Source: Thermoplasmatota archaeon (GTDB lineage: Archaea > Thermoplasmatota > JAKEGO01). Taken from it: a DNA stretch of 64,000 bases. Positions 1 through 64,000 of the stretch are shown here, in pieces (the stretch's first letter is position 1; every line of letters starts with the position of its first letter). Below the pieces are notes generated by a model. The model made no database searches, was not told the DNA's origin, and was given only the letters and a program-made list of their open reading frames with translations. Location of the stretch: the NCBI GenBank assembly GCA_028279595.1, contig JANQNK010000006.1, positions 96,001 through 160,000 on the forward strand, written 5' to 3'. The translations under genes were made by a program, and so were the position numbers.

Positions 1-2
1 TC

Positions 3-3000
3 TGGCACAACGGAAGCTGGGGGTCCGGATGGATGACCTATTCCGGAAACTTCTCGCTATCCGAGTGGGGAATGTACATAATCGAGTGGTACTCGTACGA
101 CGAGCTCGGGAACATCGACTGGGTCTTCGACTACAACAACCAGACCTACTACGTCGATGACAGCGCTCCCGGGACCACCATCGCCCTCGGAACTCCGAAC
201 TACTACGATGGAGCGGACTACTGGGTCAACGACACCACCACGATCGGCTTCACCATCGACGACGGCACCGGCGTCGGCCTCAACGCCACCTGGTACCGCA
301 TATGGTACGGAAGCGATCCGTGGAGCTCGTGGACTAACCACACCGCGGCCGGCGACTTCATGCTCGGCCTTGGCGATGGCATGTACCACATCGAGTTCTT
401 CTCGACCGACCTGATCGGCAACAACGAGAGCTCGACGAACTTCACAGTGTACGTCGATTCCGTCGCACCATCGATCAGCATCTCCGACATCACCGAGCAG
501 AGGTACGACTTCGGGAACGGCACCCGTGTACCGAGCATCTACCTCTACACCCCGGGAACGGCCACTGTCTACTATGGCGACGACATGACCGCGGAGCAGT
601 TGTTCTACATAAACGGTACGGCTAGCGATGCCAATTCCGGATTCCAGGAGGTCACATACTCGACCCTCCTCGGAGACACTCCGGCGACTGACACCTCGAG
701 CCCGTGGTCGGCCACGTACGGCGCAGAGGCTACCGACGCGGACGGAACGATCACCATCACGGCATACGACAACCTGGACCAGATGACCCAGGTGACGGTA
801 ACCGTGACGCAGGATACGACGGACCCGACGATCACCGACGGTGATTGGTCCGAGTCCTCGACCTTCCTGTGGGTGGACCTGACGAATGACACCACGGACA
901 ACAGCATCGCATACAACACGAACGGCATGACAGGCACCTACATCGGCACACTCGCCCTGGACATCAACGACGATGTTCAGCTCGACCGCGGACAGTACAG
1001 CGTCGCGGTGGGATGGATCGGCGCACCCTGGCAGTTCTTCTCGGGTGTCTCCACCACCACCAACGTGCAGTACCAGTTCAACTCGGGCGATACGTGGAAC
1101 GCAACGATCTCCGTGTTCATCTACGACAAGGTGAACAACTATCAGGGACAGACCGGCGTATACGCGATCTATCGCGACACCTTCGATCCGAGGGTGCGCG
1201 TGACCTCGATATCCGAGTCGAGCATCTATCTCCACTCGCCTGACACGAGCACACTCGTGTTCGGCGACGGCATGGGTTCAGAGCAGTCCTTCACCATCAA
1301 CGGCGTTGCGAGCGATCCGTTCAGCGGACTCGCGAACGTGAGCTTCAGCAGCTACGCGGGAGACAGCCCCTCCGATACTGCTGTGAGCCCATGGGCGGCC
1401 GTCTACGGTGTGGACAACGCGGACGTCGCAGGTGTGATCAACATCACCGCCTATGACAACATGGGCAACACGAAGATGATCAATGTGACGACGATCCGCG
1501 ATACGGATGCACCGTCGATCTCCAGCGTGCTTATTACCGATCTGACCCTTGGGTCCACGACATACGTGGCTGACGGCGATGATATCCAGGTAACTGCCAC
1601 GATCACGGATGCCAATCAGGCCTACATGACGACATCCGACATCACTGCAGACCTCTGGATGTTCGGCGGAGGGAACGGAGTGAACCCCGATTGGTACAAT
1701 CCGACCACCGGCGAGGCGCACTGGAACCTATCGTCCGTGACGTGCTCTGTCTCGGATGGTCTCAACACCGTCTGGGTGAACGCCACTGACATCGTCGCCC
1801 ACACAGCGACGATGGGCAGCGACGACATAACGGCCGACAACAGCAACCCGATCATCGCTGTAACGAGCATAACCGAGTGGCCCGGAAGCGCGTACCTTTA
1901 CTCGCCCGACCTCGCGAACATCTACTTCGGCGACGACATGGGCTCGGAGCAGGACTTCTGGATCAACGGTACCGTGAGCGACGGTGGTTCCGGCATCAAG
2001 GCCATAACCTTCTCGTCACTGCTCGGTGAGAGCCCGGCGAACCAGACCTCGACCCCATGGGCCGTCATGTACGGCGCGGAGTCGACGGACGTCGGCGGGA
2101 CCATCACCATTACAGTGATAGATAATACGGACAACACCGCGCAGGTGACCGTCACGGTGACGCAGGATGCGACGAACCCGTCCTTCGACGACGGCGACTG
2201 GTCCGATGCGAGCTCGAACCTCTACGTCGACCTGACCGATGACACGTCCGATAACATGATCTACTACAGCCAGCTCATGGCGGGTACCGATTCCGGAACG
2301 CTCACCTTCGCGGTCAGCGACAACGTCGAGCTGTACGAGCTGGTGTACGACACCGGTGTGGGCGACGATGGCGACGACCTGTTGAGCGGCGCCTCGGCAA
2401 CACCTACCGTTGTCTACGGATTCGACTCCGCGGACACCTTCAGCAGCACGCTGACGATGGTCCTGACCGACGCCGTGGGCAACTCGGTAACCGATTCGAC
2501 CACATGGGAGATCGTGCTCGACACGACCGCTCCGGCAACGGCTATCACTGCGATAACCGAGACCAGCCCCTACCTGTGGGCTCCGGACCTCGCGACCCTG
2601 TACTTCGGCGACGACATGGCATCTGCACAGAGCTTCGATATCGACGGGACAGCCGTGGATGCGAGCTCCGGCCTGGACACGGTCACCTACTCCACCCTGC
2701 TTGGCGACAGCCCCGGGGCGGATACGACCAGCCCATGGTCGGCCACCTATGATGCGACCTTCACCGACACCGGTGGAACGATCAGCATAACCGCCACCGA
2801 CATGGTCGGCAACAACGTGGTGCTCAGCGTCACCGTGACACAGGACACCACTGCACCGAGCATCGACGACGGCGACTGGTCCGAGTCATCGCTATACCTG
2901 TGGGTCAACACGACCGACGATACCACCGACAACACGATCTACTACGGCGACGACATGACGGGCACCGAGATCGGTACCCTGACGCTCGACCTTTCCGATG

Positions 3001-6000
3001 CGATCGGACTCCAGAACATCACCTACATGTGGGGAGTCGGCCACGACGGCAACGAGACCCTTACCGGCACGTCCGACACGATATCCGTTGACTACGACTT
3101 CGAGTCGACCGACACGTGGACCGGGACCCTGACCATAACCTCCTGGGACATGGTTGACAACGTCGTCACCGACGTTCTCACCTGGGACATAATGAGGGAT
3201 GTGACGGCACCGGTCGTCAGCAACGTCGTGATACTCGATCTGAACTACACGAACCCGAACTGGACCGCCGACGACAGGAGCGTGCAGGTGACCGCAACGG
3301 TGACCGGCGCTGACTACATGGGCGGCGGAATGATCCAGGCGAACCTGACAGGACTCGGCGGCGCGGTCGATGCCGCACCCGACAACTACTGGTTCGGCAA
3401 CAACACGGCGATCTGGTATGTCGATCCGACGACCTGCGACCCGTCGAACGGGAACGTGACCATCGACGTCCATGCGTGGGACTACGTCTACAACTACCAC
3501 ATGGACAACGACACGATCAGGTCCGATAACACCGGCCCGCAGATCAGCAGCGTGTTGATAACCGACATCACCGACTTCGCGACCGACTTCACCAGCGACG
3601 GGCACCAGATGCTCGTCGAGGTGACCATCGTCGACGCATTCGTTGACCAGATACCCGTGACAAGCATCACGGCAGACCTGACGGATCTCGGAGGGAACGT
3701 AAGTGACAACCCGAACACCTGGTTGCCTGGCCTGGGATATGCATCGTGGGCGTTCAGCCCGTCCTTGTGCACGCCCTCCGACGGTATCGTTACCGTATGG
3801 GTCAACGTCACCGACGCCGCGAACAACACGGCGGATCAGGCGAACGACACGATCCGGTCCGACAACAGCGCACCCACGATCTCGAGCGTATACATCTATG
3901 ACCAGACCAACGGCAGGGACGACTACGTGAAGGACGGCGACGACGTCCAGATAACCGCCACGATCACCGACACATGGATGTCCTTCATGGACACATCGAT
4001 GATCGAGGCCAATCTCAGCGAGATCGGCTACGGATGGCACGTTGCCCCCGACTTCTACAACACCGTTACCGGCATGACCTACTGGAACATCACGAACGTC
4101 AACGTCACCGATGCGACGAGCACCGTGACCGTCGATGCACGTGACTTCATCTTCAACTTCGCGACACAGCAGAGCGACGATATCATTGGAGATGTCACTG
4201 CGCCGACCATCGAGATGGTGGTCATTACCGACACGACGCTCGGTCTGACGAACTACAGCACCGACGGCGACGACGTACAGATAACTGTATATGTGAACGA
4301 CACGAACCAGGCGGACATCACCACGTCTATGATAACCGCGGACCTGACCGGCTTCAGCCTTGGAGCCGCTGTCAATCCGGACGGATATGGCACGGGATCC
4401 GGTATGGCATACTGGAACCTGACCTCCGTATCCTACCTGGCAGAGGGAACGGTGACCGTCGATGTCGACGCGGCCGATCCTGCAGGGAACGCGGGAACGC
4501 AGGCATCCGGTTCGATCATAGCGGACAACACAGCACCCACGATCGGATCGCCGTCGATCACCGACACGACGATCTCGTCGACGATGTTCGTCAAGAACGG
4601 CGACAACGCGATGATCCTCGCTTGGATAAACGACACCAACATGCTGAACATCACCGCGGACACCACCGGTCTGGACTTCTTCGGAACCCAGTGGGATACA
4701 CCGACCTGGAGGAACGCGGTCACCGGCAAGACCATCTGGAACATCACCGGAACTACCTGCAACCCGTCGGATGCGGACATAACCGTCACCTGGCGCGTAT
4801 ACGATCAGGCGATGCACCTGACGACAGTGACCGATACGATCACTGCTGACAACACCGGACCGTCCATCGCTGCTGTATACATCTACGACCAGACCCTGGG
4901 CCGGGACGACTATGCAAAGACCGGCGACGATATCCAGGTCACCGCTTACGTGAACGACACGTGGCAGGCCTACATCACCGCCAGCGACATAACGGCGGAC
5001 CTTGCGGGCCTCGGCGGCGGTCTCTTCACGAACCCCGACTACTACGACACCGTGAGCGGTCTGTGCATCTGGAACATCACGCCAGCCACCGTGACCCCGG
5101 GCATCGTGACCGTCTCGGTCGACGCCCTGGACGACGTTGGCAATGCGGGTGCCCAGCAGACGGACACCATCATCGGCGACAACACTGCCCCGACGATACA
5201 GGCTGTGACGATCACCGATACGACCCTCATGCAGACCAACTTCACCACCGACGGGAACGACATCCAGATAACCGCCTACATCAACGACACGTACCAGTTC
5301 GACATCACGACCTCGATGATCACGGCGGACCTGACCGGCTTCAGCCTGGGAGCCGCTGTCAATCCTGATGGATATGGCACCGGGTCCGGCATGGCATACT
5401 GGAACCTGACGGCCGTGACCTGCTCACCGTCCGACGGCACGATCAACGTGGACGTCGACGCGGTCGACCCGGCCGGCAACGCTGGGACCCAGTCCTCCGG
5501 CTCGATAGTCGCGGACAACACCGCGGTCACCATCGAGATGCTCGAGGCCACCGACACGACGCAATCCACGACACTCTACATTGTGAACGGCGAGAACGTC
5601 GCTGTGTTCGCATACGTGAACGAGACGAACCTCATGAACGTCACGGCCGACATGACCGGCTTCGGTGGTGGTATGTGGGACGCCCCAGACTTCCACAACA
5701 CCGGAACCGGTGTCGCGTGGTGGAACATCACCGGCGTGTCCCTCAGCCCGAGCGACGGAGTGATAACCGTTACCGTCACGGCATACGACCAGGTCTACGC
5801 GATGACAGTCGACACCGACACGATCATCGCGGACAACACCGGACCGACGATCGAGGCAGTTACCATAACGAACAACAACACCGGAAGCACCCAGTTCGTC
5901 ACACAGGGGATCAACGTGACCGTTACGGCGTTCATCAACGACACCAACCAGGTGTCGATAACGACGTCCGAGATCACCGCGGACCTGACGAACCTGGGCG

Positions 6001-9000
6001 GAGTCTTGTTCCAGAACCCCGACATGTACAACACGGGAACTGGCGTGGCGACCTGGTACGTCAACAACATCGCGACGCTGCCCTTCGAGGGTCTTGTGAC
6101 CATAACCGTGGATGCCGAGGACTTCATGGGCAGCACCGGTATACAGGCGAGCGGAACGACCACGGCCGACAACGGACCGCCCAGCATCAACTGGACCGCC
6201 ATCGAGGACCAGACGCTCTCGAGCATGACCTGGACCAAGGACGGCGACACCATGAGGCTGAACGTGACCGTCTTCGACGGCTCACTGTCGTTCATGACGA
6301 CCGCTGACATCTGGGCCGACCTGACGGTGTGGGGCCTCGCGGCCAACACCACCGCTGACACGTTCAACAACGTGACCGGCGACGCCGAATGGGTCTTCTC
6401 GTCCGTTGCATCGACACCGGCCGACGGAGTGGTGACCACTTGGGTCTACTGCCGCGACATAGGCGGTAACTTCGCCAACGCGACCTGGGTCAACATAACT
6501 GCTGACAACACCGACCCGAGCATCTCCGGTGAGCTGATCACCGATGAGACATCCTCGAGGACCGACTTCATCACTGACGGCGACGACGTCTCCGTCTATG
6601 CGATGATATCCGACCTGAACTTCCTGAACACCACGGCCGACATGACCGGCTTCGGTGGCGGGATGTGGGACACCCCGACCTTCCGCAACGCGGGAACCGG
6701 AGTGACCTGGTGGAACATCAGCGGGATCAGCGCGACCCCGACCGACGGCATGATCTACGTGAACATAAGCGCGTACGACTCCGTCCTCAATTTGGTGGTC
6801 GTGATGGAGACGATCATGGTGGACACGACCGCACCTGTCATCGCATCGGTGTTGATCACTGACACCACAGTCCCGCACACGACCTACGTGAAGGACGGTG
6901 ACGATGTACAGGTGACCGCGACGATCACCGACATGTTCCAGAGCTACATGGACACGTCGTTGATATCCGCCGACCTGACGGGCTTCGGACTTGGAGCCGC
7001 TGTCGCACCAGACTACTACGACACCATGACCGGCATGACCTACTGGAACCTGACCTCGGTCACGTGCACGCCATCCGATGGTACTATCACCGTCGCCGTG
7101 GACGCAGATGACTTCAACGACAACTCGGCCACCCAGATGAGCGACGACATCGTGGCGGACAACACACCGCCTGTCATAACCAGCGTGCTGATAACGGATA
7201 CGACGATCTCGAGCACATCATGGGTCGTCGACGGACACGACGTACAGGTCACGGCCAACATACTGCCGACGGACAACCTGACGGTAACCGCCGACCTGAC
7301 CGAGCTCGGAGGAGGCGCTGCAGTCGCGCCGTCGTACTACGACCTCGGCACCGGCGACGCCTACTGGAACATGACCTCTGTCACGTGCACTCCGTCCGAC
7401 GGAGTGATCACGGTGACCGTGGACGCGGCCGACTTCGTGGGCCACACCGACTCCGACACCGACACCATCACCAGCGACAACACCGCACCGACGCTCTCGA
7501 TAACGGTCGGATCGCCGTCCTTCGGCACACTCCCGACCTACGTGACGGATGCGACCGACTTCACTCTGACCGCTGGAGATACCGGAAGCGGTATCGCCAC
7601 GACCGAGTACTACGTGGATGCGACGCCCTGGAACACCTACGTCGGTGCGTTCAACGTGCTGACAGAGGGCGCACACACGATCTACTACAGGACCACCGAC
7701 AACGCGGGATGGGTGACGAGCGGCTCGCTCGACATCTTCGTGGACCTGACGGCACCGTCCGCATCGGGCGCGTGGAGCGAAACGTCGATATACCTGTTCG
7801 TTGACGTCTCCGGAACACTCTGGTTCGGCGACGCGATGGGTGGCTCGGCCATGTTCCCAGTCCTCAGCGGTACCGCTGCAGATGCGGGATCCGGCCTGGC
7901 CTCCGTGACATTCTCGACCGAGTTCGGCGACACCCCGACAAATTCGGGAACGTTGGCCGCCTGGTCGACAGGAGGTTACGGCATCGACTCGACGGACACC
8001 GACACCGACTCGCCCGCCCAGGTGACGATAACCGACAATGTCGGTCATACGACCGTTCTGGACTTCGCCTATGCGGAGGACAACACGGCCCCGATGATCG
8101 ATGACGGTGACTTCGTTGCTGGCGGCGGCCATCTGTACGTCGACACCACTGACGACACCAGCGACAACACGATCTACTATGGCGACGACATGACCGGGTC
8201 CGAACTCGGTTGGCTGATAACAGCGATCTCGGACAACATCGGTCTAGCATCGATGGAATTCCAGACGGCCGTTGGACATGATGGCAATCATGTCTTCCCG
8301 ACGGCGCCGGTCGGATTCTCGCCATGGGTCAACTACTCCTTCGAGAACACTGATACGTTCAGTGGAGCACTGAACCTGAGTGTGACAGATGTCGTGGGCA
8401 ACAACTACTATGACGCGACGACATGGAGCATCATCCGCGACACGTCCGCACCGACGATCTGGGACGGCGACTGGAGCGAGAGTTCCAGCGACCTCTACGT
8501 GGATACGACGTCCGAGTTCACCGACAACACAATAATGTACGGTTCGAGCATGACCAGCACGGAGTACGGAACACTGACTTTCGGATTCGAGGACAACGTA
8601 CAGCTTGCAGGCGCAACCTACACTGTCGCCGTCGGGAACGACGGGGACGATACGTTCTCGGGAACCAACGTGACCGAGACCGTCGTCTACGGCTTCGACT
8701 CCACCGACACCTTCACCGGATTCATTACCGTGACAGTGACGGACGCGGTGGGCAACTCCCTCGCAGTAGGCTCGGAGTGGCAGATCACACGTGACGTGAC
8801 CGCACCGACGATCAACACCGGCGAGTGGGCCGGACCCGACGTGGGCATCTACATCGACTCCGGTCTGGACAAGATGTGGTTCGGTGACAGCATGACCTCC
8901 GCACTCAGGGTGTGGATAAATGGTACGGCGACCGACACTAGCGCTGTCGAGCGTGTCGAGTTCACAACGGAGCCCAACCTCGCGAGCAGCCCGTCCACGC

Positions 9001-12000
9001 ACTGGATCAACGGCACCGGCACGGTCGACTGGTACGGCATGTACACCGTCGACCAGACATCGTCGGCCACGACAGAGGAGACAGCGACAGTGACCGTCTA
9101 CGATATCGTCGGCAACTACGCAACTGCGAACTTCACGTACCAGGAGGACACTGAGGCCCCGACGTATTCAGGTGTGATGTGGGTCGAGGGCGCGAACCCC
9201 AACGCGTTCCCGCTTCCCGACTCCGACTACCTGTTCGTCGACGGCGTCGACACCCTGTGGTTCAGCGACGAGATGCCAGGCATCGAGTATGCCTCCATCT
9301 ACGCGCAGGTCGAGGACAACTTCCTCATCGAGAAGGCCGCGTACTCGGACGAGCCCAACCTGGCGGACAGCCCGTCGGACGAGTTCATGTACACTAACAG
9401 CACCTTCCTGGTCGCAAGCCGCTACGGATTCAGCGACACCAGCGACGATGGGGACGGCGAGATCACCGTGACCCTGACCGACGTCGTGGGCAACTTCGTG
9501 GAGTTCACGATGGACTACGACTGGGACCCGATCGCACCGCAGATCCACGACATGTACTGGGCGGAGAGCTCCTCCTACCTGTACATCGACGGCTCGGACA
9601 CCCTCTGGTTCGGTGACGGCATGTTCCCGAACGTAGACTTCGCTGACATGTTCGGAAACGTCTCCGACAACGTTATGCTCGACTACGCCGAGTACAGCGA
9701 GGAGCCGACCATCGCCCGCTCACCGGGTGACGGACAGGCCCCCGCGATCGACGAGATATTCATCTTCTCGTACGACCGCGAGGACATCTGGACCGAGTAC
9801 GGCTTCGACTCCAGCAGCTCCAACGGCGACAGGCACATCAACGTGACCGTCTACGACAAGGTGGGCAACTACGCCGAGGGAGCACTCTGGTTCGAGCGCG
9901 ACGTGTCGGCACCCGTGTTCGCCAACGAGACATGGATGGAGGACTCCTCCTACCTGTGGATCGACGGAGACGGCGACCTGTGGTTCGGCGACGACATGAT
10001 GATGGAGGAGACCGGAACGGTCTACGGAGAGATAACCGAGAACGCGGAGCTCTTCATGATCGAGTTCAGCAGCGAGGGCAACCTCGCGAGCTCGCCGACC
10101 GCCATAATGACCATGGGCACGACGTACACCTTCATGGAGGACTACGGATTCGACGCCAGCAGCACCATCGGCGACGGCATGGTCGTCGTGACCGCCTACG
10201 ACCAGGTGAACAACACGAACTTCATCGTACTCGACTACGGAACCGACTTCAGGGCACCCAACCTGAACAACACCGAGTGGGAGGAGAACAATGCGTTCAT
10301 GCACATCGACGGCTCCGGCACTCTCTGGTTCAGCAACGCGATGCAGGTCAGCCAGATCGCCTACATAGAGGGCGAGATCTGGGACAACCTGGCATTCGGC
10401 ATGGTGACCTTCTCGGACGAGACGGGCTCCTTCGTCGAGCATTATCTCCCGTACATGGAGGGAATGACCGGCGAGGATGAGTTCGACACGGAGTACGAGT
10501 TCAACACGACAGCGATCGACACCGACTCACCGGTGACGGTGACCCTCGCAGACGCGGTGAACAACACTGCGACCGCGACGCTCACCTACTCGCTCGACGC
10601 GACCGCCCCGATGGCGAACATAACGTCCATGATGAACTACGATGTGCTGAACGACACGCACGCCGCAGTGACGCAGGACCTCGCGGGATGGTACTGGACG
10701 ATCTCCGGAGTCGGCTTCGATGCCGGCAGCGGTATCGACACCATCGAGCTGTCCATAGACGGTGGAGCAGCGGTCACCGCCACGAACGGCGGCGGCTGGG
10801 CGACCTGGTCCTACGACTCGCTCGAGCTGAACAACTCCGGCTGGCACTCCATCGAGTGGACCGTCATCGACCGCGTAGGCAACGCGCAGATGATGACCTA
10901 CGAGGTGTACAGGCCAGCGGTCAACTCGTCCGGTGTATGGATGTGGCGTCTGGCAGACGGCGGCATCCTCAACCTGACGACGATCGCGCCGTACTTCCTG
11001 TGGATGCAGGTGGACCTGGTGCTTCCGACCGACTACATCTGGGTGGCGATCGAGCGGTTCTTCGAGAACCCGATCTCCAACGACCCGTGGAACCTGACGA
11101 ACTTCCACTTCATGACGATCGAAGTGGATGACAACGACCTGCTGGTCGGGGCGAACCTCGAGTTCTACTACACGCAGCAACAGCTCCGGAACAACAATCT
11201 GACGGAGGACGACCTGCTCGGACTCGGCTTCTTCAACGAGACGTCCGGAGAATGGGAGCTCTATCCCGACACCGGCGTGCACGACTTCGTGCCGTACAGA
11301 CGCATACCGGGACGTACCCAGATACACGAGTATCAGGGCTACCTGTGGGCCGACATGATCCCGCACTTCTCGCTGATCAGCGGCCTCGGACAGAGCTACA
11401 AGGTCGAGCTACTCGGCAACACTACCCAGACCGCTGACATCTTTGACGACGTGAACGACGAGGGTGCGGACTTCTGGGTGGAGTACACCATCGTCGTGAG
11501 CAACGAGGGAACGGAGAACGACGACTTCAGGCTGAGCGCAACAGGACCTCTCGGCTGGAAGCTCTTCCTCGACGGAGACCGCGACCCGCAGGGCTGGGAC
11601 GACCACGAGACCGACACAACCATCGAGAACCTCGGATGGGGCGAGTCCATCGAGTGGACCCTCACCGCGCACATATACGACACGGACCTGAACGTAGACT
11701 CCTGGCCTCTCAGCGGTGACACCGCCGAGCCGGGTCGGACCTACTACATAGACATCGAGGTCGAGTCGCTGACCGATCCAGGAACGTCGTACGACTCGAT
11801 GGTGATCGACGCTGTGATCCGCAGGCCTGACCTCGGAGTGAACCTCGTGACGTCCACCAATCCGGGCGCATGGATACTGACGAATGCCGAGATCGACCTG
11901 TACGCCTTCGTCCACAACTACGGCAACTGGACGACCTCCGCGAGCTACGACGGTTACATCGACCCATGGGTATGGGACGAGGACGAGTCAAGATGGCTCG

Positions 12001-12407
12001 AGGACGTCACCATCGAGGCCGCGACCACCGAGGACATAATCGTGGTCTTCGAGTACGAGTCCGACGCGACCTGGGTGCCGATCGACTACGTGGCTGTCTC
12101 GCACGAGGACATCGGTCCCGGAGACACCGTCGTGGTGGCAGCCCACACCTTCAGGGTGCCGGGCGGATTCGAGGCCGGAGACGATGTGACCATGAGGGCG
12201 AGGATCCTCTACAACGGCGACGAGTACAGGCCGGTGGACGAGTTCGACGAGGAGATCCATCCGAACATCGACGAGGCGAGCCACGAGGTCGTCGGAAGGA
12301 AGCAAGGTTCGACAGGCTTCATGCCAGGCGTCGCAGCGCTGACAATGGCCGCGATCACGATCGCAGCCGTGGTCTACCTCTACAGGAAGAGGGAAGAAGA
12401 GCTGTGA
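3..12407 (+). CDS. Giant repetitive cell-surface (glyco)protein with Ig-like repeats and C-terminal membrane anchor; 5'-truncated by the window edge
   Basis: Frame open from nt 3 (WHNGSWGSGW-M...), >4130 aa, very D/T/S-rich and K-poor, many N-x-S/T sequons. ~110-aa repeats are joined by DxTAP linkers. C-terminus is GFMPG + hydrophobic helix + RKR. Confidence 0.9.
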   Translation, partial: WHNGSWGSGWMTYSGNFSLSEWGMYIIEWYSYDELGNIDWVFDYNNQTYYVDDSAPGTTIALGTPNYYDGADYWVNDTTTIGFTIDDGTGVGLNATWYRIWYGSDPWSSWTNHTAAGDFMLGLGDGMYHIEFFSTDLIGNNESSTNFTVYVDSVAPSISISDITEQRYDFGNGTRVPSIYLYTPGTATVYYGDDMTAEQLFYINGTASDANSGFQEVTYSTLLGDTPATDTSSPWSATYGAEATDADGTITITAYDNLDQMTQVTVTVTQDTTDPTITDGDWSESSTFLWVDLTNDTTDNSIAYNTNGMTGTYIGTLALDINDDVQLDRGQYSVAVGWIGAPWQFFSGVSTTTNVQYQFNSGDTWNATISVFIYDKVNNYQGQTGVYAIYRDTFDPRVRVTSISESSIYLHSPDTSTLVFGDGMGSEQSFTINGVASDPFSGLANVSFSSYAGDSPSDTAVSPWAAVYGVDNADVAGVINITAYDNMGNTKMINVTTIRDTDAPSISSVLITDLTLGSTTYVADGDDIQVTATITDANQAYMTTSDITADLWMFGGGNGVNPDWYNPTTGEAHWNLSSVTCSVSDGLNTVWVNATDIVAHTATMGSDDITADNSNPIIAVTSITEWPGSAYLYSPDLANIYFGDDMGSEQDFWINGTVSDGGSGIKAITFSSLLGESPANQTSTPWAVMYGAESTDVGGTITITVIDNTDNTAQVTVTVTQDATNPSFDDGDWSDASSNLYVDLTDDTSDNMIYYSQLMAGTDSGTLTFAVSDNVELYELVYDTGVGDDGDDLLSGASATPTVVYGFDSADTFSSTLTMVLTDAVGNSVTDSTTWEIVLDTTAPATAITAITETSPYLWAPDLATLYFGDDMASAQSFDIDGTAVDASSGLDTVTYSTLLGDSPGADTTSPWSATYDATFTDTGGTISITATDMVGNNVVLSVTVTQDTTAPSIDDGDWSESSLYLWVNTTDDTTDNTIYYGDDMTGTEIGTLTLDLSDAIGLQNITYMWGVGHDGNETLTGTSDTISVDYDFESTDTWTGTLTITSWDMVDNVVTDVLTWDIMRDVTAPVVSNVVILDLNYTNPNWTADDRSVQVTATVTGADYMGGGMIQANLTGLGGAVDAAPDNYWFGNNTAIWYVDPTTCDPSNGNVTIDVHAWDYVYNYHMDNDTIRSDNTGPQISSVLITDITDFATDFTSDGHQMLVEVTIVDAFVDQIPVTSITADLTDLGGNVSDNPNTWLPGLGYASWAFSPSLCTPSDGIVTVWVNVTDAANNTADQANDTIRSDNSAPTISSVYIYDQTNGRDDYVKDGDDVQITATITDTWMSFMDTSMIEANLSEIGYGWHVAPDFYNTVTGMTYWNITNVNVTDATSTVTVDARDFIFNFATQQSDDIIGDVTAPTIEMVVITDTTLGLTNYSTDGDDVQITVYVNDTNQADITTSMITADLTGFSLGAAVNPDGYGTGSGMAYWNLTSVSYLAEGTVTVDVDAADPAGNAGTQASGSIIADNTAPTIGSPSITDTTISSTMFVKNGDNAMILAWINDTNMLNITADTTGLDFFGTQWDTPTWRNAVTGKTIWNITGTTCNPSDADITVTWRVYDQAMHLTTVTDTITADNTGPSIAAVYIYDQTLGRDDYAKTGDDIQVTAYVNDTWQAYITASDITADLAGLGGGLFTNPDYYDTVSGLCIWNITPATVTPGIVTVSVDALDDVGNAGAQQTDTIIGDNTAPTIQAVTITDTTLMQTNFTTDGNDIQITAYINDTYQFDITTSMITADLTGFSLGAAVNPDGYGTGSGMAYWNLTAVTCSPSDGTINVDVDAVDPAGNAGTQSSGSIVADNTAVTIEMLEATDTTQSTTLYIVNGENVAVFAYVNETNLMNVTADMTGFGGGMWDAPDFHNTGTGVAWWNITGVSLSPSDGVITVTVTAYDQVYAMTVDTDTIIADNTGPTIEAVTITNNNTGSTQFVTQGINVTVTAFINDTNQVSITTSEITADLTNLGGVLFQNPDMYNTGTGVATWYVNNIATLPFEGLVTITVDAEDFMGSTGIQASGTTTADNGPPSINWTAIEDQTLSSMTWTKDGDTMRLNVTVFDGSLSFMTTADIWADLTVWGLAANTTADTFNNVTGDAEWVFSSVASTPADGVVTTWVYCRDIGGNFANATWVNITADNTDPSISGELITDETSSRTDFITDGDDVSVYAMISDLNFLNTTADMTGFGGGMWDTPTFRNAGTGVTWWNISGISATPTDGMIYVNISAYDSVLNLVVVMETIMVDTTAPVIASVLITDTTVPHTTYVKDGDDVQVTATITDMFQSYMDTSLISADLTGFGLGAAVAPDYYDTMTGMTYWNLTSVTCTPSDGTITVAVDADDFNDNSATQMSDDIVADNTPPVITSVLITDTTISSTSWVVDGHDVQVTANILPTDNLTVTADLTELGGGAAVAPSYYDLGTGDAYWNMTSVTCTPSDGVITVTVDAADFVGHTDSDTDTITSDNTAPTLSITVGSPSFGTLPTYVTDATDFTLTAGDTGSGIATTEYYVDATPWNTYVGAFNVLTEGAHTIYYRTTDNAGWVTSGSLDIFVDLTAPSASGAWSETSIYLFVDVSGTLWFGDAMGGSAMFPVLSGTAADAGSGLASVTFSTEFGDTPTNSGTLAAWSTGGYGIDSTDTDTDSPAQVTITDNVGHTTVLDFAYAEDNTAPMIDDGDFVAGGGHLYVDTTDDTSDNTIYYGDDMTGSELGWLITAISDNIGLASMEFQTAVGHDGNHVFPTAPVGFSPWVNYSFENTDTFSGALNLSVTDVVGNNYYDATTWSIIRDTSAPTIWDGDWSESSSDLYVDTTSEFTDNTIMYGSSMTSTEYGTLTFGFEDNVQLAGATYTVAVGNDGDDTFSGTNVTETVVYGFDSTDTFTGFITVTVTDAVGNSLAVGSEWQITRDVTAPTINTGEWAGPDVGIYIDSGLDKMWFGDSMTSALRVWINGTATDTSAVERVEFTTEPNLASSPSTHWINGTGTVDWYGMYTVDQTSSATTEETATVTVYDIVGNYATANFTYQEDTEAPTYSGVMWVEGANPNAFPLPDSDYLFVDGVDTLWFSDEMPGIEYASIYAQVEDNFLIEKAAYSDEPNLADSPSDEFMYTNSTFLVASRYGFSDTSDDGDGEITVTLTDVVGNFVEFTMDYDWDPIAPQIHDMYWAESSSYLYIDGSDTLWFGDGMFPNVDFADMFGNVSDNVMLDYAEYSEEPTIARSPGDGQAPAIDEIFIFSYDREDIWTEYGFDSSSSNGDRHINVTVYDKVGNYAEGALWFERDVSAPVFANETWMEDSSYLWIDGDGDLWFGDDMMMEETGTVYGEITENAELFMIEFSSEGNLASSPTAIMTMGTTYTFMEDYGFDASSTIGDGMVVVTAYDQVNNTNFIVLDYGTDFRAPNLNNTEWEENNAFMHIDGSGTLWFSNAMQVSQIAYIEGEIWDNLAFGMVTFSDETGSFVEHYLPYMEGMTGEDEFDTEYEFNTTAIDTDSPVTVTLADAVNNTATATLTYSLDATAPMANITSMMNYDVLNDTHAAVTQDLAGWYWTISGVGFDAGSGIDTIELSIDGGAAVTATNGGGWATWSYDSLELNNSGWHSIEWTVIDRVGNAQMMTYEVYRPAVNSSGVWMWRLADGGILNLTTIAPYFLWMQVDLVLPTDYIWVAIERFFENPISNDPWNLTNFHFMTIEVDDNDLLVGANLEFYYTQQQLRNNNLTEDDLLGLGFFNETSGEWELYPDTGVHDFVPYRRIPGRTQIHEYQGYLWADMIPHFSLISGLGQSYKVELLGNTTQTADIFDDVNDEGADFWVEYTIVVSNEGTENDDFRLSATGPLGWKLFLDGDRDPQGWDDHETDTTIENLGWGESIEWTLTAHIYDTDLNVDSWPLSGDTAEPGRTYYIDIEVESLTDPGTSYDSMVIDAVIRRPDLGVNLVTSTNPGAWILTNAEIDLYAFVHNYGNWTTSASYDGYIDPWVWDEDESRWLEDVTIEAATTEDIIVVFEYESDATWVPIDYVAVSHEDIGPGDTVVVAAHTFRVPGGFEAGDDVTMRARILYNGDEYRPVDEFDEEIHPNIDEASHEVVGRKQGSTGFMPGVAALTMAAITIAAVVYLYRKREEEL
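3210..7490 (+). repeat. 13 tandem ~110-aa coding repeats (ITDxT...DGDDVQVTA...ITADLTGxGxG...PDxY...G.AYWNLT.VTC.PSDG)
   Basis: Motif recurs every ~330 nt; one more isolated copy starts near nt 1510; triplet super-periodicity of ~987 nt. Confidence 0.85.
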
Positions 12408-12480
12408 GGGTCGGTGAAGCACACCCGAACGGAAACCGAGGAGGATATCGATCCTCCTCACCCCCCCTTTTTTTCATTTC
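12408..12480 (+). terminator. Hairpin plus oligo-T terminator / structured 3' end of the giant gene
   Basis: Perfect stem GAGGAGGAT-atcg-ATCCTCCTC (12438-12459) followed by C7 and T7 tracts. Confidence 0.7.
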
Positions 12481-12548
12481 AATTTCCTTCTACAGACCAC
12501 TCTGTAAGGATGTAGGTGTTCAACGCTCCCCGGTAGAAATGGTTGGTT

Positions 12549-13070
12549 CTAGGTGTTCTCCATCAGCCAATCAAGCCACCAGATCGGCTCCGTGGTCTCT
12601 CCTGCGACTATACCCTCCACGAGGTCGGCGACCTCATTCTCCGTACGGTCTGTGGTGTCGATCTGCTCCACACGAGAATCATTGTCGAAGGATTCGACGG
12701 CGATGATCGAGAGCGCCTCTGCCCAAACGTTCTCGTCGATCTTCTCCTCTGAATACTCACGCGTGGAAAGCCTTGCCTTCAGCTCGTCCGGCTCGCACCT
12801 CAGACAGATGACGAGGTCGCAGTGGAGCTCGTGGGACCAATGCCCCTCCATGATGACATTTCCAAGCAGGTCCTTCTCCGCTAGAGCATCCTTGAGAGCG
12901 TCGATGTCCACCTCCCAGGAGTCCCTCTCCTCATCGTAGTCAGTTCGGGCACCCGACCTCTGTGCAAGTTCATTGAGGTCAATGATGGAATAGCCCCTTG
13001 ACTCCATGAGTCGTGACGTGGCTGTCTTGCCGGTCCCGGGGGTCCCTGTGAGGGCAATGACGAGCGTCAT
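12549..13070 (-). CDS. Adenylate kinase, AK6/Fap7 (hCINAP) family
   Basis: Walker A GTPGTGKT, EGHWSH motif, LRC..DEL..RL..R.YS..KI.EN. Confidence 0.85.
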   Translation of the reverse strand: MTLVIALTGTPGTGKTATSRLMESRGYSIIDLNELAQRSGARTDYDEERDSWEVDIDALKDALAEKDLLGNVIMEGHWSHELHCDLVICLRCEPDELKARLSTREYSEEKIDENVWAEALSIIAVESFDNDSRVEQIDTTDRTENEVADLVEGIVAGETTEPIWWLDWLMENT

Positions 13071-13110
13071 CGCTCACCGAATGGCCTGGAGTACTAATAA
13101 GAACGTGGGC

Positions 13111-13755
13111 TCACTGCGTTTCCATCTTCGCTCGTTTCTCGAAGAGGGCCTTCATCCGCTTCCTTCTGAAGAAGTCCTCCCTTTCCATCTCCTCGAGGTG
13201 CGACTCGATGGACCGCTCCACCGCCCGGAGCCTCGGGATGAAGACATGCTCGAGGGCGTTGACGCGCCTCTTGGTCTTCTCTATCTCCCGTCCCAGCAAT
13301 CCGATGGACTGCTCGACCTCCGCGAGCGCCACGAGGTCCTCCATCAGGTTCGACATGTCCGCTGCTGCCGTCTCCGTGCTCATGTCCGACGACACGAGCG
13401 AAACAGGTCCCCGTTCGCCGACCTCGCGCTGGACGACCTGCGGGATCCTGATACCCATCACAGAGGTCGCTCTCACGTCCAGTTCGTGCCTGTCGGGCAT
13501 CGAATGGAGGAGGCCGCGTATCTTCGAGTCCCCCATTGACATCCTGGCAGTGGTGACATTGCCGTACACGCCGTCCAATCCGGAAATCAGATCGGTCCGC
13601 ATGCCCTTGCGACGCTCCACAAGGTCGAAGAACTGGACTATGAGGGCGTCGCGCTTCTCGCTGAGGAGTTCGTGCCCCTTCTCTGCCAGTGCGCGCTTCT
13701 TCCTCGTGACGATGAGCTCCATTCGGGTCGGCTTGACCCCTTCGATGACGGCCAT
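13111..13755 (-). CDS. atpD: A/V-type ATP synthase subunit D
   Basis: KPTRMEL...A.KGH.LL.EKRDAL; EIEKTKRRVNALE...IP.L...L.E.ERE.F.R.K. Confidence 0.93.
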   Translation of the reverse strand: MAVIEGVKPTRMELIVTRKKRALAEKGHELLSEKRDALIVQFFDLVERRKGMRTDLISGLDGVYGNVTTARMSMGDSKIRGLLHSMPDRHELDVRATSVMGIRIPQVVQREVGERGPVSLVSSDMSTETAAADMSNLMEDLVALAEVEQSIGLLGREIEKTKRRVNALEHVFIPRLRAVERSIESHLEEMEREDFFRRKRMKALFEKRAKMETQ

Positions 13756-13852
13756 CGGCTCGGAGAGAGTGTTTCTGCTTTAAATATGTAGCCACAGGGT
13801 AGGCTGAATCGATGGGTCCGTGGTCGATGGGTATGTCTACGTGGTCCGATTC

Positions 13853-15577
13853 CTACATTCCCCAGTATGAGGAGTCCTTACGCTTGATCTCGATGATCTT
13901 CTCGAGGGTCTCCTCCTCGTCGTAGCTGAGATCGATCTTCCTCAGCTCCTTGACGTGGTGCTCGGGTATGTCGACGTACAGGACGTCCTCTATCTTGATC
14001 TGACGTCCGCACGTCACACCATCTATGGCAATTGCGACCTCATCGCCTGCGCCGGCCTTTTGCAGAGTCTGATCGCCCGATCGGATGCTTCTGATGAGGC
14101 CCGCTGAACGCCCGTCCTCGCGCATCAGGCGCAATCCCGGTCTCAGGGTGCCTGCGAGGATCCTAACGCCCACTATGGCGGGCTTGCTCAGTCTGAAGAA
14201 ACAGTCCGGCAGCAGCAGCACCTTGGCTGGATATGCTATCGCGATGCGTGAGTCCTCGTCAAGCTGTTTCGTGACGATCTCCTTCCACTCCAGGTAGTCC
14301 TCTATCAGCTTGTAGATGACGTTCCCGTCGATGATCTTGACGCCGGTGCTTTCCGCCGTCTCCACAGCGTCCTGTGTCGTACCGACGTTGAATGAGAGGA
14401 TCACCTTCTCCAGGGGGTCGGGCCGGGCCGATACCTCCATGACGTCGCTCCGTGAGACAGGTCCGATGCATGTCCTGAGGATCGGGACCTCGCTCTCCCT
14501 GCACTCGAACTGGAGCGCCTCGAGGGAGCCCAGTGTGTCGGCCTTGATGGTAACACCCTCCGTTCCGGCTTCGAAGCATGACTCGAAACATAGTTCCTCG
14601 CCCTCGTTACCCTCCACGACCTTTATCGGTGATCCGGCGACGACCGCTCCCAGGTCCGGGGCCAGTACCTTGACTCCCGCGGCCGCGCTGATCTCGTCCG
14701 CCTGAAGGAACTTGTCCCTCGGGTCCCGGATCTCATCGAGCGCTTTCGGCTTCAGGATGGCCTTCACACGGGTGAATACCGGGGTTTCGATACCGCCTAT
14801 GGCGATGTCGTCGCCCTTGCGGAGCATCCCCTTGTAGAGGATGACGTCGATGGTGGTCCCCAGACCCACCTCCTCCTTGACCTCGAGGACGGTACCCTCT
14901 CCTGGGCCGCTGTCCTCCTCGATGGTGTCTCCCAGGAACCTCTGCGACAGTCCGATGAGCATCATGAGCAGGTCTGGAATTCCCTCGCCGTGCTTCGCCG
15001 ACATCGGAATGATGGCGAAGTTCTTGGTGAAGTCCTCGATCCTGTCGAAACGGTCGGCATTGATGTCATGCTCGTAGAGCTTCCCGATGATGTCCAGGAT
15101 GCGCTGCTCTAGGGCAGTTTGAACGAAATCAGGTTGTGAATCGTGGGCAGGCAGGAACGCCCCGCCCTTTCCGCGCCACCCGGAGATACGATCGACCTTG
15201 TTGGCCGCGATCACGAACGGCGTCTTGTGGCGTTTCAGGATCTCGATCGATTCGATGGTCTGTGGCTTGATCCCCTCGACGACGTCGATCATAAGGACCG
15301 CCAGGTCTGCGAGACCGCCTCCTCGCGCACGCATGCTCGTGAACGCGCGGTGTCCTGGAGTATCGATGAAGAGGAGTCCGGGGATGCGGACCTTGTCCTC
15401 GTTGAACATCTTGCCGCAGATGTCCTTGATCGTCTCTATGGGGACCTCCGTCGCACCGATGTGTTGCGTAATAAGACCGGCCTCTCGGGCGGCGACCGAC
15501 GTACCTCTGACATAGTCCAGTAGGGTCGTCTTACCATGGTCCACGTGGCCTAGGACGCTCACTATCGGCTGCCTCAC
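13853..15577 (-). CDS. infB: Translation initiation factor aIF5B (IF-2)
   Basis: RQPIVSVLGHVDHGKTT, ITQHIGATE, DTPGH, NKVD; GTG start. Confidence 0.97.
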   Translation of the reverse strand: MRQPIVSVLGHVDHGKTTLLDYVRGTSVAAREAGLITQHIGATEVPIETIKDICGKMFNEDKVRIPGLLFIDTPGHRAFTSMRARGGGLADLAVLMIDVVEGIKPQTIESIEILKRHKTPFVIAANKVDRISGWRGKGGAFLPAHDSQPDFVQTALEQRILDIIGKLYEHDINADRFDRIEDFTKNFAIIPMSAKHGEGIPDLLMMLIGLSQRFLGDTIEEDSGPGEGTVLEVKEEVGLGTTIDVILYKGMLRKGDDIAIGGIETPVFTRVKAILKPKALDEIRDPRDKFLQADEISAAAGVKVLAPDLGAVVAGSPIKVVEGNEGEELCFESCFEAGTEGVTIKADTLGSLEALQFECRESEVPILRTCIGPVSRSDVMEVSARPDPLEKVILSFNVGTTQDAVETAESTGVKIIDGNVIYKLIEDYLEWKEIVTKQLDEDSRIAIAYPAKVLLLPDCFFRLSKPAIVGVRILAGTLRPGLRLMREDGRSAGLIRSIRSGDQTLQKAGAGDEVAIAIDGVTCGRQIKIEDVLYVDIPEHHVKELRKIDLSYDEEETLEKIIEIKRKDSSYWGM

Positions 15578-15592
15578 GGCCGTGAGATCACC

Positions 15593-16042
15593 TCACTCGT
15601 ATAGCCATTGCCTGTCCGAGGTGTCGTACCCGAGGATCTCGTCGTCGTCGAAGAAGAGGCCCAGTTCCCTGACGGCGAACTCGTCCGAGTCCGACGCGTG
15701 GACGACGTTCCGTCCGATCTCCATCGCCAGGTCGCCCCTGATCGTACCGGGGCTGGCCTCCTTAGGGTCGGTCGCGCCGACGATGTTCCGGACGATGCCG
15801 ACCGCACCGTCCCCCTCGACGGCCATTGCCACCGACGGACCTGACGTGATGTATTCCATCAGGGGTCCGTAGAACGGCTTCTCGCGGTGCATCTCGTAGT
15901 GCGTTCCCGCGAGCTGTTCGTCGATGTGGAGCATCTTCATTCCGGCGATGGTCAGCCCCTTCGATTCGAAGCGGGCGACTATCTCGCCTATCAATCCTCT
16001 CGCGACTCCATCGGGCTTGATCATGACGAAGGTCCGGTCCAT
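15593..16042 (-). CDS. ndk: Nucleoside diphosphate kinase
   Basis: RTFVMIKPDG, PGTIRGD, RNVVHASDS; start moved to ATG 16042. Confidence 0.96.
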   Translation of the reverse strand: MDRTFVMIKPDGVARGLIGEIVARFESKGLTIAGMKMLHIDEQLAGTHYEMHREKPFYGPLMEYITSGPSVAMAVEGDGAVGIVRNIVGATDPKEASPGTIRGDLAMEIGRNVVHASDSDEFAVRELGLFFDDDEILGYDTSDRQWLYE

Positions 16043-16053
16043 TGGGTTCACGC

Positions 16054-16233
16054 TCACTTCTGGAACTTCTGAGACCAGCGGGTCCTCCTCGGGACGCGCT
16101 TGAGCTCTATGAGGTTCTTGTAGCACTTCTTCGAACAGAAGTTGAACACGGAACCGTCACGCTTCACGAACATCCTGCCGGTGCCTGGCTCTATCTGCCT
16201 TCCGCAGAAGGAACAGCTGTGTGCTTCTGGCAT
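16054..16233 (-). CDS. rpl24e: 50S ribosomal protein L24e (59 aa, absent from the ORF track)
   Basis: Manual translation MPEAHSCSFCGRQIEPGTGRMFVKRDGSVFNFCSKKC...; conserved L7Ae-S28e-L24e-ndk-infB order. Confidence 0.95.
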   Translation of the reverse strand: MPEAHSCSFCGRQIEPGTGRMFVKRDGSVFNFCSKKCYKNLIELKRVPRRTRWSQKFQK

Positions 16234-16239
16234 CCTGGA

Positions 16240-16446
16240 TCACCTCACGTTCAGCTTCTTTGCCTCGCGGGCGGTCTCCCTGAGCATCAGGATGTCACCG
16301 ATGAGCACCGGGCCCGACACGTTCCGAGTGATGATGCGGCCCTTGTCGCGTCCGTCGAGGACGCGCACCTTGACCTGTCTGGCCTCTCCGGCCATCCCCG
16401 TCCTTCCAAGGATCTCGAGGACCTCTGCCGGGAATCCTTCCTCCAT
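16240..16446 (-). CDS. rps28e: 30S ribosomal protein S28e
   Basis: [44 protein letters not shown]. Confidence 0.96.
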
Positions 16447-16452
16447 CCATCA

Positions 16453-16818
16453 TCACCCTTGCTTCTTCAACTTGTCAACGAGTCCCTCGATGAGGGGCTT
16501 CGCCTTGCCCGGCTTGGTTATCGCGACCGAGGCCGTTGGTACGACCAGGCCGGCTGCCCGTCCGAGCTCGTTCTTGTTCGGGACGTAAGCGAAGGGTATG
16601 CCCTTCTCCTCGCAGAGGAACGGTATGTGCATGAGGACCTCCTCGGGCTGGATGTCGGACGCCATGACGACGAAGACGGCCTGGCCGCGCTCGATCATCT
16701 TGGTGACCTCGTTGGTCCCCTTGTGCAGCTTGCCCGTGTCGCGCGCATGCTCCACGGCCTCGTACACACTGTTCACTAGTTCCTCCGGCATTTCGAACTT
16801 CACATATGCTTTGCTCAT
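16453..16818 (-). CDS. rpl7ae: 50S ribosomal protein L7Ae
   Basis: [35 protein letters not shown]. Confidence 0.97.
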
Positions 16819-16824
16819 TGTTCA

Positions 16825-16866
16825 ACCTCCTTCAAGCCCCAACGGGGGCTTTCATCATTCACAGGT
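16825..16866 (-). promoter_or_regulatory. K-turn-containing leader of rpl7ae mRNA overlapping the Shine-Dalgarno
   Basis: Minus-strand ACC-UGU-GA-AU-GAU-GA-AAGCCCC-cguu-GGGGCUU-GA-AG-GA-GGU; TATA-like TTTAATAT at 16895-16888. Confidence 0.7.
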
Positions 16867-16944
16867 GGGCGCTCCATCACCCATATCATATTAAAGCGTT
16901 ATGACTGGGGCGAAGCGTCATCAATCCGTCTGGCAGGTCGATGC

Positions 16945-17430
16945 TCATCCTTCCAGTATGGGCATGTACCCCGACCATGTGCCCTCGCTCTTGAGGGACT
17001 TCAGGTTCTCCTCGAGCACTTCCCTGTGCTTGTTCTCCTCGTCCACGAGACGCATGAAGAAGTCCCTTATCGTGATGTCGTCGACGCTGTCCGCGCACCT
17101 GCGGTAGAACTCCGCGGTCTTCACCTCGACGGCCATCGCCTGGGTGGTAGCCTCGATCGCGTCGACCTCGTGGACCCTCTCGATGGGGAACACGGCACTC
17201 GGGTCCATCGTGGGAATGGACTCGCTGATCTCGATGTCCGCTGCGTTCTCGCGCATCTTGGCGAAGGCGTCCTCGTGCTCCTTCTCGGCGTTCGCCAGGA
17301 AGGTCATCAAGGCCTTGCCCGCGGGATCGTCTATCTTGCTTCCGAAGGCCATGTAGAAGTCGTATCCGTAGCGCTCCAGCTCTATGGCCAGGTCGAAGGC
17401 CTCCCTCGTGTTTCCTACGATGTCTGTCAT
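16945..17430 (-). CDS. Rubrerythrin/ferritin-like di-iron protein
   Basis: AIELE..GY.FY, E.EH, AM.VE....EFY, EE..H repeated ExxH pairs. Confidence 0.8.
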   Translation of the reverse strand: MTDIVGNTREAFDLAIELERYGYDFYMAFGSKIDDPAGKALMTFLANAEKEHEDAFAKMRENAADIEISESIPTMDPSAVFPIERVHEVDAIEATTQAMAVEVKTAEFYRRCADSVDDITIRDFFMRLVDEENKHREVLEENLKSLKSEGTWSGYMPILEG

Positions 17431-17508
17431 TGGGTCACCACGAGGTAGAAAGGGCAACGGTTTAAATTACCTTTCGCTAAAAAACGCGAAACTGGGGTTC
17501 GGACCGGC

Positions 17509-18660
17509 TCAATCCAACGTCCCGATCGCCTTGGCGATCCTCTCGGCTCCCCGTTCGAGGTCCTCCATCGAGCTCGCGAACGACAGGCGGAATCGATCGT
17601 TCGCCTGGGACCCGAAGGCGCCTCCAGGCGTCACGGCGACCTTGGCCTCCTCGAGCAGGAACTTGGCGAACTCGAAGCTGTCCATCTCGTCGTCGTATGA
17701 CGGGAATGCGTAGAACGTCCCTTCCGGCCTGTAGCATTCGACTCCTGGGATGTCGTCGAGCGCCTTCGAGATGAAGTCGCCCCGCTTCCTGTAGACGTCC
17801 ACCATCTCCCTGACGCTCTCGTCGCCCTTCCTGAGGGCGGATAGCAGCCCCATCTGGACGAACGATGTGGCGCAGGTGACGACGTTCTGCTGGACCTTCG
17901 CGATCTCCTTGACCCATGAGGGCGGGGCTATTGCCCATCCGACCCTCCATCCGCTCATGGCATAGGTCTTCGAGGCGCTGAACACGGTCATCGTCCTATC
18001 GGCCATTCCGGGGAGGGATGCGATGGAAAGGTGCTCACCCTCGAAGATCATCTTCTCGTAGACCTCGTCGGTGATGACCTTTAGGTCGTTGTCGATTGCC
18101 AGGTCGGCGAGCGCCTTGATCTCGTCTGCCGAGAAGACCGCACCCGTCGGGTTCGAGGGTGAGTTGATGACCAGACCTTTGGTCCTCGGTGTGATGAGCC
18201 CTGCGATCGTGTCGATATCGGGATGGAACCTCTCTCCCAAGGGATAATGGACCGGCACCGCCTCCGCGAGCCTTATCATCTGCTCGTAGGAAACCCAGCC
18301 AGGGTCGGGTATGAGGACCTCCTCGCCCCTGTCGAACAGGGAGACGATCCCCTCGTAGAGCGCGACCTTCGCCGGCGTGATGACGACGTTCTCCCGCGCA
18401 CACGGGATCCCGTTGTTGCGTGAATAGTAATCGGCCACCTCGTCCCTGAGCTCGGGGAATCCCAGCGATGGTGTATAGTGTGTGCATCCCGTGTTCATGG
18501 CCTCGACGGCGTCGTCGATTATCATCTGCGGAGTGTCGAAGTCGGGCTCACCCAGGGTGAACGAGAGGATGTCCTCGCCCTGCGCCCTCATCCTGACGAC
18601 CTGGTCGTTCAGCGCGACGATCCTGGACCCTGCCACTGAGCTCATTCTTACGGATGGCAT
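17509..18660 (-). CDS. PLP-dependent class I/II aminotransferase (aspartate aminotransferase-like)
   Basis: GEPDF.TP, NSPSNPTG, DEVY, SKTYAMSGWRVG. Confidence 0.92.
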   Translation of the reverse strand: MPSVRMSSVAGSRIVALNDQVVRMRAQGEDILSFTLGEPDFDTPQMIIDDAVEAMNTGCTHYTPSLGFPELRDEVADYYSRNNGIPCARENVVITPAKVALYEGIVSLFDRGEEVLIPDPGWVSYEQMIRLAEAVPVHYPLGERFHPDIDTIAGLITPRTKGLVINSPSNPTGAVFSADEIKALADLAIDNDLKVITDEVYEKMIFEGEHLSIASLPGMADRTMTVFSASKTYAMSGWRVGWAIAPPSWVKEIAKVQQNVVTCATSFVQMGLLSALRKGDESVREMVDVYRKRGDFISKALDDIPGVECYRPEGTFYAFPSYDDEMDSFEFAKFLLEEAKVAVTPGGAFGSQANDRFRLSFASSMEDLERGAERIAKAIGTLD

Positions 18661-18739
18661 ACTGGCTCAATCGGGGTGCTCTTCTTAAAGATTTTGCTGA
18701 TGTGGGGCCCGTCCCTTGATAGCTATCGGTGCCTTGAGG

Positions 18740-20320
18740 TCAGAACTTGCCCCATCTTCGCCTGCGGCCGCCAGTGATCGCCTTCCATGACCTCTTGTCG
18801 TGCCTCTTCATGAGGTCGAGGCAGATCTTCCTTCGCTCGAGGGCCCATCTGTCCCTCGGGAAGAGGTCGAGGTACTCGGTGTACAGGTTATAGGCTCCCG
18901 TGAAGTCCCTGTCCTCCTCGAGCTTCGAGATCCTGCCCTTGATGTCCTCGCCGACACGGACCCTGGCCCACTTGGCCGATGGATCGATCTCAAGCGCCTT
19001 GGAAGCGTATTCTGCAGCCTTCTCGACCTTCTTCATGTCATGGTAGAGGTCGCTAAGCGAGCCGAGGACGGTCAGGTCCTTAGGCCACCTCCTGAAGGCT
19101 CTTATGAGGGTCCTGAGCGCGCCCTTCCTGTCCCCCAGGCCGAGCATGCTGTCCGCCCGGTACACGAACAGACGCGGCTCCTCCTTCTTCACATCGGCCA
19201 TCATGTCGATCGCCGACTTGAACTCCCTCCTGTCGATGAGGTCCTTTCCTATGAGGACAAGATAATGGTCGATGTCGAATTCCTTGTCGAGTCCGGCGAT
19301 CATGCCGTAGAGGTCGACAGCCTCGCCCCATCTCCGTTCCGACTTCAGCCGGTTGGCGATGTCCTTGAGGTGGTAAGCGGTCTTCGAGCCCGGATACCTC
19401 TCTTCGATGTCCAGGTAGAGCTCGACGGCCCTGTCGTAGCTCCCCTCCCTTACGAATCCGTGGGCTATCTCGGAATACTCCCTCTGGACGTCGACCTCCG
19501 AGAATGTCACGGCCTCCTTCAACATCTCCATCGCCTTCTCGAGGTCGCCGCGCTCGATCTCCTTCCTGGCGAGGTCCTTGACCTTGATGGCAGCGTCAGA
19601 CCTGACTCCTCCATCGGGCGACAGGTCGGAGGCGAGGTGATAGTATCTTAACGCATCCCTTGTGTTTCCGTATTCGACAGAGTTCTCGGCAGCCCTCAGG
19701 AGCGATCCGACCAGTGGTGCGCAGTCGAGGAAATCGAAGGCCTCGCTGTACTCGGCGGCCCGTTCGAAGCGTTCCCCCTCCAGTGTTGAAGCGAACTGCC
19801 TCTCTATCGCCCTGATGACCTCGTCCCTCAGTTCCTCGGGGAGTCGTTCGAGCTCCGAACATACCTTTTCATGATGACCGTTCCTCTCCATCGCCTCTAT
19901 GGCTGCGGTGATCCCCCAGTGGAGCCTGTCCCTGTCGTCGGTCATCGAGGACAGCAGTCCGTAGGATGAGATGTGATCGGAGTAACGCCCATCGTCGAGC
20001 ATCTCCCTGGCACGACGCTCTACCGCACCCGCGATTAGCTGAAGGGTCTGCCCCTCCGCTGTCCCGAAATCGATGAGATCGACGACGGCGTCGAGCTCGG
20101 CCGATTCGATGTTGTACGCGATCATGGACGGATGGTCCTCGCAACCGTCCATATCGGCCGGGTCCTTTCCCTGCCTGATAAGAGCTATCGACAATCCCGT
20201 CCTGGAGAGGCAGTCGTCGGTCGAGGCCAGGTCTGACCTGAAAAGCCGTTCCGCCTCCTCGTGGCTCCCCTCCATGAGGGCGGTCATTGCACGCGCCCTG
20301 AGGATATCGGAGGGGTCCAT
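18740..20320 (-). CDS. Tetratricopeptide-repeat protein
   Basis: All-helical with repeated A..Y..A / YP/DP-capped TPR-like units. Confidence 0.65.
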   Translation of the reverse strand: MDPSDILRARAMTALMEGSHEEAERLFRSDLASTDDCLSRTGLSIALIRQGKDPADMDGCEDHPSMIAYNIESAELDAVVDLIDFGTAEGQTLQLIAGAVERRAREMLDDGRYSDHISSYGLLSSMTDDRDRLHWGITAAIEAMERNGHHEKVCSELERLPEELRDEVIRAIERQFASTLEGERFERAAEYSEAFDFLDCAPLVGSLLRAAENSVEYGNTRDALRYYHLASDLSPDGGVRSDAAIKVKDLARKEIERGDLEKAMEMLKEAVTFSEVDVQREYSEIAHGFVREGSYDRAVELYLDIEERYPGSKTAYHLKDIANRLKSERRWGEAVDLYGMIAGLDKEFDIDHYLVLIGKDLIDRREFKSAIDMMADVKKEEPRLFVYRADSMLGLGDRKGALRTLIRAFRRWPKDLTVLGSLSDLYHDMKKVEKAAEYASKALEIDPSAKWARVRVGEDIKGRISKLEEDRDFTGAYNLYTEYLDLFPRDRWALERRKICLDLMKRHDKRSWKAITGGRRRRWGKF

Positions 20321-20324
20321 GTCG

Positions 20325-20957
20325 TCACTCCTTGACGACCTTGGTCTGGACGTAGTTGCTGTTCGAGACGTACTCTACCCTGATCTTCACGCGGTCGCCC
20401 TTCGCCGTTCCCGGCACGAAGATGACATATGGTCCCTGTCGGACCATGCCGTCGCCTCGGTGGCTGATGTCCTGGACCGTGACCTCGATAACGTCCCCGG
20501 CCTTGAGTTTCTGCGACTTCTCCTCGTGTTTCACACCCTTCTTGACGAGGACTGGCCTTCTGCCGCCGCATGCGTCGCAGACCAGGATGAGTGTCCTGGA
20601 ATCCTTGATCAGATGTGTGTCAGGCCGACCGCACTCGGAACAGAGGACATAGGTCTCGAAGTAGGCGTTTACCTTCTTCTGCAGGTCCTCCTGGATTATC
20701 CTCGCCTTGAGGACCAGGCGTCCTGAGTCGTCGATGAATCCAGGTGCGCCAACGTCCTTCACAAGGTGGCCCAGCAGATGCTCGGGCTCCCTTGCGATCA
20801 TGTCGGCAATTGTGTTGAAATTCCTGAGGATGGTCGATTTCCCCTCTATGAACGATTCCACGTCGGGAAGCTTGAAACGCTCCTCCTCCTTGGCGGGCGC
20901 CTTGAGTTCCTTCTTGGCGTCCTCGAGGAGCTTCATGTAGTCGAATTGGTCGGTCAT
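20325..20957 (-). CDS. eif2b: Translation initiation factor aIF2 beta with C-terminal TRAM domain
   Basis: ERFKLP...EGKSTILRNF, YVLCSECGRPDT, CDACG; TRAM (RGDG....YVIFVPG..KGD.VKI). Confidence 0.93.
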   Translation of the reverse strand: MTDQFDYMKLLEDAKKELKAPAKEEERFKLPDVESFIEGKSTILRNFNTIADMIAREPEHLLGHLVKDVGAPGFIDDSGRLVLKARIIQEDLQKKVNAYFETYVLCSECGRPDTHLIKDSRTLILVCDACGGRRPVLVKKGVKHEEKSQKLKAGDVIEVTVQDISHRGDGMVRQGPYVIFVPGTAKGDRVKIRVEYVSNSNYVQTKVVKE

Positions 20958-21174
20958 CTCCCGTGCAATGTGCGTGTGTGTTAAAAAGGTATGGTCGGAC
21001 GAGCATTACGAAATCCCTGTATGTCACGCGGTTCCGAGAATTCCAGCGGACCCCTGCCGGAACCCGCGCCGGGACATGGCCAGACATTGAAAAACGAGGT
21101 CATTTTCGCCTTCCCGCTCACCACAAGGTTTATATCAGGGGCCTATATAAGAGGTCCAGTCTGGAGGACAGGAG

Positions 21175-21534
21175 ATGGGTAGAACTGGCAAGAGCGACAG
21201 CGTGCTTGAGCTCATCGGAACGCTCAAGAGATCGGCCCTCGAGAACGAGGCCCCTATCTGGAAGGATGTAGCCAAGAGGCTCGAGAAGCCGAAGTCCAGC
21301 TGGGCCGAGGTCAACCTGTCCCACCTCGAGAGGACCACCGCCGACGGTGACATCGTCGTGGTCCCCGGAAAGCTCCTAGGAGCCGGGTCCGTGTCGAAGA
21401 AGCTGACTGTAGCATCTGTCTCGATGTCGGAGTCGGCCGAGACCGGAATCACGGGGTCCGGCGGAAAGGTGTCGACGATAGAGCAGTTGATCGAGAAGAA
21501 CCCCTCCGGAAAGGGGATCAGGATCATCGGGTGA
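21175..21534 (+). CDS. rpl18e: 50S ribosomal protein L18e
   Basis: APIWKDVA.RL.KP...AEVNL, VVPGKLLG.G, NP.GK.IRII. Confidence 0.96.
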   Translation: MGRTGKSDSVLELIGTLKRSALENEAPIWKDVAKRLEKPKSSWAEVNLSHLERTTADGDIVVVPGKLLGAGSVSKKLTVASVSMSESAETGITGSGGKVSTIEQLIEKNPSGKGIRIIG

Positions 21535-21538
21535 TCAC

Positions 21539-21964
21539 ATGAAGGTCATCGACGCCGAAGGTGCCGTCCTGGGCCGGCTCGCAAGTTCCCTTGCCAAGAG
21601 CCTGCTTGACGGCGAGGAGATAATCGTTGTCAACGCCGAGAAGGCGATAATCGTGGGAGACCCGGACGAGGTCATCATGAGGTACCTGACCAAGAGGCGC
21701 CTCAACCATCCGAGGAAGGGTCCGCACTTCCCGCGCATGCCCGACAGGATCGTCAAGAGGACCGTCCGCGGGATGCTCCCCTACAAGCAGCCCAGGGGCA
21801 GGGACGCGCTTCACCGCCTGAGGGTCTACATGGGCGTACCCAAGGAATACGCCAAGGAGAAGACCGAACAGGTGGACGTGTCGATGCGTCCAGCGCCGGA
21901 GAAGTTCATAACGCTCAACAGGGTCGCGATGGAACTCGGGGCCAAGGTAGGTGACTTGGAATGA
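21539..21964 (+). CDS. rpl13: 50S ribosomal protein L13
   Basis: [34 protein letters not shown]. Confidence 0.97.
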
Positions 21965-22359
21965 AGCCTGTGGTCGTCAGTGGAAAGAGGAAGACCGCGA
22001 TAGCCCGCGCAACTGTCGAGAAGGGCAACGGGACCTTCAGGGTCAACAGCATGCTTCTCGATCACTGGGGTACCGAGATGGCCCGGTTGAAGGTCCAGGA
22101 GCCCCTCCACCTCGCCGGGACGAAGGCCCAGATGGTCAACATAAGCGTCAACGTCCAGGGCGGAGGCGTCATGGGTCAGGCCTACGCGACGAGGACCGCT
22201 ATCGCACGCGGGCTCGTGCAGTTCTTCGAGGACAGCACCCTCGAGGAGGTCTACCGCGACTTCGACAGGAGCCTGCTGGTCAACGACGCACGCAGGAAGG
22301 AGACGAAGAAACCGCTCGGCCGCGGAGCGAGGAAGAAGCGGCAGAAGTCCTACAGGTGA
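21961..22359 (+). CDS. rps9: 30S ribosomal protein S9
   Basis: [38 protein letters not shown]. Confidence 0.97.
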
Positions 22360-22364
22360 TACGT

Positions 22365-22556
22365 TTGATAATGCCCGTCCGGTGTTTCAGCTGCGGAAAG
22401 GTGATAGGCCACTTCTACGCCGTCTACAAGCAGAAGGTCGCGATGGGCGAGGACCCCCAGAGGGCGCTCGACCAGCTGGGTATCGAACGCTACTGCTGCC
22501 GAAGGATGATAATGACGCACGTCGACCTGATCGACGACGTGCTTCCGTATCCCTGA
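22365..22556 (+). CDS. rpoN: DNA-directed RNA polymerase subunit N (Rpo10)
   Basis: (M)[11 protein letters not shown]...LG..RYCCRRM..TH; TTG start after AGGTGA (alternative ATG 22371). Confidence 0.96.
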
Positions 22557-22563
22557 ACTCACT

Positions 22564-23391
22564 TCAGATAAGATGTGCTGCAGGACCTATTCCCGCAGCG
22601 ACCGCTCCGTCCAACTCCTCGAACGAGAAGGCCGAATGTCCGAGCATGCACATTCCCGCCAGCTTCCTCTCTCCGATGATCTTCCTTACATGAGGTCCGA
22701 TAAGGCCCGTCGAATCGGCGAACCTCCTGCTGGACCTGCAGAAGTTCTCGAGTGTGGGCTCTTCCGTCAGTGCGGAGTGCGCTTCTGCACCAGCCTCGAT
22801 GATCCTTTTCCTGTCATCCGGGTTCCGAAGGACCGCAGGGGTGCTCATCGGCTCCTCGACCCATCTCAGGTAGACGACGTCGACATCGATGTCAAGGTTC
22901 TCGACCCTTCCATGGGGAGGCACGCCCTCGACCATGCGGATCTCGAAACCGCCGACCGACTGCGCCGCCACGTCGCCGAGTCCCGTGCCGTTGAGGACCT
23001 CGGCGGTATGCGCAGCGAGTATCGGGTCGACATCGCTGCCGAGGAGCTTGGCCGCGGCCATCGCAGTCGACAGTGCCATGGCTCCGCTCATGCCGAACCC
23101 CTGGCCCAGCGGCAATCCGTTCTCTATCGAGACCTTCAATCGTGTGTCCATGGAGCGTGTGAAGGCCTCCACCACGTCCGTCAGGACCTTCATCTCCGAG
23201 CGGAGGCCGTTGACGAGAATCGTATTGGAATCGGCCAATTCGACCGTGGCATGGGACCCCAGGTCGACACAGAAGCCGGCGCCCCTGGACCCACGCATCG
23301 CTACATCGTCCGCACTGTCGTGGATGCTGAAGAACCCGGTCACATGACCGGGAGCGAACGCCCTGGACCGTTCCATCCGGAAGCCCCTCAA
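22564..23391 (-). CDS. Pantoate kinase (GHMP family)
   Basis: AFAPGHVTGFF, GSRGAG, P.GQGFGMSGA, AH.AEV..GTGLGDV.AQ..GG. Confidence 0.88.
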   Translation of the reverse strand: MRGFRMERSRAFAPGHVTGFFSIHDSADDVAMRGSRGAGFCVDLGSHATVELADSNTILVNGLRSEMKVLTDVVEAFTRSMDTRLKVSIENGLPLGQGFGMSGAMALSTAMAAAKLLGSDVDPILAAHTAEVLNGTGLGDVAAQSVGGFEIRMVEGVPPHGRVENLDIDVDVVYLRWVEEPMSTPAVLRNPDDRKRIIEAGAEAHSALTEEPTLENFCRSSRRFADSTGLIGPHVRKIIGERKLAGMCMLGHSAFSFEELDGAVAAGIGPAAHLI

Positions 23392-24062
23392 CCAATTCGC
23401 ATGCGCCCGAAGTAGTCCTCCTCCTCGGGCTCGGAAGGACCTTCCCCGTCCTCACCAGTGCCTTTACGGCGAACACCCATGCCGATGGCCATCATGACGA
23501 CCAGGACGATCACGGCGAGTATAAGGAACGTTGTGATATCGCCATCGTCGTCGCTCTCGGTGGGTTCCTGGCCGTTCGGACCGATATCCTCCCTCTCTAT
23601 TATGGACCAGTTGATGTTCATGAATACGGTCCTGTTCGGGACGGCGTCGTTCTCCCTGGTGTTGTTGAGGTTGTCTATCACGAGGTAGAGCACGACATCC
23701 TCGGGTTCGGTTATCTTCGACCACTCGAAGGTCCCTTCGCGGCTCTCCAGCCATCCAGGGGGACTGAGGGTCGCGAACTCCTCGCCCTCTCCGTCATCGT
23801 AGTTGTCGTATTCGTCCGGAGTAAAGAGGTAGATATCGATGCCGGTGAAATTGTGCCATTCATCCGGGTCTACCGCTGACACGTTGACCCGCAGCGTGAA
23901 GGTGGCGTTGGCCGGGATCTCGATGTCCCGTCCCCTGTTGTCCCAAAGTTTTCCCTCATCGATCTCGACATCCTGTTCGTCGAAGTAGACGTCATCCGCC
24001 GAAGCGGTCCCTGCGAGCACGAACATCGCCAATATCAACATCATGAATGCCAGGGCCTTCAT
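23388..24062 (-). CDS. Hypothetical secreted protein with C-terminal TM anchor
   Basis: N-terminal signal (MKALAF...ASA), acidic beta-rich domain, TM helix followed by RRK. Confidence 0.7.
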   Translation of the reverse strand: MKALAFMMLILAMFVLAGTASADDVYFDEQDVEIDEGKLWDNRGRDIEIPANATFTLRVNVSAVDPDEWHNFTGIDIYLFTPDEYDNYDDGEGEEFATLSPPGWLESREGTFEWSKITEPEDVVLYLVIDNLNNTRENDAVPNRTVFMNINWSIIEREDIGPNGQEPTESDDDGDITTFLILAVIVLVVMMAIGMGVRRKGTGEDGEGPSEPEEEDYFGRMRIG

Positions 24063-24235
24063 GAGGCCGTGAGGGTCCCGCGAACATTAATAGTTAACTG
24101 CTGAACCGAAAGGCGTCTGGCCACGCCGATCCCGTTGCATTGATGAATGTGCGTTTTTCTAATCTCCAATTGCGTATTTGATAATATCTGGCCATCGATA
24201 AGCATATAAATCCGTGAGTGCCGTATAGGGTAGGC

Positions 24236-26842
24236 ATGTCGTCCCCCTCCGCCCGATTTATGGTGGCACTATCCCTTCTACTGTTGGCCTTCCCTCTCAT
24301 ATCGATGTCAGCATCGGCGTCGTCGGAATGGACTGCGATGTTCTACCTTGACGGCGACAACAACCTCGAGTTCTATTCGAAGGTCGAGATGGCGGAGATA
24401 AACGACTCCGTCGCCGATACCGTGACGCTCGTCCTGAAGGACGATGCGGACGACGGAGACACGGTCCTCTATCACGTCGAGGACGGGACCACGACCGAGC
24501 TCTCACCATCATGGCTCGACAGCGAGATGAACATGGCGGACGGCGACACATTGTACGAGTTCGTCAACTGGACCCTCGAGGAGTATCCATCAAACAGGAC
24601 GTTCCTCACGATGTGGGACCACGGGGGCGCATTCACCGGATGCTGTGTGGACGACACCGATGGCGGGACGCTCACCATAGCCGAGACCCGGACCGCTCTC
24701 GATGATGCCCTCGATGAGGGTGAGCGGATCGACGTGATCGGTTACGCTCAATGTCTGATGGCCAACACCGAGGTCGCATACGAGATGAGGGATGTCGGCT
24801 CGTACATGGTCGCGTCCGAGAAGGTCGGATGGGCTTACGGTTCACAGGCCATTTCCTGGGACATGGACCTGATCATCGAGTACATGGACACGACCGACGA
24901 TCCCGCAGACGTCGCGTCGTACGTGGTCGAGGAGGCCCTCGACCTCTACAGTTTCATGGTCTATCAGTCTCACACATGGTCAGCGATCAATCTCACCAAC
25001 ATGACCGCGCTGATGTCAGATCTGAATGACTTCATTGACGCCATGGACGAGGCGTATGACTTCCATCACTGGGAGATCATAGAGGCAAGGGAGGCCACGG
25101 AGTCCTACGAGGGACCCTACGGGAACCAGTATGACCGGATAGTGGATCTGCACCATTACGTAGGTCATATCTTCAACATCACATCCATTCCGACCGCATT
25201 GAGGGACGCAGCCCTCGCACTCATGGAGGAGCTCAATTCCACGATAATCGCGGAAGGCCATCACACTTCGACGACCGACGCCGACGAGGCCTGCGGGAAC
25301 GCCCACGGACTCAGCATAAACTTCCCCGACACGGAGAACAAACTGTGGTCTTCGTACACAAGTATTACACGTGGTCCAGGGGAGTTCGTTACCGATTCCG
25401 AATGGGACGAGTGGCTGTTCACCTACTGGGACATCCTGTTCGTGGACGATGACGCATCGGGTCCCGGCGACGGGTCCATCGGGGACCCGTACCCGACGAT
25501 CCAGGACGCGATCGACGCAGCCGATGCTGGCACGATCGTCAGTGTGATGGACGGCACCTATCAGGAGGACATCGTACTGGACGTCGATATATCCCTGATA
25601 GGGAACGGTAGCACGACCACCGAGCTGACCTCCGATGGAGGTACGGTCATTACCGTTACCGCCGATGGCGCCACGGTCGGTGGGTTCATGATAACAGACG
25701 CTCCGTCCGGTCATGCTGGGATCGACGTGGAGGCCGATGACGTCACCATCTCACAGGTCAATGTCACGGAGAACGACGTCGGTATCCAGATCGACAGCTC
25801 CGATGGATGTTCCGTCACGTATTCAGACGTGATCGGGAACGACGTCGGGATCGAGATATCCGGATCATGCCCCAGTACTGACATCCAGAACGTGACCATG
25901 CTCTCGAACGATCTGAACATGCACAACGACGGAACCTCCTCGATCGATGCCGAGTACAACCACTGGGGAACGGTCCATGAATCGTCACTCGTTGCGACCA
26001 TAACGGACTGGTCCGACGATGACACCCTAGGTGTGGTCGACTACTCTCCGTGGTACGGTTTCAGGAACACGACCCAGTACACTCCGGACATGACCGCTCC
26101 GACGACGACGGACGACCACGTCGACGGATGGTACAACTCGAACGTCACTATAAATCTGACAGCGACCGACGACCTGTCGGGCGTCCGTGAGACCTACTAC
26201 AGGATCGACGGCGGTGATTGGGAGACGGGGACCGTCGTATTGGTACATGCTCTGCCTGACGGTTCGTCGGACGGGAATGTAACGGTCGAGTATCGAAGCG
26301 TCGACCACAGCGGCAACAATGGGACGATCATCAACATTACCGTGAAGATCGACGCGACCGCACCCGAGCTCAGGATATGGTACGACACCTTTTCCGACAG
26401 GGTCCGCTTCGACGTCTACGACGAGATCGACGGAGCTCCGGAGAAGAAACGGAAGAGGTCCGGGTCCAGGTACACCTTCATACTCACCGACCATGCTGGG
26501 AATCTCGTCAAGGTCAAGTTGATCTATTCAAGGAGCACATCCAGCGGTTGGTCCCTCCACAAGATCGCATTGACCAAGGCCAAGTTCGACGGTGGATCGT
26601 GGAACGTCTTCAGGTCCGGGGAGAGGTTCGCTATGAGGGCCCTCAGTCAGGCCCGCTCATTGCAGATGTACGAGCAGGATGTGTACGGCTCCAGATGGTC
26701 TGTGGCCGCTGAATACGACAAATCCGAGAGCTCGACCGATGTCACCGTCGTCGACGGCGGAACCACCACCTCCACCGAGTCCGGGATGTGTACCTGCGAC
26801 ATGTTCGTCAGTGGAAGCGGGACCTCGTACCTCGTCAACTAG
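24236..26842 (+). CDS. Secreted clostripain-family (C11) cysteine peptidase with beta-helix and Ig-like domains
   Basis: Signal peptide; WT.MFYLDGDNNLE, E.NMADGDTL, WDHGG (His), YAQCLM (Cys), EVAYE; PY.TIQDAIDAA beta-helix; DMTAPTT Ig-like domain. Confidence 0.85.
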   Translation: MSSPSARFMVALSLLLLAFPLISMSASASSEWTAMFYLDGDNNLEFYSKVEMAEINDSVADTVTLVLKDDADDGDTVLYHVEDGTTTELSPSWLDSEMNMADGDTLYEFVNWTLEEYPSNRTFLTMWDHGGAFTGCCVDDTDGGTLTIAETRTALDDALDEGERIDVIGYAQCLMANTEVAYEMRDVGSYMVASEKVGWAYGSQAISWDMDLIIEYMDTTDDPADVASYVVEEALDLYSFMVYQSHTWSAINLTNMTALMSDLNDFIDAMDEAYDFHHWEIIEAREATESYEGPYGNQYDRIVDLHHYVGHIFNITSIPTALRDAALALMEELNSTIIAEGHHTSTTDADEACGNAHGLSINFPDTENKLWSSYTSITRGPGEFVTDSEWDEWLFTYWDILFVDDDASGPGDGSIGDPYPTIQDAIDAADAGTIVSVMDGTYQEDIVLDVDISLIGNGSTTTELTSDGGTVITVTADGATVGGFMITDAPSGHAGIDVEADDVTISQVNVTENDVGIQIDSSDGCSVTYSDVIGNDVGIEISGSCPSTDIQNVTMLSNDLNMHNDGTSSIDAEYNHWGTVHESSLVATITDWSDDDTLGVVDYSPWYGFRNTTQYTPDMTAPTTTDDHVDGWYNSNVTINLTATDDLSGVRETYYRIDGGDWETGTVVLVHALPDGSSDGNVTVEYRSVDHSGNNGTIINITVKIDATAPELRIWYDTFSDRVRFDVYDEIDGAPEKKRKRSGSRYTFILTDHAGNLVKVKLIYSRSTSSGWSLHKIALTKAKFDGGSWNVFRSGERFAMRALSQARSLQMYEQDVYGSRWSVAAEYDKSESSTDVTVVDGGTTTSTESGMCTCDMFVSGSGTSYLVN

Positions 26843-27036
26843 GTCCTCAACAATTTACGGGTAATTAAATAACGAATCACCTCGATCTATCAGTGACCGA
26901 ACGGTAATTATGTCCGGTGAGATCCTAGACTTTATTATTTCGACCTCATAATTCACCCGGCCGACCTTCATTTCCGATAGAAATGGTTTTATACCCAGAT
27001 GTCTATGTCCCTTCAGCGTGCCAGTGAGGGATTGGG

Positions 27037-27402
27037 ATGAACCTGCTAAAGCGAGTATCTAGAGATGATATCGAAGAAGAGTACATCGGCGACAAGTTCG
27101 TCGATCTGACAGATGAACAGGGCATGACCGAGGAGGTCTCGTCGTCCGTCAGGACGATGATCCGGGTGGCGGAGATACACCGGTACGAGGACCTACACAA
27201 GTTCGAGGGGATCACCTATTCGGGTGACGTCCTCGTTCTGAACTATTCGTCCATGTCGAAGGACGAGCTCGGGATGAAGCGCCTTCTGAGGAGGTCGCAC
27301 GAGATCGTGAAGGACGTGAACGGCGACGTCGTCATGCTTCCGAACAGCATGCTCCTGATGACACCGAGCGGAATTCGGATATCGAGACAGAAACTACAGT
27401 GA
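27037..27402 (+). CDS. sepF: SepF-family cell-division protein (DUF552)
   Basis: FVDL, IRVAEI...DL, GDVLVLNY, V.DVNGDV, LLMTPSGIRI.R. Confidence 0.78.
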   Translation: MNLLKRVSRDDIEEEYIGDKFVDLTDEQGMTEEVSSSVRTMIRVAEIHRYEDLHKFEGITYSGDVLVLNYSSMSKDELGMKRLLRRSHEIVKDVNGDVVMLPNSMLLMTPSGIRISRQKLQ

Positions 27403-27430
27403 GCCGCGGAGCCTCATGATTAATCGCAGA

Positions 27431-27540
27431 GGGGAGCCGAAGGTCTGACTGGTTTCGTTCATTTCGCGAGCGATAGCGCCGGTTGCCCCCATCCGGCGAC
27501 AACCTCCCCCTTCGGTTCCCCCATTCTTTCTTTTATTCTT
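27431..27540 (+). other. Structured intergenic element closed by a 13-bp stem and followed by a T-rich tract
   Basis: GGGGAGCCGAAGG pairs with CCTTCGGTTCCCC (one G-U); inner CGCCGG/CCGGCG hairpin; TTCTTTCTTTTATT after. Confidence 0.5.
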
Positions 27541-27605
27541 AACCCGTCAGCGTAGACTAGTAACGAGGGTAAATCCTTAATATCGGAAGGGGGATTACCG
27601 GGCAC

Positions 27606-28043
27606 ATGGCAGTACTCAGAGGTAGAGGAACCGGGGTAGCCAAGGGCATGTCGATGGACAGACGGCTTGGCATCATCGCGGTCCTCGTCCTCGTATTCTC
27701 GCTCTCTGCACTCGTCTACGGGATCCTCAACATGAGGGAGGCCGGGGACACCGTCACCATCAACGGCGTCGATTACGAATGGCGCGGGCTCGAGGAGAAC
27801 TTCACTGTCGTAAAACTCAACGGTCATCGGGGAGTCATGTTGTCCGATCTCATCAACGACACTGGACTCGAGGACCCTGAGTCCCATCAATATGCCATCG
27901 TGGGAGCTGATGGTTACAGGAAAACCGTCGACTGGAACGACATGCTCAACGGCGTCCTGAAGATAGACGGGAAGGAGGTCTACTTCACCACCAGGGTGAA
28001 GCAGTACTTCGTCCGCGACATCGTCGAGATAGAGGTGGTATAA
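27606..28043 (+). CDS. Membrane-anchored protein with one minimal sulfite-oxidase/Moco-binding-like domain
   Basis: N-terminal TM; GVMLSDL...IVGADGYRKTV.W.DM..G...FVRDIVEIEV. Start may be 27648/27654. Confidence 0.55.
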   Translation: MAVLRGRGTGVAKGMSMDRRLGIIAVLVLVFSLSALVYGILNMREAGDTVTINGVDYEWRGLEENFTVVKLNGHRGVMLSDLINDTGLEDPESHQYAIVGADGYRKTVDWNDMLNGVLKIDGKEVYFTTRVKQYFVRDIVEIEVV

Positions 28044-28798
28044 TGAGGGAATGGAAGTTTGGTTGGATGACGATCCTTCTGACGCTGGTCCTCGCTGTAT
28101 CCATCATGTTCACCGGATGCACTGGGTCCGATGACGACGATGATGACGACGAGGAGCATGATGATGACGTGATCATCAGCATCGATGGCTACGAATACAA
28201 TCTCAGCGATATGTTCGACACATTCACCAAAGTGACGATCACCGGAAGCGACCAGACCGAATACACCGGGATCTCGCTCAGCGATGTTGTGAACTCCTCA
28301 AACGTGGCCGGTCCCGAGCAGTATCAGTTCATGATCAGCGCGAACGACGGTTACGCCAAGAACGTGACCTGGGCTGACATGCTCAGGGGGGTCATGGTGG
28401 AGGATGGGACGATGACCGCGTTCCCCGACCTCCCGGGTAAATACCGGATCAGGGATGTTGTCTCGATGAATCCCGCCGACGTTGAGACTCTGGTGGTGAA
28501 CGGCCGCCTCTACGTCGCGAAGCAGCCGTTCGACATCTTCGCGTTCGAACTGGTGGAAGAGACGGTCGACAACGACACTTACGAGGGAGTACGGCCGAGC
28601 GACCTTCTCAACCATTCAGGGCTACTCAATGGATCGGCCAACGATTTTACGATATACGGTTCCGACGGTTACAACAAGACCGTCAACTGGACAATGATGA
28701 TGGACGGCGTCCTTGTGGAGGCCGACATGCAGATAGTGTTCCCGGAGCTCGCCACGAGCTTCTGGGTAAGCGATATAGTCACGATCGAGGTGATTTGA
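28043..28798 (+). CDS. Lipoprotein with two copies of the same Moco-fold-like domain
   Basis: Lipobox FTGC, acidic linker; two GI/V.LSD...DGY.K.V.W..M..GV...FP.L....[RS]D[VI]V repeats. Confidence 0.6.
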   Translation: MREWKFGWMTILLTLVLAVSIMFTGCTGSDDDDDDDEEHDDDVIISIDGYEYNLSDMFDTFTKVTITGSDQTEYTGISLSDVVNSSNVAGPEQYQFMISANDGYAKNVTWADMLRGVMVEDGTMTAFPDLPGKYRIRDVVSMNPADVETLVVNGRLYVAKQPFDIFAFELVEETVDNDTYEGVRPSDLLNHSGLLNGSANDFTIYGSDGYNKTVNWTMMMDGVLVEADMQIVFPELATSFWVSDIVTIEVI

Positions 28799-28799
28799 T

Positions 28800-29456
28800 A
28801 TGAACAGGTACAGGATGTTGATGGGTATCGTCGTCTTCGGTACCATATGGGGGCTCCTAGAATGCCTGATAGGTGGCGTTCCGAAGGGGACAGGCGCCAT
28901 GGCGCACTTCCCGACCGGAGCGTTCCTTGCAGGGTTCGTGGGCGTTGGATTGATGGCCGGTACGCGGAGGATATACGGCGTACCCGGCATGCAGGTGGGC
29001 ATGGCCCTTGTCGCGAGCGTATTACGGTACTTCGCGCCGATCGGGACCGTCGTCATCTGCTCCGCACTGGCGATAGCGGCCGAGGGCATCGTGTTCGAGA
29101 TCATCCTCCTGGCGCCCTCGCTGAACCTTGCAAAGATGAGGAAGCCCGTGCCATTGATGTCGCTCGGCGTGATCATCGGATATTCCGTGTATGTCACGGG
29201 ATACCTGTTCACGCAGATCACGACCCCGATCGCCTCGGGCGAGGCCTTCGTCATGGCCGACTTCATCAGCGTTCTACCCCTCGGTCTGGGCCGCGGTTTC
29301 TTCGCCGCGGTGGCAGCGGGGGTCGCACTGCCTATCGCGGTGCGCGTGAAGAACCTGCACTTCGACGTGGACCGGATCGCAAGGGAGCATTACTATCCGA
29401 CATCGACGATCGTCACGGCGTTCTGCTGGGCGGCGTTCGTCCTGATATTCCTGTAG
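28800..29456 (+). CDS. Integral membrane protein, ECF S-component-like (~6 TM)
   Basis: 218 aa, FGTIWG..E..IGG, multiple TM helices, AI..EG..FE helix. Confidence 0.55.
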   Translation: MNRYRMLMGIVVFGTIWGLLECLIGGVPKGTGAMAHFPTGAFLAGFVGVGLMAGTRRIYGVPGMQVGMALVASVLRYFAPIGTVVICSALAIAAEGIVFEIILLAPSLNLAKMRKPVPLMSLGVIIGYSVYVTGYLFTQITTPIASGEAFVMADFISVLPLGLGRGFFAAVAAGVALPIAVRVKNLHFDVDRIAREHYYPTSTIVTAFCWAAFVLIFL

Positions 29457-29470
29457 ACGGGTGAGGTAGG

Positions 29471-29911
29471 ATGTCAAAGGTCAAGATAGTCCGGTTCCAT
29501 CCCGAGAAGTGCGACGGATGCAGGGACTGCGAGAGCGCCTGTTCACAGGTCCAGTTCAAGACGACCGTCGGAGGGAACCAGTCGGCGATCCGGATCTCGG
29601 GTTCTCCGGGTGAATACAGGATGCACGTCTGCGACCAGCGCGGCCTCTGCCTGGACATGTGCCCGGTAGGCGCGCTCGAAAGGCGCCCGAACGGCGCCGT
29701 GACACTGGACGCATCCACGTGCATCGGGTGTCAGGCATGCGTTGGATTCTGCCCGATCGGGGCTGTACGCAAGTGGGAGGGCCGCATGGAGCCCTTCAAG
29801 TGCATCTCCTGCGGCGCCTGCGTGAGGGCCTGCCCGAACGAGGCATTGTACATGGAAGAGATAGATATCGATGCGGTACGCGAGCTAGTGTACCACAACC
29901 TGGGGGCCTGA
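29471..29911 (+). CDS. Polyferredoxin (4Fe-4S) electron-transfer subunit
   Basis: CDGCRDCESAC, CDQRGLC...CP, CIGCQACVGFCP, CISCGACVRACP. Confidence 0.9.
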   Translation: MSKVKIVRFHPEKCDGCRDCESACSQVQFKTTVGGNQSAIRISGSPGEYRMHVCDQRGLCLDMCPVGALERRPNGAVTLDASTCIGCQACVGFCPIGAVRKWEGRMEPFKCISCGACVRACPNEALYMEEIDIDAVRELVYHNLGA

Positions 29912-29913
29912 AG

Positions 29914-32241
29914 ATGGTCGATGGACAGATCCCGATCGAGGAGTACGAGACAGGCAACACTGTGCACGAGATCGACGTCGCTACCCTTCGGGGAGAACAC
30001 CGGGTGCTTGCCACCCATTCGTTCGAGAAGGGCGAGATAGTCAGAGGGTACAACCGCAGGACACTGCACGTTGACCTATCCAAGGGGACCATAGAGGAGA
30101 GGCCGGTGACCGACGACATGATCGCGAAGTTCACCGGCGGCCGCGGATTCGGCCTGAAGATCCTCTGGGACTCCATATCTCCAGGGACGAGGTGGGACAG
30201 CGAGGACAACGTTCTCGCGATCACCAACGGTCCGATGTGCGGGAACACCCAGTACCCGGGGTCCGGCAAGTCGATATGTCTCACCGTTTCACCATCTACC
30301 GATATAGTCTGCGATTCCAACGTTGGCGGTTTCTTCGGTCCTTTCCTCAAGTTCGCCGGGTTCGACGCCATGGCGATCCAGGGAAAGGCAAACGAGGACG
30401 TCGTCGTTGTGATCGACGGCATCGCCTCCGAGGTACGAATAGAGACTGCCCCCCTCGAGGAGACGAACACCCATGTCCTCTCGGAACAGCTCGCTCATAT
30501 CTACGCGGCGGAGGATACCGAGAAGTCGCGTCAGAGGGTCTCATCGATCACATCGGGCCTGGGTGCCGAGCACTCCTACTGGGGCTGCCTCAACTCGTCG
30601 TTCTACGATCCCCGGAGGAAGGTGGCACGTGTCAAGCAGGCGGGTCGAGGCGGACTCGGCACCGTCCTGAGGGACAAGAGGGTCAAAGGCGTCGTCGCGG
30701 TAGTTCCTAAGTTCACGGGAGTTGAGAACAATCCCGCAGACCCGGTCACGATGGCGAAGGTCGGGACCAAGCTGCACAAGGAGATACGGGACCTCGACAG
30801 GCATCAGTGCAACATGCGCGCCGTCGGCACGGGTCATCTGGTGGAGATCATGGACGCCTACGACCTACTGCCCTGCGAGAACTACAGGTTCGGCTCCTTC
30901 CCGAAGGCCTCGAAGCTGTACTCGCCGAAGTTCTACGACCTCTTCACGAAGGTCATCCCAGACGGCTGCTGGCACGGCTGCACGATGGCGTGCTCCAAGA
31001 CCGTCGACGGCTTCGAGCTCCGGACCGGCCCCTACGCCGGTCACCGCGTCACGGTGGACGGACCCGAGTACGAGACCGTCGGATGCGGCTCCAACATGGG
31101 CCTCTGGGAGCCGGAATGGGTCCTGGAGTTCAATTTCTACTGCGACACGTATGGTCTGGACACTATCTCGACCGGAACGGCGATCGCGTTCTACATGGAG
31201 ATGTACGAGTACGGGATACTCAACCGGGAGAGGTGCGACGACCTGGAGCTTTGCTTCGGCAACGCCCGCGCCGTCATGGAGTTCATGCACAGGATGGCCC
31301 GCGGAGACGATGGTGAGTTCATGAGCGTCGCTCCGAAGGGCATCCGCCGAGTCAAGGATTGGATCAAGGCCAAGGGCTGGGGCGACGAACGCCTCGTCGA
31401 GGACTGCGGCATGGAGAGCAAGGGTCTGGAGTATTCGGAATACGTGACGAAGGAGTCCCTCGCAATGCAGGGAGGCTACGGCCTGACCTTGAAGGGTCCA
31501 CAGCACGACGAAGCATGGCTGATATTCATGGACATGGTCAACAATGCTATACCCACGTTCCCGGACAAGGCCGAGGCTCTGCATTACTTCCCGATGTGGA
31601 GGACGTGGTTCGGATTGAACGGCTTCTGCAAACTGCCCTGGAACGACGTCGAGCCAGCGAACAATGCGGACACTGACGAGCCGTCCAAGGTCCCCGGACA
31701 CGTCCAGAACTACGTCGACCTGGTCAACGCCATGACTGGATCGGAGCTGGAGAAGGACGACCTGATCATCCAGAGCGAACGCTGCTACAACTGGCAGCGG
31801 GCGATGAACGTCTGGATGGGACGCGGCCGTCGAGCGGACGACTGGATCCCCTACAGGTCCATGGGCCCCGTCACCGAGATGGAATACGTCTCCAGGGAGG
31901 AGAGGTATGACACGGCCCTCGTCGAGAAGGCAGGTATGTCGAAGGACGAGGTTGCTGGCATGACCGTCCCGGAGAAGATGGAGGCGCTCTACCAGTTCCG
32001 GCAGGACCAGTACCAGAAGCTCGCAGACGCTGTTTACTTCCGCAGGGGATGGACACACAACGGCGTCCCAACGCCCCAGAAGATGATATCACTCGGGTTC
32101 GGTGACGAGGCGGACATGCTCAGGATGCTCCAGGACCGGATCGACGCTGACACAGCAGCGGGACTCAACGACTGGGGCGGTAATTACGACGAAAGCGAAG
32201 ACCCGCCGTCCGACGATCCCCTGTACTGGGAGAAATGGTGA
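29914..32241 (+). CDS. Tungsten-containing aldehyde:ferredoxin oxidoreductase (AOR/WOR family)
   Basis: LHVDLS, GGRG.G, DSNVGG.FG..LK.AGFD, AGRGGLG, CWHGC...C, GPEYET, D.YGLDTIS, FCK; start ATG 29914. Confidence 0.92.
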   Translation: MVDGQIPIEEYETGNTVHEIDVATLRGEHRVLATHSFEKGEIVRGYNRRTLHVDLSKGTIEERPVTDDMIAKFTGGRGFGLKILWDSISPGTRWDSEDNVLAITNGPMCGNTQYPGSGKSICLTVSPSTDIVCDSNVGGFFGPFLKFAGFDAMAIQGKANEDVVVVIDGIASEVRIETAPLEETNTHVLSEQLAHIYAAEDTEKSRQRVSSITSGLGAEHSYWGCLNSSFYDPRRKVARVKQAGRGGLGTVLRDKRVKGVVAVVPKFTGVENNPADPVTMAKVGTKLHKEIRDLDRHQCNMRAVGTGHLVEIMDAYDLLPCENYRFGSFPKASKLYSPKFYDLFTKVIPDGCWHGCTMACSKTVDGFELRTGPYAGHRVTVDGPEYETVGCGSNMGLWEPEWVLEFNFYCDTYGLDTISTGTAIAFYMEMYEYGILNRERCDDLELCFGNARAVMEFMHRMARGDDGEFMSVAPKGIRRVKDWIKAKGWGDERLVEDCGMESKGLEYSEYVTKESLAMQGGYGLTLKGPQHDEAWLIFMDMVNNAIPTFPDKAEALHYFPMWRTWFGLNGFCKLPWNDVEPANNADTDEPSKVPGHVQNYVDLVNAMTGSELEKDDLIIQSERCYNWQRAMNVWMGRGRRADDWIPYRSMGPVTEMEYVSREERYDTALVEKAGMSKDEVAGMTVPEKMEALYQFRQDQYQKLADAVYFRRGWTHNGVPTPQKMISLGFGDEADMLRMLQDRIDADTAAGLNDWGGNYDESEDPPSDDPLYWEKW

Positions 32242-32444
32242 ACAAGGACGCCATTGCTAAATGAGAGTCGGACCGTATCCAATGCCCGCGCTTGAATTGA
32301 ATAGGTAGTAGGTTTCAACCTGGGTAATCCTGCCCATGCTAAGGCTCGTCAACATTATGTCAAGGATGACAATATGTGGTACTGGCTCCCTTTCCCGACA
32401 TTAGCGGATAGTTTTAAACGGAAAGTTGGCAATTCGGTTCCATC

Positions 32445-33035
32445 ATGCAGAACAGCGAGATCACCGCCAGGCTGAAGGAGGCCTCTGTGGGCATTGCCGG
32501 AGCCGGCGGTCTTGGATCGAACGTTGCCATGACCCTGGCGAGGGCCGGGGTGGGCCGTCTCGTCATCGTCGACATGGACCTCGTGGAGAAGGGCAACCTG
32601 GACAGGCAGTGCTTCTTCCTCGACCAGGTGGGGATGCCCAAGGTCGAGGCACTCAAGGAGAACATCGAGCGGGCCGTGGAAGGCGTCGTGGTCGATGCAC
32701 GGGAGGTCATGCTCGACGAGGGAAGCATGGACGAGCCCTTCAGGGACGTCGATATCATAGTCGAGGCGCTCGATCTGGCCGAGACGAAGGTCCGTCTGAT
32801 CGAGGAGGTCCTCATCAAGCTTCCGAAGACACCGATCGTCGCCGCCTCGGGCGTTGGCGGCATCGGCGGGAGCGAGCGCGTGTCGCTCAGGGTCTCCGGG
32901 ACCCTGTATCTGATCGAGGACCCCCACGGCATCCCGTGCGAGGAGGGCATCCTCACGGGGCCGAAGGTCGGACTCATGGCCCACTGGCAGGCGAACACGG
33001 TCATGGAGATCCTTCTGGGAGGTTCCTGCGAATGA
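32445..33035 (+). CDS. thiF: ThiF/MoeB-family sulfur-carrier adenylyltransferase (short form)
   Basis: GAGGLGS, D.D.VE.GNL.RQ, GMPKV.AL, EALD; no C-terminal Zn CxxC. Confidence 0.85.
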   Translation: MQNSEITARLKEASVGIAGAGGLGSNVAMTLARAGVGRLVIVDMDLVEKGNLDRQCFFLDQVGMPKVEALKENIERAVEGVVVDAREVMLDEGSMDEPFRDVDIIVEALDLAETKVRLIEEVLIKLPKTPIVAASGVGGIGGSERVSLRVSGTLYLIEDPHGIPCEEGILTGPKVGLMAHWQANTVMEILLGGSCE

Positions 33036-33229
33036 TAACGGTCAACGGCAATGGAAGGGACCACGTCCCCGATGAGACCGTGTCCGGCCTCCTGAAGCGC
33101 CTCAACTACATCTTTCCCTTGGTAATAGTCAAGATCAACGGAACGGTGGTCCCGCGGGATTCGTTCCCGTCGGTCAACGTCCCCGACGGGGCCACGGTCG
33201 AGGTTATCCACCTGACCAGCGGAGGATGA
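33032..33229 (+). CDS. thiS: ThiS/MoaD-family sulfur carrier protein
   Basis: MITVNG...IVKING.VV...GA.VEVIHLTSGG (C-terminal GG); ATGA overlap with thiF. Confidence 0.88.
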   Translation: MITVNGNGRDHVPDETVSGLLKRLNYIFPLVIVKINGTVVPRDSFPSVNVPDGATVEVIHLTSGG

Positions 33230-33234
33230 TACAT

Positions 33235-33405
33235 ATGGACAAGCTCGAGAGTGCACTCGCGGAGAGGGCAGTGGACGGGAGGATACCATGCAAGGTGGCG
33301 CTCGCGACTGCGAACGAACACAACGTCTCTCCGAAGGTCGTCGGGGAGGCCCTCGACAGAATGGATATCAGGATCGTCAACTGCCAGCTCGGCTGCTTCG
33401 AGTGA
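33235..33405 (+). CDS. Small 56-aa Cys protein (C...CQLGCF), absent from the ORF track
   Basis: MDKLESALAERAVDGRIPCKVALATANEHNVSPKVVGEALDRMDIRIVNCQLGCFE; GGAGG upstream; fills the thiS-mobB gap exactly. Confidence 0.8.
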   Translation: MDKLESALAERAVDGRIPCKVALATANEHNVSPKVVGEALDRMDIRIVNCQLGCFE

Positions 33406-33410
33406 ATCGA

Positions 33411-33941
33411 ATGTTGATCGTTTCGCTGATGGGATTGAAGAAGTGCGGAAAGACCACGACCGCCGAGGCATTGATCCGTGAGTTAAAATCCCGAGGTATG
33501 AACGTCTGCGCTGTCAAGTTCATGCCCCACTCGCAGTTCACGATCGACGTGGAGGGCAAGGACACCTTCAGACAGTTCAGTGCGGGCGCCGATATGGTGA
33601 TATCTCTTTCCGAGGGCCAGGTGGCAACAGTGGAACGGGCAGAGGGACGTACGGGTCTGGATGATGCCCTCGACAAGGTCCCGGAAAGCATCGACATAGT
33701 GATCTGCGAGGGCCTCACAGCCGAGCATCCGCGTGCTTGTACCGTCGTTCTCTCAAAGAGCGTCGATGGACTCGACGAGACGTTCAGGGTGAGGGGTAGA
33801 CCATCGAAGATCATCGCTTTCGCTGGTGTAATGGCCAACGATCTGGACCCTGGTGCCGAGATAGACGGAATTCCTGTGTTCAACGTGAATTCGCACGATG
33901 ATACGGTGCGTTTGGCCGATGTCGTCCTCTCCTGCCGCTGA
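33411..33941 (+). CDS. mobB: Molybdopterin-guanine dinucleotide biosynthesis protein B
   Basis: G.KKCGKTT, D.EGKDT.R...AGA, DIVICEG. Confidence 0.82.
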   Translation: MLIVSLMGLKKCGKTTTAEALIRELKSRGMNVCAVKFMPHSQFTIDVEGKDTFRQFSAGADMVISLSEGQVATVERAEGRTGLDDALDKVPESIDIVICEGLTAEHPRACTVVLSKSVDGLDETFRVRGRPSKIIAFAGVMANDLDPGAEIDGIPVFNVNSHDDTVRLADVVLSCR

Positions 33942-34081
33942 AGGGCCGATTTTGGGCATTTTAAGCCTTTTGTGGGCATTCTACAGGATTGGATAACAGG
34001 ACTGGGGGGGGCAAAACGGTTAAAAAGGCCCGATGAATAACATGACACCTTCCACGTGAACGGAGGATATGGAGTCACTGA

Positions 34082-34915
34082 ATGAGCCCGAGGAGCATGA
34101 AGAGCAGGAGGAGCCGTTTCGAGGAGTACGAGGAAGACGACCTCCCCGACGAGCCGGACGACGGACCAGTCACGGACAGGCCGAGGGAGGAACCCCCGGC
34201 AGAGGAGGAGGAAGTGGAAGGGGAGGAGGAAGAGGCCGAAGAGGAGGAGGCGTTCCCCGACTTCGACAAGGAACTCGCCGACAAGGCTACGGCCCAACAG
34301 GGCGCGAGCCTCTCCCAGACATTCATGATCTTCCTGTTCATGATGACGATCATAATCATCATAGATCCGTCGATGCGTCGCTCTGCAGGACTCACCGTGG
34401 GCGCGGTCTTCGAACCGCTCATCGGGTTCGACGGAAAGTATCCTGTGTTCACGTTGATGTGCGCTTCCATGATCATGGTGAGCTTCTCATCCGTGCTGAG
34501 GCACTTCTTCACGGACTGGTACGAGACAGCCAGGTCCCAGAAGATAATGTCTACATACCAGAAGGAGCTCCGAGAGGCGCGGATGGCAGGCAACCAGAAC
34601 AAGGTGAAGAAGCTCATGGAGAAGCAGGGCGAGATCATGGCATATCAGTCCAAGATCATGCTCTCATCGATGAAGTCCATGGTCTTCACGACGATCGTCG
34701 CGATATCGATATTCACATGGCTGTTCACCTTCTTCGACAGCCTCGACTATCAGTACATCTCGCTCCCGTGGGCGGCGAGGTGGTCCATGATGGACAATCC
34801 GTACATTTTCCCAAACTGGGTACTCATATATTCCCTGATCTCGATACCCACCGGACAGCTCATCCTGCGTATATTGAAGATAATCGAGTTCCGGCCGAAG
34901 GGGTATAACGCATGA
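34082..34915 (+). CDS. EMC3/TMCO1/DUF106 (archaeal Oxa1-superfamily insertase) with acidic N-terminal extension
   Basis: TM-coiled coil-TM (TDW...KELREA..AGN..KV.KL), LPW, W...Y.L.S; upstream of cmk. Confidence 0.82.
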   Translation: MSPRSMKSRRSRFEEYEEDDLPDEPDDGPVTDRPREEPPAEEEEVEGEEEEAEEEEAFPDFDKELADKATAQQGASLSQTFMIFLFMMTIIIIIDPSMRRSAGLTVGAVFEPLIGFDGKYPVFTLMCASMIMVSFSSVLRHFFTDWYETARSQKIMSTYQKELREARMAGNQNKVKKLMEKQGEIMAYQSKIMLSSMKSMVFTTIVAISIFTWLFTFFDSLDYQYISLPWAARWSMMDNPYIFPNWVLIYSLISIPTGQLILRILKIIEFRPKGYNA

Positions 34916-35457
34916 TCACGGTCGGCGGACTCCCCGGGACCGGGACGACGACCGTCTGCAGGCTCCTCTCCGAGGCTCTCGGTCTCGAACACATATACGC
35001 AGGAGACATCTTCCGCAGGATGGCGGAAGAGAAGGGGATGGACCTCGTGGAATTCAACGTGTATTCCGAGACCCACCCCGAGGTCGACCGCGACCTCGAT
35101 GCCAGACAGATCGAACTGGCAGGCAAGGGCGGCCTGGTCCTCGAGGGAAGGATGTCCGGCTTCATGCTTCACAGGGAAGGTATACGTTCATTCAACGTCT
35201 GGCTGACCTGCTCGATCGACGAGAAGGTCAGGCGACTCGTGGAGAGGGAGCAGGGCGATCCCGAGGAGAGGGCCAGGGAGATCGAGGCGAGGGAGGCCTC
35301 GGAGCGGAAACGGTACACCGACCTCTACGGTTTCGACCCGGCTGACAGGCAGCAGCTCCTGACGACCTTCGACCTCGTCCTCGACACCACCGAGGTTCCA
35401 GCGGAGGACGTTGCCTCACTCATCGCAAATGCGTACAGGGGGTGGTCCTCTGGATGA
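34912..35457 (+). CDS. cmk: Cytidylate kinase (archaeal type)
   Basis: ITVGGLPGTGTTT, AG.IFR.MA.E.GM, VLEGR, RE.SE.KRY..LYG. Confidence 0.92.
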   Translation: MITVGGLPGTGTTTVCRLLSEALGLEHIYAGDIFRRMAEEKGMDLVEFNVYSETHPEVDRDLDARQIELAGKGGLVLEGRMSGFMLHREGIRSFNVWLTCSIDEKVRRLVEREQGDPEERAREIEAREASERKRYTDLYGFDPADRQQLLTTFDLVLDTTEVPAEDVASLIANAYRGWSSG

Positions 35458-36346
35458 CCCCTACACCAACGGAATAATATTGCTGGACAAGCCCATGGGG
35501 CCTTCCAGCCATCAGGCATCCGCTTGGGTCCGGGACATCTTCGGCATCGATAAGGCGGGACACGGAGGGACCCTCGACCCACGAGTGACTGGCGTGCTCG
35601 TGGTCATGCTCGGCAACGCCACCCGGGGTGCCGGTGCACTCAATTACGGGGAGAAGGAGTACATCGGCGTCATCCGGTTCCACCGGGACGTCGACATCGA
35701 TACGGTATCCGAGACCGTGGAGCTCTTCACCGGCCGGATCTATCAGACGCCTCCTGTCCGGTCAGCGGTCGCGCGGAGACTGAGGCAGAGGACCATCCAC
35801 GAGCTCGAGTTCATCGAGATGGATGGACGGGACGCCCTGATACGCGCCAGGTGCGAGTCGGGTACCTACATCAGAACACTTGCAAGGGACATGGGGCGTG
35901 CGATCGGCACCGGAGCGCATCTCCAGGAACTCCGCCGGACGCGGTCATGTACCTTTACCATCGATGAATGCGTGACACTCCAGGACGTCAAGGACGCCCA
36001 TCACTTCTGGAAGGAGGAGGGCGACAGCACAGAGATGGACAGGATAGTGCAGCCCTTCGAGAGGCTGTTCGACCATCTGCCCGCGATCGTTGTCAAGGAT
36101 TCAGCCGTTGACGCTCTATGTCACGGCGCACCGCTGATGGCCCCTGGCGTCAGGAGCGCTTCTGGAGAGATCCGCAAGGGATCGATGGTCAGTGTCAAGA
36201 CCACCAAGGGCGAGGTCGTGGGCCTTGCCAAGACCGTCCTCGACGTGAAGACGATGGTCGAGGAGGAGAAGGGATTCGCAGCTAAGATGACCCGGGTCTT
36301 CATGGACCCGGGCACCTATCACAGGGTATGGAAGGTGAAGGGATGA
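35429..36346 (+). CDS. truB: RNA-guided pseudouridine synthase Cbf5/TruB
   Basis: LDKP.GPSSHQ, GHGGTLDP.VTG, QTPPVRSAV, GTYIR, ELRRTR, PUA domain; true start may be CTG 35450. Confidence 0.95.
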   Translation: MRTGGGPLDDPYTNGIILLDKPMGPSSHQASAWVRDIFGIDKAGHGGTLDPRVTGVLVVMLGNATRGAGALNYGEKEYIGVIRFHRDVDIDTVSETVELFTGRIYQTPPVRSAVARRLRQRTIHELEFIEMDGRDALIRARCESGTYIRTLARDMGRAIGTGAHLQELRRTRSCTFTIDECVTLQDVKDAHHFWKEEGDSTEMDRIVQPFERLFDHLPAIVVKDSAVDALCHGAPLMAPGVRSASGEIRKGSMVSVKTTKGEVVGLAKTVLDVKTMVEEEKGFAAKMTRVFMDPGTYHRVWKVKG

Positions 36347-37041
36347 TCGGTATATCTCTCGGGACCGGATTGAGCGACGCAGTGTTGATGGGCTTCACGC
36401 CGACATCGGTCGACGTGGGCGGAAAGCAGGTGGACCTTTACGTCGGGAAGATGGAGGACGTGGATGCAGTGCTCCTGCCGAGACATGGAATGACCCACCA
36501 GAACCCTCCTCACATGATAGACCACGGAGCCAACATGAAGGCGCTGCAGCAACTTGGCGTGGCCTCGATCATCGGTCTGTCATCCGCTGGAAGTCTGAAA
36601 CGGCTCATCAGGGCTCCATCGCTGGTCATTCCCGACGATTACATCGAGATGATGCCCGCGACGACGTCGCACGAGGGACCTATACATGTCATACCCGGAC
36701 TCTCGGAGAGGATCCGGGACATCCTGATATCGACCTCGAACGAGCTGAACATCAGGCCGCTGTACGACCGCGGCATATACTACCAGACACAGGGTCCAAG
36801 GCTCGAGACACTCGCCGAGGTCAAATATCTCTCATCGTTCGCGGACGTCGTCGGCATGACGATGGGCAGCGAGGCAACGATATGTTGCGAACTCGGTCTT
36901 GAGTACGCCTCCCTCTGCACCGTGGACAACTATGCCCACGGCGTCGGTACGGAGGAGGAGCTCAGGACCATCGGGATCCGTGCCAAGGAGAACACCGCCA
37001 ACGCATGGAAGGTCGTCGAGAAGGTCGTCTCCCGTTTGTGA
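36343..37041 (+). CDS. MTAP-family purine nucleoside phosphorylase
   Basis: LPRHG..H..PPH.I...AN, GSL, QGPRLET.AE, VVGMT...E, VDNYA. Confidence 0.88.
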   Translation: MIGISLGTGLSDAVLMGFTPTSVDVGGKQVDLYVGKMEDVDAVLLPRHGMTHQNPPHMIDHGANMKALQQLGVASIIGLSSAGSLKRLIRAPSLVIPDDYIEMMPATTSHEGPIHVIPGLSERIRDILISTSNELNIRPLYDRGIYYQTQGPRLETLAEVKYLSSFADVVGMTMGSEATICCELGLEYASLCTVDNYAHGVGTEEELRTIGIRAKENTANAWKVVEKVVSRL

Positions 37042-37153
37042 CCTTGCCATCCAGGCAATAGACCAATTCCTCATGTCCAGATCGGCTGCCCATTCGATCG
37101 GAAAATTATCGAGCCGGACCGGCAGTATAGAGACCGGTCCGGCCATGTGTGGT

Positions 37154-37744
37154 TCAAGCCTTGAGGGCGTTCAGGATGTCGTCGCCGAAGGTCTCGATCC
37201 TCGTCTGTCCTAGGCCGTAGACCTCCGACAGCTCGTCGTGGTCGTTCGGACGCCTCCTGACGATCTCGAGCAGGGTGCGGTTGCTGAAGATCCTGTACGG
37301 CCTGACGCCCTCTTTCTCGGCGAGGTCGCTCCTTATCTTCAGGAGCTTGTTCAGGACCTCCTCGCTCTCGGAGGAAGGCTTGTAGCCGTCCACGCCGAGG
37401 ACCTCCTTGAGGAAGTGGGGGACCTGTCCTCCGGACATGTACCTCTCGCCCTCCTCCGTCACCTTGAGCACGGGGCGCGCCCCGTCCGTCCTCTCCACGA
37501 GCCCGAAATCGGTCAGCCTGTCTATCAGGCCGTAGATCTGGCTCCTTCTGAAGGAGCCGAGCATCCCGTAGGTCTCCAGCGTGTGCAGGTTCATGCTGAA
37601 CACGTATGGCGAGACCGATCCGCGGAGTATGTCGCACACCTTCCGCCTTCCCAGGCTCATGGGGCATTCGTAGATGCTGTAAAGCACCGTTCTAGCGATC
37701 GAACCCTCCAGGTCCGATATGATGTCATGTTCCCATATTTCCAT
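37154..37744 (-). CDS. Stand-alone RQC (winged helix) + HRDC domain protein
   Basis: G..K..DILRGS...YG.L......I..LID.L...G.V (RQC); L.K.R..LA.KEGV.PY.IFSN.TL.EI....P....EL..V.G.G....E.FG..IL (HRDC). Confidence 0.82.
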   Translation of the reverse strand: MEIWEHDIISDLEGSIARTVLYSIYECPMSLGRRKVCDILRGSVSPYVFSMNLHTLETYGMLGSFRRSQIYGLIDRLTDFGLVERTDGARPVLKVTEEGERYMSGGQVPHFLKEVLGVDGYKPSSESEEVLNKLLKIRSDLAEKEGVRPYRIFSNRTLLEIVRRRPNDHDELSEVYGLGQTRIETFGDDILNALKA

Positions 37745-37875
37745 TCCATCACCTCGGGGAACACTAGGGGTCATAGTCCATGTAGGGTGGTTGGAAGTTA
37801 CCGTAAGGGAGAATGGTAGTCTCTTCGAGAAATCCTTATAACATATCCACTCCTTTCGAATCCAGAGGGGATCAT

Positions 37876-38433
37876 ATCAAGAAACTTGGAACAATAATGT
37901 GCATATTCGTTCTCGTAGGGTTGGTCATGACTGCGGGATGCAGCGAGGACGATGACAGTGACGAAGGCGAATGGGAGCAGGTCGGGGTGTCCATCGCATG
38001 GGACCTGAACGTACAGGTGGACAACTATCGAATCGATATAATCCACGTCGAAGCCGAGAGCTTGGATGTCGTCACATGGTCCGTCCATGACGAGGACATG
38101 CTGGTGGTGGACTGGGACGATCCCGATGGCCGAAACGTCAGGATGCAGGACGACCTGTCGGAGATAAATCATTCCAGCGATGACTATGATATCGCAGTGA
38201 CGAAGCTGTCCGGAACGTTCTACTCCCGGAACCGGACCGGTTCCGCAAGCAGGAACCAGACCTTATGCGTGGTCTTCATGGACATCAACGCAGACGGGAT
38301 GATGAGCAGCGGTGACGCGATCTGGATCCGCTCGCTGGACAATGACGGATGTGCTGGAGAGAACTACAGGTTCAGATTGTTCAATGAACGTGTCGGCGAT
38401 GATTACGGAGAGAGGACATTGCCGGCAACCTGA
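37876..38433 (+). CDS. Hypothetical lipoprotein
   Basis: KK + hydrophobic stretch + TAGC lipobox, acidic linker, D.N.DG..S.GD motif. Start uncertain (ATC 37876, ATG 37813 or 37897). Confidence 0.6.
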   Translation: MKKLGTIMCIFVLVGLVMTAGCSEDDDSDEGEWEQVGVSIAWDLNVQVDNYRIDIIHVEAESLDVVTWSVHDEDMLVVDWDDPDGRNVRMQDDLSEINHSSDDYDIAVTKLSGTFYSRNRTGSASRNQTLCVVFMDINADGMMSSGDAIWIRSLDNDGCAGENYRFRLFNERVGDDYGERTLPAT

Positions 38434-38499
38434 TTGGGAATAATCATCACCGAACATAAACGTTTTAAGCGGCCAGGCAGTTCCCTGCCCGGTGATGTA

Positions 38500-39444
38500 A
38501 TGCGTATAGTGTTCCTAGAGGTGGAGCCGGTGGACGAGCAGTCCGTCTACGAGATGTTCAGCGGCCATGATGTCACGGTCTATCACGAGATATTCGACAT
38601 TCCCAAGTTGAGGGAGGTCTGCGCAGATGCGGAGGTCATCTCGCCCTTCATCTACTCGAAGATCGACAGGAGCGTCATCGACGCCGCACCCGACCTTAAG
38701 CTGATAACGACGAGGTCCACCGGGTTCGACCACGTCGACACGAAATATGCCGCCGAGAAGGGGATCCCGGTCTGCAACGTTCCGCAGTACGGAATGAACA
38801 CCGTCGCCGAACACGCTTTCGCGCTGATCCTCGACATAATCCGCAAGCTCTCGCCCTCTTGGGACACGGTCAAGGCCGGAAAGTTCTCCTATGAAGGGTT
38901 CCGGGGGCGCGACATGAAGGGAAAGACCATCGGCGTGATCGGGACCGGCAGGATTGGTCTCCATGCGGTGAGGATCGCCAACGGCTTCGAGATGGACGTC
39001 ATCGCATACGATGTCTATCACAACGAACCTGCCCGTGCGGAGTTGGGATTCGAATACGTAGAACTCGACGAGCTGATGGAGAGGTCGGATATTATCACCA
39101 TACACCTGCCGTTGCTCGAATCGACCTTCCACCTCATCAACAGGGAACGGATCGACCAGGCGAAGAAGGGAGTTATCATAGTGAACACAGCGCGGGGTCC
39201 GATCGTGGACACCGATGCCATCGTGTACGGTTTCGAGAAGGGCATACTAGGTGGGGCTGGCCTCGACGTGGTCGAGGATGAGCTCTCACTCACCACGGAC
39301 CATCCGCTGCTCGGTTTCGAGAACGTGGTTATCAGTCCGCACACAGCCTTCTACACTGACGAGGCCATGCTGCGGATCCTCGGGACGACGCTGGACAACG
39401 TGAACGGGTTCATCGATGGCACGCCGGTCAACCTGGTCGAGTGA
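38500..39444 (+). CDS. D-2-hydroxyacid dehydrogenase (D-lactate dehydrogenase-like)
   Basis: RSTGFDHVD, NVP.YG..TVAEH, G.IGTGRIG, NTARG, LDV.E.E, SPH.AFYT. Confidence 0.92.
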   Translation: MRIVFLEVEPVDEQSVYEMFSGHDVTVYHEIFDIPKLREVCADAEVISPFIYSKIDRSVIDAAPDLKLITTRSTGFDHVDTKYAAEKGIPVCNVPQYGMNTVAEHAFALILDIIRKLSPSWDTVKAGKFSYEGFRGRDMKGKTIGVIGTGRIGLHAVRIANGFEMDVIAYDVYHNEPARAELGFEYVELDELMERSDIITIHLPLLESTFHLINRERIDQAKKGVIIVNTARGPIVDTDAIVYGFEKGILGGAGLDVVEDELSLTTDHPLLGFENVVISPHTAFYTDEAMLRILGTTLDNVNGFIDGTPVNLVE

Positions 39445-39458
39445 GAGAGGGTGTGTGT

Positions 39459-40385
39459 ATGGTCCTCCTGGAAGAAGCGGACCTCGATGCCTTTCCCTGT
39501 GACGACTGTGACCTGTGCGATGCTGTCTGTCCTGTATTCAGCCTTACCAGGTCGGAAGAGGACTCACCGCGCCATCGTGTCTCCACGGCTCGACAGCTCC
39601 AGAAGGGCGAGATAGAGCCCGATGGGGATGCGTTCGAGGTCATGTTCCGTTCCTCCCTGTGCGGCAGATGCGACGACGTCTGTCCGTCGGAGCTTCCGAT
39701 CTCCGAGGTGATCATCGCAGCAAGGCAGATGCTCATCTACAGCGGACCGGACCGGTCCCGCGGGATGATGGACCGTCTCCTGCGTGAGGGAACACCCTTC
39801 GATCCCGAACCGGCGGTCGAGATCGAGGGGGACGGCACTGTCTACTTCGCCGATCCAGTATCCCGTTCTACGGGGGTCGCTAACTCGGTCGTGAGGGCAT
39901 TGGCCCTGTCTGACACAGGTATCGGCGCCATCGGAGGAAACAGCGGGCTCTACAATCGCATTCTGGGGGATCCCGAGGGCCTTGCAGAGAACTATTCGAA
40001 CTTCATCTCCGTACTCGAGGAGCGCGAGGTCTCCCGATTGGTGATGTCGAACCCCGAGGAGATGGAACATGTCATGCATCACCTGGACCTGGAGGTCGAG
40101 GTCCTGACGCTCGACGAACTGGGCGCCATAGGACCGACCGACCGGGAATACCTGATGACGCCATTCGAATCCCGGGATCGGGTGCCTATGCCCCAGGTGA
40201 GGTCGGCGGGTACCCTAGACATCGACTGCTGTCTCTGGGGAGGTATGCTTCCCCTGAACAAACACACTGCCAAGGACATCGCGTCCGTCACCGGCGACCA
40301 CCTGGTCACGGGGGACCCGCTGACCTGGCAGATACTCGTCAACATGGGCAGGGATATCGTACACGTGGTCGATCTTCTTCAATAG
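39459..40385 (+). CDS. Fe-S protein, GlcF/HdrD-like, with degenerate CCG domains
   Basis: CDDCDLCDAVCP, SPR.R, SSLCGRCDDVCP; remnants YFADP / MSNPEE / DCCLWGG / TGDPLT. Confidence 0.65.
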   Translation: MVLLEEADLDAFPCDDCDLCDAVCPVFSLTRSEEDSPRHRVSTARQLQKGEIEPDGDAFEVMFRSSLCGRCDDVCPSELPISEVIIAARQMLIYSGPDRSRGMMDRLLREGTPFDPEPAVEIEGDGTVYFADPVSRSTGVANSVVRALALSDTGIGAIGGNSGLYNRILGDPEGLAENYSNFISVLEEREVSRLVMSNPEEMEHVMHHLDLEVEVLTLDELGAIGPTDREYLMTPFESRDRVPMPQVRSAGTLDIDCCLWGGMLPLNKHTAKDIASVTGDHLVTGDPLTWQILVNMGRDIVHVVDLLQ

Positions 40386-40388
40386 AAT

Positions 40389-43025
40389 TCACTTCATGCT
40401 CTCGAGCTCGTCGAGTATGGGCTGGATGTGATGGGTGTCGCCCCTCTCCTTGAAGATCTTCTTCGCCTTGTTGAAGAACGTCTTCGCCTGCTTGTCCTGC
40501 CCCATGTCCCTGTGGACGCGGCCTATGAGGAATAGCTTCTCGGCTATCCTTATCGGGGCGTTCCCCTTCTCCGCAAGCTCGAGGCTCTTGTTGAGGTACT
40601 CCAATGCATCCTCGTGATTCCCCTTGCTGGCATGGACGATCCCGTAGGCCATGTTGAGGTGTCCCATGAGAATGTGGTCCATGTCCGATCCGTGGATCCT
40701 CTCGGCCTCCTGGAGCCTCTCCAGGGCGTCGTCGTGCTTCTCCATCTCCGCAAGCGCCCTTACGGAGTTCATCAATGCGAACCCGAGGAGTTCGTGGGAA
40801 CCGCTCCTGCGTCCGGATTCGACGGCCATCTCCCAGTAGTGGTGGGCCTTCTCGATGTCCCCCTTGGAGAAATGGCACTCGCCCATGAGGTCGTAGACAC
40901 GACCGAGCTTGAAGACGTCCTTTCTCCCCTCGAAGAAGTCCAGGCTGACCTTCGCCAGTTCGAGGGCCTTGTCCATGTCGCCCATCGAGATGTAGATGGA
41001 CCCCATGTCGATCAGAAGGTCGTGATACTCGATGTCATGGGTCCCTTCCACGGCGTACTGGATCGCGAGTTCGAGGAGCTCCTTGGCCTTGCCGTGCTCC
41101 CCCTTGTGGATGAACAGCCTGGCAATTGCGCCGTTGACCATGGCCAACAGCCCCTTGTCCTTGGACTGGTTCGCCATGTCGAGAGCGATCTGAAGGTTGT
41201 TGTTGGCGTCGTCGACGTTCCCGAGGCTGAGTTCGAGCAACCCGAGCTGTCTGAATGCATGCGAGCGGGCCACGAAGTTCGTCGTGGATGACGAGTTCAG
41301 CGCCTTGTCGTAGTACTCCCTGGCGTTCTCGTGATCGGTCTCGAGGAAGTACATGTCCCCCTGGAGAATGTATATCTTGTAGAACTGGTCGGTCGGGATA
41401 TTGCCCTCGAGGTCCGTCAGTATGCTCTTGACCTCCGCGATGAGGCCGCGGTTCAGGGACTCGTTCCCGACCTTTCCGAGGATCTCGCTGGCGTCGTCGT
41501 AGTACTCGCCCTTGAGCAGATACCTTATCCCCTTCAGCGAGTCGAAGACCGTCTCCTTGCCGATGAAGTAGTCCGCTGCGTTCTTGCAGTGTTCCTTTAT
41601 CTCGGCCTCGGAGAGCCTAGAGTAGGTCACCTCGCGAAGGAGGTTCTGGAGATAGATCATGCCCGACGGCAGGTCCTGGATCAGGTGGAGGTCGATGAGG
41701 CGGTCGAGCGCCTCCATTGGTGGGTCGATGTAGAGCAGAGCGTCGATCTCGTTGGGATATGTGAGGACCGACGCGTAGTTGAGCAGTTTCCTCTCCTCCT
41801 CCTCGAGGCCGGAAAGCAGTTCGTCCTGGACGAACCGGTAAAGGTCGCTGGGCTTTTTCACGTCGTCGGGGTTCCTTATCAGTTCGAGGGACAGGGGATG
41901 CCCGCCCGTGATCTTGTAAAGGATATCGATGTTCGGTCCGGAGAACCCGCGCGAGCTGAGCATCTCCTCGGTGCCCTCGAAGCTCAGTCCCGACAGCTTC
42001 AGCTCCCCCACGTGGGAACGTATGTTGACGTCCCTCCTGTCGTAGAACTCGGGGGTTGTCCTGGATACGACGACCATCTTGAGGTCCTTGCCCGAAAGGG
42101 CCTCGAACATCTGTCCGAAGAAGCCGGCAAGCTCATCGTTCGCCTTCTCGTAGTTGTCGAAGACGAAGAGCGATGGCACGTCGCCGAGGTTCTCGCCGAT
42201 GAGTTCGATCGCCTCGTTGGTCTGGAACGATGACCTCGAGATCATCTTCTTGAGCTCCCTTGAAGCGTTTAGCGAGAAGAACTCGGCAAGCCTCGAAAGG
42301 ATGCTCCTGATGGTGTCCCATTCCGTGACGTTGCACCACAGTACGCTGTAGTCGCTGGTGAACTCGTCGATTACCTTGGCCAATAGAGTGGACTTCCCGA
42401 TCCCGGTTATCCCCGTGATGACGAGGACCTTCCTCTCGGATATGATCTTCCTCACGGACTCGAGTTCGCGGTCTCGTCCGATGAAGTTGCGTGGCTTTGG
42501 GGCATCGCTCAGCATGTGGACGCGCGTTGACATCTCCTTGTCCTCGGAGATGAACTTCTCGAGAGCCTCCATCTGAACGACATCCTTCCCGTCGTTCGCT
42601 ACCACAAGGACGGTCAATGGGGAGACACCGCCTCCCAGTCTCTCTACGAGGGTGAAAATGGGGACGTCCTCGACCTCGTCGCCGGTCCTTATCTTGATCT
42701 CCACGGCTTCGAGCTTCTCCTTGATGTCCTTCGCCTCGTCGATACCCTTCATGGTGAGGAAATAGATGTTGACCCGTCTCATGTGGCCTTCGACCATTCC
42801 CGTACGGACCTGAATGAGTTCGTCGTTGACGAGTCCCTTGAGCGAACGGGGGACGTGGTTCCAACGGATGCCCACGGCGTCCGCTATGCCCTTCTGGGAC
42901 AGGTCGTGGGGAAGAACTCCGAATATCTCGGTCTGCGACTCGTCTGAGACGTACCTTTCCGCAGGAAACTCGGAAAGATGGAGCAGTATCTTCTCCTTTA
43001 CCGTAAGCAAGCTCTTCTCCGTCAT
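40389..43025 (-). CDS. wHTH - STAND-class NTPase - TPR signalling/regulatory protein
   Basis: N-terminal wHTH (SQKGIADAVGI..NHV.R.LK.L), FIGRDREL, Walker A GITGIGKS, Walker B FVFDNYE, GGHPL.L, C-terminal TPRs. Confidence 0.85.
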   Translation of the reverse strand: MTEKSLLTVKEKILLHLSEFPAERYVSDESQTEIFGVLPHDLSQKGIADAVGIRWNHVPRSLKGLVNDELIQVRTGMVEGHMRRVNIYFLTMKGIDEAKDIKEKLEAVEIKIRTGDEVEDVPIFTLVERLGGGVSPLTVLVVANDGKDVVQMEALEKFISEDKEMSTRVHMLSDAPKPRNFIGRDRELESVRKIISERKVLVITGITGIGKSTLLAKVIDEFTSDYSVLWCNVTEWDTIRSILSRLAEFFSLNASRELKKMISRSSFQTNEAIELIGENLGDVPSLFVFDNYEKANDELAGFFGQMFEALSGKDLKMVVVSRTTPEFYDRRDVNIRSHVGELKLSGLSFEGTEEMLSSRGFSGPNIDILYKITGGHPLSLELIRNPDDVKKPSDLYRFVQDELLSGLEEEERKLLNYASVLTYPNEIDALLYIDPPMEALDRLIDLHLIQDLPSGMIYLQNLLREVTYSRLSEAEIKEHCKNAADYFIGKETVFDSLKGIRYLLKGEYYDDASEILGKVGNESLNRGLIAEVKSILTDLEGNIPTDQFYKIYILQGDMYFLETDHENAREYYDKALNSSSTTNFVARSHAFRQLGLLELSLGNVDDANNNLQIALDMANQSKDKGLLAMVNGAIARLFIHKGEHGKAKELLELAIQYAVEGTHDIEYHDLLIDMGSIYISMGDMDKALELAKVSLDFFEGRKDVFKLGRVYDLMGECHFSKGDIEKAHHYWEMAVESGRRSGSHELLGFALMNSVRALAEMEKHDDALERLQEAERIHGSDMDHILMGHLNMAYGIVHASKGNHEDALEYLNKSLELAEKGNAPIRIAEKLFLIGRVHRDMGQDKQAKTFFNKAKKIFKERGDTHHIQPILDELESMK

Positions 43026-43143
43026 GCTGGTACATCCATCGCGGTCCTAGGTTAGATAATTCGGATAGGACATAAAACACTTTGCCATACGTGTCTACCT
43101 GTAATGTTTAAAATTCAACGCTCACAGGGTATTCGGACCTGGA

Positions 43144-43881
43144 TCAATCAAGGGGCCTGTACTTGACGGTCGGTGTACCGTCTGTCTTCTCATTGCCGTC
43201 GAGGGGAATGACCACGGCCTCCTGGGCCTGTTCCTCGAACGGGACCTGCTCTGCCTGTATGACGTTCTGGTCCGCTCCCGGGGGATGTACGACCGGGCCG
43301 CCGGCCTGATATTCTTCCGCCGGACGGTCCTCCCTCGGTGGTTCGTTGCCCGGTTGCGATTCCATGAATGTGGGGGAATGGCCTTGCTGCTGGGGCTGCG
43401 GGGAAACAACTGCCGGCTGCGGCTGCTGGACCGCCTGCTGGGGCGGTTGCGGTGCGACCTGCTGTTGTGGCGCCGGCGGTCGGGGCTGCTGGGTCGGTGC
43501 AGGCTGAACCGGCTGGGGTGGTTGTGGGGTCCCCCTCCTAAGTTCGAGCGCCTCCGCCTTCAATCCCTCGACCTGTATCTTCAATTCGTCGATGTTGTCG
43601 TGGAGATTGGCGATGATCTCGACGTCCCGGACGTGCCTGTCCTTGAGCCGGGCGATCTCCTCGTCACGCTCCCTGATCTGCTTGGTGATGACCTCCTGTT
43701 GGGCGCCCGCCTTGGCAGCATCGATCCCGCCTCCAGTCCTGAGCCTCTCTATCTCGGCCTCCTTGGCTGCCAGTATGTCCTTGAGCTTCGCCAGTTGAGA
43801 ATGGATATCAGGACGCTTCGGCGGTCCAGCGCTCTTCTCGGTGAGCGAGCGCATCTCCTCTTCTTCAACGATCCTGATCAT
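43144..43881 (-). CDS. Coiled-coil protein with Pro/Gln-rich tail
   Basis: Start MIRIVEEEEM after GGTGA; heptad region, then PQQP-rich linker. Confidence 0.75.
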   Translation of the reverse strand: MIRIVEEEEMRSLTEKSAGPPKRPDIHSQLAKLKDILAAKEAEIERLRTGGGIDAAKAGAQQEVITKQIRERDEEIARLKDRHVRDVEIIANLHDNIDELKIQVEGLKAEALELRRGTPQPPQPVQPAPTQQPRPPAPQQQVAPQPPQQAVQQPQPAVVSPQPQQQGHSPTFMESQPGNEPPREDRPAEEYQAGGPVVHPPGADQNVIQAEQVPFEEQAQEAVVIPLDGNEKTDGTPTVKYRPLD

Positions 43882-43894
43882 GTCCTGATCACCG

Positions 43895-44713
43895 TCAGAC
43901 CTTTCCGGCGCCCCTGCAGTTGGGACATACCTCTTGGACGATGCTTCCGTCCTTCTTCCTAACGCCGATGACACCCTCTCCTCCGCAGACGGGGCAGATG
44001 GCCTGTTCCCCGATGTCCTCGGGTATGGGTATCGTCTCGGGTACCTCGGCGACCTCCGCCGGGATCGGAGCCTCCTCCTGCGGTTCTGGGGCGGCTTCCG
44101 CGCCCTTTACCGTTTCCACCGTCTGGGCCTTCTCATCCTGTTGCTTGGCACCCAGGATAGATCCTGATCCTTCGGGCTTTCCACCGAGGAGTCTACCGCG
44201 CGACTCGGGTTGTGCCGGTGCAGCCTCCTCGACCGGAGCGAAGACCGGGGTCGGTCCCGCCTGGGGCTTCTTCATCGTGTCGCTCATCTGATGGAGCTCT
44301 CCGGTAAGATCGGATATCCGCTGTTCGAGCTCCTCCTTGTAAGCTGTGGTCTTGTCGAGGATCTCCTTGTCGAGCTCGATCTTCTTGTCCCTCTCCGTGA
44401 TCAGTGCTTTGAGGTCCTGTATCTCGCCCTTGAGCGTCTCCAGGATGCCAGGGTCGGTCTCTGCGGCCGGTGGGCCGTCCTTGGGAGCTGGAGCCTTGGC
44501 CTTCTCCTGCTCGAGCGCGGCCTTCGTCGCGTCGAGCTCCTCCTGGAGCTTGGTGTTCTCGTCCTTCATCGTCTTGAGCTCCTGGATCGCCTTGTTGAGC
44601 TTCTCCTTGAGGTTCTCTACGATGTCGGTGATCTGCTTCTTGAGCTTGAGTTGCTCAGACGTCTTCTCCTGCTTCGACCGCTCCATCTCGTCCTCGGTGA
44701 TCATCCTGACCAT
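43895..44713 (-). CDS. Coiled-coil protein with C-terminal DnaJ-type zinc hairpin
   Basis: MVRMITEDE...heptads...CPVCGGEG-x15-CPNCRGAG-KV*. Confidence 0.8.
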   Translation of the reverse strand: MVRMITEDEMERSKQEKTSEQLKLKKQITDIVENLKEKLNKAIQELKTMKDENTKLQEELDATKAALEQEKAKAPAPKDGPPAAETDPGILETLKGEIQDLKALITERDKKIELDKEILDKTTAYKEELEQRISDLTGELHQMSDTMKKPQAGPTPVFAPVEEAAPAQPESRGRLLGGKPEGSGSILGAKQQDEKAQTVETVKGAEAAPEPQEEAPIPAEVAEVPETIPIPEDIGEQAICPVCGGEGVIGVRKKDGSIVQEVCPNCRGAGKV

Positions 44714-44726
44714 TCCGACCCTCCAT

Positions 44727-45521
44727 TCATGTTCTCCCAGTTCCACCGCACCGCGGACATGAGACCTCCTTCTCGGCGTCCCCGTCCTGCACGATCACCT
44801 TCTTTCTCCCCTTGCAGAGGTCGCAGCGTTTCGACCTTCCAGCCAGGGGAGGCGCTAGGTTCAGCACTATTGTGTCGTTAGTGCCACTTTCCTTATTTAA
44901 ACTTTCCAACTGCTGCTTGGCCTTCCTGAGCTCTGCTACGATAGCGCTGGACTTCGTCTTGAGCTCATCGTATCTCGCAGTGTGCTTCTGACCATCCTTC
45001 CTGAGCTTCTCGTTCTCGACAGTCAGGTGCTTGATCCTCTCGATCGCAGCGGGGTCGGGCCCCGATTGGGTTGCCGTCGATGGCGACGCCCTCAACGACT
45101 CGACCTCCGCGAGCAGGTCCCGTCTGATCTGCTCGTACTGGGACTTGATGCCCTCGAACGAACGTATCTGCTGGTCCCTGTCGGTTATCATACGCTTGAG
45201 GATGTCGATCTCCTTCTCTTTCTCGGCGACGCTCTTCGTGATCGCCTGTATCCTCTTCTGCATCTCCCCTACCTTCTGCCTGAAGGATTCGGGTATCTCG
45301 CTCTGCGCCTTGGCCTGACGGATCCTCGTGACCGCCCATTTGAGCTCGTTCTGAAGCGTCTCCTTGGCCGCCGCGCTCTCCTCGAGGTCGGTCCTGAGCG
45401 AATTGATCTGATTGGTCAATGTATCGATGGTCCGAAGATGGATCTCCTCCTCCGCCTTGCCCTTGGCAATGAGCTGCTTGAGACTCTCGACCTGGGCTTT
45501 AAGCGGATCGGACCCTGTCAA
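44727..45521 (-). CDS. Coiled-coil protein with C-terminal DnaJ-type zinc hairpin
   Basis: Heptads...CDLCKGRK-x14-CPRCGGTG-RT*; TTGA overlap with the upstream gene. Confidence 0.8.
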   Translation of the reverse strand: MTGSDPLKAQVESLKQLIAKGKAEEEIHLRTIDTLTNQINSLRTDLEESAAAKETLQNELKWAVTRIRQAKAQSEIPESFRQKVGEMQKRIQAITKSVAEKEKEIDILKRMITDRDQQIRSFEGIKSQYEQIRRDLLAEVESLRASPSTATQSGPDPAAIERIKHLTVENEKLRKDGQKHTARYDELKTKSSAIVAELRKAKQQLESLNKESGTNDTIVLNLAPPLAGRSKRCDLCKGRKKVIVQDGDAEKEVSCPRCGGTGRT

Positions 45522-46975
45522 ACTATACCAGCTCCGTCACACCTAGGACACGTCTCCTCCCTGACGTGGCCGTGCCTGTCCTTGACCCCGACCTTCCCGA
45601 GGCCACCGCATACCGGACAGACCTTGCCCAATGTGTCGCTCACCGGCACCTCGGCCGGCGGAGGGGGCGGTGCGGCCGCCTTGGCCGGAGGTGCCGCCTG
45701 TGCCTCTGCCGGCGCTGCGGGAGGCGGTGGTGCCGCGGCCTTGGTCTCCAGCCTCTCGTTGAGCCTCTGTACGGCGGTCTCGAGGGCAGTGTTCCTTCCG
45801 TTAGCCTCGTCGAGCTCCTTCCTGGTCTTCTCGAGCTCGGCGTTGAGTCCGTCCCTCTCGGCCATGATCATCTTGACGTCGCCGCTCTCCGCGGCGATCT
45901 TCGCGTTCTCTGCCTCCAGGTCCGCGATCCTCTTGTTGAGGCCCTCCCGTTCGGTCTTCCAGGAGGCTTCCTTCTCGGTGAGGGTAGCCTTGACGGCCTC
46001 CATCTGCTCCGACTCTCCGGCCTTGTCGCCCTGGAGCTTGACGTATTCCTGCTTGACGGCCGCGATGGTGTCCTTGACCTCCGTGAGGTCCTTCTTCAGC
46101 TTGGCGTTCTCCTCCTTGAGCTTGACGACCTCAGCGGAACCGGCCTTCTCGAGTTCAGCGATCCTCATGTCCCGCATCTGCACCTCCTTGTTGAGGCGCT
46201 CGATCTCGCGGGTAAGGCCCTGTACCTTGTCCGTGGAACCCGAGCTCTGCTTGACGATCTTGGCGTTCTCGGCCGTGAGCCTCTCGACCTCCCGGGTCAG
46301 GGCGTCCGCCTTCTCCTTGACTGCGGCCGAATCCTTCTGGACCTTCTCGTTCTCGGCGGCGGATATCTCCGCGGCCTCCTTCATGGATGCCAGCGAGGCC
46401 TCGGCGGTCTCGATCCTCTTCGTGAGCTCCGCCCTCTCCTTCTCGACGACCCCGATCGCGGTCTTCATCTCCTCGATCTCGTCGTTCTTCGTCCTCAGGG
46501 AGGTCGTGACCTTCTCCAGCCTCTCCTTGTCAGCGGTCCTGTCCTTGTCGGCCTTCTCGAGGGCCTTCCTGGCGGCCTCGAGACCGGCCAGCGCCTTCTT
46601 CGCTTCCTCGAGCTCGGCAGCTGCCTTTCCTGCCTTCTCGAGGTCCTTCTGGAGCTGATCGTTGGTGGCCTTGAGCCCCTTCAGGGTCTCCTTGGCCGCA
46701 CCGACCGTCTTCTTCATCTCCTCCCTCTCCTTGTCGAGGGAGTCCACCTGTTTCGTAAGGTCTGCGATCCGCTTCTCGGAGGCTGCGGTATCCTTCTTGG
46801 CCGCATCGGCGTCGGCGGTCATCTGTTCCACGACCACTTTTAGGCGCGATATCTCACGCGCCCTTTCCTCGATCTTCCTCTCTGATTCGGATATCCTCTC
46901 CTTCAGTTGGAGGTTCTCAGACTTCTTCTCCTCGTCGAAAAGGTCCTTCTCGTCCTCGGATATCACCTTGATCAT
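45518..46975 (-). CDS. Long coiled-coil protein with C-terminal DnaJ-type zinc hairpin
   Basis: MIKVISEDE...~400 aa of heptads, Pro/Ala linker, CPVCGGLG-x15-CPRCDGAG-IV*. Confidence 0.82.
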   Translation of the reverse strand: MIKVISEDEKDLFDEEKKSENLQLKERISESERKIEERAREISRLKVVVEQMTADADAAKKDTAASEKRIADLTKQVDSLDKEREEMKKTVGAAKETLKGLKATNDQLQKDLEKAGKAAAELEEAKKALAGLEAARKALEKADKDRTADKERLEKVTTSLRTKNDEIEEMKTAIGVVEKERAELTKRIETAEASLASMKEAAEISAAENEKVQKDSAAVKEKADALTREVERLTAENAKIVKQSSGSTDKVQGLTREIERLNKEVQMRDMRIAELEKAGSAEVVKLKEENAKLKKDLTEVKDTIAAVKQEYVKLQGDKAGESEQMEAVKATLTEKEASWKTEREGLNKRIADLEAENAKIAAESGDVKMIMAERDGLNAELEKTRKELDEANGRNTALETAVQRLNERLETKAAAPPPPAAPAEAQAAPPAKAAAPPPPPAEVPVSDTLGKVCPVCGGLGKVGVKDRHGHVREETCPRCDGAGIV

Positions 46976-48123
46976 ATCTTACCCGCTCCTTTGCATCTCG
47001 GACACATCTGTTCGTTCAGTTTTCCGCGTTTGCCCCTCACCATCACGCGTCCCTTGCCCGAGCAAACCGGACAATCCTTCTTCCCCTTCTTCGAGCGCTT
47101 TCCACCCTTCTTCTTGACGGGCTTCCTGGGGGAACTATCCACCTTTGGAGGTCCCGGAGGTTGTACGTCGGGTTCCTCGGGCTCTTCTTCCTCGGCACCC
47201 TCGAGTATCCCCTTGACGTTGACCTCGTTGTGACACCATGGACAGATGGCCTTTTGAACCTTCCTGTCCACGATGAACGTACCGTGGCAGTAGGGGCACT
47301 CCACCTCGGTATCGCTCCTCGTCCTGCGTTCTGGATTGAGAGTGAACTCCACGGTCCTGGACGCATACGGCGGTATGTTCACATACGCCTCCGACGGCAC
47401 CGGAATGAACCCTTCCGGGGAGAATGGTTCTATGTGCAACGTCTCGAGGGACCGTTCCGACTCGTTCCTTATCTTGATCCGATAGACCAGGCCCTCACCC
47501 TTCTCGGTCAGGACCGTCGATATCGAGGCGTCCCTGCCCGGGACGAACTCCTCGGCGGTGTACGCATCGGTGTTCATCGGATTGAGCTCGAATATCCTCG
47601 CCTCTTCGCCGAAGGGCTTGAGGCTGATGACCTCGCTCTGCGGGGTCGGGACGAATATCGAGTTGGATGTGTCCGGAATGATGTTGATCCGGTTCAGGGG
47701 CTGCCCGAGGTTGTTTCGAACGAGGACCTTGTAGAGGATCCTGTTCTCGACCCGGGCGAAGACCGTCTTGATAGTGAGCTCGCGTCCGGGCTTCGGCTTG
47801 ACCATGGTCGCTGCCACGGCGCGTTCCGCCAGGGAGATGCACTCCTCGAACTGGTTCTCCTTGAGGGCGCGCTTGGCCTTCGTCAACAGGTCCTTCGCGC
47901 TGTTGACATCGATGCGTGCGTCCTGTGCCTTCAGGATCGAGCGTTCGGCGAATTCGACGGCACCCTTGGCGCTGTGCGCCATGCTCAGCTGTTCACGGAC
48001 CATGTTCTCGGCCTTCTCGGAGAGTCCCCGTGCCCTTTTCGGCTTTTCCTGGTCAAGGGCCAGTCTCGCCTTAGCGAGGACCTCCTCAGCCTCCGAGGTG
48101 TCGATATCGATCCTTTCGTCCAT
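46972..48123 (-). CDS. Helical + two beta-sandwich domains + zinc ribbon + C-terminal DnaJ-type zinc hairpin
   Basis: Duplicated Y[KR]...RN.....L..[IL].I.P...F.P.P...F.LNP units; CPYC..CPWC; CPVCSGKG-x15-CPRCKGAG-KI*. Confidence 0.78.
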   Translation of the reverse strand: MDERIDIDTSEAEEVLAKARLALDQEKPKRARGLSEKAENMVREQLSMAHSAKGAVEFAERSILKAQDARIDVNSAKDLLTKAKRALKENQFEECISLAERAVAATMVKPKPGRELTIKTVFARVENRILYKVLVRNNLGQPLNRINIIPDTSNSIFVPTPQSEVISLKPFGEEARIFELNPMNTDAYTAEEFVPGRDASISTVLTEKGEGLVYRIKIRNESERSLETLHIEPFSPEGFIPVPSEAYVNIPPYASRTVEFTLNPERRTRSDTEVECPYCHGTFIVDRKVQKAICPWCHNEVNVKGILEGAEEEEPEEPDVQPPGPPKVDSSPRKPVKKKGGKRSKKGKKDCPVCSGKGRVMVRGKRGKLNEQMCPRCKGAGKI

Positions 48124-48124
48124 G

Positions 48125-51100
48125 TTACTCCTCCCCCTCTTTTACCGATTCTATGAACGCCTTGGCATGCATGTAGGCGCCCTTTGCCGTCTCCAGCATG
48201 GAGACGATGATGTATACGGCTATAAGACCGAGTATGAGTGCGATGAGCGGATAGATGAAGGTCGGGAACGGCAGCAGGTCAGGAGTGAGGAAAAGGCCTT
48301 CGAGCATGGTGCCGATCGATCTCCCCGAGGATAGGCTCAGGAAGAATATGCCGAACATCAGGCCGCATATGGCGAGCGTGCTGATGTATGACTTCGTTCT
48401 GATCCCGGTGATGATGGTGTAGAGCGGGACTATCATCACGAGCATTATGTACGCGAGCGGAAGGGCAGCCGCGTCGATCGCCGCGCTCTCGACCGGCAGG
48501 AGGACGAACAAGGAGATCGCCGTCGTCACGACCAGACCCTTGATGAGGTGCTCGTTCCGCCGCTGTTTGAGGCTCACGCGCTTCGCGTTCGCCCTTAGCA
48601 TCGCGAAACCACCGAGAAGTATGATCGGCAGTGCGATGAGGACGATCGGGTTGGGGCGTTTGCTGACCTTTATCTCCGTAGAAACGACGTTGTTCCTCCG
48701 CCGTCCCGGGTCACTCCCCTCATAGCCTTCGCTGGCCGCCTTGATCGTCAACGTGTGTCGCTCCGAACGGTTGAACCAGTCGAGCTCCGGGATCTCGATC
48801 TCGATTGCGAGGGTCCTCTCCCCCTCCATGGGAAGGTCGATCTGGACCTCGTGGATGAGGTCTCCGTCCCAGTAGACCTCGATCGGCAGGTTCGAGAGGG
48901 TGTCGATGACCGGGTCCCCCGTCTCCCTGCCGGTGGACCTAACGGTGAACGTTACGGTGAGCTCGTCCCCCTCCTGTGCGATGTCATCGATGTCCACGTC
49001 CGAGATGGATATGTCTGGCGAGAGCGTGATTATCAGGAAGTTGAGCTCCTCGGGCGTCGGCAGTGCGTCGACCCAGACGTTCACGGTGAAGTCGAGTTCG
49101 GAGAAATGGGGTATCGAGGGTGCGGAATGTATCGTCGCATAGATGATCCGGTCCTGACCGGGAGCCAGCAGGAAACTGGAGTTGTCGAGCTCGATCTCCC
49201 AACCGGAATAGAAGGTCGTGGAGTTGAGCGTGAACGTCCGCTGTACGGGGAACTCGTTCCTGATGAGGATGCCGTAGTCGATCTCGGAATCCGGGAATAT
49301 GTAGACGAACGGAGGTCCGTAGGGCATGACGAACGAGGTCTCGACCTCGATGCGTACGTCGTCGTATCCCGGACCCTCGACCACCGAACCGGACACGTCT
49401 ACGTAGTTGATCGGGTCGTTGAGGGAGTTGGACGGCGGCCTGATCGTAACGTAGACCGTAGTGCTCTCGTCGAAATCGAGGGTGACCGATGGTCTGTCGA
49501 GCCACACGGTCCAATCGCCGGTCTGAGAGACGTCGAGTGTGACGTTCTCTCGGCCGTTGCCGGTGTTTATTACGTAGACAGGGACGATCAGAGGTTCGTT
49601 GGGTATTACCTTCCACACGTCGCTCCCGCCCCAGATGTCCAGGTCCCGTGTCTGGAGGTCGACACCCGTGACGAGGTCGACGATGACCTTCCCCCATTCG
49701 GAGTCGGACACCTTGCTGTCGTGCTTCGATGTGAGGTTCAGGATGATGGTATCGCTGCTGTCCGCGATGAGTCCGTACGGGATGTACACCCTGATCTGGA
49801 GTATTCGGGTCTCTCCGGGATCGACGAGGTCCAGGGCCTCGGGATTGATCATGTCGGTCTCCCAATCTGAGGTCGACACGATGTCCTCGTTGTAATTGTC
49901 TATCCCGTTCCCAGTATTGTTGAATGTGAAGTTGAGGACAGTCTCCCCTCCAGGGGGCCCCCTCGCCGTCATCACAGGGCGTATCTCGACCCCTCCGACC
50001 TGGGTCAGCGATATCGTGCATGTGGAAAAGTCGCTCTTGGTCGGGTCCGCAGTGGAGTTGACCTCGACGACGATGATGTAGACCTCGTCCTCGAGCGCGT
50101 CCTCCGGTATCTGTACCCTCAGGGTGATCGTCGTTGTCAGACCTGCTAGCACCGAACCGGTGATATCCCCCGGTAACAGGGAGATCGAAAGGCTCTGATT
50201 GTTCACTGTCCTCAGGCCGAAGGAGTCCTCGCCATTGCCCGTGTTGGTCACGATGAGCTCCATATCGACAGTGTCGCCCGGTTCCGCGGTGGTAGCGTTC
50301 TCCTCGGGTTCGATGGTAACGGAATAGCCCTGAAGGACGTTTATGTACGAGAAGGCGCTATCGCTCGTGGTCCCATCACCACAGGTGGCGGTGAGGACAA
50401 GGGTCTCGTTCGTTCCGACGGGAGTTCCTGGATTGATGGTGACGTTCACGATGATATCCACATTCTCGTCGTATTCGAGGTTCACCAGCGGCTGTGAATC
50501 GACGACGAAGGTCAGATTGGTCGATCCGTCGATCGAGAACGAGTCCATGTCGTTCCCCTGGTTGCGGATGTTGAACGTGAACTGGACAGCTTCCATCGGT
50601 TCCCCGGACTGGATAACTGGATCGATCGCGGTGACCTCGACACCGTAGACCTGGGGGATCATCGCCACGAGGTCGACCACCCGGTACTTCGAGCTGTCGG
50701 CGTCGGACTCGGCCCGGACAGTGATGTGGGCCCGCCTGTTGTCCGGCCTGTCCCTCGATTCCATCGTAATCGTTATTATCTCAGATTCGCCATTATCAAG
50801 TGTAATGCCGTCCGGAGGTGCTCCATTCTCAACATTTACCAGCCAGTTTGGGGGCGCTGTTGAGTTGGTAATGTAGAACGTGTCAGTACTCTCGTAGTTC
50901 GCCACGTTGGTCACGTTGACGAGGAATACCGCGGTCTCTCCTATCCCGATCTCGACGGGAGATTCGCTGATGAGCCTGATGTCGACGTCATTGGATTCGG
51001 AGACGTCGATGGAGGCCTGGGATGACGCGTCGACGTAGATGTCATAGTCGGATGTCACCTGGATACGCAGCGTTGCGGTGGTGTCGGCGGCTATGACGTT

Positions 51101-51736
51101 GTTCCACTCGGATCGCGGCACGATGACGTCCACGCTGACGGAGATGGAGTCACCCATGTCGAGGTCCTCTATCTTGTCGTCGAACGTGACGTTCCAGACC
51201 CTGTACTGGGTGTCGATGCAAAGGGCCTCGACTGTGAAGTTGTCCATGGCATTCCCGGTGTTCCACACGGTGAAGTTGATGGTGATGGTCTCGCCGGGAT
51301 CGCCGAAGAACGTGCCTGGAGTGTTGATAGCTACTCCGGCCACGGGAAAGACCCTGGTCGTGGCCTGGGCCGTGTCGGTGGCGCTCGACGCCTGGGATAT
51401 AGCCTGGAGGGTGACGTAGTCGACGGTGTTGGCCTGTGTCCCTGCCGGGATGGAGACGATGACCTCGATATCTTCCTCGATCTGGCCGGATGATAGTGTG
51501 ATGTTCGATGGCTGGACCACAGTCCAACCCCGGGAGGAGTTCGCCACGAGATCGTAGGAATCGGTTTGGCTACCAGTGTTCTCCACATCGAAGTGATGGG
51601 TGATGTTCGCGCCTGGAAATCCCCATCCGCCACCTCCATCCGGTCCCCGTACATCGACGTCGTACTGCGCCGCCCCGGGACCGCAGAGGAACAGTGCGAA
51701 GAAAACGACGCACAAGAACAACCAATGCAGCCTCAT
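48125..51736 (-). CDS. Surface protein with ~8 NEW3/COG1470-like Ig repeats, a CARDB-like domain and a 5-TM C-terminal membrane domain
   Basis: Signal peptide; repeated V.NTGN..D.F.L...W; five hydrophobic segments in the last ~170 aa. Confidence 0.82.
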
Positions 51737-51935
51737 ACCTTCACCTTTTCGCGATACGCCTGGACTCCAAGTTATTCAATTCTGTCTATATATAGTTTGT
51801 TTGGTGGTATTTTCCGCGTTCCGTGACAAATCGAGAATCACCAGCGTCCGGTGGTTTCCGTGGTTTATTGGTCACGTTCGTATCCCAATCACTATCTTTT
51901 TATCCGGCCGGGGCCTTCTGCGGAACGGTGATCCA

Positions 51936-53585
51936 ATGCACGAGATAAGGGCACCCAGGGGAACGGAGCTGACATGTAGGGGATGGGCCCAGGAAGCGGC
52001 TATGAGGATGCTGATGAACAACCTCGACCCGGAGGTGGCCAGGGACCCCGAGAACCTGATCGTCTACGGGGGCATCGGAAAGGCCGCCAGGAACTGGAAG
52101 GCGTTCGAGGACATAGTGTCTACCCTGAGGACGCTGGAGGACGATGAGACCCTTCTCGTACAGAGCGGCAAACCCGTTGCCGTGTTCAGGACCAACACCT
52201 GGTCGCCGCGCGTTCTTATAGTGAATTCCATGCTCGTACCTAAATGGGCGACCTGGGAGCACTTCAACGAACTGGATTCAAAAGGACTGATGATGTACGG
52301 CCAGATGACCGCTGGCTCCTGGATATACATCGGGACACAGGGGATCCTCCAAGGGACCTACGAGACACTAGGTTCGCTGGCGACCGAGCACTTCGGAGGT
52401 TCGCTAAAGGGAAGGATAACACTAACTGCAGGCCTCGGCGAGATGGGCGGGGCTCAGCCTCTGGCCGTGACCATGAACGAGGGTGTCTGCATAGCTGTCG
52501 ATGTTGACAGGAGGATGATCGACAGGCGTTTGGACACTGCATACATGGACACCTGGACCGCCGATCCCGGGGAGGCTCTCGACCTTGCAAGGGACGCCGC
52601 TTCCGAAGGGAAGGCGTTGTCCATAGGCGTGTTCGGGAACGCGGCCGAGGTACTCCCGGCCTACGTGGACCAGGGATTCGTACCGGACGTGGTGACCGAC
52701 CAGACGTCGGCGCACGATCCACTCAACGGTTACGTTCCGGTTGGATATTCCGTCGATGATGCGGACGTCCTCCGGAAGGACGATCCAGACGGCTATCTGG
52801 AGCTATCGACTTCTAGCATCGCCGACCACGTCCGTGCGATGCTTGCATTCAAGGAGAAGGGTTCGATAACCTTCGATTACGGCAACAACATCAGACAGGT
52901 CGCATTTGACAAGGGTGTCGAGGATGCATTCTCGTATCCCGGTTTCGTTCCAGCCTACATCAGGCCTCTCTTCTGCCTCGGCAAGGGACCCTTCAGATGG
53001 GTTGCGCTCTCCGGTGACCCCGAGGACATCAAGGTAACCGACGAGGCCATACTTGAGCTGTTTCCGGAGGACGTCGGACTCGAGCGGTGGATCAAGAAGG
53101 CATCCGAGAAGGTCCACTTTCAGGGTCTGCCATCGAGGATCTGCTGGCTAGGATACGGTGAAAGACATCGGGCCGGCCTTGAGTTCAACAAACTTGTGAG
53201 GGAGGGGATAGTCTCGGCGCCGATCGTGATCGGACGCGACCACCTGGATTGTGGATCCGTCGCTTCCCCGAACAGGGAGACCGAGGCGATGAGGGACGGA
53301 TCGGATGCAGTGGCTGACTGGCCGATCCTGAACGGACTGCTCAGCACGGCCGGCGGTGCGACCTGGGTGAGCGTCCACCATGGCGGCGGCGTCGGCATGG
53401 GATATTCCATCCATGCCGGTCTGGTGATCATTGCTGACGGCACAGATCTATCTCGTGAAAAGCTCGAGAGGGTGCTAACGAACGATCCGGGGATGGGCGT
53501 CGTCAGGCACGCTGACGCCGGCTACGAGGCCGCCCTCGACTGCGCCCGCGAGACCGGGGTGGTCCTGCCTTCCGAGGACCTCTAA
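51936..53585 (+). CDS. hutU: Urocanate hydratase
   Basis: [66 protein letters not shown]. Confidence 0.97.
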
Positions 53586-54678
53586 GCTCGTCGCGCATCG
53601 TTCGCTGTCTCACTACCATATATACGCCAAGGGCGGCGTAGGCCATTATCGCCGCTGCCATTATGTTGGCGGAATATCCGAAGTACTGGGCGATGACGCC
53701 GCCGATTAGTGGGCCGATCATGCCCGATAGACTGATCGTCGAGTTGAGCAATCCGGTAGCCGTGGCCATCTCGTCGTTCCGTTCGTTCAGCTCCTTTAGG
53801 ACACCGATGTAGAGGAACGACCAGGACGCCCCGAGGATGAGCATGCCCGGGATCAGTCCCCACCACGAATTGAATATGATGAAGAACAGGAAGGCGGTCC
53901 CAGCGGCGAACAGACCCGTCTTGACCATGGGGTGCGGTTCCTTGAGCCTGTCCACGTAGTTCATGAAGATCATCTGGGCGACGAAGTTCGGCACCCACAT
54001 GTATGCGATCATGTCACGTGAGAGACCGAGGGACTGCTGGTAGAGTGGGAAGATCACCCATGCGATGGACGCTCCGGTGTGCCTGAACAGCATCGCCGCG
54101 TAGAGGTGGGAGTTCTTCTTGATCATGGCCACAGGGATCCTCGGGACCTTGAAGGTCCTCTCCGGGGCCTTCGGCAGTGAGAGGGCGACGAAGAAGGAGA
54201 CCATGTACACGGCCGAGGCCGCGAGGAAGATGGTGCCCGTGGCGGTGTCCAGGGTCATGATCGTCCCCGAGATGACGAAACCGATGGTGAATCCCAGGGC
54301 GCCGAAGGAGGAGAACCTTCCAAGGGCCGCCTCCCTCTCGGCGACGTATGCGACGAGAGCGGAGTGGAACATTCCCACTGTGAACCCGCAGATGAACCTG
54401 TACATGAGCAGTTCCTCTGGGGAGTTCGCGAGACTTAGAAGTGCGAAGGACCCGGAGGAGAAGAGGAGACCGAAGATGACGATCTTCCTCCTGCCGTACA
54501 TGTCGGCGGCCCGGCCGAAGATCATCGATGAGAGGAATACGGCCAAGGCATACGATGCGACGATCACACCGAGGAACATCGCGCTCGAACCGAGGTCGTC
54601 GGCATAGAGGGGAATGAACAGCCAGGTCATGGAACCGGCAGCCGCGGACAATAGCTTGATGAGTGCCGGCTTCCTCAT
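53503..54678 (-). CDS. MFS transporter
   Basis: Motif [12 protein letters not shown], ~12 TM; 3' end overlaps hutU. Confidence 0.88.
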
Positions 54679-54794
54679 TCGATATACCTCTGATGGATCC
54701 CTTCAGACATTCTCGTTCTTACCGGTACATCCCTCATGGCTCAGTCCCTTGAGTGGGACATCCATGTATGGCTAATAAACGTTTAGGAGGGAAA

Positions 54795-55907
54795 CTAGTC
54801 GATCTTCTCTACCCACGGATCACCGTGATAGTACTCGATGTTCATCTCGATCCGATACAGGTTGCCAGGATCGAGAATGACCGCATCCGTGATGAGACCT
54901 ATGGTTATGTTGTAGTTGCTGCTCCACTTCATGTTGGTCATGTTCTTGTCGGCCGCGAAATCTTGAGCGTCAGCAATTGATGGTGCCCAGAAGTTGAGTG
55001 TCGGATAGGCCCTGTCCCACATGAATGAGAGTGTCCCCTCCTGACCGGTGACGGTATGATCTATCTGGTCGAACGGATTGTCCACTCCGAGCGTGAACTG
55101 GTCAGGCTGGGAGAGAAGGATCTCATCGTCAGTCCAACTGAGATTTACCCATACCTGGGTCACGTTGGTATTAAGAACGATATTGTTGTACTCGTCGGTG
55201 CCGTTGTCCTCGAGGTATATCTCCGTGTTCTCGATCTCCTCGTAACCGGTGTTGTTCCAGGTCGCCTTGAACCGCTGCATGGTCACGACGACGTTCTGTG
55301 ATACCGTGGTCGTGGCCTCGTCCGTGTCCTCCACGGTCAGGTTGACCTTGTAGGTCCCATTGGCGAGGAACGTATGTGTCACATCCGGTCCGGTCGCTGT
55401 ACTCCCGTCGCCGAACTCCCACTCGGTCGATGCCGGAAGGATCGCACCATCGTTGTCGTACGAGCTCGATGAATCGAAGAATAGTTGCTCGCCGACCCAC
55501 GCCTCGTTGGTCGGGACGCCGCCCCCGTCCTTTATCGACATGTTCGCCACTGGAGGCTCGTTGATCTTGATTGTCCCGGTGGTCGCTGTGCCTACCGCAC
55601 CGTCGTCATCCCAGACGACGAGGGTTATCGTGATCTCACCGGGTTCTGTATAGACATGTGTGTCGAACCCAGTGTCAAGGACGCCGCTGTTGTCGCCGTC
55701 GCCGTACCAGAACATGTACTGGACGATCTTGCCGTCGGAATCCTCGGAATCCGTTCCCTCGATGGTAACGGTGTCACCGAGATTGAAGGTTGACTGTCCC
55801 ACGTATATCTTCGCCGTAGGGTTCTTGTTCTTCTCCTCCGAATCCTCCTCCAGACACCCTGCGGAAAGGACCAGCATCACAACGATGAGAGCGATGTGCA
55901 CCTTCAT
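54795..55907 (-). CDS. PKD-domain lipoprotein
   Basis: LSAGC lipobox; two PKD units (S.D.DG.I..Y.W..GDG, WEFGDGS..TG..VTHTF...GTY.V.LTV.D). Confidence 0.85.
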   Translation of the reverse strand: MKVHIALIVVMLVLSAGCLEEDSEEKNKNPTAKIYVGQSTFNLGDTVTIEGTDSEDSDGKIVQYMFWYGDGDNSGVLDTGFDTHVYTEPGEITITLVVWDDDGAVGTATTGTIKINEPPVANMSIKDGGGVPTNEAWVGEQLFFDSSSSYDNDGAILPASTEWEFGDGSTATGPDVTHTFLANGTYKVNLTVEDTDEATTTVSQNVVVTMQRFKATWNNTGYEEIENTEIYLEDNGTDEYNNIVLNTNVTQVWVNLSWTDDEILLSQPDQFTLGVDNPFDQIDHTVTGQEGTLSFMWDRAYPTLNFWAPSIADAQDFAADKNMTNMKWSSNYNITIGLITDAVILDPGNLYRIEMNIEYYHGDPWVEKID

Positions 55908-56025
55908 GACTCCAACCTCACTGCGAACATTCATCAATTCCTTATAAATAGTTTGCTTGAAGCACGTTACCGTTCCAGTACCGGTGGCTTGGGTCGAGTT
56001 CAGGATGGTTCGCCCTGTTCCAGTC

Positions 56026-57522
56026 TCATTCGTAACCCGGCGGATTGACGTTCTCGTTCCAGTAGTGGTGTGGATGGGTCAGCTTCTGGGCCTCGGTAAG
56101 GTCGGAGGCCATTCCCTCCTTGAAGGAACCATACCTTACGCGTATCTGCTCCTCGGCCGGTACGCTGATCGTCTTCGCCTTCTCCACGTGGGAGCCGTCG
56201 ATGGTCTCCGATCCCTCGGCGACCGCTATGTCTCCAGCGCAGCGGACCAGTCCTCCGAGGTCCCGGAGTCTGAGCGTGATCGCCTTGGGGGCGTTGTCTA
56301 TCCGCCTCGCCCTTGTGATCGACTCCACGATGATACCGTCGATGGCGGTCCTATCCGCGTGGGGGATCCTTCCGTCCTGGTGGACCTCCTGGGCAATGAA
56401 CTGCGCGATGGAACTCCGGTTCGACGGGTTGTCCTCCATCGTTGTATCGAGCACCACCTCGTATCCCGAGCCCAGTATCCTCGACCTCAATGGGGAAAGG
56501 ATCGCTGGAAGGTCGTTCACGTTGCATGCGGCGACGAGTATGAAATCGCAGGGGACGTCCTCGACCCTCACCGAGGCTCCCGAGCTCTGCGGGTTCCTTC
56601 CGGATATCGGGAAGTTCCTGTCCTGCATCGCCGTCAATATGTACCTCTGCAGTCCGCCGAGATGTGGCACCTCGTCGATGAAGAGGACGCCTTCGTGGGC
56701 CTCGTGGATCGCGCCAGCTACGACCCTGTCGTATGCCGGTGTCCCGATGTTAGGATGACCGCCGTATGGATCGTGCCTGACGTCTCCGAGCAGCTCGGTC
56801 TCGCTCGCACCTGTGGCCATGATGAAGGTCCGCCTTTCTATGGGCATCAATACCTTTCGAGGTCGTGCCATGTCCTGTTCGCGCCTCTCGCTGAGGGCCT
56901 TCTCGTCGAGGACCATGACCATGTCGCCGGCGAGTTCGTAGACAACGACCTCCTCGGTGCCGTCAGCCTTTGTCCTGGTGGTACGCACTTGCCCGGCCTT
57001 GCCGGCCATCTGCCCTATGGAGATCTCCAGGAAGCCCACGAGGTCCTGGAAAGGATTGTCCGACTTGGGCTGCCTCGCCTTCGGTGCTCCGCAGTTGTTG
57101 CAGATCATCTCGGAGGCGTCGGAGTACGATTCGCATCTGGAACAGAATATCCCGAGCTTCTCGGCCGCGTGGAGGGGTACCTCCTGGGGCTTGACGAGCT
57201 TGCCGGTACCAGCGGCAAGGCGTTCCTCCCGCTGTGCGACCTCCTCCCGGGTGAGCGTCTCGATGAAGGGTCTTTCTGGATTCGCCGGATTGTGTACGAC
57301 CTGGACCTCGTGGTCCGGGTGCGGAAGGTCGAAGGAGATGGCCTGTGCTATCATCGATTTACCGATGCCAGGCGGTCCGACGAGGAGAAGGTGCCGCCTC
57401 TGGTGTGCGGCCCTCCGGGCCAGCTTGACGGCGTGGTCCTGACCGATGACCCTCGATAGGGGGTCCCGCGGGATCTCTATCTCCGAGGTGTTCTCCCACT
57501 CGAGGGTATCGGATCCTTCCAT
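56026..57522 (-). CDS. LonB-like AAA+ ATPase lacking the protease domain, with a Zn-ribbon insert
   Basis: T.EI.IP.DPL..VIGQD.A, GPPGIGKS, LLGDVRHDPY, GAIHEAHEGVLFIDE, VPCDF, LRSRI, LRLR.LGGL; ends ~50 aa after the AAA lid. Confidence 0.85.
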   Translation of the reverse strand: MEGSDTLEWENTSEIEIPRDPLSRVIGQDHAVKLARRAAHQRRHLLLVGPPGIGKSMIAQAISFDLPHPDHEVQVVHNPANPERPFIETLTREEVAQREERLAAGTGKLVKPQEVPLHAAEKLGIFCSRCESYSDASEMICNNCGAPKARQPKSDNPFQDLVGFLEISIGQMAGKAGQVRTTRTKADGTEEVVVYELAGDMVMVLDEKALSERREQDMARPRKVLMPIERRTFIMATGASETELLGDVRHDPYGGHPNIGTPAYDRVVAGAIHEAHEGVLFIDEVPHLGGLQRYILTAMQDRNFPISGRNPQSSGASVRVEDVPCDFILVAACNVNDLPAILSPLRSRILGSGYEVVLDTTMEDNPSNRSSIAQFIAQEVHQDGRIPHADRTAIDGIIVESITRARRIDNAPKAITLRLRDLGGLVRCAGDIAVAEGSETIDGSHVEKAKTISVPAEEQIRVRYGSFKEGMASDLTEAQKLTHPHHYWNENVNPPGYE

Positions 57523-58821
57523 CTACTCCAGGTCCTCCTTCGTCAGTATCCTCACGGATGAGGGGACCTTGATGACGTTCCCGACCTTCACGCCGATGAG
57601 GTTCTTCACGTCCTTCTCCGCGCTGATGTCGAGAAGCCTCTGGGAGATTATTCCGTCGAAGACGACGGAGTCGACCTCCTTGTTGCTCTCCTTGAGCTTG
57701 TCAGCGAGGTCCTTGACCAGCACTTCCTTTATGACCTTGGTGTTGTTGTCGAAGAAGACCGCCTTCTGCTTCCCCGCAAGCCTCTCGAGGGTATCCTTGA
57801 ACTTCTCCTGTTCCTTCGACAGGGTCGGTTCGGGCTGTGCGGGTTCCTGGGGCGGCTCCTCCACTATGGGCGGCTGTTCCTGAGGCTTGTTCTGGCCCCT
57901 GTTCTGGTTCTTTCCGCCCTTGTCCTTTCCCTTGCCGCGTCCGGAGTCCTTTCCACCCTTGCCATTCTTGCCCTGACCGTTCTCGTCACCCAATCCGAAG
58001 ATCGAGATGTACTGGTCGACGGGCATCTTGTTCCTGACGGATTTCATCATCTGTTTGAGTGTCAGTTCCTCGACCTCCGTGTTCGGAGGTGCCCTGGCGA
58101 TGAAGTCGACCTCGGCGCGCTGAAGAAGCTCCCGTATGATGAGCTCTCCGCCGCGGTCGCCGTCAACGAACACGGTCACGACGCGTTCCTTCGAAAGGTC
58201 GATGACGGTCTTGGGTATGTTCGTTCCCTCGACGGCTATAGCGTTCTTGATGCCGTACTTGAGTAGGTTGATCACATCGGAGCGTCCCTCGACGACGATG
58301 ATGTCGTCGGACGTCTCGAGTGTGGGTCCCGCAGGGCACTTGTCGTCGCCGTAGATGACGATCTCTTCCATCTGCACGGCCTGCCTGACCGTCTGCGTGA
58401 TGTCGAGACCCGCTGTCTTCGACTTTTCTAGGATCTCTCCTAGGAGGTCCTTCGCCCTGTCGACGATCTGCCTCTTCTTCTGCGCCCGGACATCATCGAT
58501 CTCCTTGATGCCGATGTGGGCCTTGCACGGTCCGACGCGCTCGATCGTCTCGAGAGCGGACGCGAGTATGGCGGTCTCCACCTGGTCCAGGCTGGACGGC
58601 AGAATTATGGACCCCTCCGACTTCCCCTTCTTTGATGAGATGTCAACCTCTATCCGGCCGATGCGGCCGGTCTTCTGAAGTTCGCGCAGGTCGAGCTCCT
58701 CTCCAAGGAGCCCCTCTGTCTGTCCGAAGATCGCACCGACGACATCGGGTTTCTCCACCACGCCGTCGGTCGAAATTGTTGCTGTTATCACGTATTTTGT
58801 CGTATTCGGGTCGATGTTCAT
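57523..58821 (-). CDS. dnaG: Archaeal DnaG (primase-like, exosome-associated)
   Basis: GVVEKPDVVGAIFGQTEGLLG, TOPRIM VEGRSDV...DGDRGG, FDGIISQRLLD. Confidence 0.96.
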   Translation of the reverse strand: MNIDPNTTKYVITATISTDGVVEKPDVVGAIFGQTEGLLGEELDLRELQKTGRIGRIEVDISSKKGKSEGSIILPSSLDQVETAILASALETIERVGPCKAHIGIKEIDDVRAQKKRQIVDRAKDLLGEILEKSKTAGLDITQTVRQAVQMEEIVIYGDDKCPAGPTLETSDDIIVVEGRSDVINLLKYGIKNAIAVEGTNIPKTVIDLSKERVVTVFVDGDRGGELIIRELLQRAEVDFIARAPPNTEVEELTLKQMMKSVRNKMPVDQYISIFGLGDENGQGKNGKGGKDSGRGKGKDKGGKNQNRGQNKPQEQPPIVEEPPQEPAQPEPTLSKEQEKFKDTLERLAGKQKAVFFDNNTKVIKEVLVKDLADKLKESNKEVDSVVFDGIISQRLLDISAEKDVKNLIGVKVGNVIKVPSSVRILTKEDLE

Positions 58822-58993
58822 TACACCACCTTCCCAGAATCACATCGACATAACTCTGCTACACGCTCCATCCTCCCGGCCGTTGCCGGGGGGTGCGTGT
58901 CGTATGATCGTAAGACCGTGAGTGATGAATCATGTGATTCTGATGGTCAATACCGAATGCCTGTATATATACTCTCCCCTGACCGTCCTGTCA

Positions 58994-59005
58994 TTTCCAC
59001 TGGAA
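58994..59005 (-). promoter_or_regulatory. ORB-like (Orc1/Cdc6 recognition box) motif
   Basis: Minus-strand TTCCAGTGGAAA, G4 run 14 nt downstream, next to an AT-rich tract (59020-59075). Confidence 0.4.
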
Positions 59006-59187
59006 TCAAAGGTACTGTCAAACAACAAATGAAGGCAATAAATTGTACTTCTTTTATATAACAAACTCAAATTCTGCCATTTCGATGCTACACGTCGTTC
59101 TACGATAACCCGCAATAATGAGGATATATGTTCTCGATGCGGTCCGCTTACATTCTCTTTTTATAATCCCCGGGAAATGACGTCACG

Positions 59188-60573
59188 ATGAGCCGGACCA
59201 AGATCGTGTGCACGATAGGACCAGCGTCGGGATCCAAGGAGACGGTTACGACCATGCTAGAGTCGGGAATGAACGTGGCGAGGATCAACTTCTCGCACGG
59301 GACGGCAGAGGTGAATTCTCGATATATCGGCAACGTTCGTTCGGCCGCGAAAGGGATCGATGGTCATGTCGGGATATTGCAGGACCTGCAGGGACCGAGG
59401 TTCCGTGTGTCCGGTGTTCCACAGGATACTGTCCTGGAACCCGGAATGACCGTGACCCTGGGCGGTCCGGGCGCCGACATCCAGTTGACCTCACCGGGAG
59501 TGCTGCAGCTCCTTGACGAGGGGGACAGGGTGATGATCGACGGAGGTCTCATCGAACTCGGGCTCACCGGTATGGGAGACACGCCTACGTTCGACGTGAT
59601 AACCGGAGGTCCCGTAACCCCTGGAAGGGGCGTCAACCTCCCGGACACGACCATCGACCTGCCACCTCTGACGGGCAAGGACCTCGAGGACCTCAAGACA
59701 GGTAAGGAGATGGGGGTTGACATCGTCGCCCTGTCGTTCGTTCAACGCGGGGACGATGTACGGCTCCTCCGCGACACACTCGAGGAGATGGGCTCCGAGG
59801 CATGGATAGTGGCCAAGATCGAGAGACGCCAGGCCGTCGACGACATAGACGAGATACTGAGGCTCACCGACGGCATCATGATCGCAAGGGGCGACCTCGG
59901 GGTCGAGATGCCTATGGAGGAGGTCCCACGGGTCCAGAAGCTCCTCATCGAGAGGGCCAACAGGCGGTCACGGTTCGTGATAACCGCGACCCAGATGCTG
60001 GAGACGATGATGGATAGTCCCCAACCGACAAGGGCAGAGGTCAGCGACGTCGCGAACGCGATCATCGACGGTTCGGACGCCATCATGCTCTCGGGGGAGA
60101 CGGCAGTGGGCAAGTACCCGGTCGAATCCGTCAAAAGGATGGAGAGCATCGCCCGCGAGACGGAGCAGAACCTGGAGAACGACCTTACCTATCACGTCCC
60201 TGACGAGCTCGTCGTAAAGGAAGCCGTATCACACACGGCATGCGTCCTGGCGACCAACCTCGAGGCGAGGAGGATCGTGGCATTCACCGGGTCCGGATCG
60301 ACGGCGAGGCGGTTATCGAAGTACAGACATCCCATCCCCGTAGATGGATTCACACCTTCCGTTGGCGCGGCCAATCGCATGTCCATCCTGTGGGGTGTGA
60401 CCCCACACGTGGTTCCCGTCGTCAATGCGACTGACGGGATATTCGATGTAGTGGACTCCACGATGAAGAAAAAGGGCCTGGCAGAACCGGAGGACCTCGT
60501 CCTCGTCGTGGTGGGCCTGCCCATCGATGAACCCGGGACGACCAACATGGTCAAGGCCCATCGGATCGGTTGA
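59188..60573 (+). CDS. pyk: Pyruvate kinase
   Basis: TKIVCTIGPAS, ARINFSHG, DLQGP, AKIE, IMIARGDLG.E, ATQMLE.M, MLSGETA.GKYP. Confidence 0.97.
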   Translation: MSRTKIVCTIGPASGSKETVTTMLESGMNVARINFSHGTAEVNSRYIGNVRSAAKGIDGHVGILQDLQGPRFRVSGVPQDTVLEPGMTVTLGGPGADIQLTSPGVLQLLDEGDRVMIDGGLIELGLTGMGDTPTFDVITGGPVTPGRGVNLPDTTIDLPPLTGKDLEDLKTGKEMGVDIVALSFVQRGDDVRLLRDTLEEMGSEAWIVAKIERRQAVDDIDEILRLTDGIMIARGDLGVEMPMEEVPRVQKLLIERANRRSRFVITATQMLETMMDSPQPTRAEVSDVANAIIDGSDAIMLSGETAVGKYPVESVKRMESIARETEQNLENDLTYHVPDELVVKEAVSHTACVLATNLEARRIVAFTGSGSTARRLSKYRHPIPVDGFTPSVGAANRMSILWGVTPHVVPVVNATDGIFDVVDSTMKKKGLAEPEDLVLVVVGLPIDEPGTTNMVKAHRIG

Positions 60574-60639
60574 GCTCAGTTCCACTCACCTTTCGTCAAA
60601 CCTATATATCGCTGGATTGTTACACGAACGGGGGTAGAT

Positions 60640-63063
60640 ATGAAGTGGAACGTACGTTTGGTCAACGGCTCCTACCGGCGCAGCGATCGCGCCGTGACGG
60701 TAGAGCTGTTCGGCCGTACGGACGACGGACGTTCCGCAACGATCCTATACGACGGTTTCCGGCCATACTTCGTCCTTGTGGAACCCCCTGCTGACGTCAT
60801 CGAGGAGCTGGAGTCCGATACGGACGCCGAGATGGAGAACCTGACGCTCTGGGTGGAGGGCGCTGACCGTGAATGCATGAAGGTGACGGTGAGGTTCCCG
60901 TGGACCGTTCCCGATTACCGCCGGCGTTTCTCCGACAGATGCCAGGTCATGGCGGCCGACATCCCGTTCTACCAGAGGTTCATCTACGACATGGACCTGG
61001 GATCGTGCACTGCGGTCGAGGGCACCGAGGTGACCGACGACTCCAGGAACATGTACACGACCGAACTGGTGATCCAGGCCGAATCCTTCCTCGAGGCGGA
61101 ACCCTTCAAGCCTCCCCTGTCGATCCTGTCGATAGACATTGAGAACAGGATAGAGAAGGTCCTCCACGACGGACGTATCCTCGTCATCGGATGGGCCTAC
61201 CGGCGCGTGGACGGAGAGCTCGAGACCGGCCGCCTCCTGTCCGAGAACGAGGGTGAGATGATCCGTAACCTCGTCGAACTGGTGGCCAAGACCGATCCCG
61301 ATGTCATCACCGGATACAACATCGAGGGGTACGACCTGCCGTTCATCGCCGCCAGGGGCGGTCGGTACGGACATCCCTTGGCGATCGGGAGGGACCGGTC
61401 GGAGGCCCGCGAGGGTGGGTCCGGCGGCTACTATCAGCGCGTTAAGGGGAGGGTCGTCGCCGACGCATGGAAGGCGGTCAAACGCGAGGTCCGTCCGAAG
61501 AAGGAGACGCTCGGTTATGTTTCGCAGCTGCTGATCGGCGAGACGAAGCACGATGTCGATTCTAGGAAGATGAACCAGCTGTGGGAGACCGAACGTGACA
61601 AGGTGGTCGAATACTGCATCAACGATGCGGTGATCACATTGAAGATCCTCGAGAAGCTCAACGTCCTCGACAAGGGAATGGACCTGGCGACGGTGTCGAA
61701 GGTCCCGCTCGACGACGTTGTCAACGGGCGTACCTCGTCGCTCATCGATTCCATACTCATACGGAAGGCGGACCGCGAGAACATAGGTGTTCCAGTCACC
61801 CATCGCCGATCGTCCGATAGCAAGATCGAAGGCGGGTACGTCCACAGCATCAGGGCCGGACTGTATCACTGGGTATGCGTCCTCGACTTCAAATCGATGT
61901 ATCCCAGCGTTATCATCGGCAACAACATCTGTTTCACCACGCTCAGCGACGAAGGCACGATACAGAGCCCGATAGGCGTCCGATTCCTGACGAAGGACAA
62001 AAGGGAAGGGCTCCTGCCGCGCATCCTCGAGGACCTCATGCGCCAGAGGGACCTCTTCAAGAGGCTGAGGAACGAGGCCCAGGACGAGGAGATGGAGAAC
62101 TACTACAACGGCCTCCAGGACGCGGTCAAGATCCTCATGAACTCCTTCTACGGCGTGTTCGCATCGAGCTTCTACCGGTTCACAGACAAGAACATCGGCG
62201 CCTCGATCACGGCATTCTCGAGGGAGAACATCAAGCGCATCATCAAGGGCCTCGAGGACGAGGGGTACGAGGTCGTCTACTCGGACACCGACAGCATATT
62301 CGTCCTGTCCCCGGTGGCCGAACTCAACGGGTCGGTGGAGTTCGGCGAGACCATGGCGAAGAGGTACACCGAGGGTTCGATCGTACTGGAATTCGAGAAG
62401 ATCCTCGACCCGCTCTTCTCGCACGGTGCCAAGAAGAGGTACGTGGGCAAGGTGGTGTGGCCGACCGAGCAGATGCTGGTCCGGGGATACGAGACGCGCC
62501 GGACCGACTCCTTCGACATGCAGACCGACGCGCTCAACGAGATCTTCAAGCTCGTCCTCGACGGTATGACGGATGAGGCCGTCCAGCGGGCAAAGGAGAT
62601 CGTACTCGACATCAGGAAGGGGAATGTCGAGCCCGAGAGGCTGGTCATCTCCAGGTCATGCCAGCCCTTCGAGACCTACAAGAACCCGGAACGACTCGCA
62701 TGGGTGCAGACCGCGAAGAAGATGATGGACCGCGGTTTCGAGTTCGTACCCGGAATGAAGGTGTCCTGGATCGTGACGAACGCGAAAGAGACGCCTCAGC
62801 GGGTCGAACCATTCGTTGATGACGTCGACTTCGAATACGAGCCCGACTGGAACTATTACGCACACAGGGTCGCAACCTCCCTCGCGAGGGTGACGGACGT
62901 CTTCGGTTGGGACGACAAGGCGCTCCTTGAGGGGCGACAGCAGAAGACGCTCGGCAGTTTCACGGGGGATGAGGAAGACCCGCAGGTGCATCAGGAGGAT
63001 GTCATACTGGACGTCGTCCCTGAAAAGAAGGTGAAGGTTAGATCACTGGAAGATTTCCTCTAG
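60640..63063 (+). CDS. polB: Family B DNA polymerase
   Basis: Exo DIE / GYN...YD / YC..D; Pol DFKSMYPS, KILMNSFYG, YSDTDS, KKRY. Confidence 0.96.
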   Translation: MKWNVRLVNGSYRRSDRAVTVELFGRTDDGRSATILYDGFRPYFVLVEPPADVIEELESDTDAEMENLTLWVEGADRECMKVTVRFPWTVPDYRRRFSDRCQVMAADIPFYQRFIYDMDLGSCTAVEGTEVTDDSRNMYTTELVIQAESFLEAEPFKPPLSILSIDIENRIEKVLHDGRILVIGWAYRRVDGELETGRLLSENEGEMIRNLVELVAKTDPDVITGYNIEGYDLPFIAARGGRYGHPLAIGRDRSEAREGGSGGYYQRVKGRVVADAWKAVKREVRPKKETLGYVSQLLIGETKHDVDSRKMNQLWETERDKVVEYCINDAVITLKILEKLNVLDKGMDLATVSKVPLDDVVNGRTSSLIDSILIRKADRENIGVPVTHRRSSDSKIEGGYVHSIRAGLYHWVCVLDFKSMYPSVIIGNNICFTTLSDEGTIQSPIGVRFLTKDKREGLLPRILEDLMRQRDLFKRLRNEAQDEEMENYYNGLQDAVKILMNSFYGVFASSFYRFTDKNIGASITAFSRENIKRIIKGLEDEGYEVVYSDTDSIFVLSPVAELNGSVEFGETMAKRYTEGSIVLEFEKILDPLFSHGAKKRYVGKVVWPTEQMLVRGYETRRTDSFDMQTDALNEIFKLVLDGMTDEAVQRAKEIVLDIRKGNVEPERLVISRSCQPFETYKNPERLAWVQTAKKMMDRGFEFVPGMKVSWIVTNAKETPQRVEPFVDDVDFEYEPDWNYYAHRVATSLARVTDVFGWDDKALLEGRQQKTLGSFTGDEEDPQVHQEDVILDVVPEKKVKVRSLEDFL

Positions 63064-63086
63064 GCTCGAATAGGGTAACGTCCTCT

Positions 63087-63887
63087 CTAAAGACCGTCTG
63101 CATATTCTCTGAAAGCGGGATCGGTCTCGCCGATGGTCGGCCTGAACGGTCTCGATGCGGCGACCGTTTCGGGGTCCAGGTTCACGGATACGATCCCTTC
63201 CTCGAAGTAAGGTCCTTTGGCTATGAGGTTGCCTCTCGGGTCCAGTGCCTGACATCCGCCCCAGAAGACAAGGCTCTTCTCCGTACCCACGAGGTTGGTG
63301 TAGAGTGAATAGATGGTGTTCTCTATCGACCGCGCCGGAAGGACACGCTCGAAGTAGATCCGAGTGACGGACGGCGAGGCGGACATGTCGACGATCGCGT
63401 CGACGCCCCTCATCGCGTATGCCTTGACGAGCTCGGGGAAGAACACGTCGAAGCAGATGATGATGCCGAAGGTCATACCGCCGAGTTCGAACGTCGTGAG
63501 TCCCTTCCCGGGACGGAAGTAGTACCTTTCGTCGAAAGGACCGAAGTTGACGAGATGGTGCTTGTAATAGACATCGACCTCGCCGCCAGGGGCCACGTGG
63601 ACGGCGGAATTGTGGACATAGCCTCGGTCGCCCGCCCTCAGCGGAAGACCCGCGAGGATCGAGGCTCCGTGTTCTGCCGATATCTTCTTCAATCGCGCTA
63701 TCGACGGGCCATCCACGGTCTCGGCCATGGTGTAGTTGTCATCGAGCAATGAATAACCGGTCACCGACATCTCTGGAAAGATGTACATATCATGGTCGCC
63801 GGCGGAAACGATCTCCTCGGTCCTGTCGAGGTTGGTCTCCTTGTCGCGGAGCGCAGGCCTGAACTGGGCGAGGGCCGCGCGGACCGT
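63087..63887 (-). CDS. Carbon-nitrogen hydrolase (nitrilase superfamily)
   Basis: (V)RAALAQ, FPEM, Y.K.HL, ICFD..FPE triad; frame extends 99 nt above the ORF-track ATG. Confidence 0.9.
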   Translation of the reverse strand, partial: TVRAALAQFRPALRDKETNLDRTEEIVSAGDHDMYIFPEMSVTGYSLLDDNYTMAETVDGPSIARLKKISAEHGASILAGLPLRAGDRGYVHNSAVHVAPGGEVDVYYKHHLVNFGPFDERYYFRPGKGLTTFELGGMTFGIIICFDVFFPELVKAYAMRGVDAIVDMSASPSVTRIYFERVLPARSIENTIYSLYTNLVGTEKSLVFWGGCQALDPRGNLIAKGPYFEEGIVSVNLDPETVAASRPFRPTIGETDPAFREYADGL

Positions 63888-63891
63888 CCAA

Positions 63892-64000
63892 TCACTTCCC
63901 GGACGTGAACTCGGTGTAACCGCAGGCGCCGCAGGACTTCCTGTCCTTGTGCTCGGCGAGGAAGATGCCGGGGCCGCATCTCGGGCACTCGGTCTTGAGG
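63892..64000 (-). CDS. rps27ae: 30S ribosomal protein S27ae (5'-truncated by the window edge)
   Basis: [31 protein letters not shown]. Confidence 0.93.

Follow-up and report, generated by a model that had tools for sequence, protein, structure and literature searches.

Six tightly coupled genes on the minus strand of a Thermoplasmatota genome (G1 to G6) form a real, conserved and enzyme-free operon, in which G1 and G2 most likely encode an undescribed archaellum accessory found in part of the Thermoplasmatota, and G3 to G6 a class-specific cytoplasmic extension of it. An earlier note on this DNA had proposed a free-standing outside-in apparatus for adhesion or shape, but orthologues of G1-G2 head the archaellum (arl) operon in nine other families, and so an accessory to the archaellum is the most likely role for the unit. 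All positions are those of the window, the whole 64,000-nt stretch analysed from this Thermoplasmatota archaeon (assembly GCA_028279595.1, contig JANQNK010000006.1).

A conserved six-gene operon

The open reading frames (Table 1) and their junctions were all as first described, with, in order from G1, a 1-nt gap, an ATGA overlap, a TTGA overlap and two 13-nt gaps, the latter (G4/G5 and G5/G6) carrying the SD-like sequences GGAGGG and GGTGAT. A 68.9 kb Logan contig covers all six genes (42800-52034) with 0 differences, its run being possibly the source of the present DNA. The order G1 to G6 is conserved in a genome from another family of the same class (G002) and also on a JGI contig, and because it recurs in these the locus is more than a chance arrangement; the genes do therefore co-occur in relatives, and the absence of any enzyme motif noted at the outset was borne out for the whole unit. 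An Rfam search of the locus gave 0 matches, and a sigma-70 promoter and terminator scan gave results at chance level, sigma-70 models being ill-suited to archaea. The literature search, whose coverage is incomplete, gave no account of this architecture among the papers searched, in agreement with the earlier note, which had recognised no described operon of the kind. Judged by the distribution of its sequences, the operon is two-layered, with an old Thermoplasmatota pair (G1-G2) and a class-specific set (G3-G6).

Table 1. The six genes of the operon, with the layout of the rod proteins
Gene	Position	Strand	Product	Source	Layout
G1	48125..51736	-	1203 aa	ORF calls	
G2	46972..48123	-	383 aa	ORF calls	
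G3	45518..46975	-	485 aa	ORF calls	conserved head motif, ~395-residue coiled coil, Pro/Ala linker, Zn hairpin
G4	44727..45521	-	264 aa, TTG start	ORF calls	~200-residue coiled coil and Zn hairpin; no head motif; almost no Pro/Ala/Gln linker
G5	43895..44713	-	272 aa	ORF calls	head motif, ~130-residue coiled coil, Pro/Ala/Glu linker, Zn hairpin
G6	43144..43881	-	245 aa	ORF calls	short head motif, short weak coil, disordered Pro/Gln-rich tail; no hairpin

G1 and G2: a surface protein with a membrane foot and its proposed adaptor

G1 has a signal peptide, about nine Ig-like repeats (nine, each of roughly 110 residues, are visible in the sequence), a five-helix membrane foot (~1030-1183) and a cytoplasmic C-terminal helix. 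Its hydrophobic segments are one N-terminal signal and five C-terminal transmembrane segments (at 1031, 1064, 1091, 1118 and 1160), and the tail was modelled by AF2 as a five-helix bundle (pLDDT 86), so that the first description of a secreted multi-Ig protein with five C-terminal membrane passes stands. The protein has a net charge of -110 and 21 N-x-S/T sequons. It matches choice-of-anchor T (NF041740) at 159.6 bits against a curated cut-off of 70, as do orthologues at 95.7 and 167.9 bits; the homologue in family f6 gave no match to this model. Searches with Pfam and NCBIfam found only generic Ig families in G1 and no lectin or adhesin-specific domain, and the label of adhesin is dropped for want of specific evidence. 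The tail family is single-copy in 35/401 genomes of the phylum and adjoins G2 wherever a contig shows both, with one exception (G022).

G2, the cytoplasmic member of the pair, is predicted to consist of a helical repeat of 100 aa (10-104), two Ig-like domains (116-264), a Zn ribbon (276-297), a disordered linker and a DnaJ-type Zn hairpin (351-383). The AF2 fold, a helical repeat with two beta-sandwiches, the ribbon and the hairpin, agrees with the soluble helical, beta-sandwich and Zn-ribbon protein first described and adds the terminal hairpin to it. One protein considered as a carrier of the terminal hairpin, P0073, was rejected and dropped from the hairpin alignment, its paired cysteines being those of a Zn ribbon. 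Fold searches with G2 and the G1 tail returned only generic Ig and helical-bundle matches: for the foot, the best Foldseek match to solved folds had E 0.11 and the best VIA match (Z 10.1, rmsd 3.5, 112 aligned) was to a designed bundle, an ordinary level for helical bundles. An Atlas search with the tail gave 0 matches, a blank that does not show absence.

Complex prediction for the G1 tail with the G2 core scored 0.37 compared to 0.00 for the best control, with runs agreeing in at least 92% of contacts and partner pLDDT of at least 75. Of 80 solved complexes 58 reach the mark used, as do 2 of 110 mismatched pairs; those reaching it at 0.60 or below, however, are only 7 of the 80 solved complexes, plus both mismatches, and contact between the G1 tail and G2 is thus weakly predicted. 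The proposal that the surface protein is tied through its multi-pass domain to the gene-2 adaptor is retained at that strength.

G3 to G6: rods with conserved ends

The heptad signal is strong in G3, G4 and G5 (2.37, 2.29 and 3.13, against ~1.0 +/- 0.2-0.4 for shuffles) and weak in G6 (1.64 against 1.04 +/- 0.46). The earlier description of genes 3-6 as coiled coils with Pro/Ala/Gln linkers is refined in that the linker is almost missing in G4. One DnaJ-type zinc hairpin, found only in this class, is common to the ends of G2 to G5; G6 is the one member of the supposed zinc-hairpin set that lacks it. Rod ends are usually better conserved than coils, and identity between G3 and its orthologues is 64-100% in the head, 65-100% in the hairpin and 28-71% in the coil. 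G3, G5 and G6 have a common N-terminal head motif, and 14 of 22 head positions are identical between G3 and G5 of G002; a head profile built without sequences of the present genome recovers G3, with G5 and G6 absent from its top matches, and so the likeness of the G5 and G6 heads is looser than it appears. Rod lengths differ between the present genome (485/264/272/245) and G002 (about 681/310/418/265), which rules out a role as a fixed ruler.

Outside a three-genome class and close metagenome contigs, neither G3-G6 nor the hairpin was found, and the rod extension is known from that single class. Neither a word search nor the genome contigs gave wider relatives of G3, a blank that does not show absence; a metagenome search with G3 gave two weak coil-only matches, and Atlas matches for G5 were all <0.9. 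A resemblance of the head motif to the ArlCDE C-terminal tail was rejected: the top non-self match in the genome scored 11.7 bits (E 0.31), shuffled sequences did as well in 2 of 8 runs, and in the reciprocal search the best rank of the heads was 438.

G1-G2 and the archaellum

Full-length G2 occurs in 34/401 genomes of the phylum, and all 34 are ArlD/E-positive, compared to a base rate of 133/401. Outside the class, arlB/arlCDE lie directly downstream of G1-G2 in 30 of 31 sampled genomes (the remaining contig stops after G2), and likewise on two further JGI contigs. The G2 profile independently found the gene before arlB in 5/5 genomes from families f6 and f24, which we infer to be Marine Group II (MGII); profile comparison indicates that this gene is homologous to G2 (E 2e-16, hhalign probability 98.7), as the G1 tail is to its counterpart (90.5%, E 1.3e-6). 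Within f6, G2 homologues are present in 30/33 archaellin-positive and 0/68 archaellin-negative genomes, and G2 homologues and archaellin are found in an identical set of genera (5 of 13). Such co-loss in f6 can be a consequence of physical linkage, and related genomes are not independent. Ig-only G2 homologues that are unlinked from arl are in an ArlD/E-positive genome in 11 of 12 cases. Ancestral association of G1-G2 with the archaellum is therefore very probable. Many archaellated families have no G1-G2 beside their arl genes and no strong profile match (none is present in the arl loci of families f14 and f28), and so the pair is not universally required. The possibility, raised at the outset, that the genes belong to a known system such as SMC or an archaellum accessory was realised in part, as orthologues of G1-G2 sit in arl loci, while SMC and the known Arl subunits were not matched.

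The class studied here departs from this arrangement. The arl operon of the present genome is on contig C4 and the window on C11, the unit is likewise separate from the arl locus in G001 and G002, and all three genomes retain a complete arl operon elsewhere; since the unit is unlinked in all three, a functional link in this class is carried over from relatives by inference. On the G2 tree the rod-bearing rows cluster as a single group (100/97) inside the arl-adjacent rows, so that departure from the arl operon and origin of the rod extension each count as one event on that tree. We consider it likely that the archaellum association of G1-G2 still holds in this class. Co-retention of orthologues in arl loci applies to G1-G2 and not to G3-G6, which are nonetheless probably a physical part of the same system. 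Neither CheW nor CheF was recovered from the present genome (86% complete), leaving a chemotaxis relay role without support.

Proposed role and alternatives

The best explanation, to which we give an even chance in its full form, is an archaellum envelope anchor (G1-G2) extended by a submembrane coiled-coil scaffold (G3-G6). The signal peptide would direct the export of G1, whose acidic and probably glycosylated Ig stalk would give a static footing within the surface protein coat, while the five-helix foot would span the membrane with the C-terminal helix inside. G2 would dock onto this foot, and its Ig domains may either bridge to the motor at its cytoplasmic face, presumably by contact with Arl proteins, or self-assemble beneath the membrane. 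In this class the pair would have left the arl operon, G2 would have acquired the zinc hairpin, and four rods would have arisen as tandem duplicates of one gene of head-coil-hairpin layout. These may bind through their conserved ends and, with G2, polymerise into a submembrane scaffold which, by analogy with the polar cap, could anchor or position motors, possibly at the pole. How the stators are anchored, and the archaellum kept still, where a crystalline S-layer is missing, as in Thermoplasmatales, has yet to be settled (PMC12448462), and descriptions of the polar cap go no further than a sheet, probably of protein, with an unresolved connection to the motor (PMC8978795). Oxyplasma is motile without a polar cap (PMC12448462), which counts against this explanation.

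A bolder form, possible but doubtful, is that G1-G6 make up an undescribed trans-envelope scaffold in which foot and adaptor join the surface Ig stalk to rods that chain head-to-tail (zinc hairpin to N-terminal head), a membrane-anchored cytoskeleton evolved from an archaellum anchor that would now be a genetically identified polar-cap-like structure or a new apparatus for shape or attachment.

The main alternative, an unlikely one in line with the earlier note, is that G1-G2, once outside the arl operon, was repurposed as the membrane anchor of a motility-independent coiled-coil cytoskeleton for shape, attachment or envelope spacing. Long coiled coils bearing terminal modules are typical of scaffold proteins, separation from arl and gain of G3-G6 fall on the same branch, the upstream neighbour of arlB in the present genome is an unrelated beta-CASP nuclease, and one Logan contig carries G1-G2 with neither arl genes nor rods, all of which would suit such a change. 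It accords less well with arl genes being kept throughout the class, with the want of G2 homologues in archaellin-negative f6 genomes, with arl-unlinked Ig-only homologues still occurring in ArlD/E-positive genomes, and with a G1 that has no lectin or adhesin-specific domain.

An improbable alternative has G3-G6 as assembly factors or regulators, their DnaJ-type hairpins acting as holdases or binding clips in the assembly of G1-G2 or the motor. The hairpin does match E. coli DnaJ at its central zinc site (1exk residues 27-61, E 3.3e-8; anti-TRAP weakly), and plant DnaJ-like zinc-finger proteins such as PSA2 are described as regulators of large-complex assembly (PMC7662858); but the J domain is missing, only two of four motifs are present, coil makes up most of each protein, G6 has no hairpin at all, and four translationally coupled paralogues suit subunits more than catalysts. 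Very improbable is a pair of unrelated modules behind one promoter, with G3-G6 inserted after G1-G2 and the G2 hairpin a by-product of tandem duplication, for although G1-G2 lacks rods in every other family, and a duplication unit straddling two neighbouring genes would carry hairpin and head along jointly with no binding code, the G2 hairpin is in all class orthologues (44-92% identity, compared to 18-57% for the linker), the order of all six genes is conserved across two families, and G001 and metagenome contigs also have the ATGA overlap of G2 with G3, though spacing is looser in G002.

With the anchor-and-scaffold reading preferred, G1-G2 becomes a concrete candidate archaellum anchor for part of the Thermoplasmatota, with the abundant Marine Group II probably among them, and the locus a natural experiment in which such an anchor pair came away from the motor operon and was joined by four soluble rods and a common zinc clip. 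As G2 to G6 are small and soluble, binding and polymer formation are accessible without culturing the organism.

Comparison with known systems

The known archaellum subunits (ArlB, C/D/E, F, G, H, I, J) were rejected as identities for G1-G6, which matched none of the archaellin, FlaC, FlaD/E, T2SSE and T2SSF families (Pfam/NCBIfam); phmmer against 11 ArlCDE proteins gave at best about 4 bits. Like the DnaJ cysteine-rich domain (PF00684, PDB 1exk) and anti-TRAP, the hairpins place two CxxCxGxG-type motifs about a beta-hairpin with one predicted zinc site, but each is half a domain at a coiled-coil end, with two motifs and not four, and scores 17.6-23.4 bits against a PF00684 cut-off of 32.7. 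No J domain (PF00226-type) was found in G2-G6, and DnaJ/Hsp40 class A was rejected on both counts. Proteins with 3-4 CxxCxGxG motifs are encoded elsewhere in the genome. Long heptad coiled coils are shared with SMC/Rad50, crescentin and intermediate-filament-like rods, but G3-G6 have no ATPase heads or hinge, and the paired-CxxC hairpin (G3-G5) is terminal and not a central hook; matches to SMC/Rad50/SbcC were coil-only (for example 51.9 bits against a cut-off of 567 and 60.3 against 300) with no ATPase family, and Rod_CreS (17.3 against 100) and Filament (22.7 against 40) were likewise far below cut-off.

ArlX / ArlCDE and the euryarchaeal polar cap are lineage-specific scaffolds, of membrane or cytoplasm, proposed to anchor or organise motors, ArlCDE having no membrane anchor of their own (PMC8978795). 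G1-G6 are proposed as a lineage-specific membrane and cytoplasmic scaffold of similar purpose, but without sequence match to ArlC/D/E in a genome that has its own ArlCDE, and in a class where, as in Oxyplasma, no polar cap has been seen. S-layer-like multi-Ig genes are present in other arl loci (PMC13705601), among them arCOG05057 of Methanococcales, with a similar gene in Thermococcales; their suggested role is to seat the machine in the envelope. G1 resembles it, by description, as a large multi-Ig secreted surface protein tied genetically, through its orthologues, to arl genes, and differs in its five-helix foot, its obligate cytoplasmic partner and its place outside the arl locus here. Another comparison is the putative MGII motility operon (Tully 2019, PMC6336850, Fig. 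4), where unannotated orthologues were noted and given no function. Here the pair lies off arl, G1 has 1203 aa compared to about 1570-1660, and G2, with its two zinc modules, precedes four class-specific rods; the pair before arlB in f6 and f24 is nevertheless homologous to the G1 tail and G2, in the same order and tightly coupled.

Architecture of the six-gene operon

Re-reading of the operon, whose genes we call G1 to G6, gave the six ORFs and junctions claimed by the earlier note (successive junctions of 1, -4, -4, 13 and 13 nt), and its statement that no enzyme motif is visible agreed with family searches, in which G1-G6 matched no enzyme family. A winged-helix/STAND/TPR gene lies 118 nt downstream of G6; it adjoins G6 in a JGI relative too, not in G002 (another genome of the class), has two paralogues on contig C4 of the source genome, and is probably not part of the G1-G6 unit. 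A giant surface protein with one C-terminal membrane anchor is also encoded in the window.

Operon genes and other features of the window
Feature	Position	Strand
G1	51736-48125	-
G2	48123-46972	-
G3	46975-45518	-
G4	45521-44727	-
G5	44713-43895	-
G6	43881-43144	-
Winged-helix / STAND-type ATPase / TPR gene, 878 aa	40389-43025	-
Giant surface protein ORF, at least 4124 aa	33-12407	+

G1 had been described as a secreted multi-Ig protein with a five-TM C-terminus, and we located in it a signal peptide, approximately nine Ig-like repeats and, at the C-terminus, five TM helices. By its score against NCBIfam (159.6, cut-off 70) it belongs to the choice-of-anchor T family, a name that carries no function. 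Basic loops follow TM1 and TM3, and by the positive-inside rule the last helix would be placed in the cytoplasm. AF2 modelled the tail with confidence as a five-helix bundle (pLDDT 86, pTM 0.77), with which structure searches gave no clear match among solved folds.

G2, which the earlier note described as a soluble helical/beta-sandwich/Zn-ribbon protein, has no signal or TM segment. Its AF2 fold opens with a helical unit of 100 residues, followed by two beta-sandwiches and a zinc ribbon, and ends, after a disordered linker, in a zinc hairpin. The helical unit, which makes up the N-terminus of G2, occurs in many copies within giant proteins of the phylum, numbers at least 40 in some proteins of the collection and matches no Pfam family above cut-off; two proteins of the source genome contain five (C10:57168-61040) and three copies of it (C7:72857-75088). 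In G001, the third genome of the class, G2 (L022:3-1202) has a frameshift near codon 281, the 3' half resuming in a different frame, which is either an assembly error or a genuine break.

The coiled coils described for genes 3-6 were borne out for G3, G4 and G5, which have strong heptad signals, and less so for G6, where the signal is weak. Coiled coils rise 0.148 nm per residue, predicting rods of about 58 (G3), 30 (G4), 19 (G5) and 13 nm (G6). Rod lengths vary between orthologues, which argues against their serving as fixed rulers. One type of two-motif hairpin terminates G2, G3, G4 and G5, matching DnaJ at its central zinc site (1exk 27-61, E 3.3e-8) while scoring under the Pfam DnaJ cut-off in all four, and a related N-terminal motif, the head, opens G3, G5 and G6. 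These ends are the parts of greatest identity (among G3 orthologues, head 64-100%, hairpin 65-100%, coil 28-71%). Every head-bearing gene directly follows a hairpin-bearing one, an order which fits a head-to-tail code but which tandem duplication explains equally; a membrane-anchored cytoskeleton of units chained head-to-tail is a doubtful, though not fanciful, proposal. A possible resemblance between the head and the tail of ArlCDE did not survive its controls.

Conservation and association with archaellum genes

The class of the source genome is represented by three genomes in the collection, and only these gave strong matches to the hairpin profile among 401 phylum genomes. All six genes are found in the same order in G002, from a different family, while G001 has G1-G2 and the first G3 codons before its contig ends; one JGI contig carries G1-G6 and two further contigs G1-G3 or G1-G4.

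The G1-G2 pair is more widespread. Full-length G2 was found in 34 of the 401 genomes and strong G1-tail matches in 35, one copy each, and the two adjoin in all contigs showing both except in G022, whose contig places a second large membrane gene between them (L091:398-7970; anchored proteins of 1178 and 1364 aa, only the first matching the G1 tail). ArlD/E were present in all 34 genomes with full-length G2, compared to 133 of 401 overall. Outside the class, arlB and arlCDE lie directly downstream of G2 in 30 of 31 cases from seven families, the 31st contig stopping after G2, and two JGI contigs likewise have G1-G2 ahead of arl genes. On one Logan contig (L098:571-5632) the pair adjoins neither arl genes nor rods, a second instance of its separation from arl.

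Weak G2-profile matches in families f6 and f24 are the gene immediately upstream of arlB (5/5 genomes), preceded, contig permitting, by a gene for a protein of 1570-1660 aa whose tail has five helices, and profile comparison supports homology of this pair to the G1 tail and G2. We infer that f6 and f24 are Marine Group II, from the patchy archaellin distribution in that group (PMC6336850). Among f6 genomes, G2 homologues were found in 30 of the 33 with archaellin and in none of the 68 lacking it, figures inflated by physical linkage and kinship.

The pair was not seen at the arl loci of many archaellated families. Some families without it have large Lys/Glu-rich proteins of 492-1588 aa beside arl genes (L158:5716-14199, L157:10154-12127, L153:10160-11638), which may be several independent scaffold solutions. 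In sister lineages of the class, genes at the ArlF/ArlG position are much larger, with PKD domains and up to 1202 aa (L023:2934-7085, L095:10625-11608, L094:13280-16888), hinting that stators were remodelled where G1-G2 occurs. Ig-only G2 homologues in four families (f5, f20, f23 and f30; L029:8630-9712, L033:8961-10112, L086:7602-8744, L089:7292-8413) have a conserved acidic C-terminal tail, lack the helical repeat and a G1 partner, and are distant from arl genes; ArlD/E are present in 11 of 12 genomes with them.

A G2 tree of 26 rows, excluding Ig-only homologues and with its root on f6/f24, gathered the five rows that bear rods into one group (100/97) nested in a supported group (96/100) also containing arl-adjacent rows, the deeper rows being arl-adjacent as well. 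This is most simply read as ancestral arl adjacency, with separation and the gain of hairpin and rods taking place once. The source genome retains arlB-CDE-F-G-H-I-J on C4, and arl operons are likewise retained by G001 and G002, apart from G1-G2. Neither CheW nor CheF was found in the 86%-complete source genome. That the relocated unit is a repurposed scaffold independent of motility seems to us rather unlikely. A second ArlI/TadA-like ATPase (C19:161129-162535) points to a further type IV filament system in the source genome.

Proposed role

Complex prediction for the G1 tail with the G2 core lent weak support to a contact, at 0.37 (best control 0.00), with contacts agreeing at 92% or more between runs and partner pLDDT of at least 75. 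Solved complexes attained the mark in 58 of 80 cases and mismatched pairs in 2 of 110; with a value of 0.60 or under, just 7 of those 80 complexes did so, as did both mismatches. The near-constant adjacency of the two genes already made contact likely, so the prediction lifts its odds just slightly.

The best-supported mechanism, whose prospects we consider evenly balanced, is a G1-G2 anchor and G3-G6 scaffold serving archaella. G1 would be the static footing, set in the surface coat and the membrane, G2 would be its cytoplasmic adaptor facing the motor, and G3-G6 would extend this into a submembrane scaffold anchoring or positioning archaella. ArlF/G require a static layer, and their action without an S-layer is an open question in Thermoplasmatales (PMC12448462); other arl loci contain S-layer-like multi-Ig genes (PMC13705601); and, since ArlCDE lack a membrane segment, a polar cap has been put forward as the anchor in the cytoplasm (PMC8978795). 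Together these make the mechanism plausible. That G3-G6 are instead assembly factors is improbable, and that the operon joins two unrelated modules is slightly more so.

What is new here is the link of the G1-G6 locus to the arl-adjacent G1-G2 pair, the relocation of that pair, and its extension by four rods with zinc hairpins, which is limited to a single small class. By the tests run, G1-G6 are not a known Arl subunit, DnaJ, SMC/Rad50 or crescentin, and in function the unit is likened most to the envelope-fitting structures and caps that have been proposed for archaella.

Follow-up and report, generated by a model that had tools for sequence, protein, structure and literature searches.

A conserved operon in a lineage of Thermoplasmatota encodes four proteins ending in a predicted one-zinc DnaJ-like hairpin

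We describe a conserved operon, found in a 64,000-nucleotide window of a Thermoplasmatota archaeon (contig JANQNK010000006.1, positions 96,001 to 160,000), that encodes a giant Ig-repeat membrane protein (gene 1), a putative adaptor (A) and the coiled-coil proteins B to E. A, B, C and D all end in the same small cysteine-rich tail. The tail is a self-contained finger of CPxCG type, predicted to hold one zinc, on a disordered linker. The operon is new, whereas the tail module itself is already widespread.

The operon and its proteins

The features of the operon and its neighbour are as follows, in window coordinates.

51787..51794, minus strand: TATA-like box, candidate operon promoter some 58 nt before the ATG of gene 1, read from the sequence upstream of 51736
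48125..51736, minus strand: gene 1, surface protein of 1203 residues with a signal peptide and about 10 Ig/CARDB-like repeats
46972..48123, minus strand: gene A, putative cytoplasmic adaptor of 383 residues
46975..47073, minus strand: tail of A, predicted one-zinc hairpin, net charge +8
45518..46975, minus strand: gene B, 485 residues, start overlapping the stop of A (ATGA)
45521..45619, minus strand: tail of B, predicted one-zinc hairpin, 67-94% identity in orthologues against 34-42% for the body
44727..45521, minus strand: gene C, 264 residues, with a TTG start that overlaps the stop of B
44730..44825, minus strand: tail of C, predicted one-zinc hairpin, first knuckle CDLCKGRK with its last Gly replaced
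43895..44713, minus strand: gene D, 272 residues from MVRMITEDE
43898..43996, minus strand: tail of D, predicted one-zinc hairpin
43144..43881, minus strand: gene E, 245 residues from MIRIVEEEE
40389..43025, minus strand: STAND ATPase with TPR repeats (by Pfam), 878 residues, a neighbour outside the conserved core

The genes overlap or are separated by gaps of 1-14 nt (1 nt between gene 1 and A), and each has a Shine-Dalgarno-like motif ahead of it. The probable start of D is 44713, at MVRMITEDE, rather than the upstream GTG. The initial annotation had given the range 43895-47075, which begins at the stop of D and reaches as far as the first Cys in the tail of A; the whole genes span 43895-48123.

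Gene 1 has Pfam matches to Ig_VWA7, FixG_C and CARDB, and by eye its translation shows about five hydrophobic helices in the C-terminal part followed by a short cytoplasmic end helix. A opens with helical repeats (10-106), which are followed by two sandwiches of Ig/PapD/MSP-like type (117-264) and a zinc ribbon (276-298); a disordered linker rich in Lys (309-347) then leads to the tail. The ribbon, CPYC...CPWC, is separate from the tail and of another type. The AlphaFold2 model of A has a pLDDT of 71, and Foldseek matched it to tandem Ig folds. B begins with a head motif, MIKVISEDEK, continues into a coiled coil of about 400 residues and reaches its tail through a Pro/Ala-rich linker. C consists of a coiled coil, a basic linker and the tail, with no head motif. 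D combines a head motif, two long helices (7-73 and 88-148) and the tail, which is reached through a disordered, acidic and Pro-rich linker (151-235) that includes a conserved R.RLL.G peptide. E has a head motif, a coiled coil and a Pro/Gln-rich end with no zinc finger. The N-terminal, acidic head common to B, D and E reads M-I/V-K/R-h-I-x-E/D-E/D-E/D.

The gene order is constant wherever the contigs reach, with all six genes in locus L017 and the last five in L002, and partial operons in the same order occur in L001, L003, L004 and L077. The operon was found only in a GTDB class of three species. A profile of the head motif matched only G000 and G002 among the 401 genomes of the phylum.

Four tails at the extreme C-terminus

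The products of the minus-strand open reading frames bear out the shared C-terminal motif of four consecutive proteins exactly as the initial annotation had read it. A ends in CPVCSGKG-x15-CPRCKGAG-KI, B in CPVCGGLG-x15-CPRCDGAG-IV, C in CDLCKGRK-x14-CPRCGGTG-RT and D in CPVCGGEG-x15-CPNCRGAG-KV, each directly followed by the stop codon. The common pattern is CxxCxGx[G/K]-x14/15-CxxCxGxG plus two residues. We scanned all six frames of the whole 2.29-Mb genome with this pattern as a regular expression and obtained six matches, namely the tails of A to D, each exactly two residues from the stop, and two internal ones. The internal matches belong to canonical DnaJ-like genes, 186 and 200 residues before the stop, and one of them adjoins a DnaK gene, as expected for a canonical DnaJ. 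With four of six genome-wide matches at a stop codon, a chance origin of the pattern is excluded, and the strictly C-terminal position held for all four operon matches. The further claim of exactly two residues after the last Gly applies to A-D but fails in the C-type orthologue of genome G002, which ends at the last Gly. A Gly-x-hydrophobic ending is also frequent among unrelated stand-alone fingers, and the two terminal residues therefore look structural rather than a special C-terminal signal.

The tails are kept in orthologues: in all seven further assemblies that were recovered, no other part of each protein is as well conserved. Tail and body identities relative to genome G002 are 67 and 34% for B, 64 and 36% for D, 48 and 35% for A, and 42 and 26% for C. 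Four cysteines are conserved in each tail. The initial annotation had also offered a redox or zinc switch. On such a reading, oxidation would cause these cysteines to lose zinc or pair as disulfides, which would alter the assembly. Plant DnaJ-like zinc-finger proteins are reported to have disulfide isomerase activity, but the operon contains no thioredoxin-like or other redox gene and nothing in our data favours a redox reading, which we regard as very improbable.

Tail charge varies, from +8 for A in the window's genome to +1 in G002, where the tails of B and D are acidic, and a simple electrostatic docking rule thus fails. This variation also bears on a nucleic-acid tether, in which hairpins and basic linkers would bind DNA or RNA and the coiled coils would act as SMC-like or partition-like organisers. 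The Lys/Arg-rich linkers before the tails of A and C, the charge of the A tail, and weak NCBIfam matches of B-D to SMC, ASRP and Rad50 would be consistent with such a role. However, these matches lie far below the cut-offs and cover coiled-coil segments only, no ATPase head is present, in G002 neither B nor D has a basic tail, both being neutral or acidic, and the operon begins with a surface membrane protein. We consider a nucleic-acid tether quite improbable.

Relation to DnaJ and other one-zinc domains

The best solved match to the tail profile was E. coli DnaJ (PDB 1exk, residues 27-61, E 2e-8), covering repeats 2 and 3, the central hairpin that we take to be zinc centre II; anti-TRAP came second. 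The match to 1exk supports homology of the tails to the central half of DnaJ_CXXCXGXG, as judged from the sequence profile. With Pfam PF00684 itself, the tails of A-D scored 17.6-23.4 bits, below the gathering cut-off of 32.7, and do not qualify as members of that family; of the 65 model positions, the alignment spanned 15/16-53 for B-D and 6-53 for A. Tails and DnaJ share two CxxCxGxG knuckles 14-15 residues apart, a beta-hairpin and an h-x-h...G...h-x-E/Q-E/Q pattern. DnaJ, however, has four knuckles and two zinc ions between its J-domain/G-F region and beta-sandwich domains, whereas the tails correspond to the two central knuckles only and sit at the extreme C-terminus of coiled-coil or Ig-domain proteins. 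The proposal that two repeats represent the one-zinc half of the DnaJ cysteine-rich domain was supported.

The four proteins are not class A (type I) J-proteins. They have no N-terminal J-domain with an HPD motif, each tail has two rather than four CxxCxGxG repeats with two zinc centres, and the chains stop two residues past the second knuckle with no flanking C-terminal beta-sandwich domains. The J-domain family PF00226 had no match at E <=0.1 in A, C and D and none in B among the best 25 of 32 families, and neither the G/F region nor the DnaJ C-terminal domain was found by Pfam in A-D. The absence of a J-domain claimed earlier is consistent with N-termini made of helical repeats or coiled coils and with Pfam results in which PF00684 appears below threshold only. 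These results weigh against a chaperone-type role, in which the tails would hold unfolded clients or engage DnaK and so recruit Hsp70 to a coiled-coil assembly. The central zinc hairpin of DnaJ, the closest solved relative of the tails, has a role in handing substrates to DnaK, and the genome does encode DnaK with an adjoining DnaJ. But the J-domain, G/F region and C-terminal domain are all absent from A-D, and most carriers of the module also have no J-domain. We see only a slim chance for this role.

AlphaFold2 placed two short strands in the spacer (359-363/369-373 in A, 248-252/258-260 in D), in agreement with the beta-hairpin proposed from the letters. The pLDDT was 60-80 in the hairpins and below 50 in the linkers (A 309-347, D 151-235), both models being built on only 4-5 sequences. 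Each tail can be pictured as a self-folding beta-hairpin of about 33 residues that would hold one zinc ion on four cysteines, that is, the central DnaJ hairpin of repeats 2 and 3 used alone as a C-terminal knob on a flexible linker. By homology, from DnaJ, anti-TRAP and the cysimiditides, we infer that the tails bind zinc (PMC2896485; 10.1101/2024.10.02.616296).

Three other one-zinc systems resemble the tails. Anti-TRAP (RtpA) of Bacillus (PDB 2bx9/3lcz) likewise has a one-zinc domain with two CxxCxGxG motifs outside a J-protein, but it is a free protein of 53 residues with a short knuckle spacer and a C-terminal trimer-forming helix. The tails lack a helix after the finger, and their scores against the anti-TRAP family, 15.1 bits against a cut-off of 32 in Pfam (PF15777) and 18.6-21 against 65 in NCBIfam (NF058604), exclude membership. 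The archaeal small CPxCG-related zinc-finger proteins form one zinc site from two CPxCG knuckles, and the tails read CPVCGG, CPRCDG and CPNCRG. In Haloferax volcanii, 49 such proteins have been reported, and their roles concern regulation, motility, biofilm and cell division (10.64898/2026.07.16.738847; PMC2253796). They are mostly free and small, whereas in the present operon four large proteins carry the finger as their C-terminal module. The cysimiditide RiPP precursors have two CXXCXGXG motifs with a spacer of 14-22 residues and one zinc, also outside a J-protein (10.1101/2024.10.02.616296). They differ in being short peptides of actinobacteria that a dedicated methyltransferase modifies; this operon has no gene for such an enzyme.

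A worldwide search of a protein library with the tail profile (E <=1e-3) recovered 680 proteins. The best 150 matches were mainly tiny stand-alone proteins and tandem arrays. Among the 152 sequences examined, comprising these 150 and earlier orthologues, HPD was found in four, 46 had just two knuckles, many were 37-50 residues long, and in 43 the finger lay within five residues of the C-terminus. The profile did not match canonical DnaJ only, since hundreds of non-J proteins were recovered. Portability of the module is borne out by its attachment through disordered linkers to unrelated N-terminal architectures, a helical bundle with two Ig-like sandwiches and a zinc ribbon in A as opposed to coiled coils in B-D, and by free proteins of 37-50 residues elsewhere. 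The tails belong to an unnamed module, which may be stand-alone, arrayed or C-terminal, of two CxxCxGxG knuckles 13-16 residues apart with a beta-hairpin spacer and no J-domain; it would bind one zinc ion. Being widespread, it is not a new domain type. The tails of A-D are no closer to one another than to unrelated stand-alone fingers, and common descent within the operon therefore cannot be shown.

Homologues in archaellum loci

Homologues of A residues 4-265 were found in 80 of 401 Thermoplasmatota genomes, and in other families of the phylum the profile gave E-values as low as 3e-52. In 22 of the 24 loci fetched from such families, the A-like gene lies directly before arlB-arlC/D/E-arlF/G-arlH-arlI-arlJ, and in the four loci with upstream ORFs read it directly follows a giant Ig-repeat membrane-protein gene. 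A shares with its homologues the N-terminal helical repeats, the two beta-sandwich domains (4-265) and the CPxC...CPWC ribbon that is often present, as read in L040-L043, and also a gene position immediately after the gene of a giant multi-pass membrane protein with Ig/CARDB repeats, likewise seen in L017 and L040-L043. The A-like proteins correspond to no Pfam family and were not named in any source, and A-like genes are absent from large archaellated families of the phylum.

In the genome studied here, A is not upstream of arlB; B-E follow it instead of arl genes, and the arl operon is on a different contig (C4:135346-142046), where no A-like gene adjoins it. The resemblance to arl operons concerns the homologues of the first two genes at their head and, as with ArlC/D/E and ArlX, the encoding of coiled-coil-containing cytoplasmic proteins together with a membrane machine. 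However, C-E have no FlaC_arch or Arch_fla_DE match at E <=0.1 and B has none among the best 25 of 32 families, and the genome's own ArlC/D/E gene is located elsewhere.

A possible membrane-anchored scaffold

The most likely reading, to which we give somewhat less than even chances, is that the tails are docking knobs assembling a membrane-anchored scaffold, perhaps linked to the motility organelle. The operon supplies four tailed proteins together with a giant surface protein of five membrane helices and a fifth coiled-coil protein. Adaptor A would sit against the membrane protein from the cytoplasm. Through their zinc knobs, A, B, C and D could make protein-protein contacts, docking on a shared partner or on one another, and the long coiled coils would thereby be tied into a scaffold under the cell surface. 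Docking, partner, membrane anchoring through A and the motility link are all putative. Because gene 1 and A are homologous to the pair heading the archaellum operon elsewhere, the scaffold may be connected with a motility organelle or its anchoring, a link suggested by the homologues and not by this operon. Of the portable C-terminal docking or targeting tag of the initial annotation, the portability and the C-terminal position are supported, and docking on one receptor is a candidate role. Neither the wide occurrence of the module nor the archaellum-gene homology of the first two operon genes had been anticipated.

Two rival modes of assembly can be considered. The acidic heads of B, D and E might bind the zinc hairpins, joining the proteins end to end in gene order. 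DnaJ apart, the genome has head and tail motifs in this operon only, conservation in B is 70-80% for the head and 34-42% for the body, and three heads (B, D, E) face four tails (A-D), E being head-only and A tail-only. Yet C is tailed without a head, the variable tail charge means that acid-base pairing is not general, and in the AlphaFold2 model of full-length D residues 1-6 form coil and the head does not pair as a strand with the hairpin, although this test is a weak one, made in cis and with only four sequences. We hold this head-to-tail chain to be unlikely. The hairpins might otherwise bind each other, homo- or heterotypically, bundling the coiled-coil ends without a separate receptor. 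In anti-TRAP dodecamers, adjacent one-zinc domains make trimer-trimer contacts (PMC2896485), and the operon supplies four tails, each of which keeps its own loop sequence in every orthologue. But free single fingers are widespread and nothing known of them points to oligomers, which leaves such tail-to-tail nodes with a low probability.

A broader extension of the docking scaffold, which we advance as a speculation with little chance of being correct in full, would be an archaeal membrane skeleton not described before. It would consist of the surface giant, A and a coiled-coil lattice whose assembly is coded by hairpin tails and acidic heads; it might have evolved from accessory genes of the archaellum operon and might still organise or anchor the motility organelle. 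If so, it would be a candidate molecular counterpart of the archaellar polar cap or stator anchor, structures of unknown composition.

A known anti-phage defence system could be set aside: PADLOC returned only low-scoring coiled-coil matches to LmuB and JetC, and generic P-loop/TPR matches for the STAND neighbour. The STAND ATPase gene is adjacent to the operon in L002, and its best homologue in G002 lies on another contig beside unrelated genes.

A six-gene operon with private terminal motifs

The operon comprises six minus-strand genes, gene 1 and A to E, and is followed by a gene for a STAND protein:

48125-51736 (-): gene 1, 1203 residues
46972-48123 (-): A, 383 residues
45518-46975 (-): B, 485 residues
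44727-45521 (-): C, 264 residues
43895-44746 as listed (-): D, 272 residues from MVRMITEDE at 44713, which is almost certainly its true start
43144-43881 (-): E, 245 residues from MIRIVEEEE
40389-43025 (-): STAND NTPase with TPR repeats, 878 residues, 118 nt downstream of E

Within the operon, neighboring genes either overlap or are separated by 1-14 nt; a Shine-Dalgarno-like motif precedes each of them, and a TATA-like box is found about 58 nt upstream of gene 1. Besides a signal peptide and about ten Ig/CARDB-like repeats, the gene 1 protein shows five hydrophobic helices on inspection; its basic loops and the 22-residue helix at its end would lie on the cytoplasmic side. In A, four helices (residues 10-106) are combined with two Ig-like sandwiches (117-264), similar to PapD/MSP/ASH folds, and with a CPYC...CPWC ribbon. 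Foldseek with the model of A retrieved generic tandem Ig folds only (PapD-like chaperones, transglutaminase barrels and ciliary ASH/MSP proteins). The remaining products, B to E, are coiled coils. A role of the tails of A-D in nucleic-acid binding is possible but little supported, as there is no ATPase head and the SMC-like matches are confined to the coiled-coil segments; a redox role is likewise conceivable but has little in its favor, since no redox gene accompanies them.

The endings of A-D are as the initial annotation described them, with two CxxCxGxG knuckles separated by spacers of 15, 15, 14 and 15 residues and followed by two residues and the stop codon; the first knuckle of C reads CDLCKGRK. 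A six-frame regular-expression scan of the whole genome (2.29 Mb, 21 contigs), in which the window occupies C11:96001-160000, gave six matches, four of which are the tails of A-D, each two residues before the stop, and the remaining two are located 186 and 200 residues before a stop, one adjoining a DnaK gene. The tail pattern is thus real, far beyond chance and private to the A-D gene cluster. The two residues after the last Gly, noted as a constant feature, held for A-D in the window and failed once, in C of the sister genome G002, which stops at the Gly. Because of this exception and because a Gly-x-hydrophobic ending is common among unrelated free fingers, we read the two residues as the probable end of the fold and not as a recognition signal. 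In the C-type tail (44730-44825, minus strand), the first knuckle is degenerate (C..CKGRK), its last Gly being substituted; the same variant occurs in an unrelated free finger protein of 50 residues (P0034) and in P0019.

A second motif, M-[IV]-[KR]-h-[IV]-x-[EDA]-[ED]-[ED], is common to the N-termini, or heads, of B, D and E. It was found nowhere else in the genome, and its profile matched only this genome and G002 among 401 genomes of the phylum. In the linker of D (about 44140-44200, minus strand), the peptide R-x-R-L-L-x-G...G-x-S-x-L is conserved in all four orthologues, the rest of the linker being variable and disordered, and an RRLLG-like sequence is also present near the head of E in G002; this peptide may be a short linear binding motif.

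The tail corresponds to the central hairpin of the DnaJ zinc domain

All four tails matched the DnaJ cysteine-rich domain of Pfam (PF00684) below threshold, with 17.6-23.4 bits against a cut-off of 32.7, mostly at model positions 15/16-53 of 65, which is the central part. A profile built from twelve tails (alignment A2) was run against all PDB sequences, and the best match was the cysteine-rich domain of E. coli DnaJ (1exk, residues 27-61, E 2e-8), a stretch leading from repeat 2 to repeat 3. In DnaJ, this hairpin forms zinc centre II. The second match was anti-TRAP, which was ruled out on comparison. AlphaFold2 models of A and D placed two short strands within the spacer (pLDDT about 60-80), in agreement with the beta-hairpin proposed for it, and the 40-85 residues preceding the tail were disordered (pLDDT below 50). 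Together, the PF00684 and 1exk matches, the predicted strands and the disordered linker identify the tail as a one-zinc CPxCG-type finger that is equivalent to the central DnaJ zinc hairpin and tethered by a flexible linker; from homology, we infer that it binds zinc. The Pfam search found no J-domain in A-D, so that the initial description of DnaJ-type knuckles without a J-domain was borne out. The tail-bearing proteins lack three defining features of the DnaJ family, and the tail is therefore not a DnaJ. A chaperone function could still be imagined for it, with little support, and the missing J-domain argues against it.

The tails are more conserved than the proteins that carry them

Seven further assemblies contain the operon or parts of it, with identical gene order wherever the contigs reach far enough: two JGI metagenome contigs (L001 and L002, 87% identity), a Logan contig (L003), an NCBI assembly (L004), the record 'MAG: Thermoplasmata archaeon isolate PMV_4.75' (L020, G001), genome G002 with all six genes (L017) and an ENA contig with B-C-D (L077). 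Across these orthologues, each paralogue keeps its own tail sequence nearly constant while the remainder of the protein drifts. Tail identity to G002 exceeded that of the body in B (67 versus 34%), D (64 versus 36%), A (48 versus 35%) and C (42 versus 26%), and the tail of B was 88-94% identical to those of L003 and L004 against 40-42% for the body. The suspicion that the tails might not be conserved in orthologues can thus be dismissed. Only three species genomes make up the GTDB class of the window, each with tails of this type. No RNA dataset was listed as a holder of the sequence; the sole holder was a coral-metagenome DNA run, which may be the source of the assembly.

The STAND-TPR protein, in which 170 N-terminal residues precede the ATPase domain, was considered as a receptor of the tails. 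As a part of the core it was rejected, because the G002 homologue lies on another contig beside unrelated genes; the gene is syntenic with the operon only in the closest relative, and three G002 paralogues are found elsewhere.

A widespread hairpin module

The tail profile gave 680 matches (E up to 1e-3) among 1.84 billion representative proteins. We inspected 152 sequences, namely the best 150 of the 680 together with earlier orthologues, and found exactly two knuckles in 46 and a finger at most five residues from the C-terminus in 43. Many were free proteins of 37-50 residues, others were arrays of up to 16 knuckles, and only four had an HPD near the N-terminus, so that the profile reaches well beyond canonical DnaJ proteins. 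Their source names are 'hypothetical', 'DnaJ-class molecular chaperone' or a misassignment, and no curated Pfam or NCBIfam family catches the hairpin above threshold. The tail belongs to a one-zinc hairpin module that is widespread but has no name; neither is this type of domain new, nor is the module unique to the operon. Cysimiditide precursors have the same motif with one zinc and a spacer of 14-22 residues (10.1101/2024.10.02.616296), and archaea encode many small CPxCG zinc-finger proteins (PMC2253796; 10.64898/2026.07.16.738847). A search of the ESM Atlas with the tail of D retrieved small viral (phage) hypothetical proteins and DUF5351 with scores of 0.87-0.90, which we regard as a lead only.

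Outside the GTDB class of the window, 38 further genomes of the phylum matched the profile, all of them weakly (best E 1e-7), and full two-knuckle pairs there belonged to canonical DnaJ genes or to one large multi-knuckle protein. On a domain too short to resolve descent, a common origin of the four tails was unsupported, their mutual loop identities (9-39%) being no higher than those to unrelated free fingers (up to 45%).

On contig C121 of G002, a free 91-residue protein (L018:3770-4045, minus strand; profile E 1e-6) carries the same hairpin, with further cysteines before it and 13 residues after it; no counterpart was found in the window's genome. P0046 (L076, JGI 3300046692) has 200 residues, an N-terminal coiled coil and four C-terminal knuckles; dozens of small orphan genes without Pfam matches surround it on an 876-kb contig, which could itself be a virus or mobile element of very large size, and no operon like A-E was found on that contig.

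Relatives of A in archaellum operons

Beyond what the initial annotation covered, a profile of A was run against 401 Thermoplasmatota genomes, and homologues of residues 4-265, covering the helices and both sandwiches, were detected in 80 of them (E down to 3e-52); we call these proteins A-like. They fall into no Pfam family and are unnamed in every source, and word-indexed searches gave only three orthologues for A and, for the A-like profile, 11 relatives without a name. We fetched 24 loci (L040-L063) from G019, G021, G145, G173 and 18 other Thermoplasmatota genomes. In 22 of them, from several families, the A-like gene has the same orientation as the archaellum (arl) operon and immediately precedes its arlB; the operon further includes an ArlC-ArlD/E fusion (above the cut-offs for PF05377 and PF04659), arlF/G, arlH, arlI and arlJ. 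The A-like gene directly follows a gene for a giant Ig-repeat membrane protein, of the type of gene 1, in all four loci where the upstream ORFs were read, with an overlap of 4 nt in L043. According to the match tables, ArlD/E is also present in about 30 of the approximately 32 genomes with strong A-like matches. A-like genes are missing from the large archaellated families f14, f34 and f26 or show up there only as scattered weak matches, so the A-like gene is a lineage-specific accessory. The giant/A-like pair looks like undescribed accessory genes of the archaellum locus, and we found no mention in the literature consulted of such a pair heading archaellum operons in several Thermoplasmatota families.

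The A-like proteins of the archaellum loci lack the DnaJ-type tail and have acidic or Lys-rich ends. A carries a second, different zinc module, the ribbon CPYCHGTF-x11-CPWCH (residues 276-298; 47230-47298, minus strand), and the A-like protein of L040 has the same ribbon (CPKCKGPF...CPWCG), so the ribbon predates the tail. A complete arl operon without an adjoining A-like gene is present in the window's genome (C4:135346-142046), where A is the sole member of the family. This arrangement suggests that, in the window's class, the giant/A pair left the arl operon and joined B-E, and that A gained a tail of the B-D type.

A candidate membrane-anchored scaffold

What is new here is that four large, co-transcribed proteins share the hairpin at their C-termini, together with the six-gene operon as such and the origin of its first two genes in the archaellum locus. 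In our best reading, the fingers would be docking knobs that assemble A-D, through which the coiled coils would be gathered at the cytoplasmic face of the membrane protein. The result would be a scaffold anchored to the membrane, perhaps in the service of the motility organelle. We favor this reading because a tethered, autonomous and strongly conserved finger is found on four products of one operon, because three operon proteins have a second private motif, and because a membrane protein heads the operon and the adaptor has relatives whose genes accompany those of the archaellum motor. Possible binding partners of the tails are a common receptor, the other tails and the heads. Head-tail docking in cis was not supported, as the AlphaFold2 model of full-length D had no such pairing, a weak negative, and a simple electrostatic docking rule fails because the tail charge is not conserved.

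As free micro-proteins, arrays and C-terminal knobs, the central zinc hairpin of DnaJ acts as a widely spread mini-module in its own right, which is useful for annotation and for understanding the evolution of the DnaJ zinc domain. With several long coiled-coil proteins, two private terminal motifs and an adjoining membrane anchor, the operon is a clean, self-contained case of what one would expect if a cytoskeletal lattice had an assembly code. Thermoplasmatota cell envelopes are unusual, and we know of no internal scaffolds in this phylum. The giant/A-like pair and the operon are concrete candidates for two open questions, how archaella are anchored without a regular S-layer and which cytoplasmic structures hold them (PMC12448462). 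Anchoring is open specifically for the S-layer-less Thermoplasmatales, and Oxyplasma meridianum reportedly showed no typical polar cap (PMC12448462).

Other origins of the operon were considered and rejected. PADLOC and PHROGs yielded coiled-coil noise only, which does not support a defence system or virus, and the hypervariable Ig-protein module of Thermococcales (PMC8416519) was unrelated on comparison. Elsewhere in the window, a single ORF of 4124 residues (33-12407, plus strand) encodes another giant protein.
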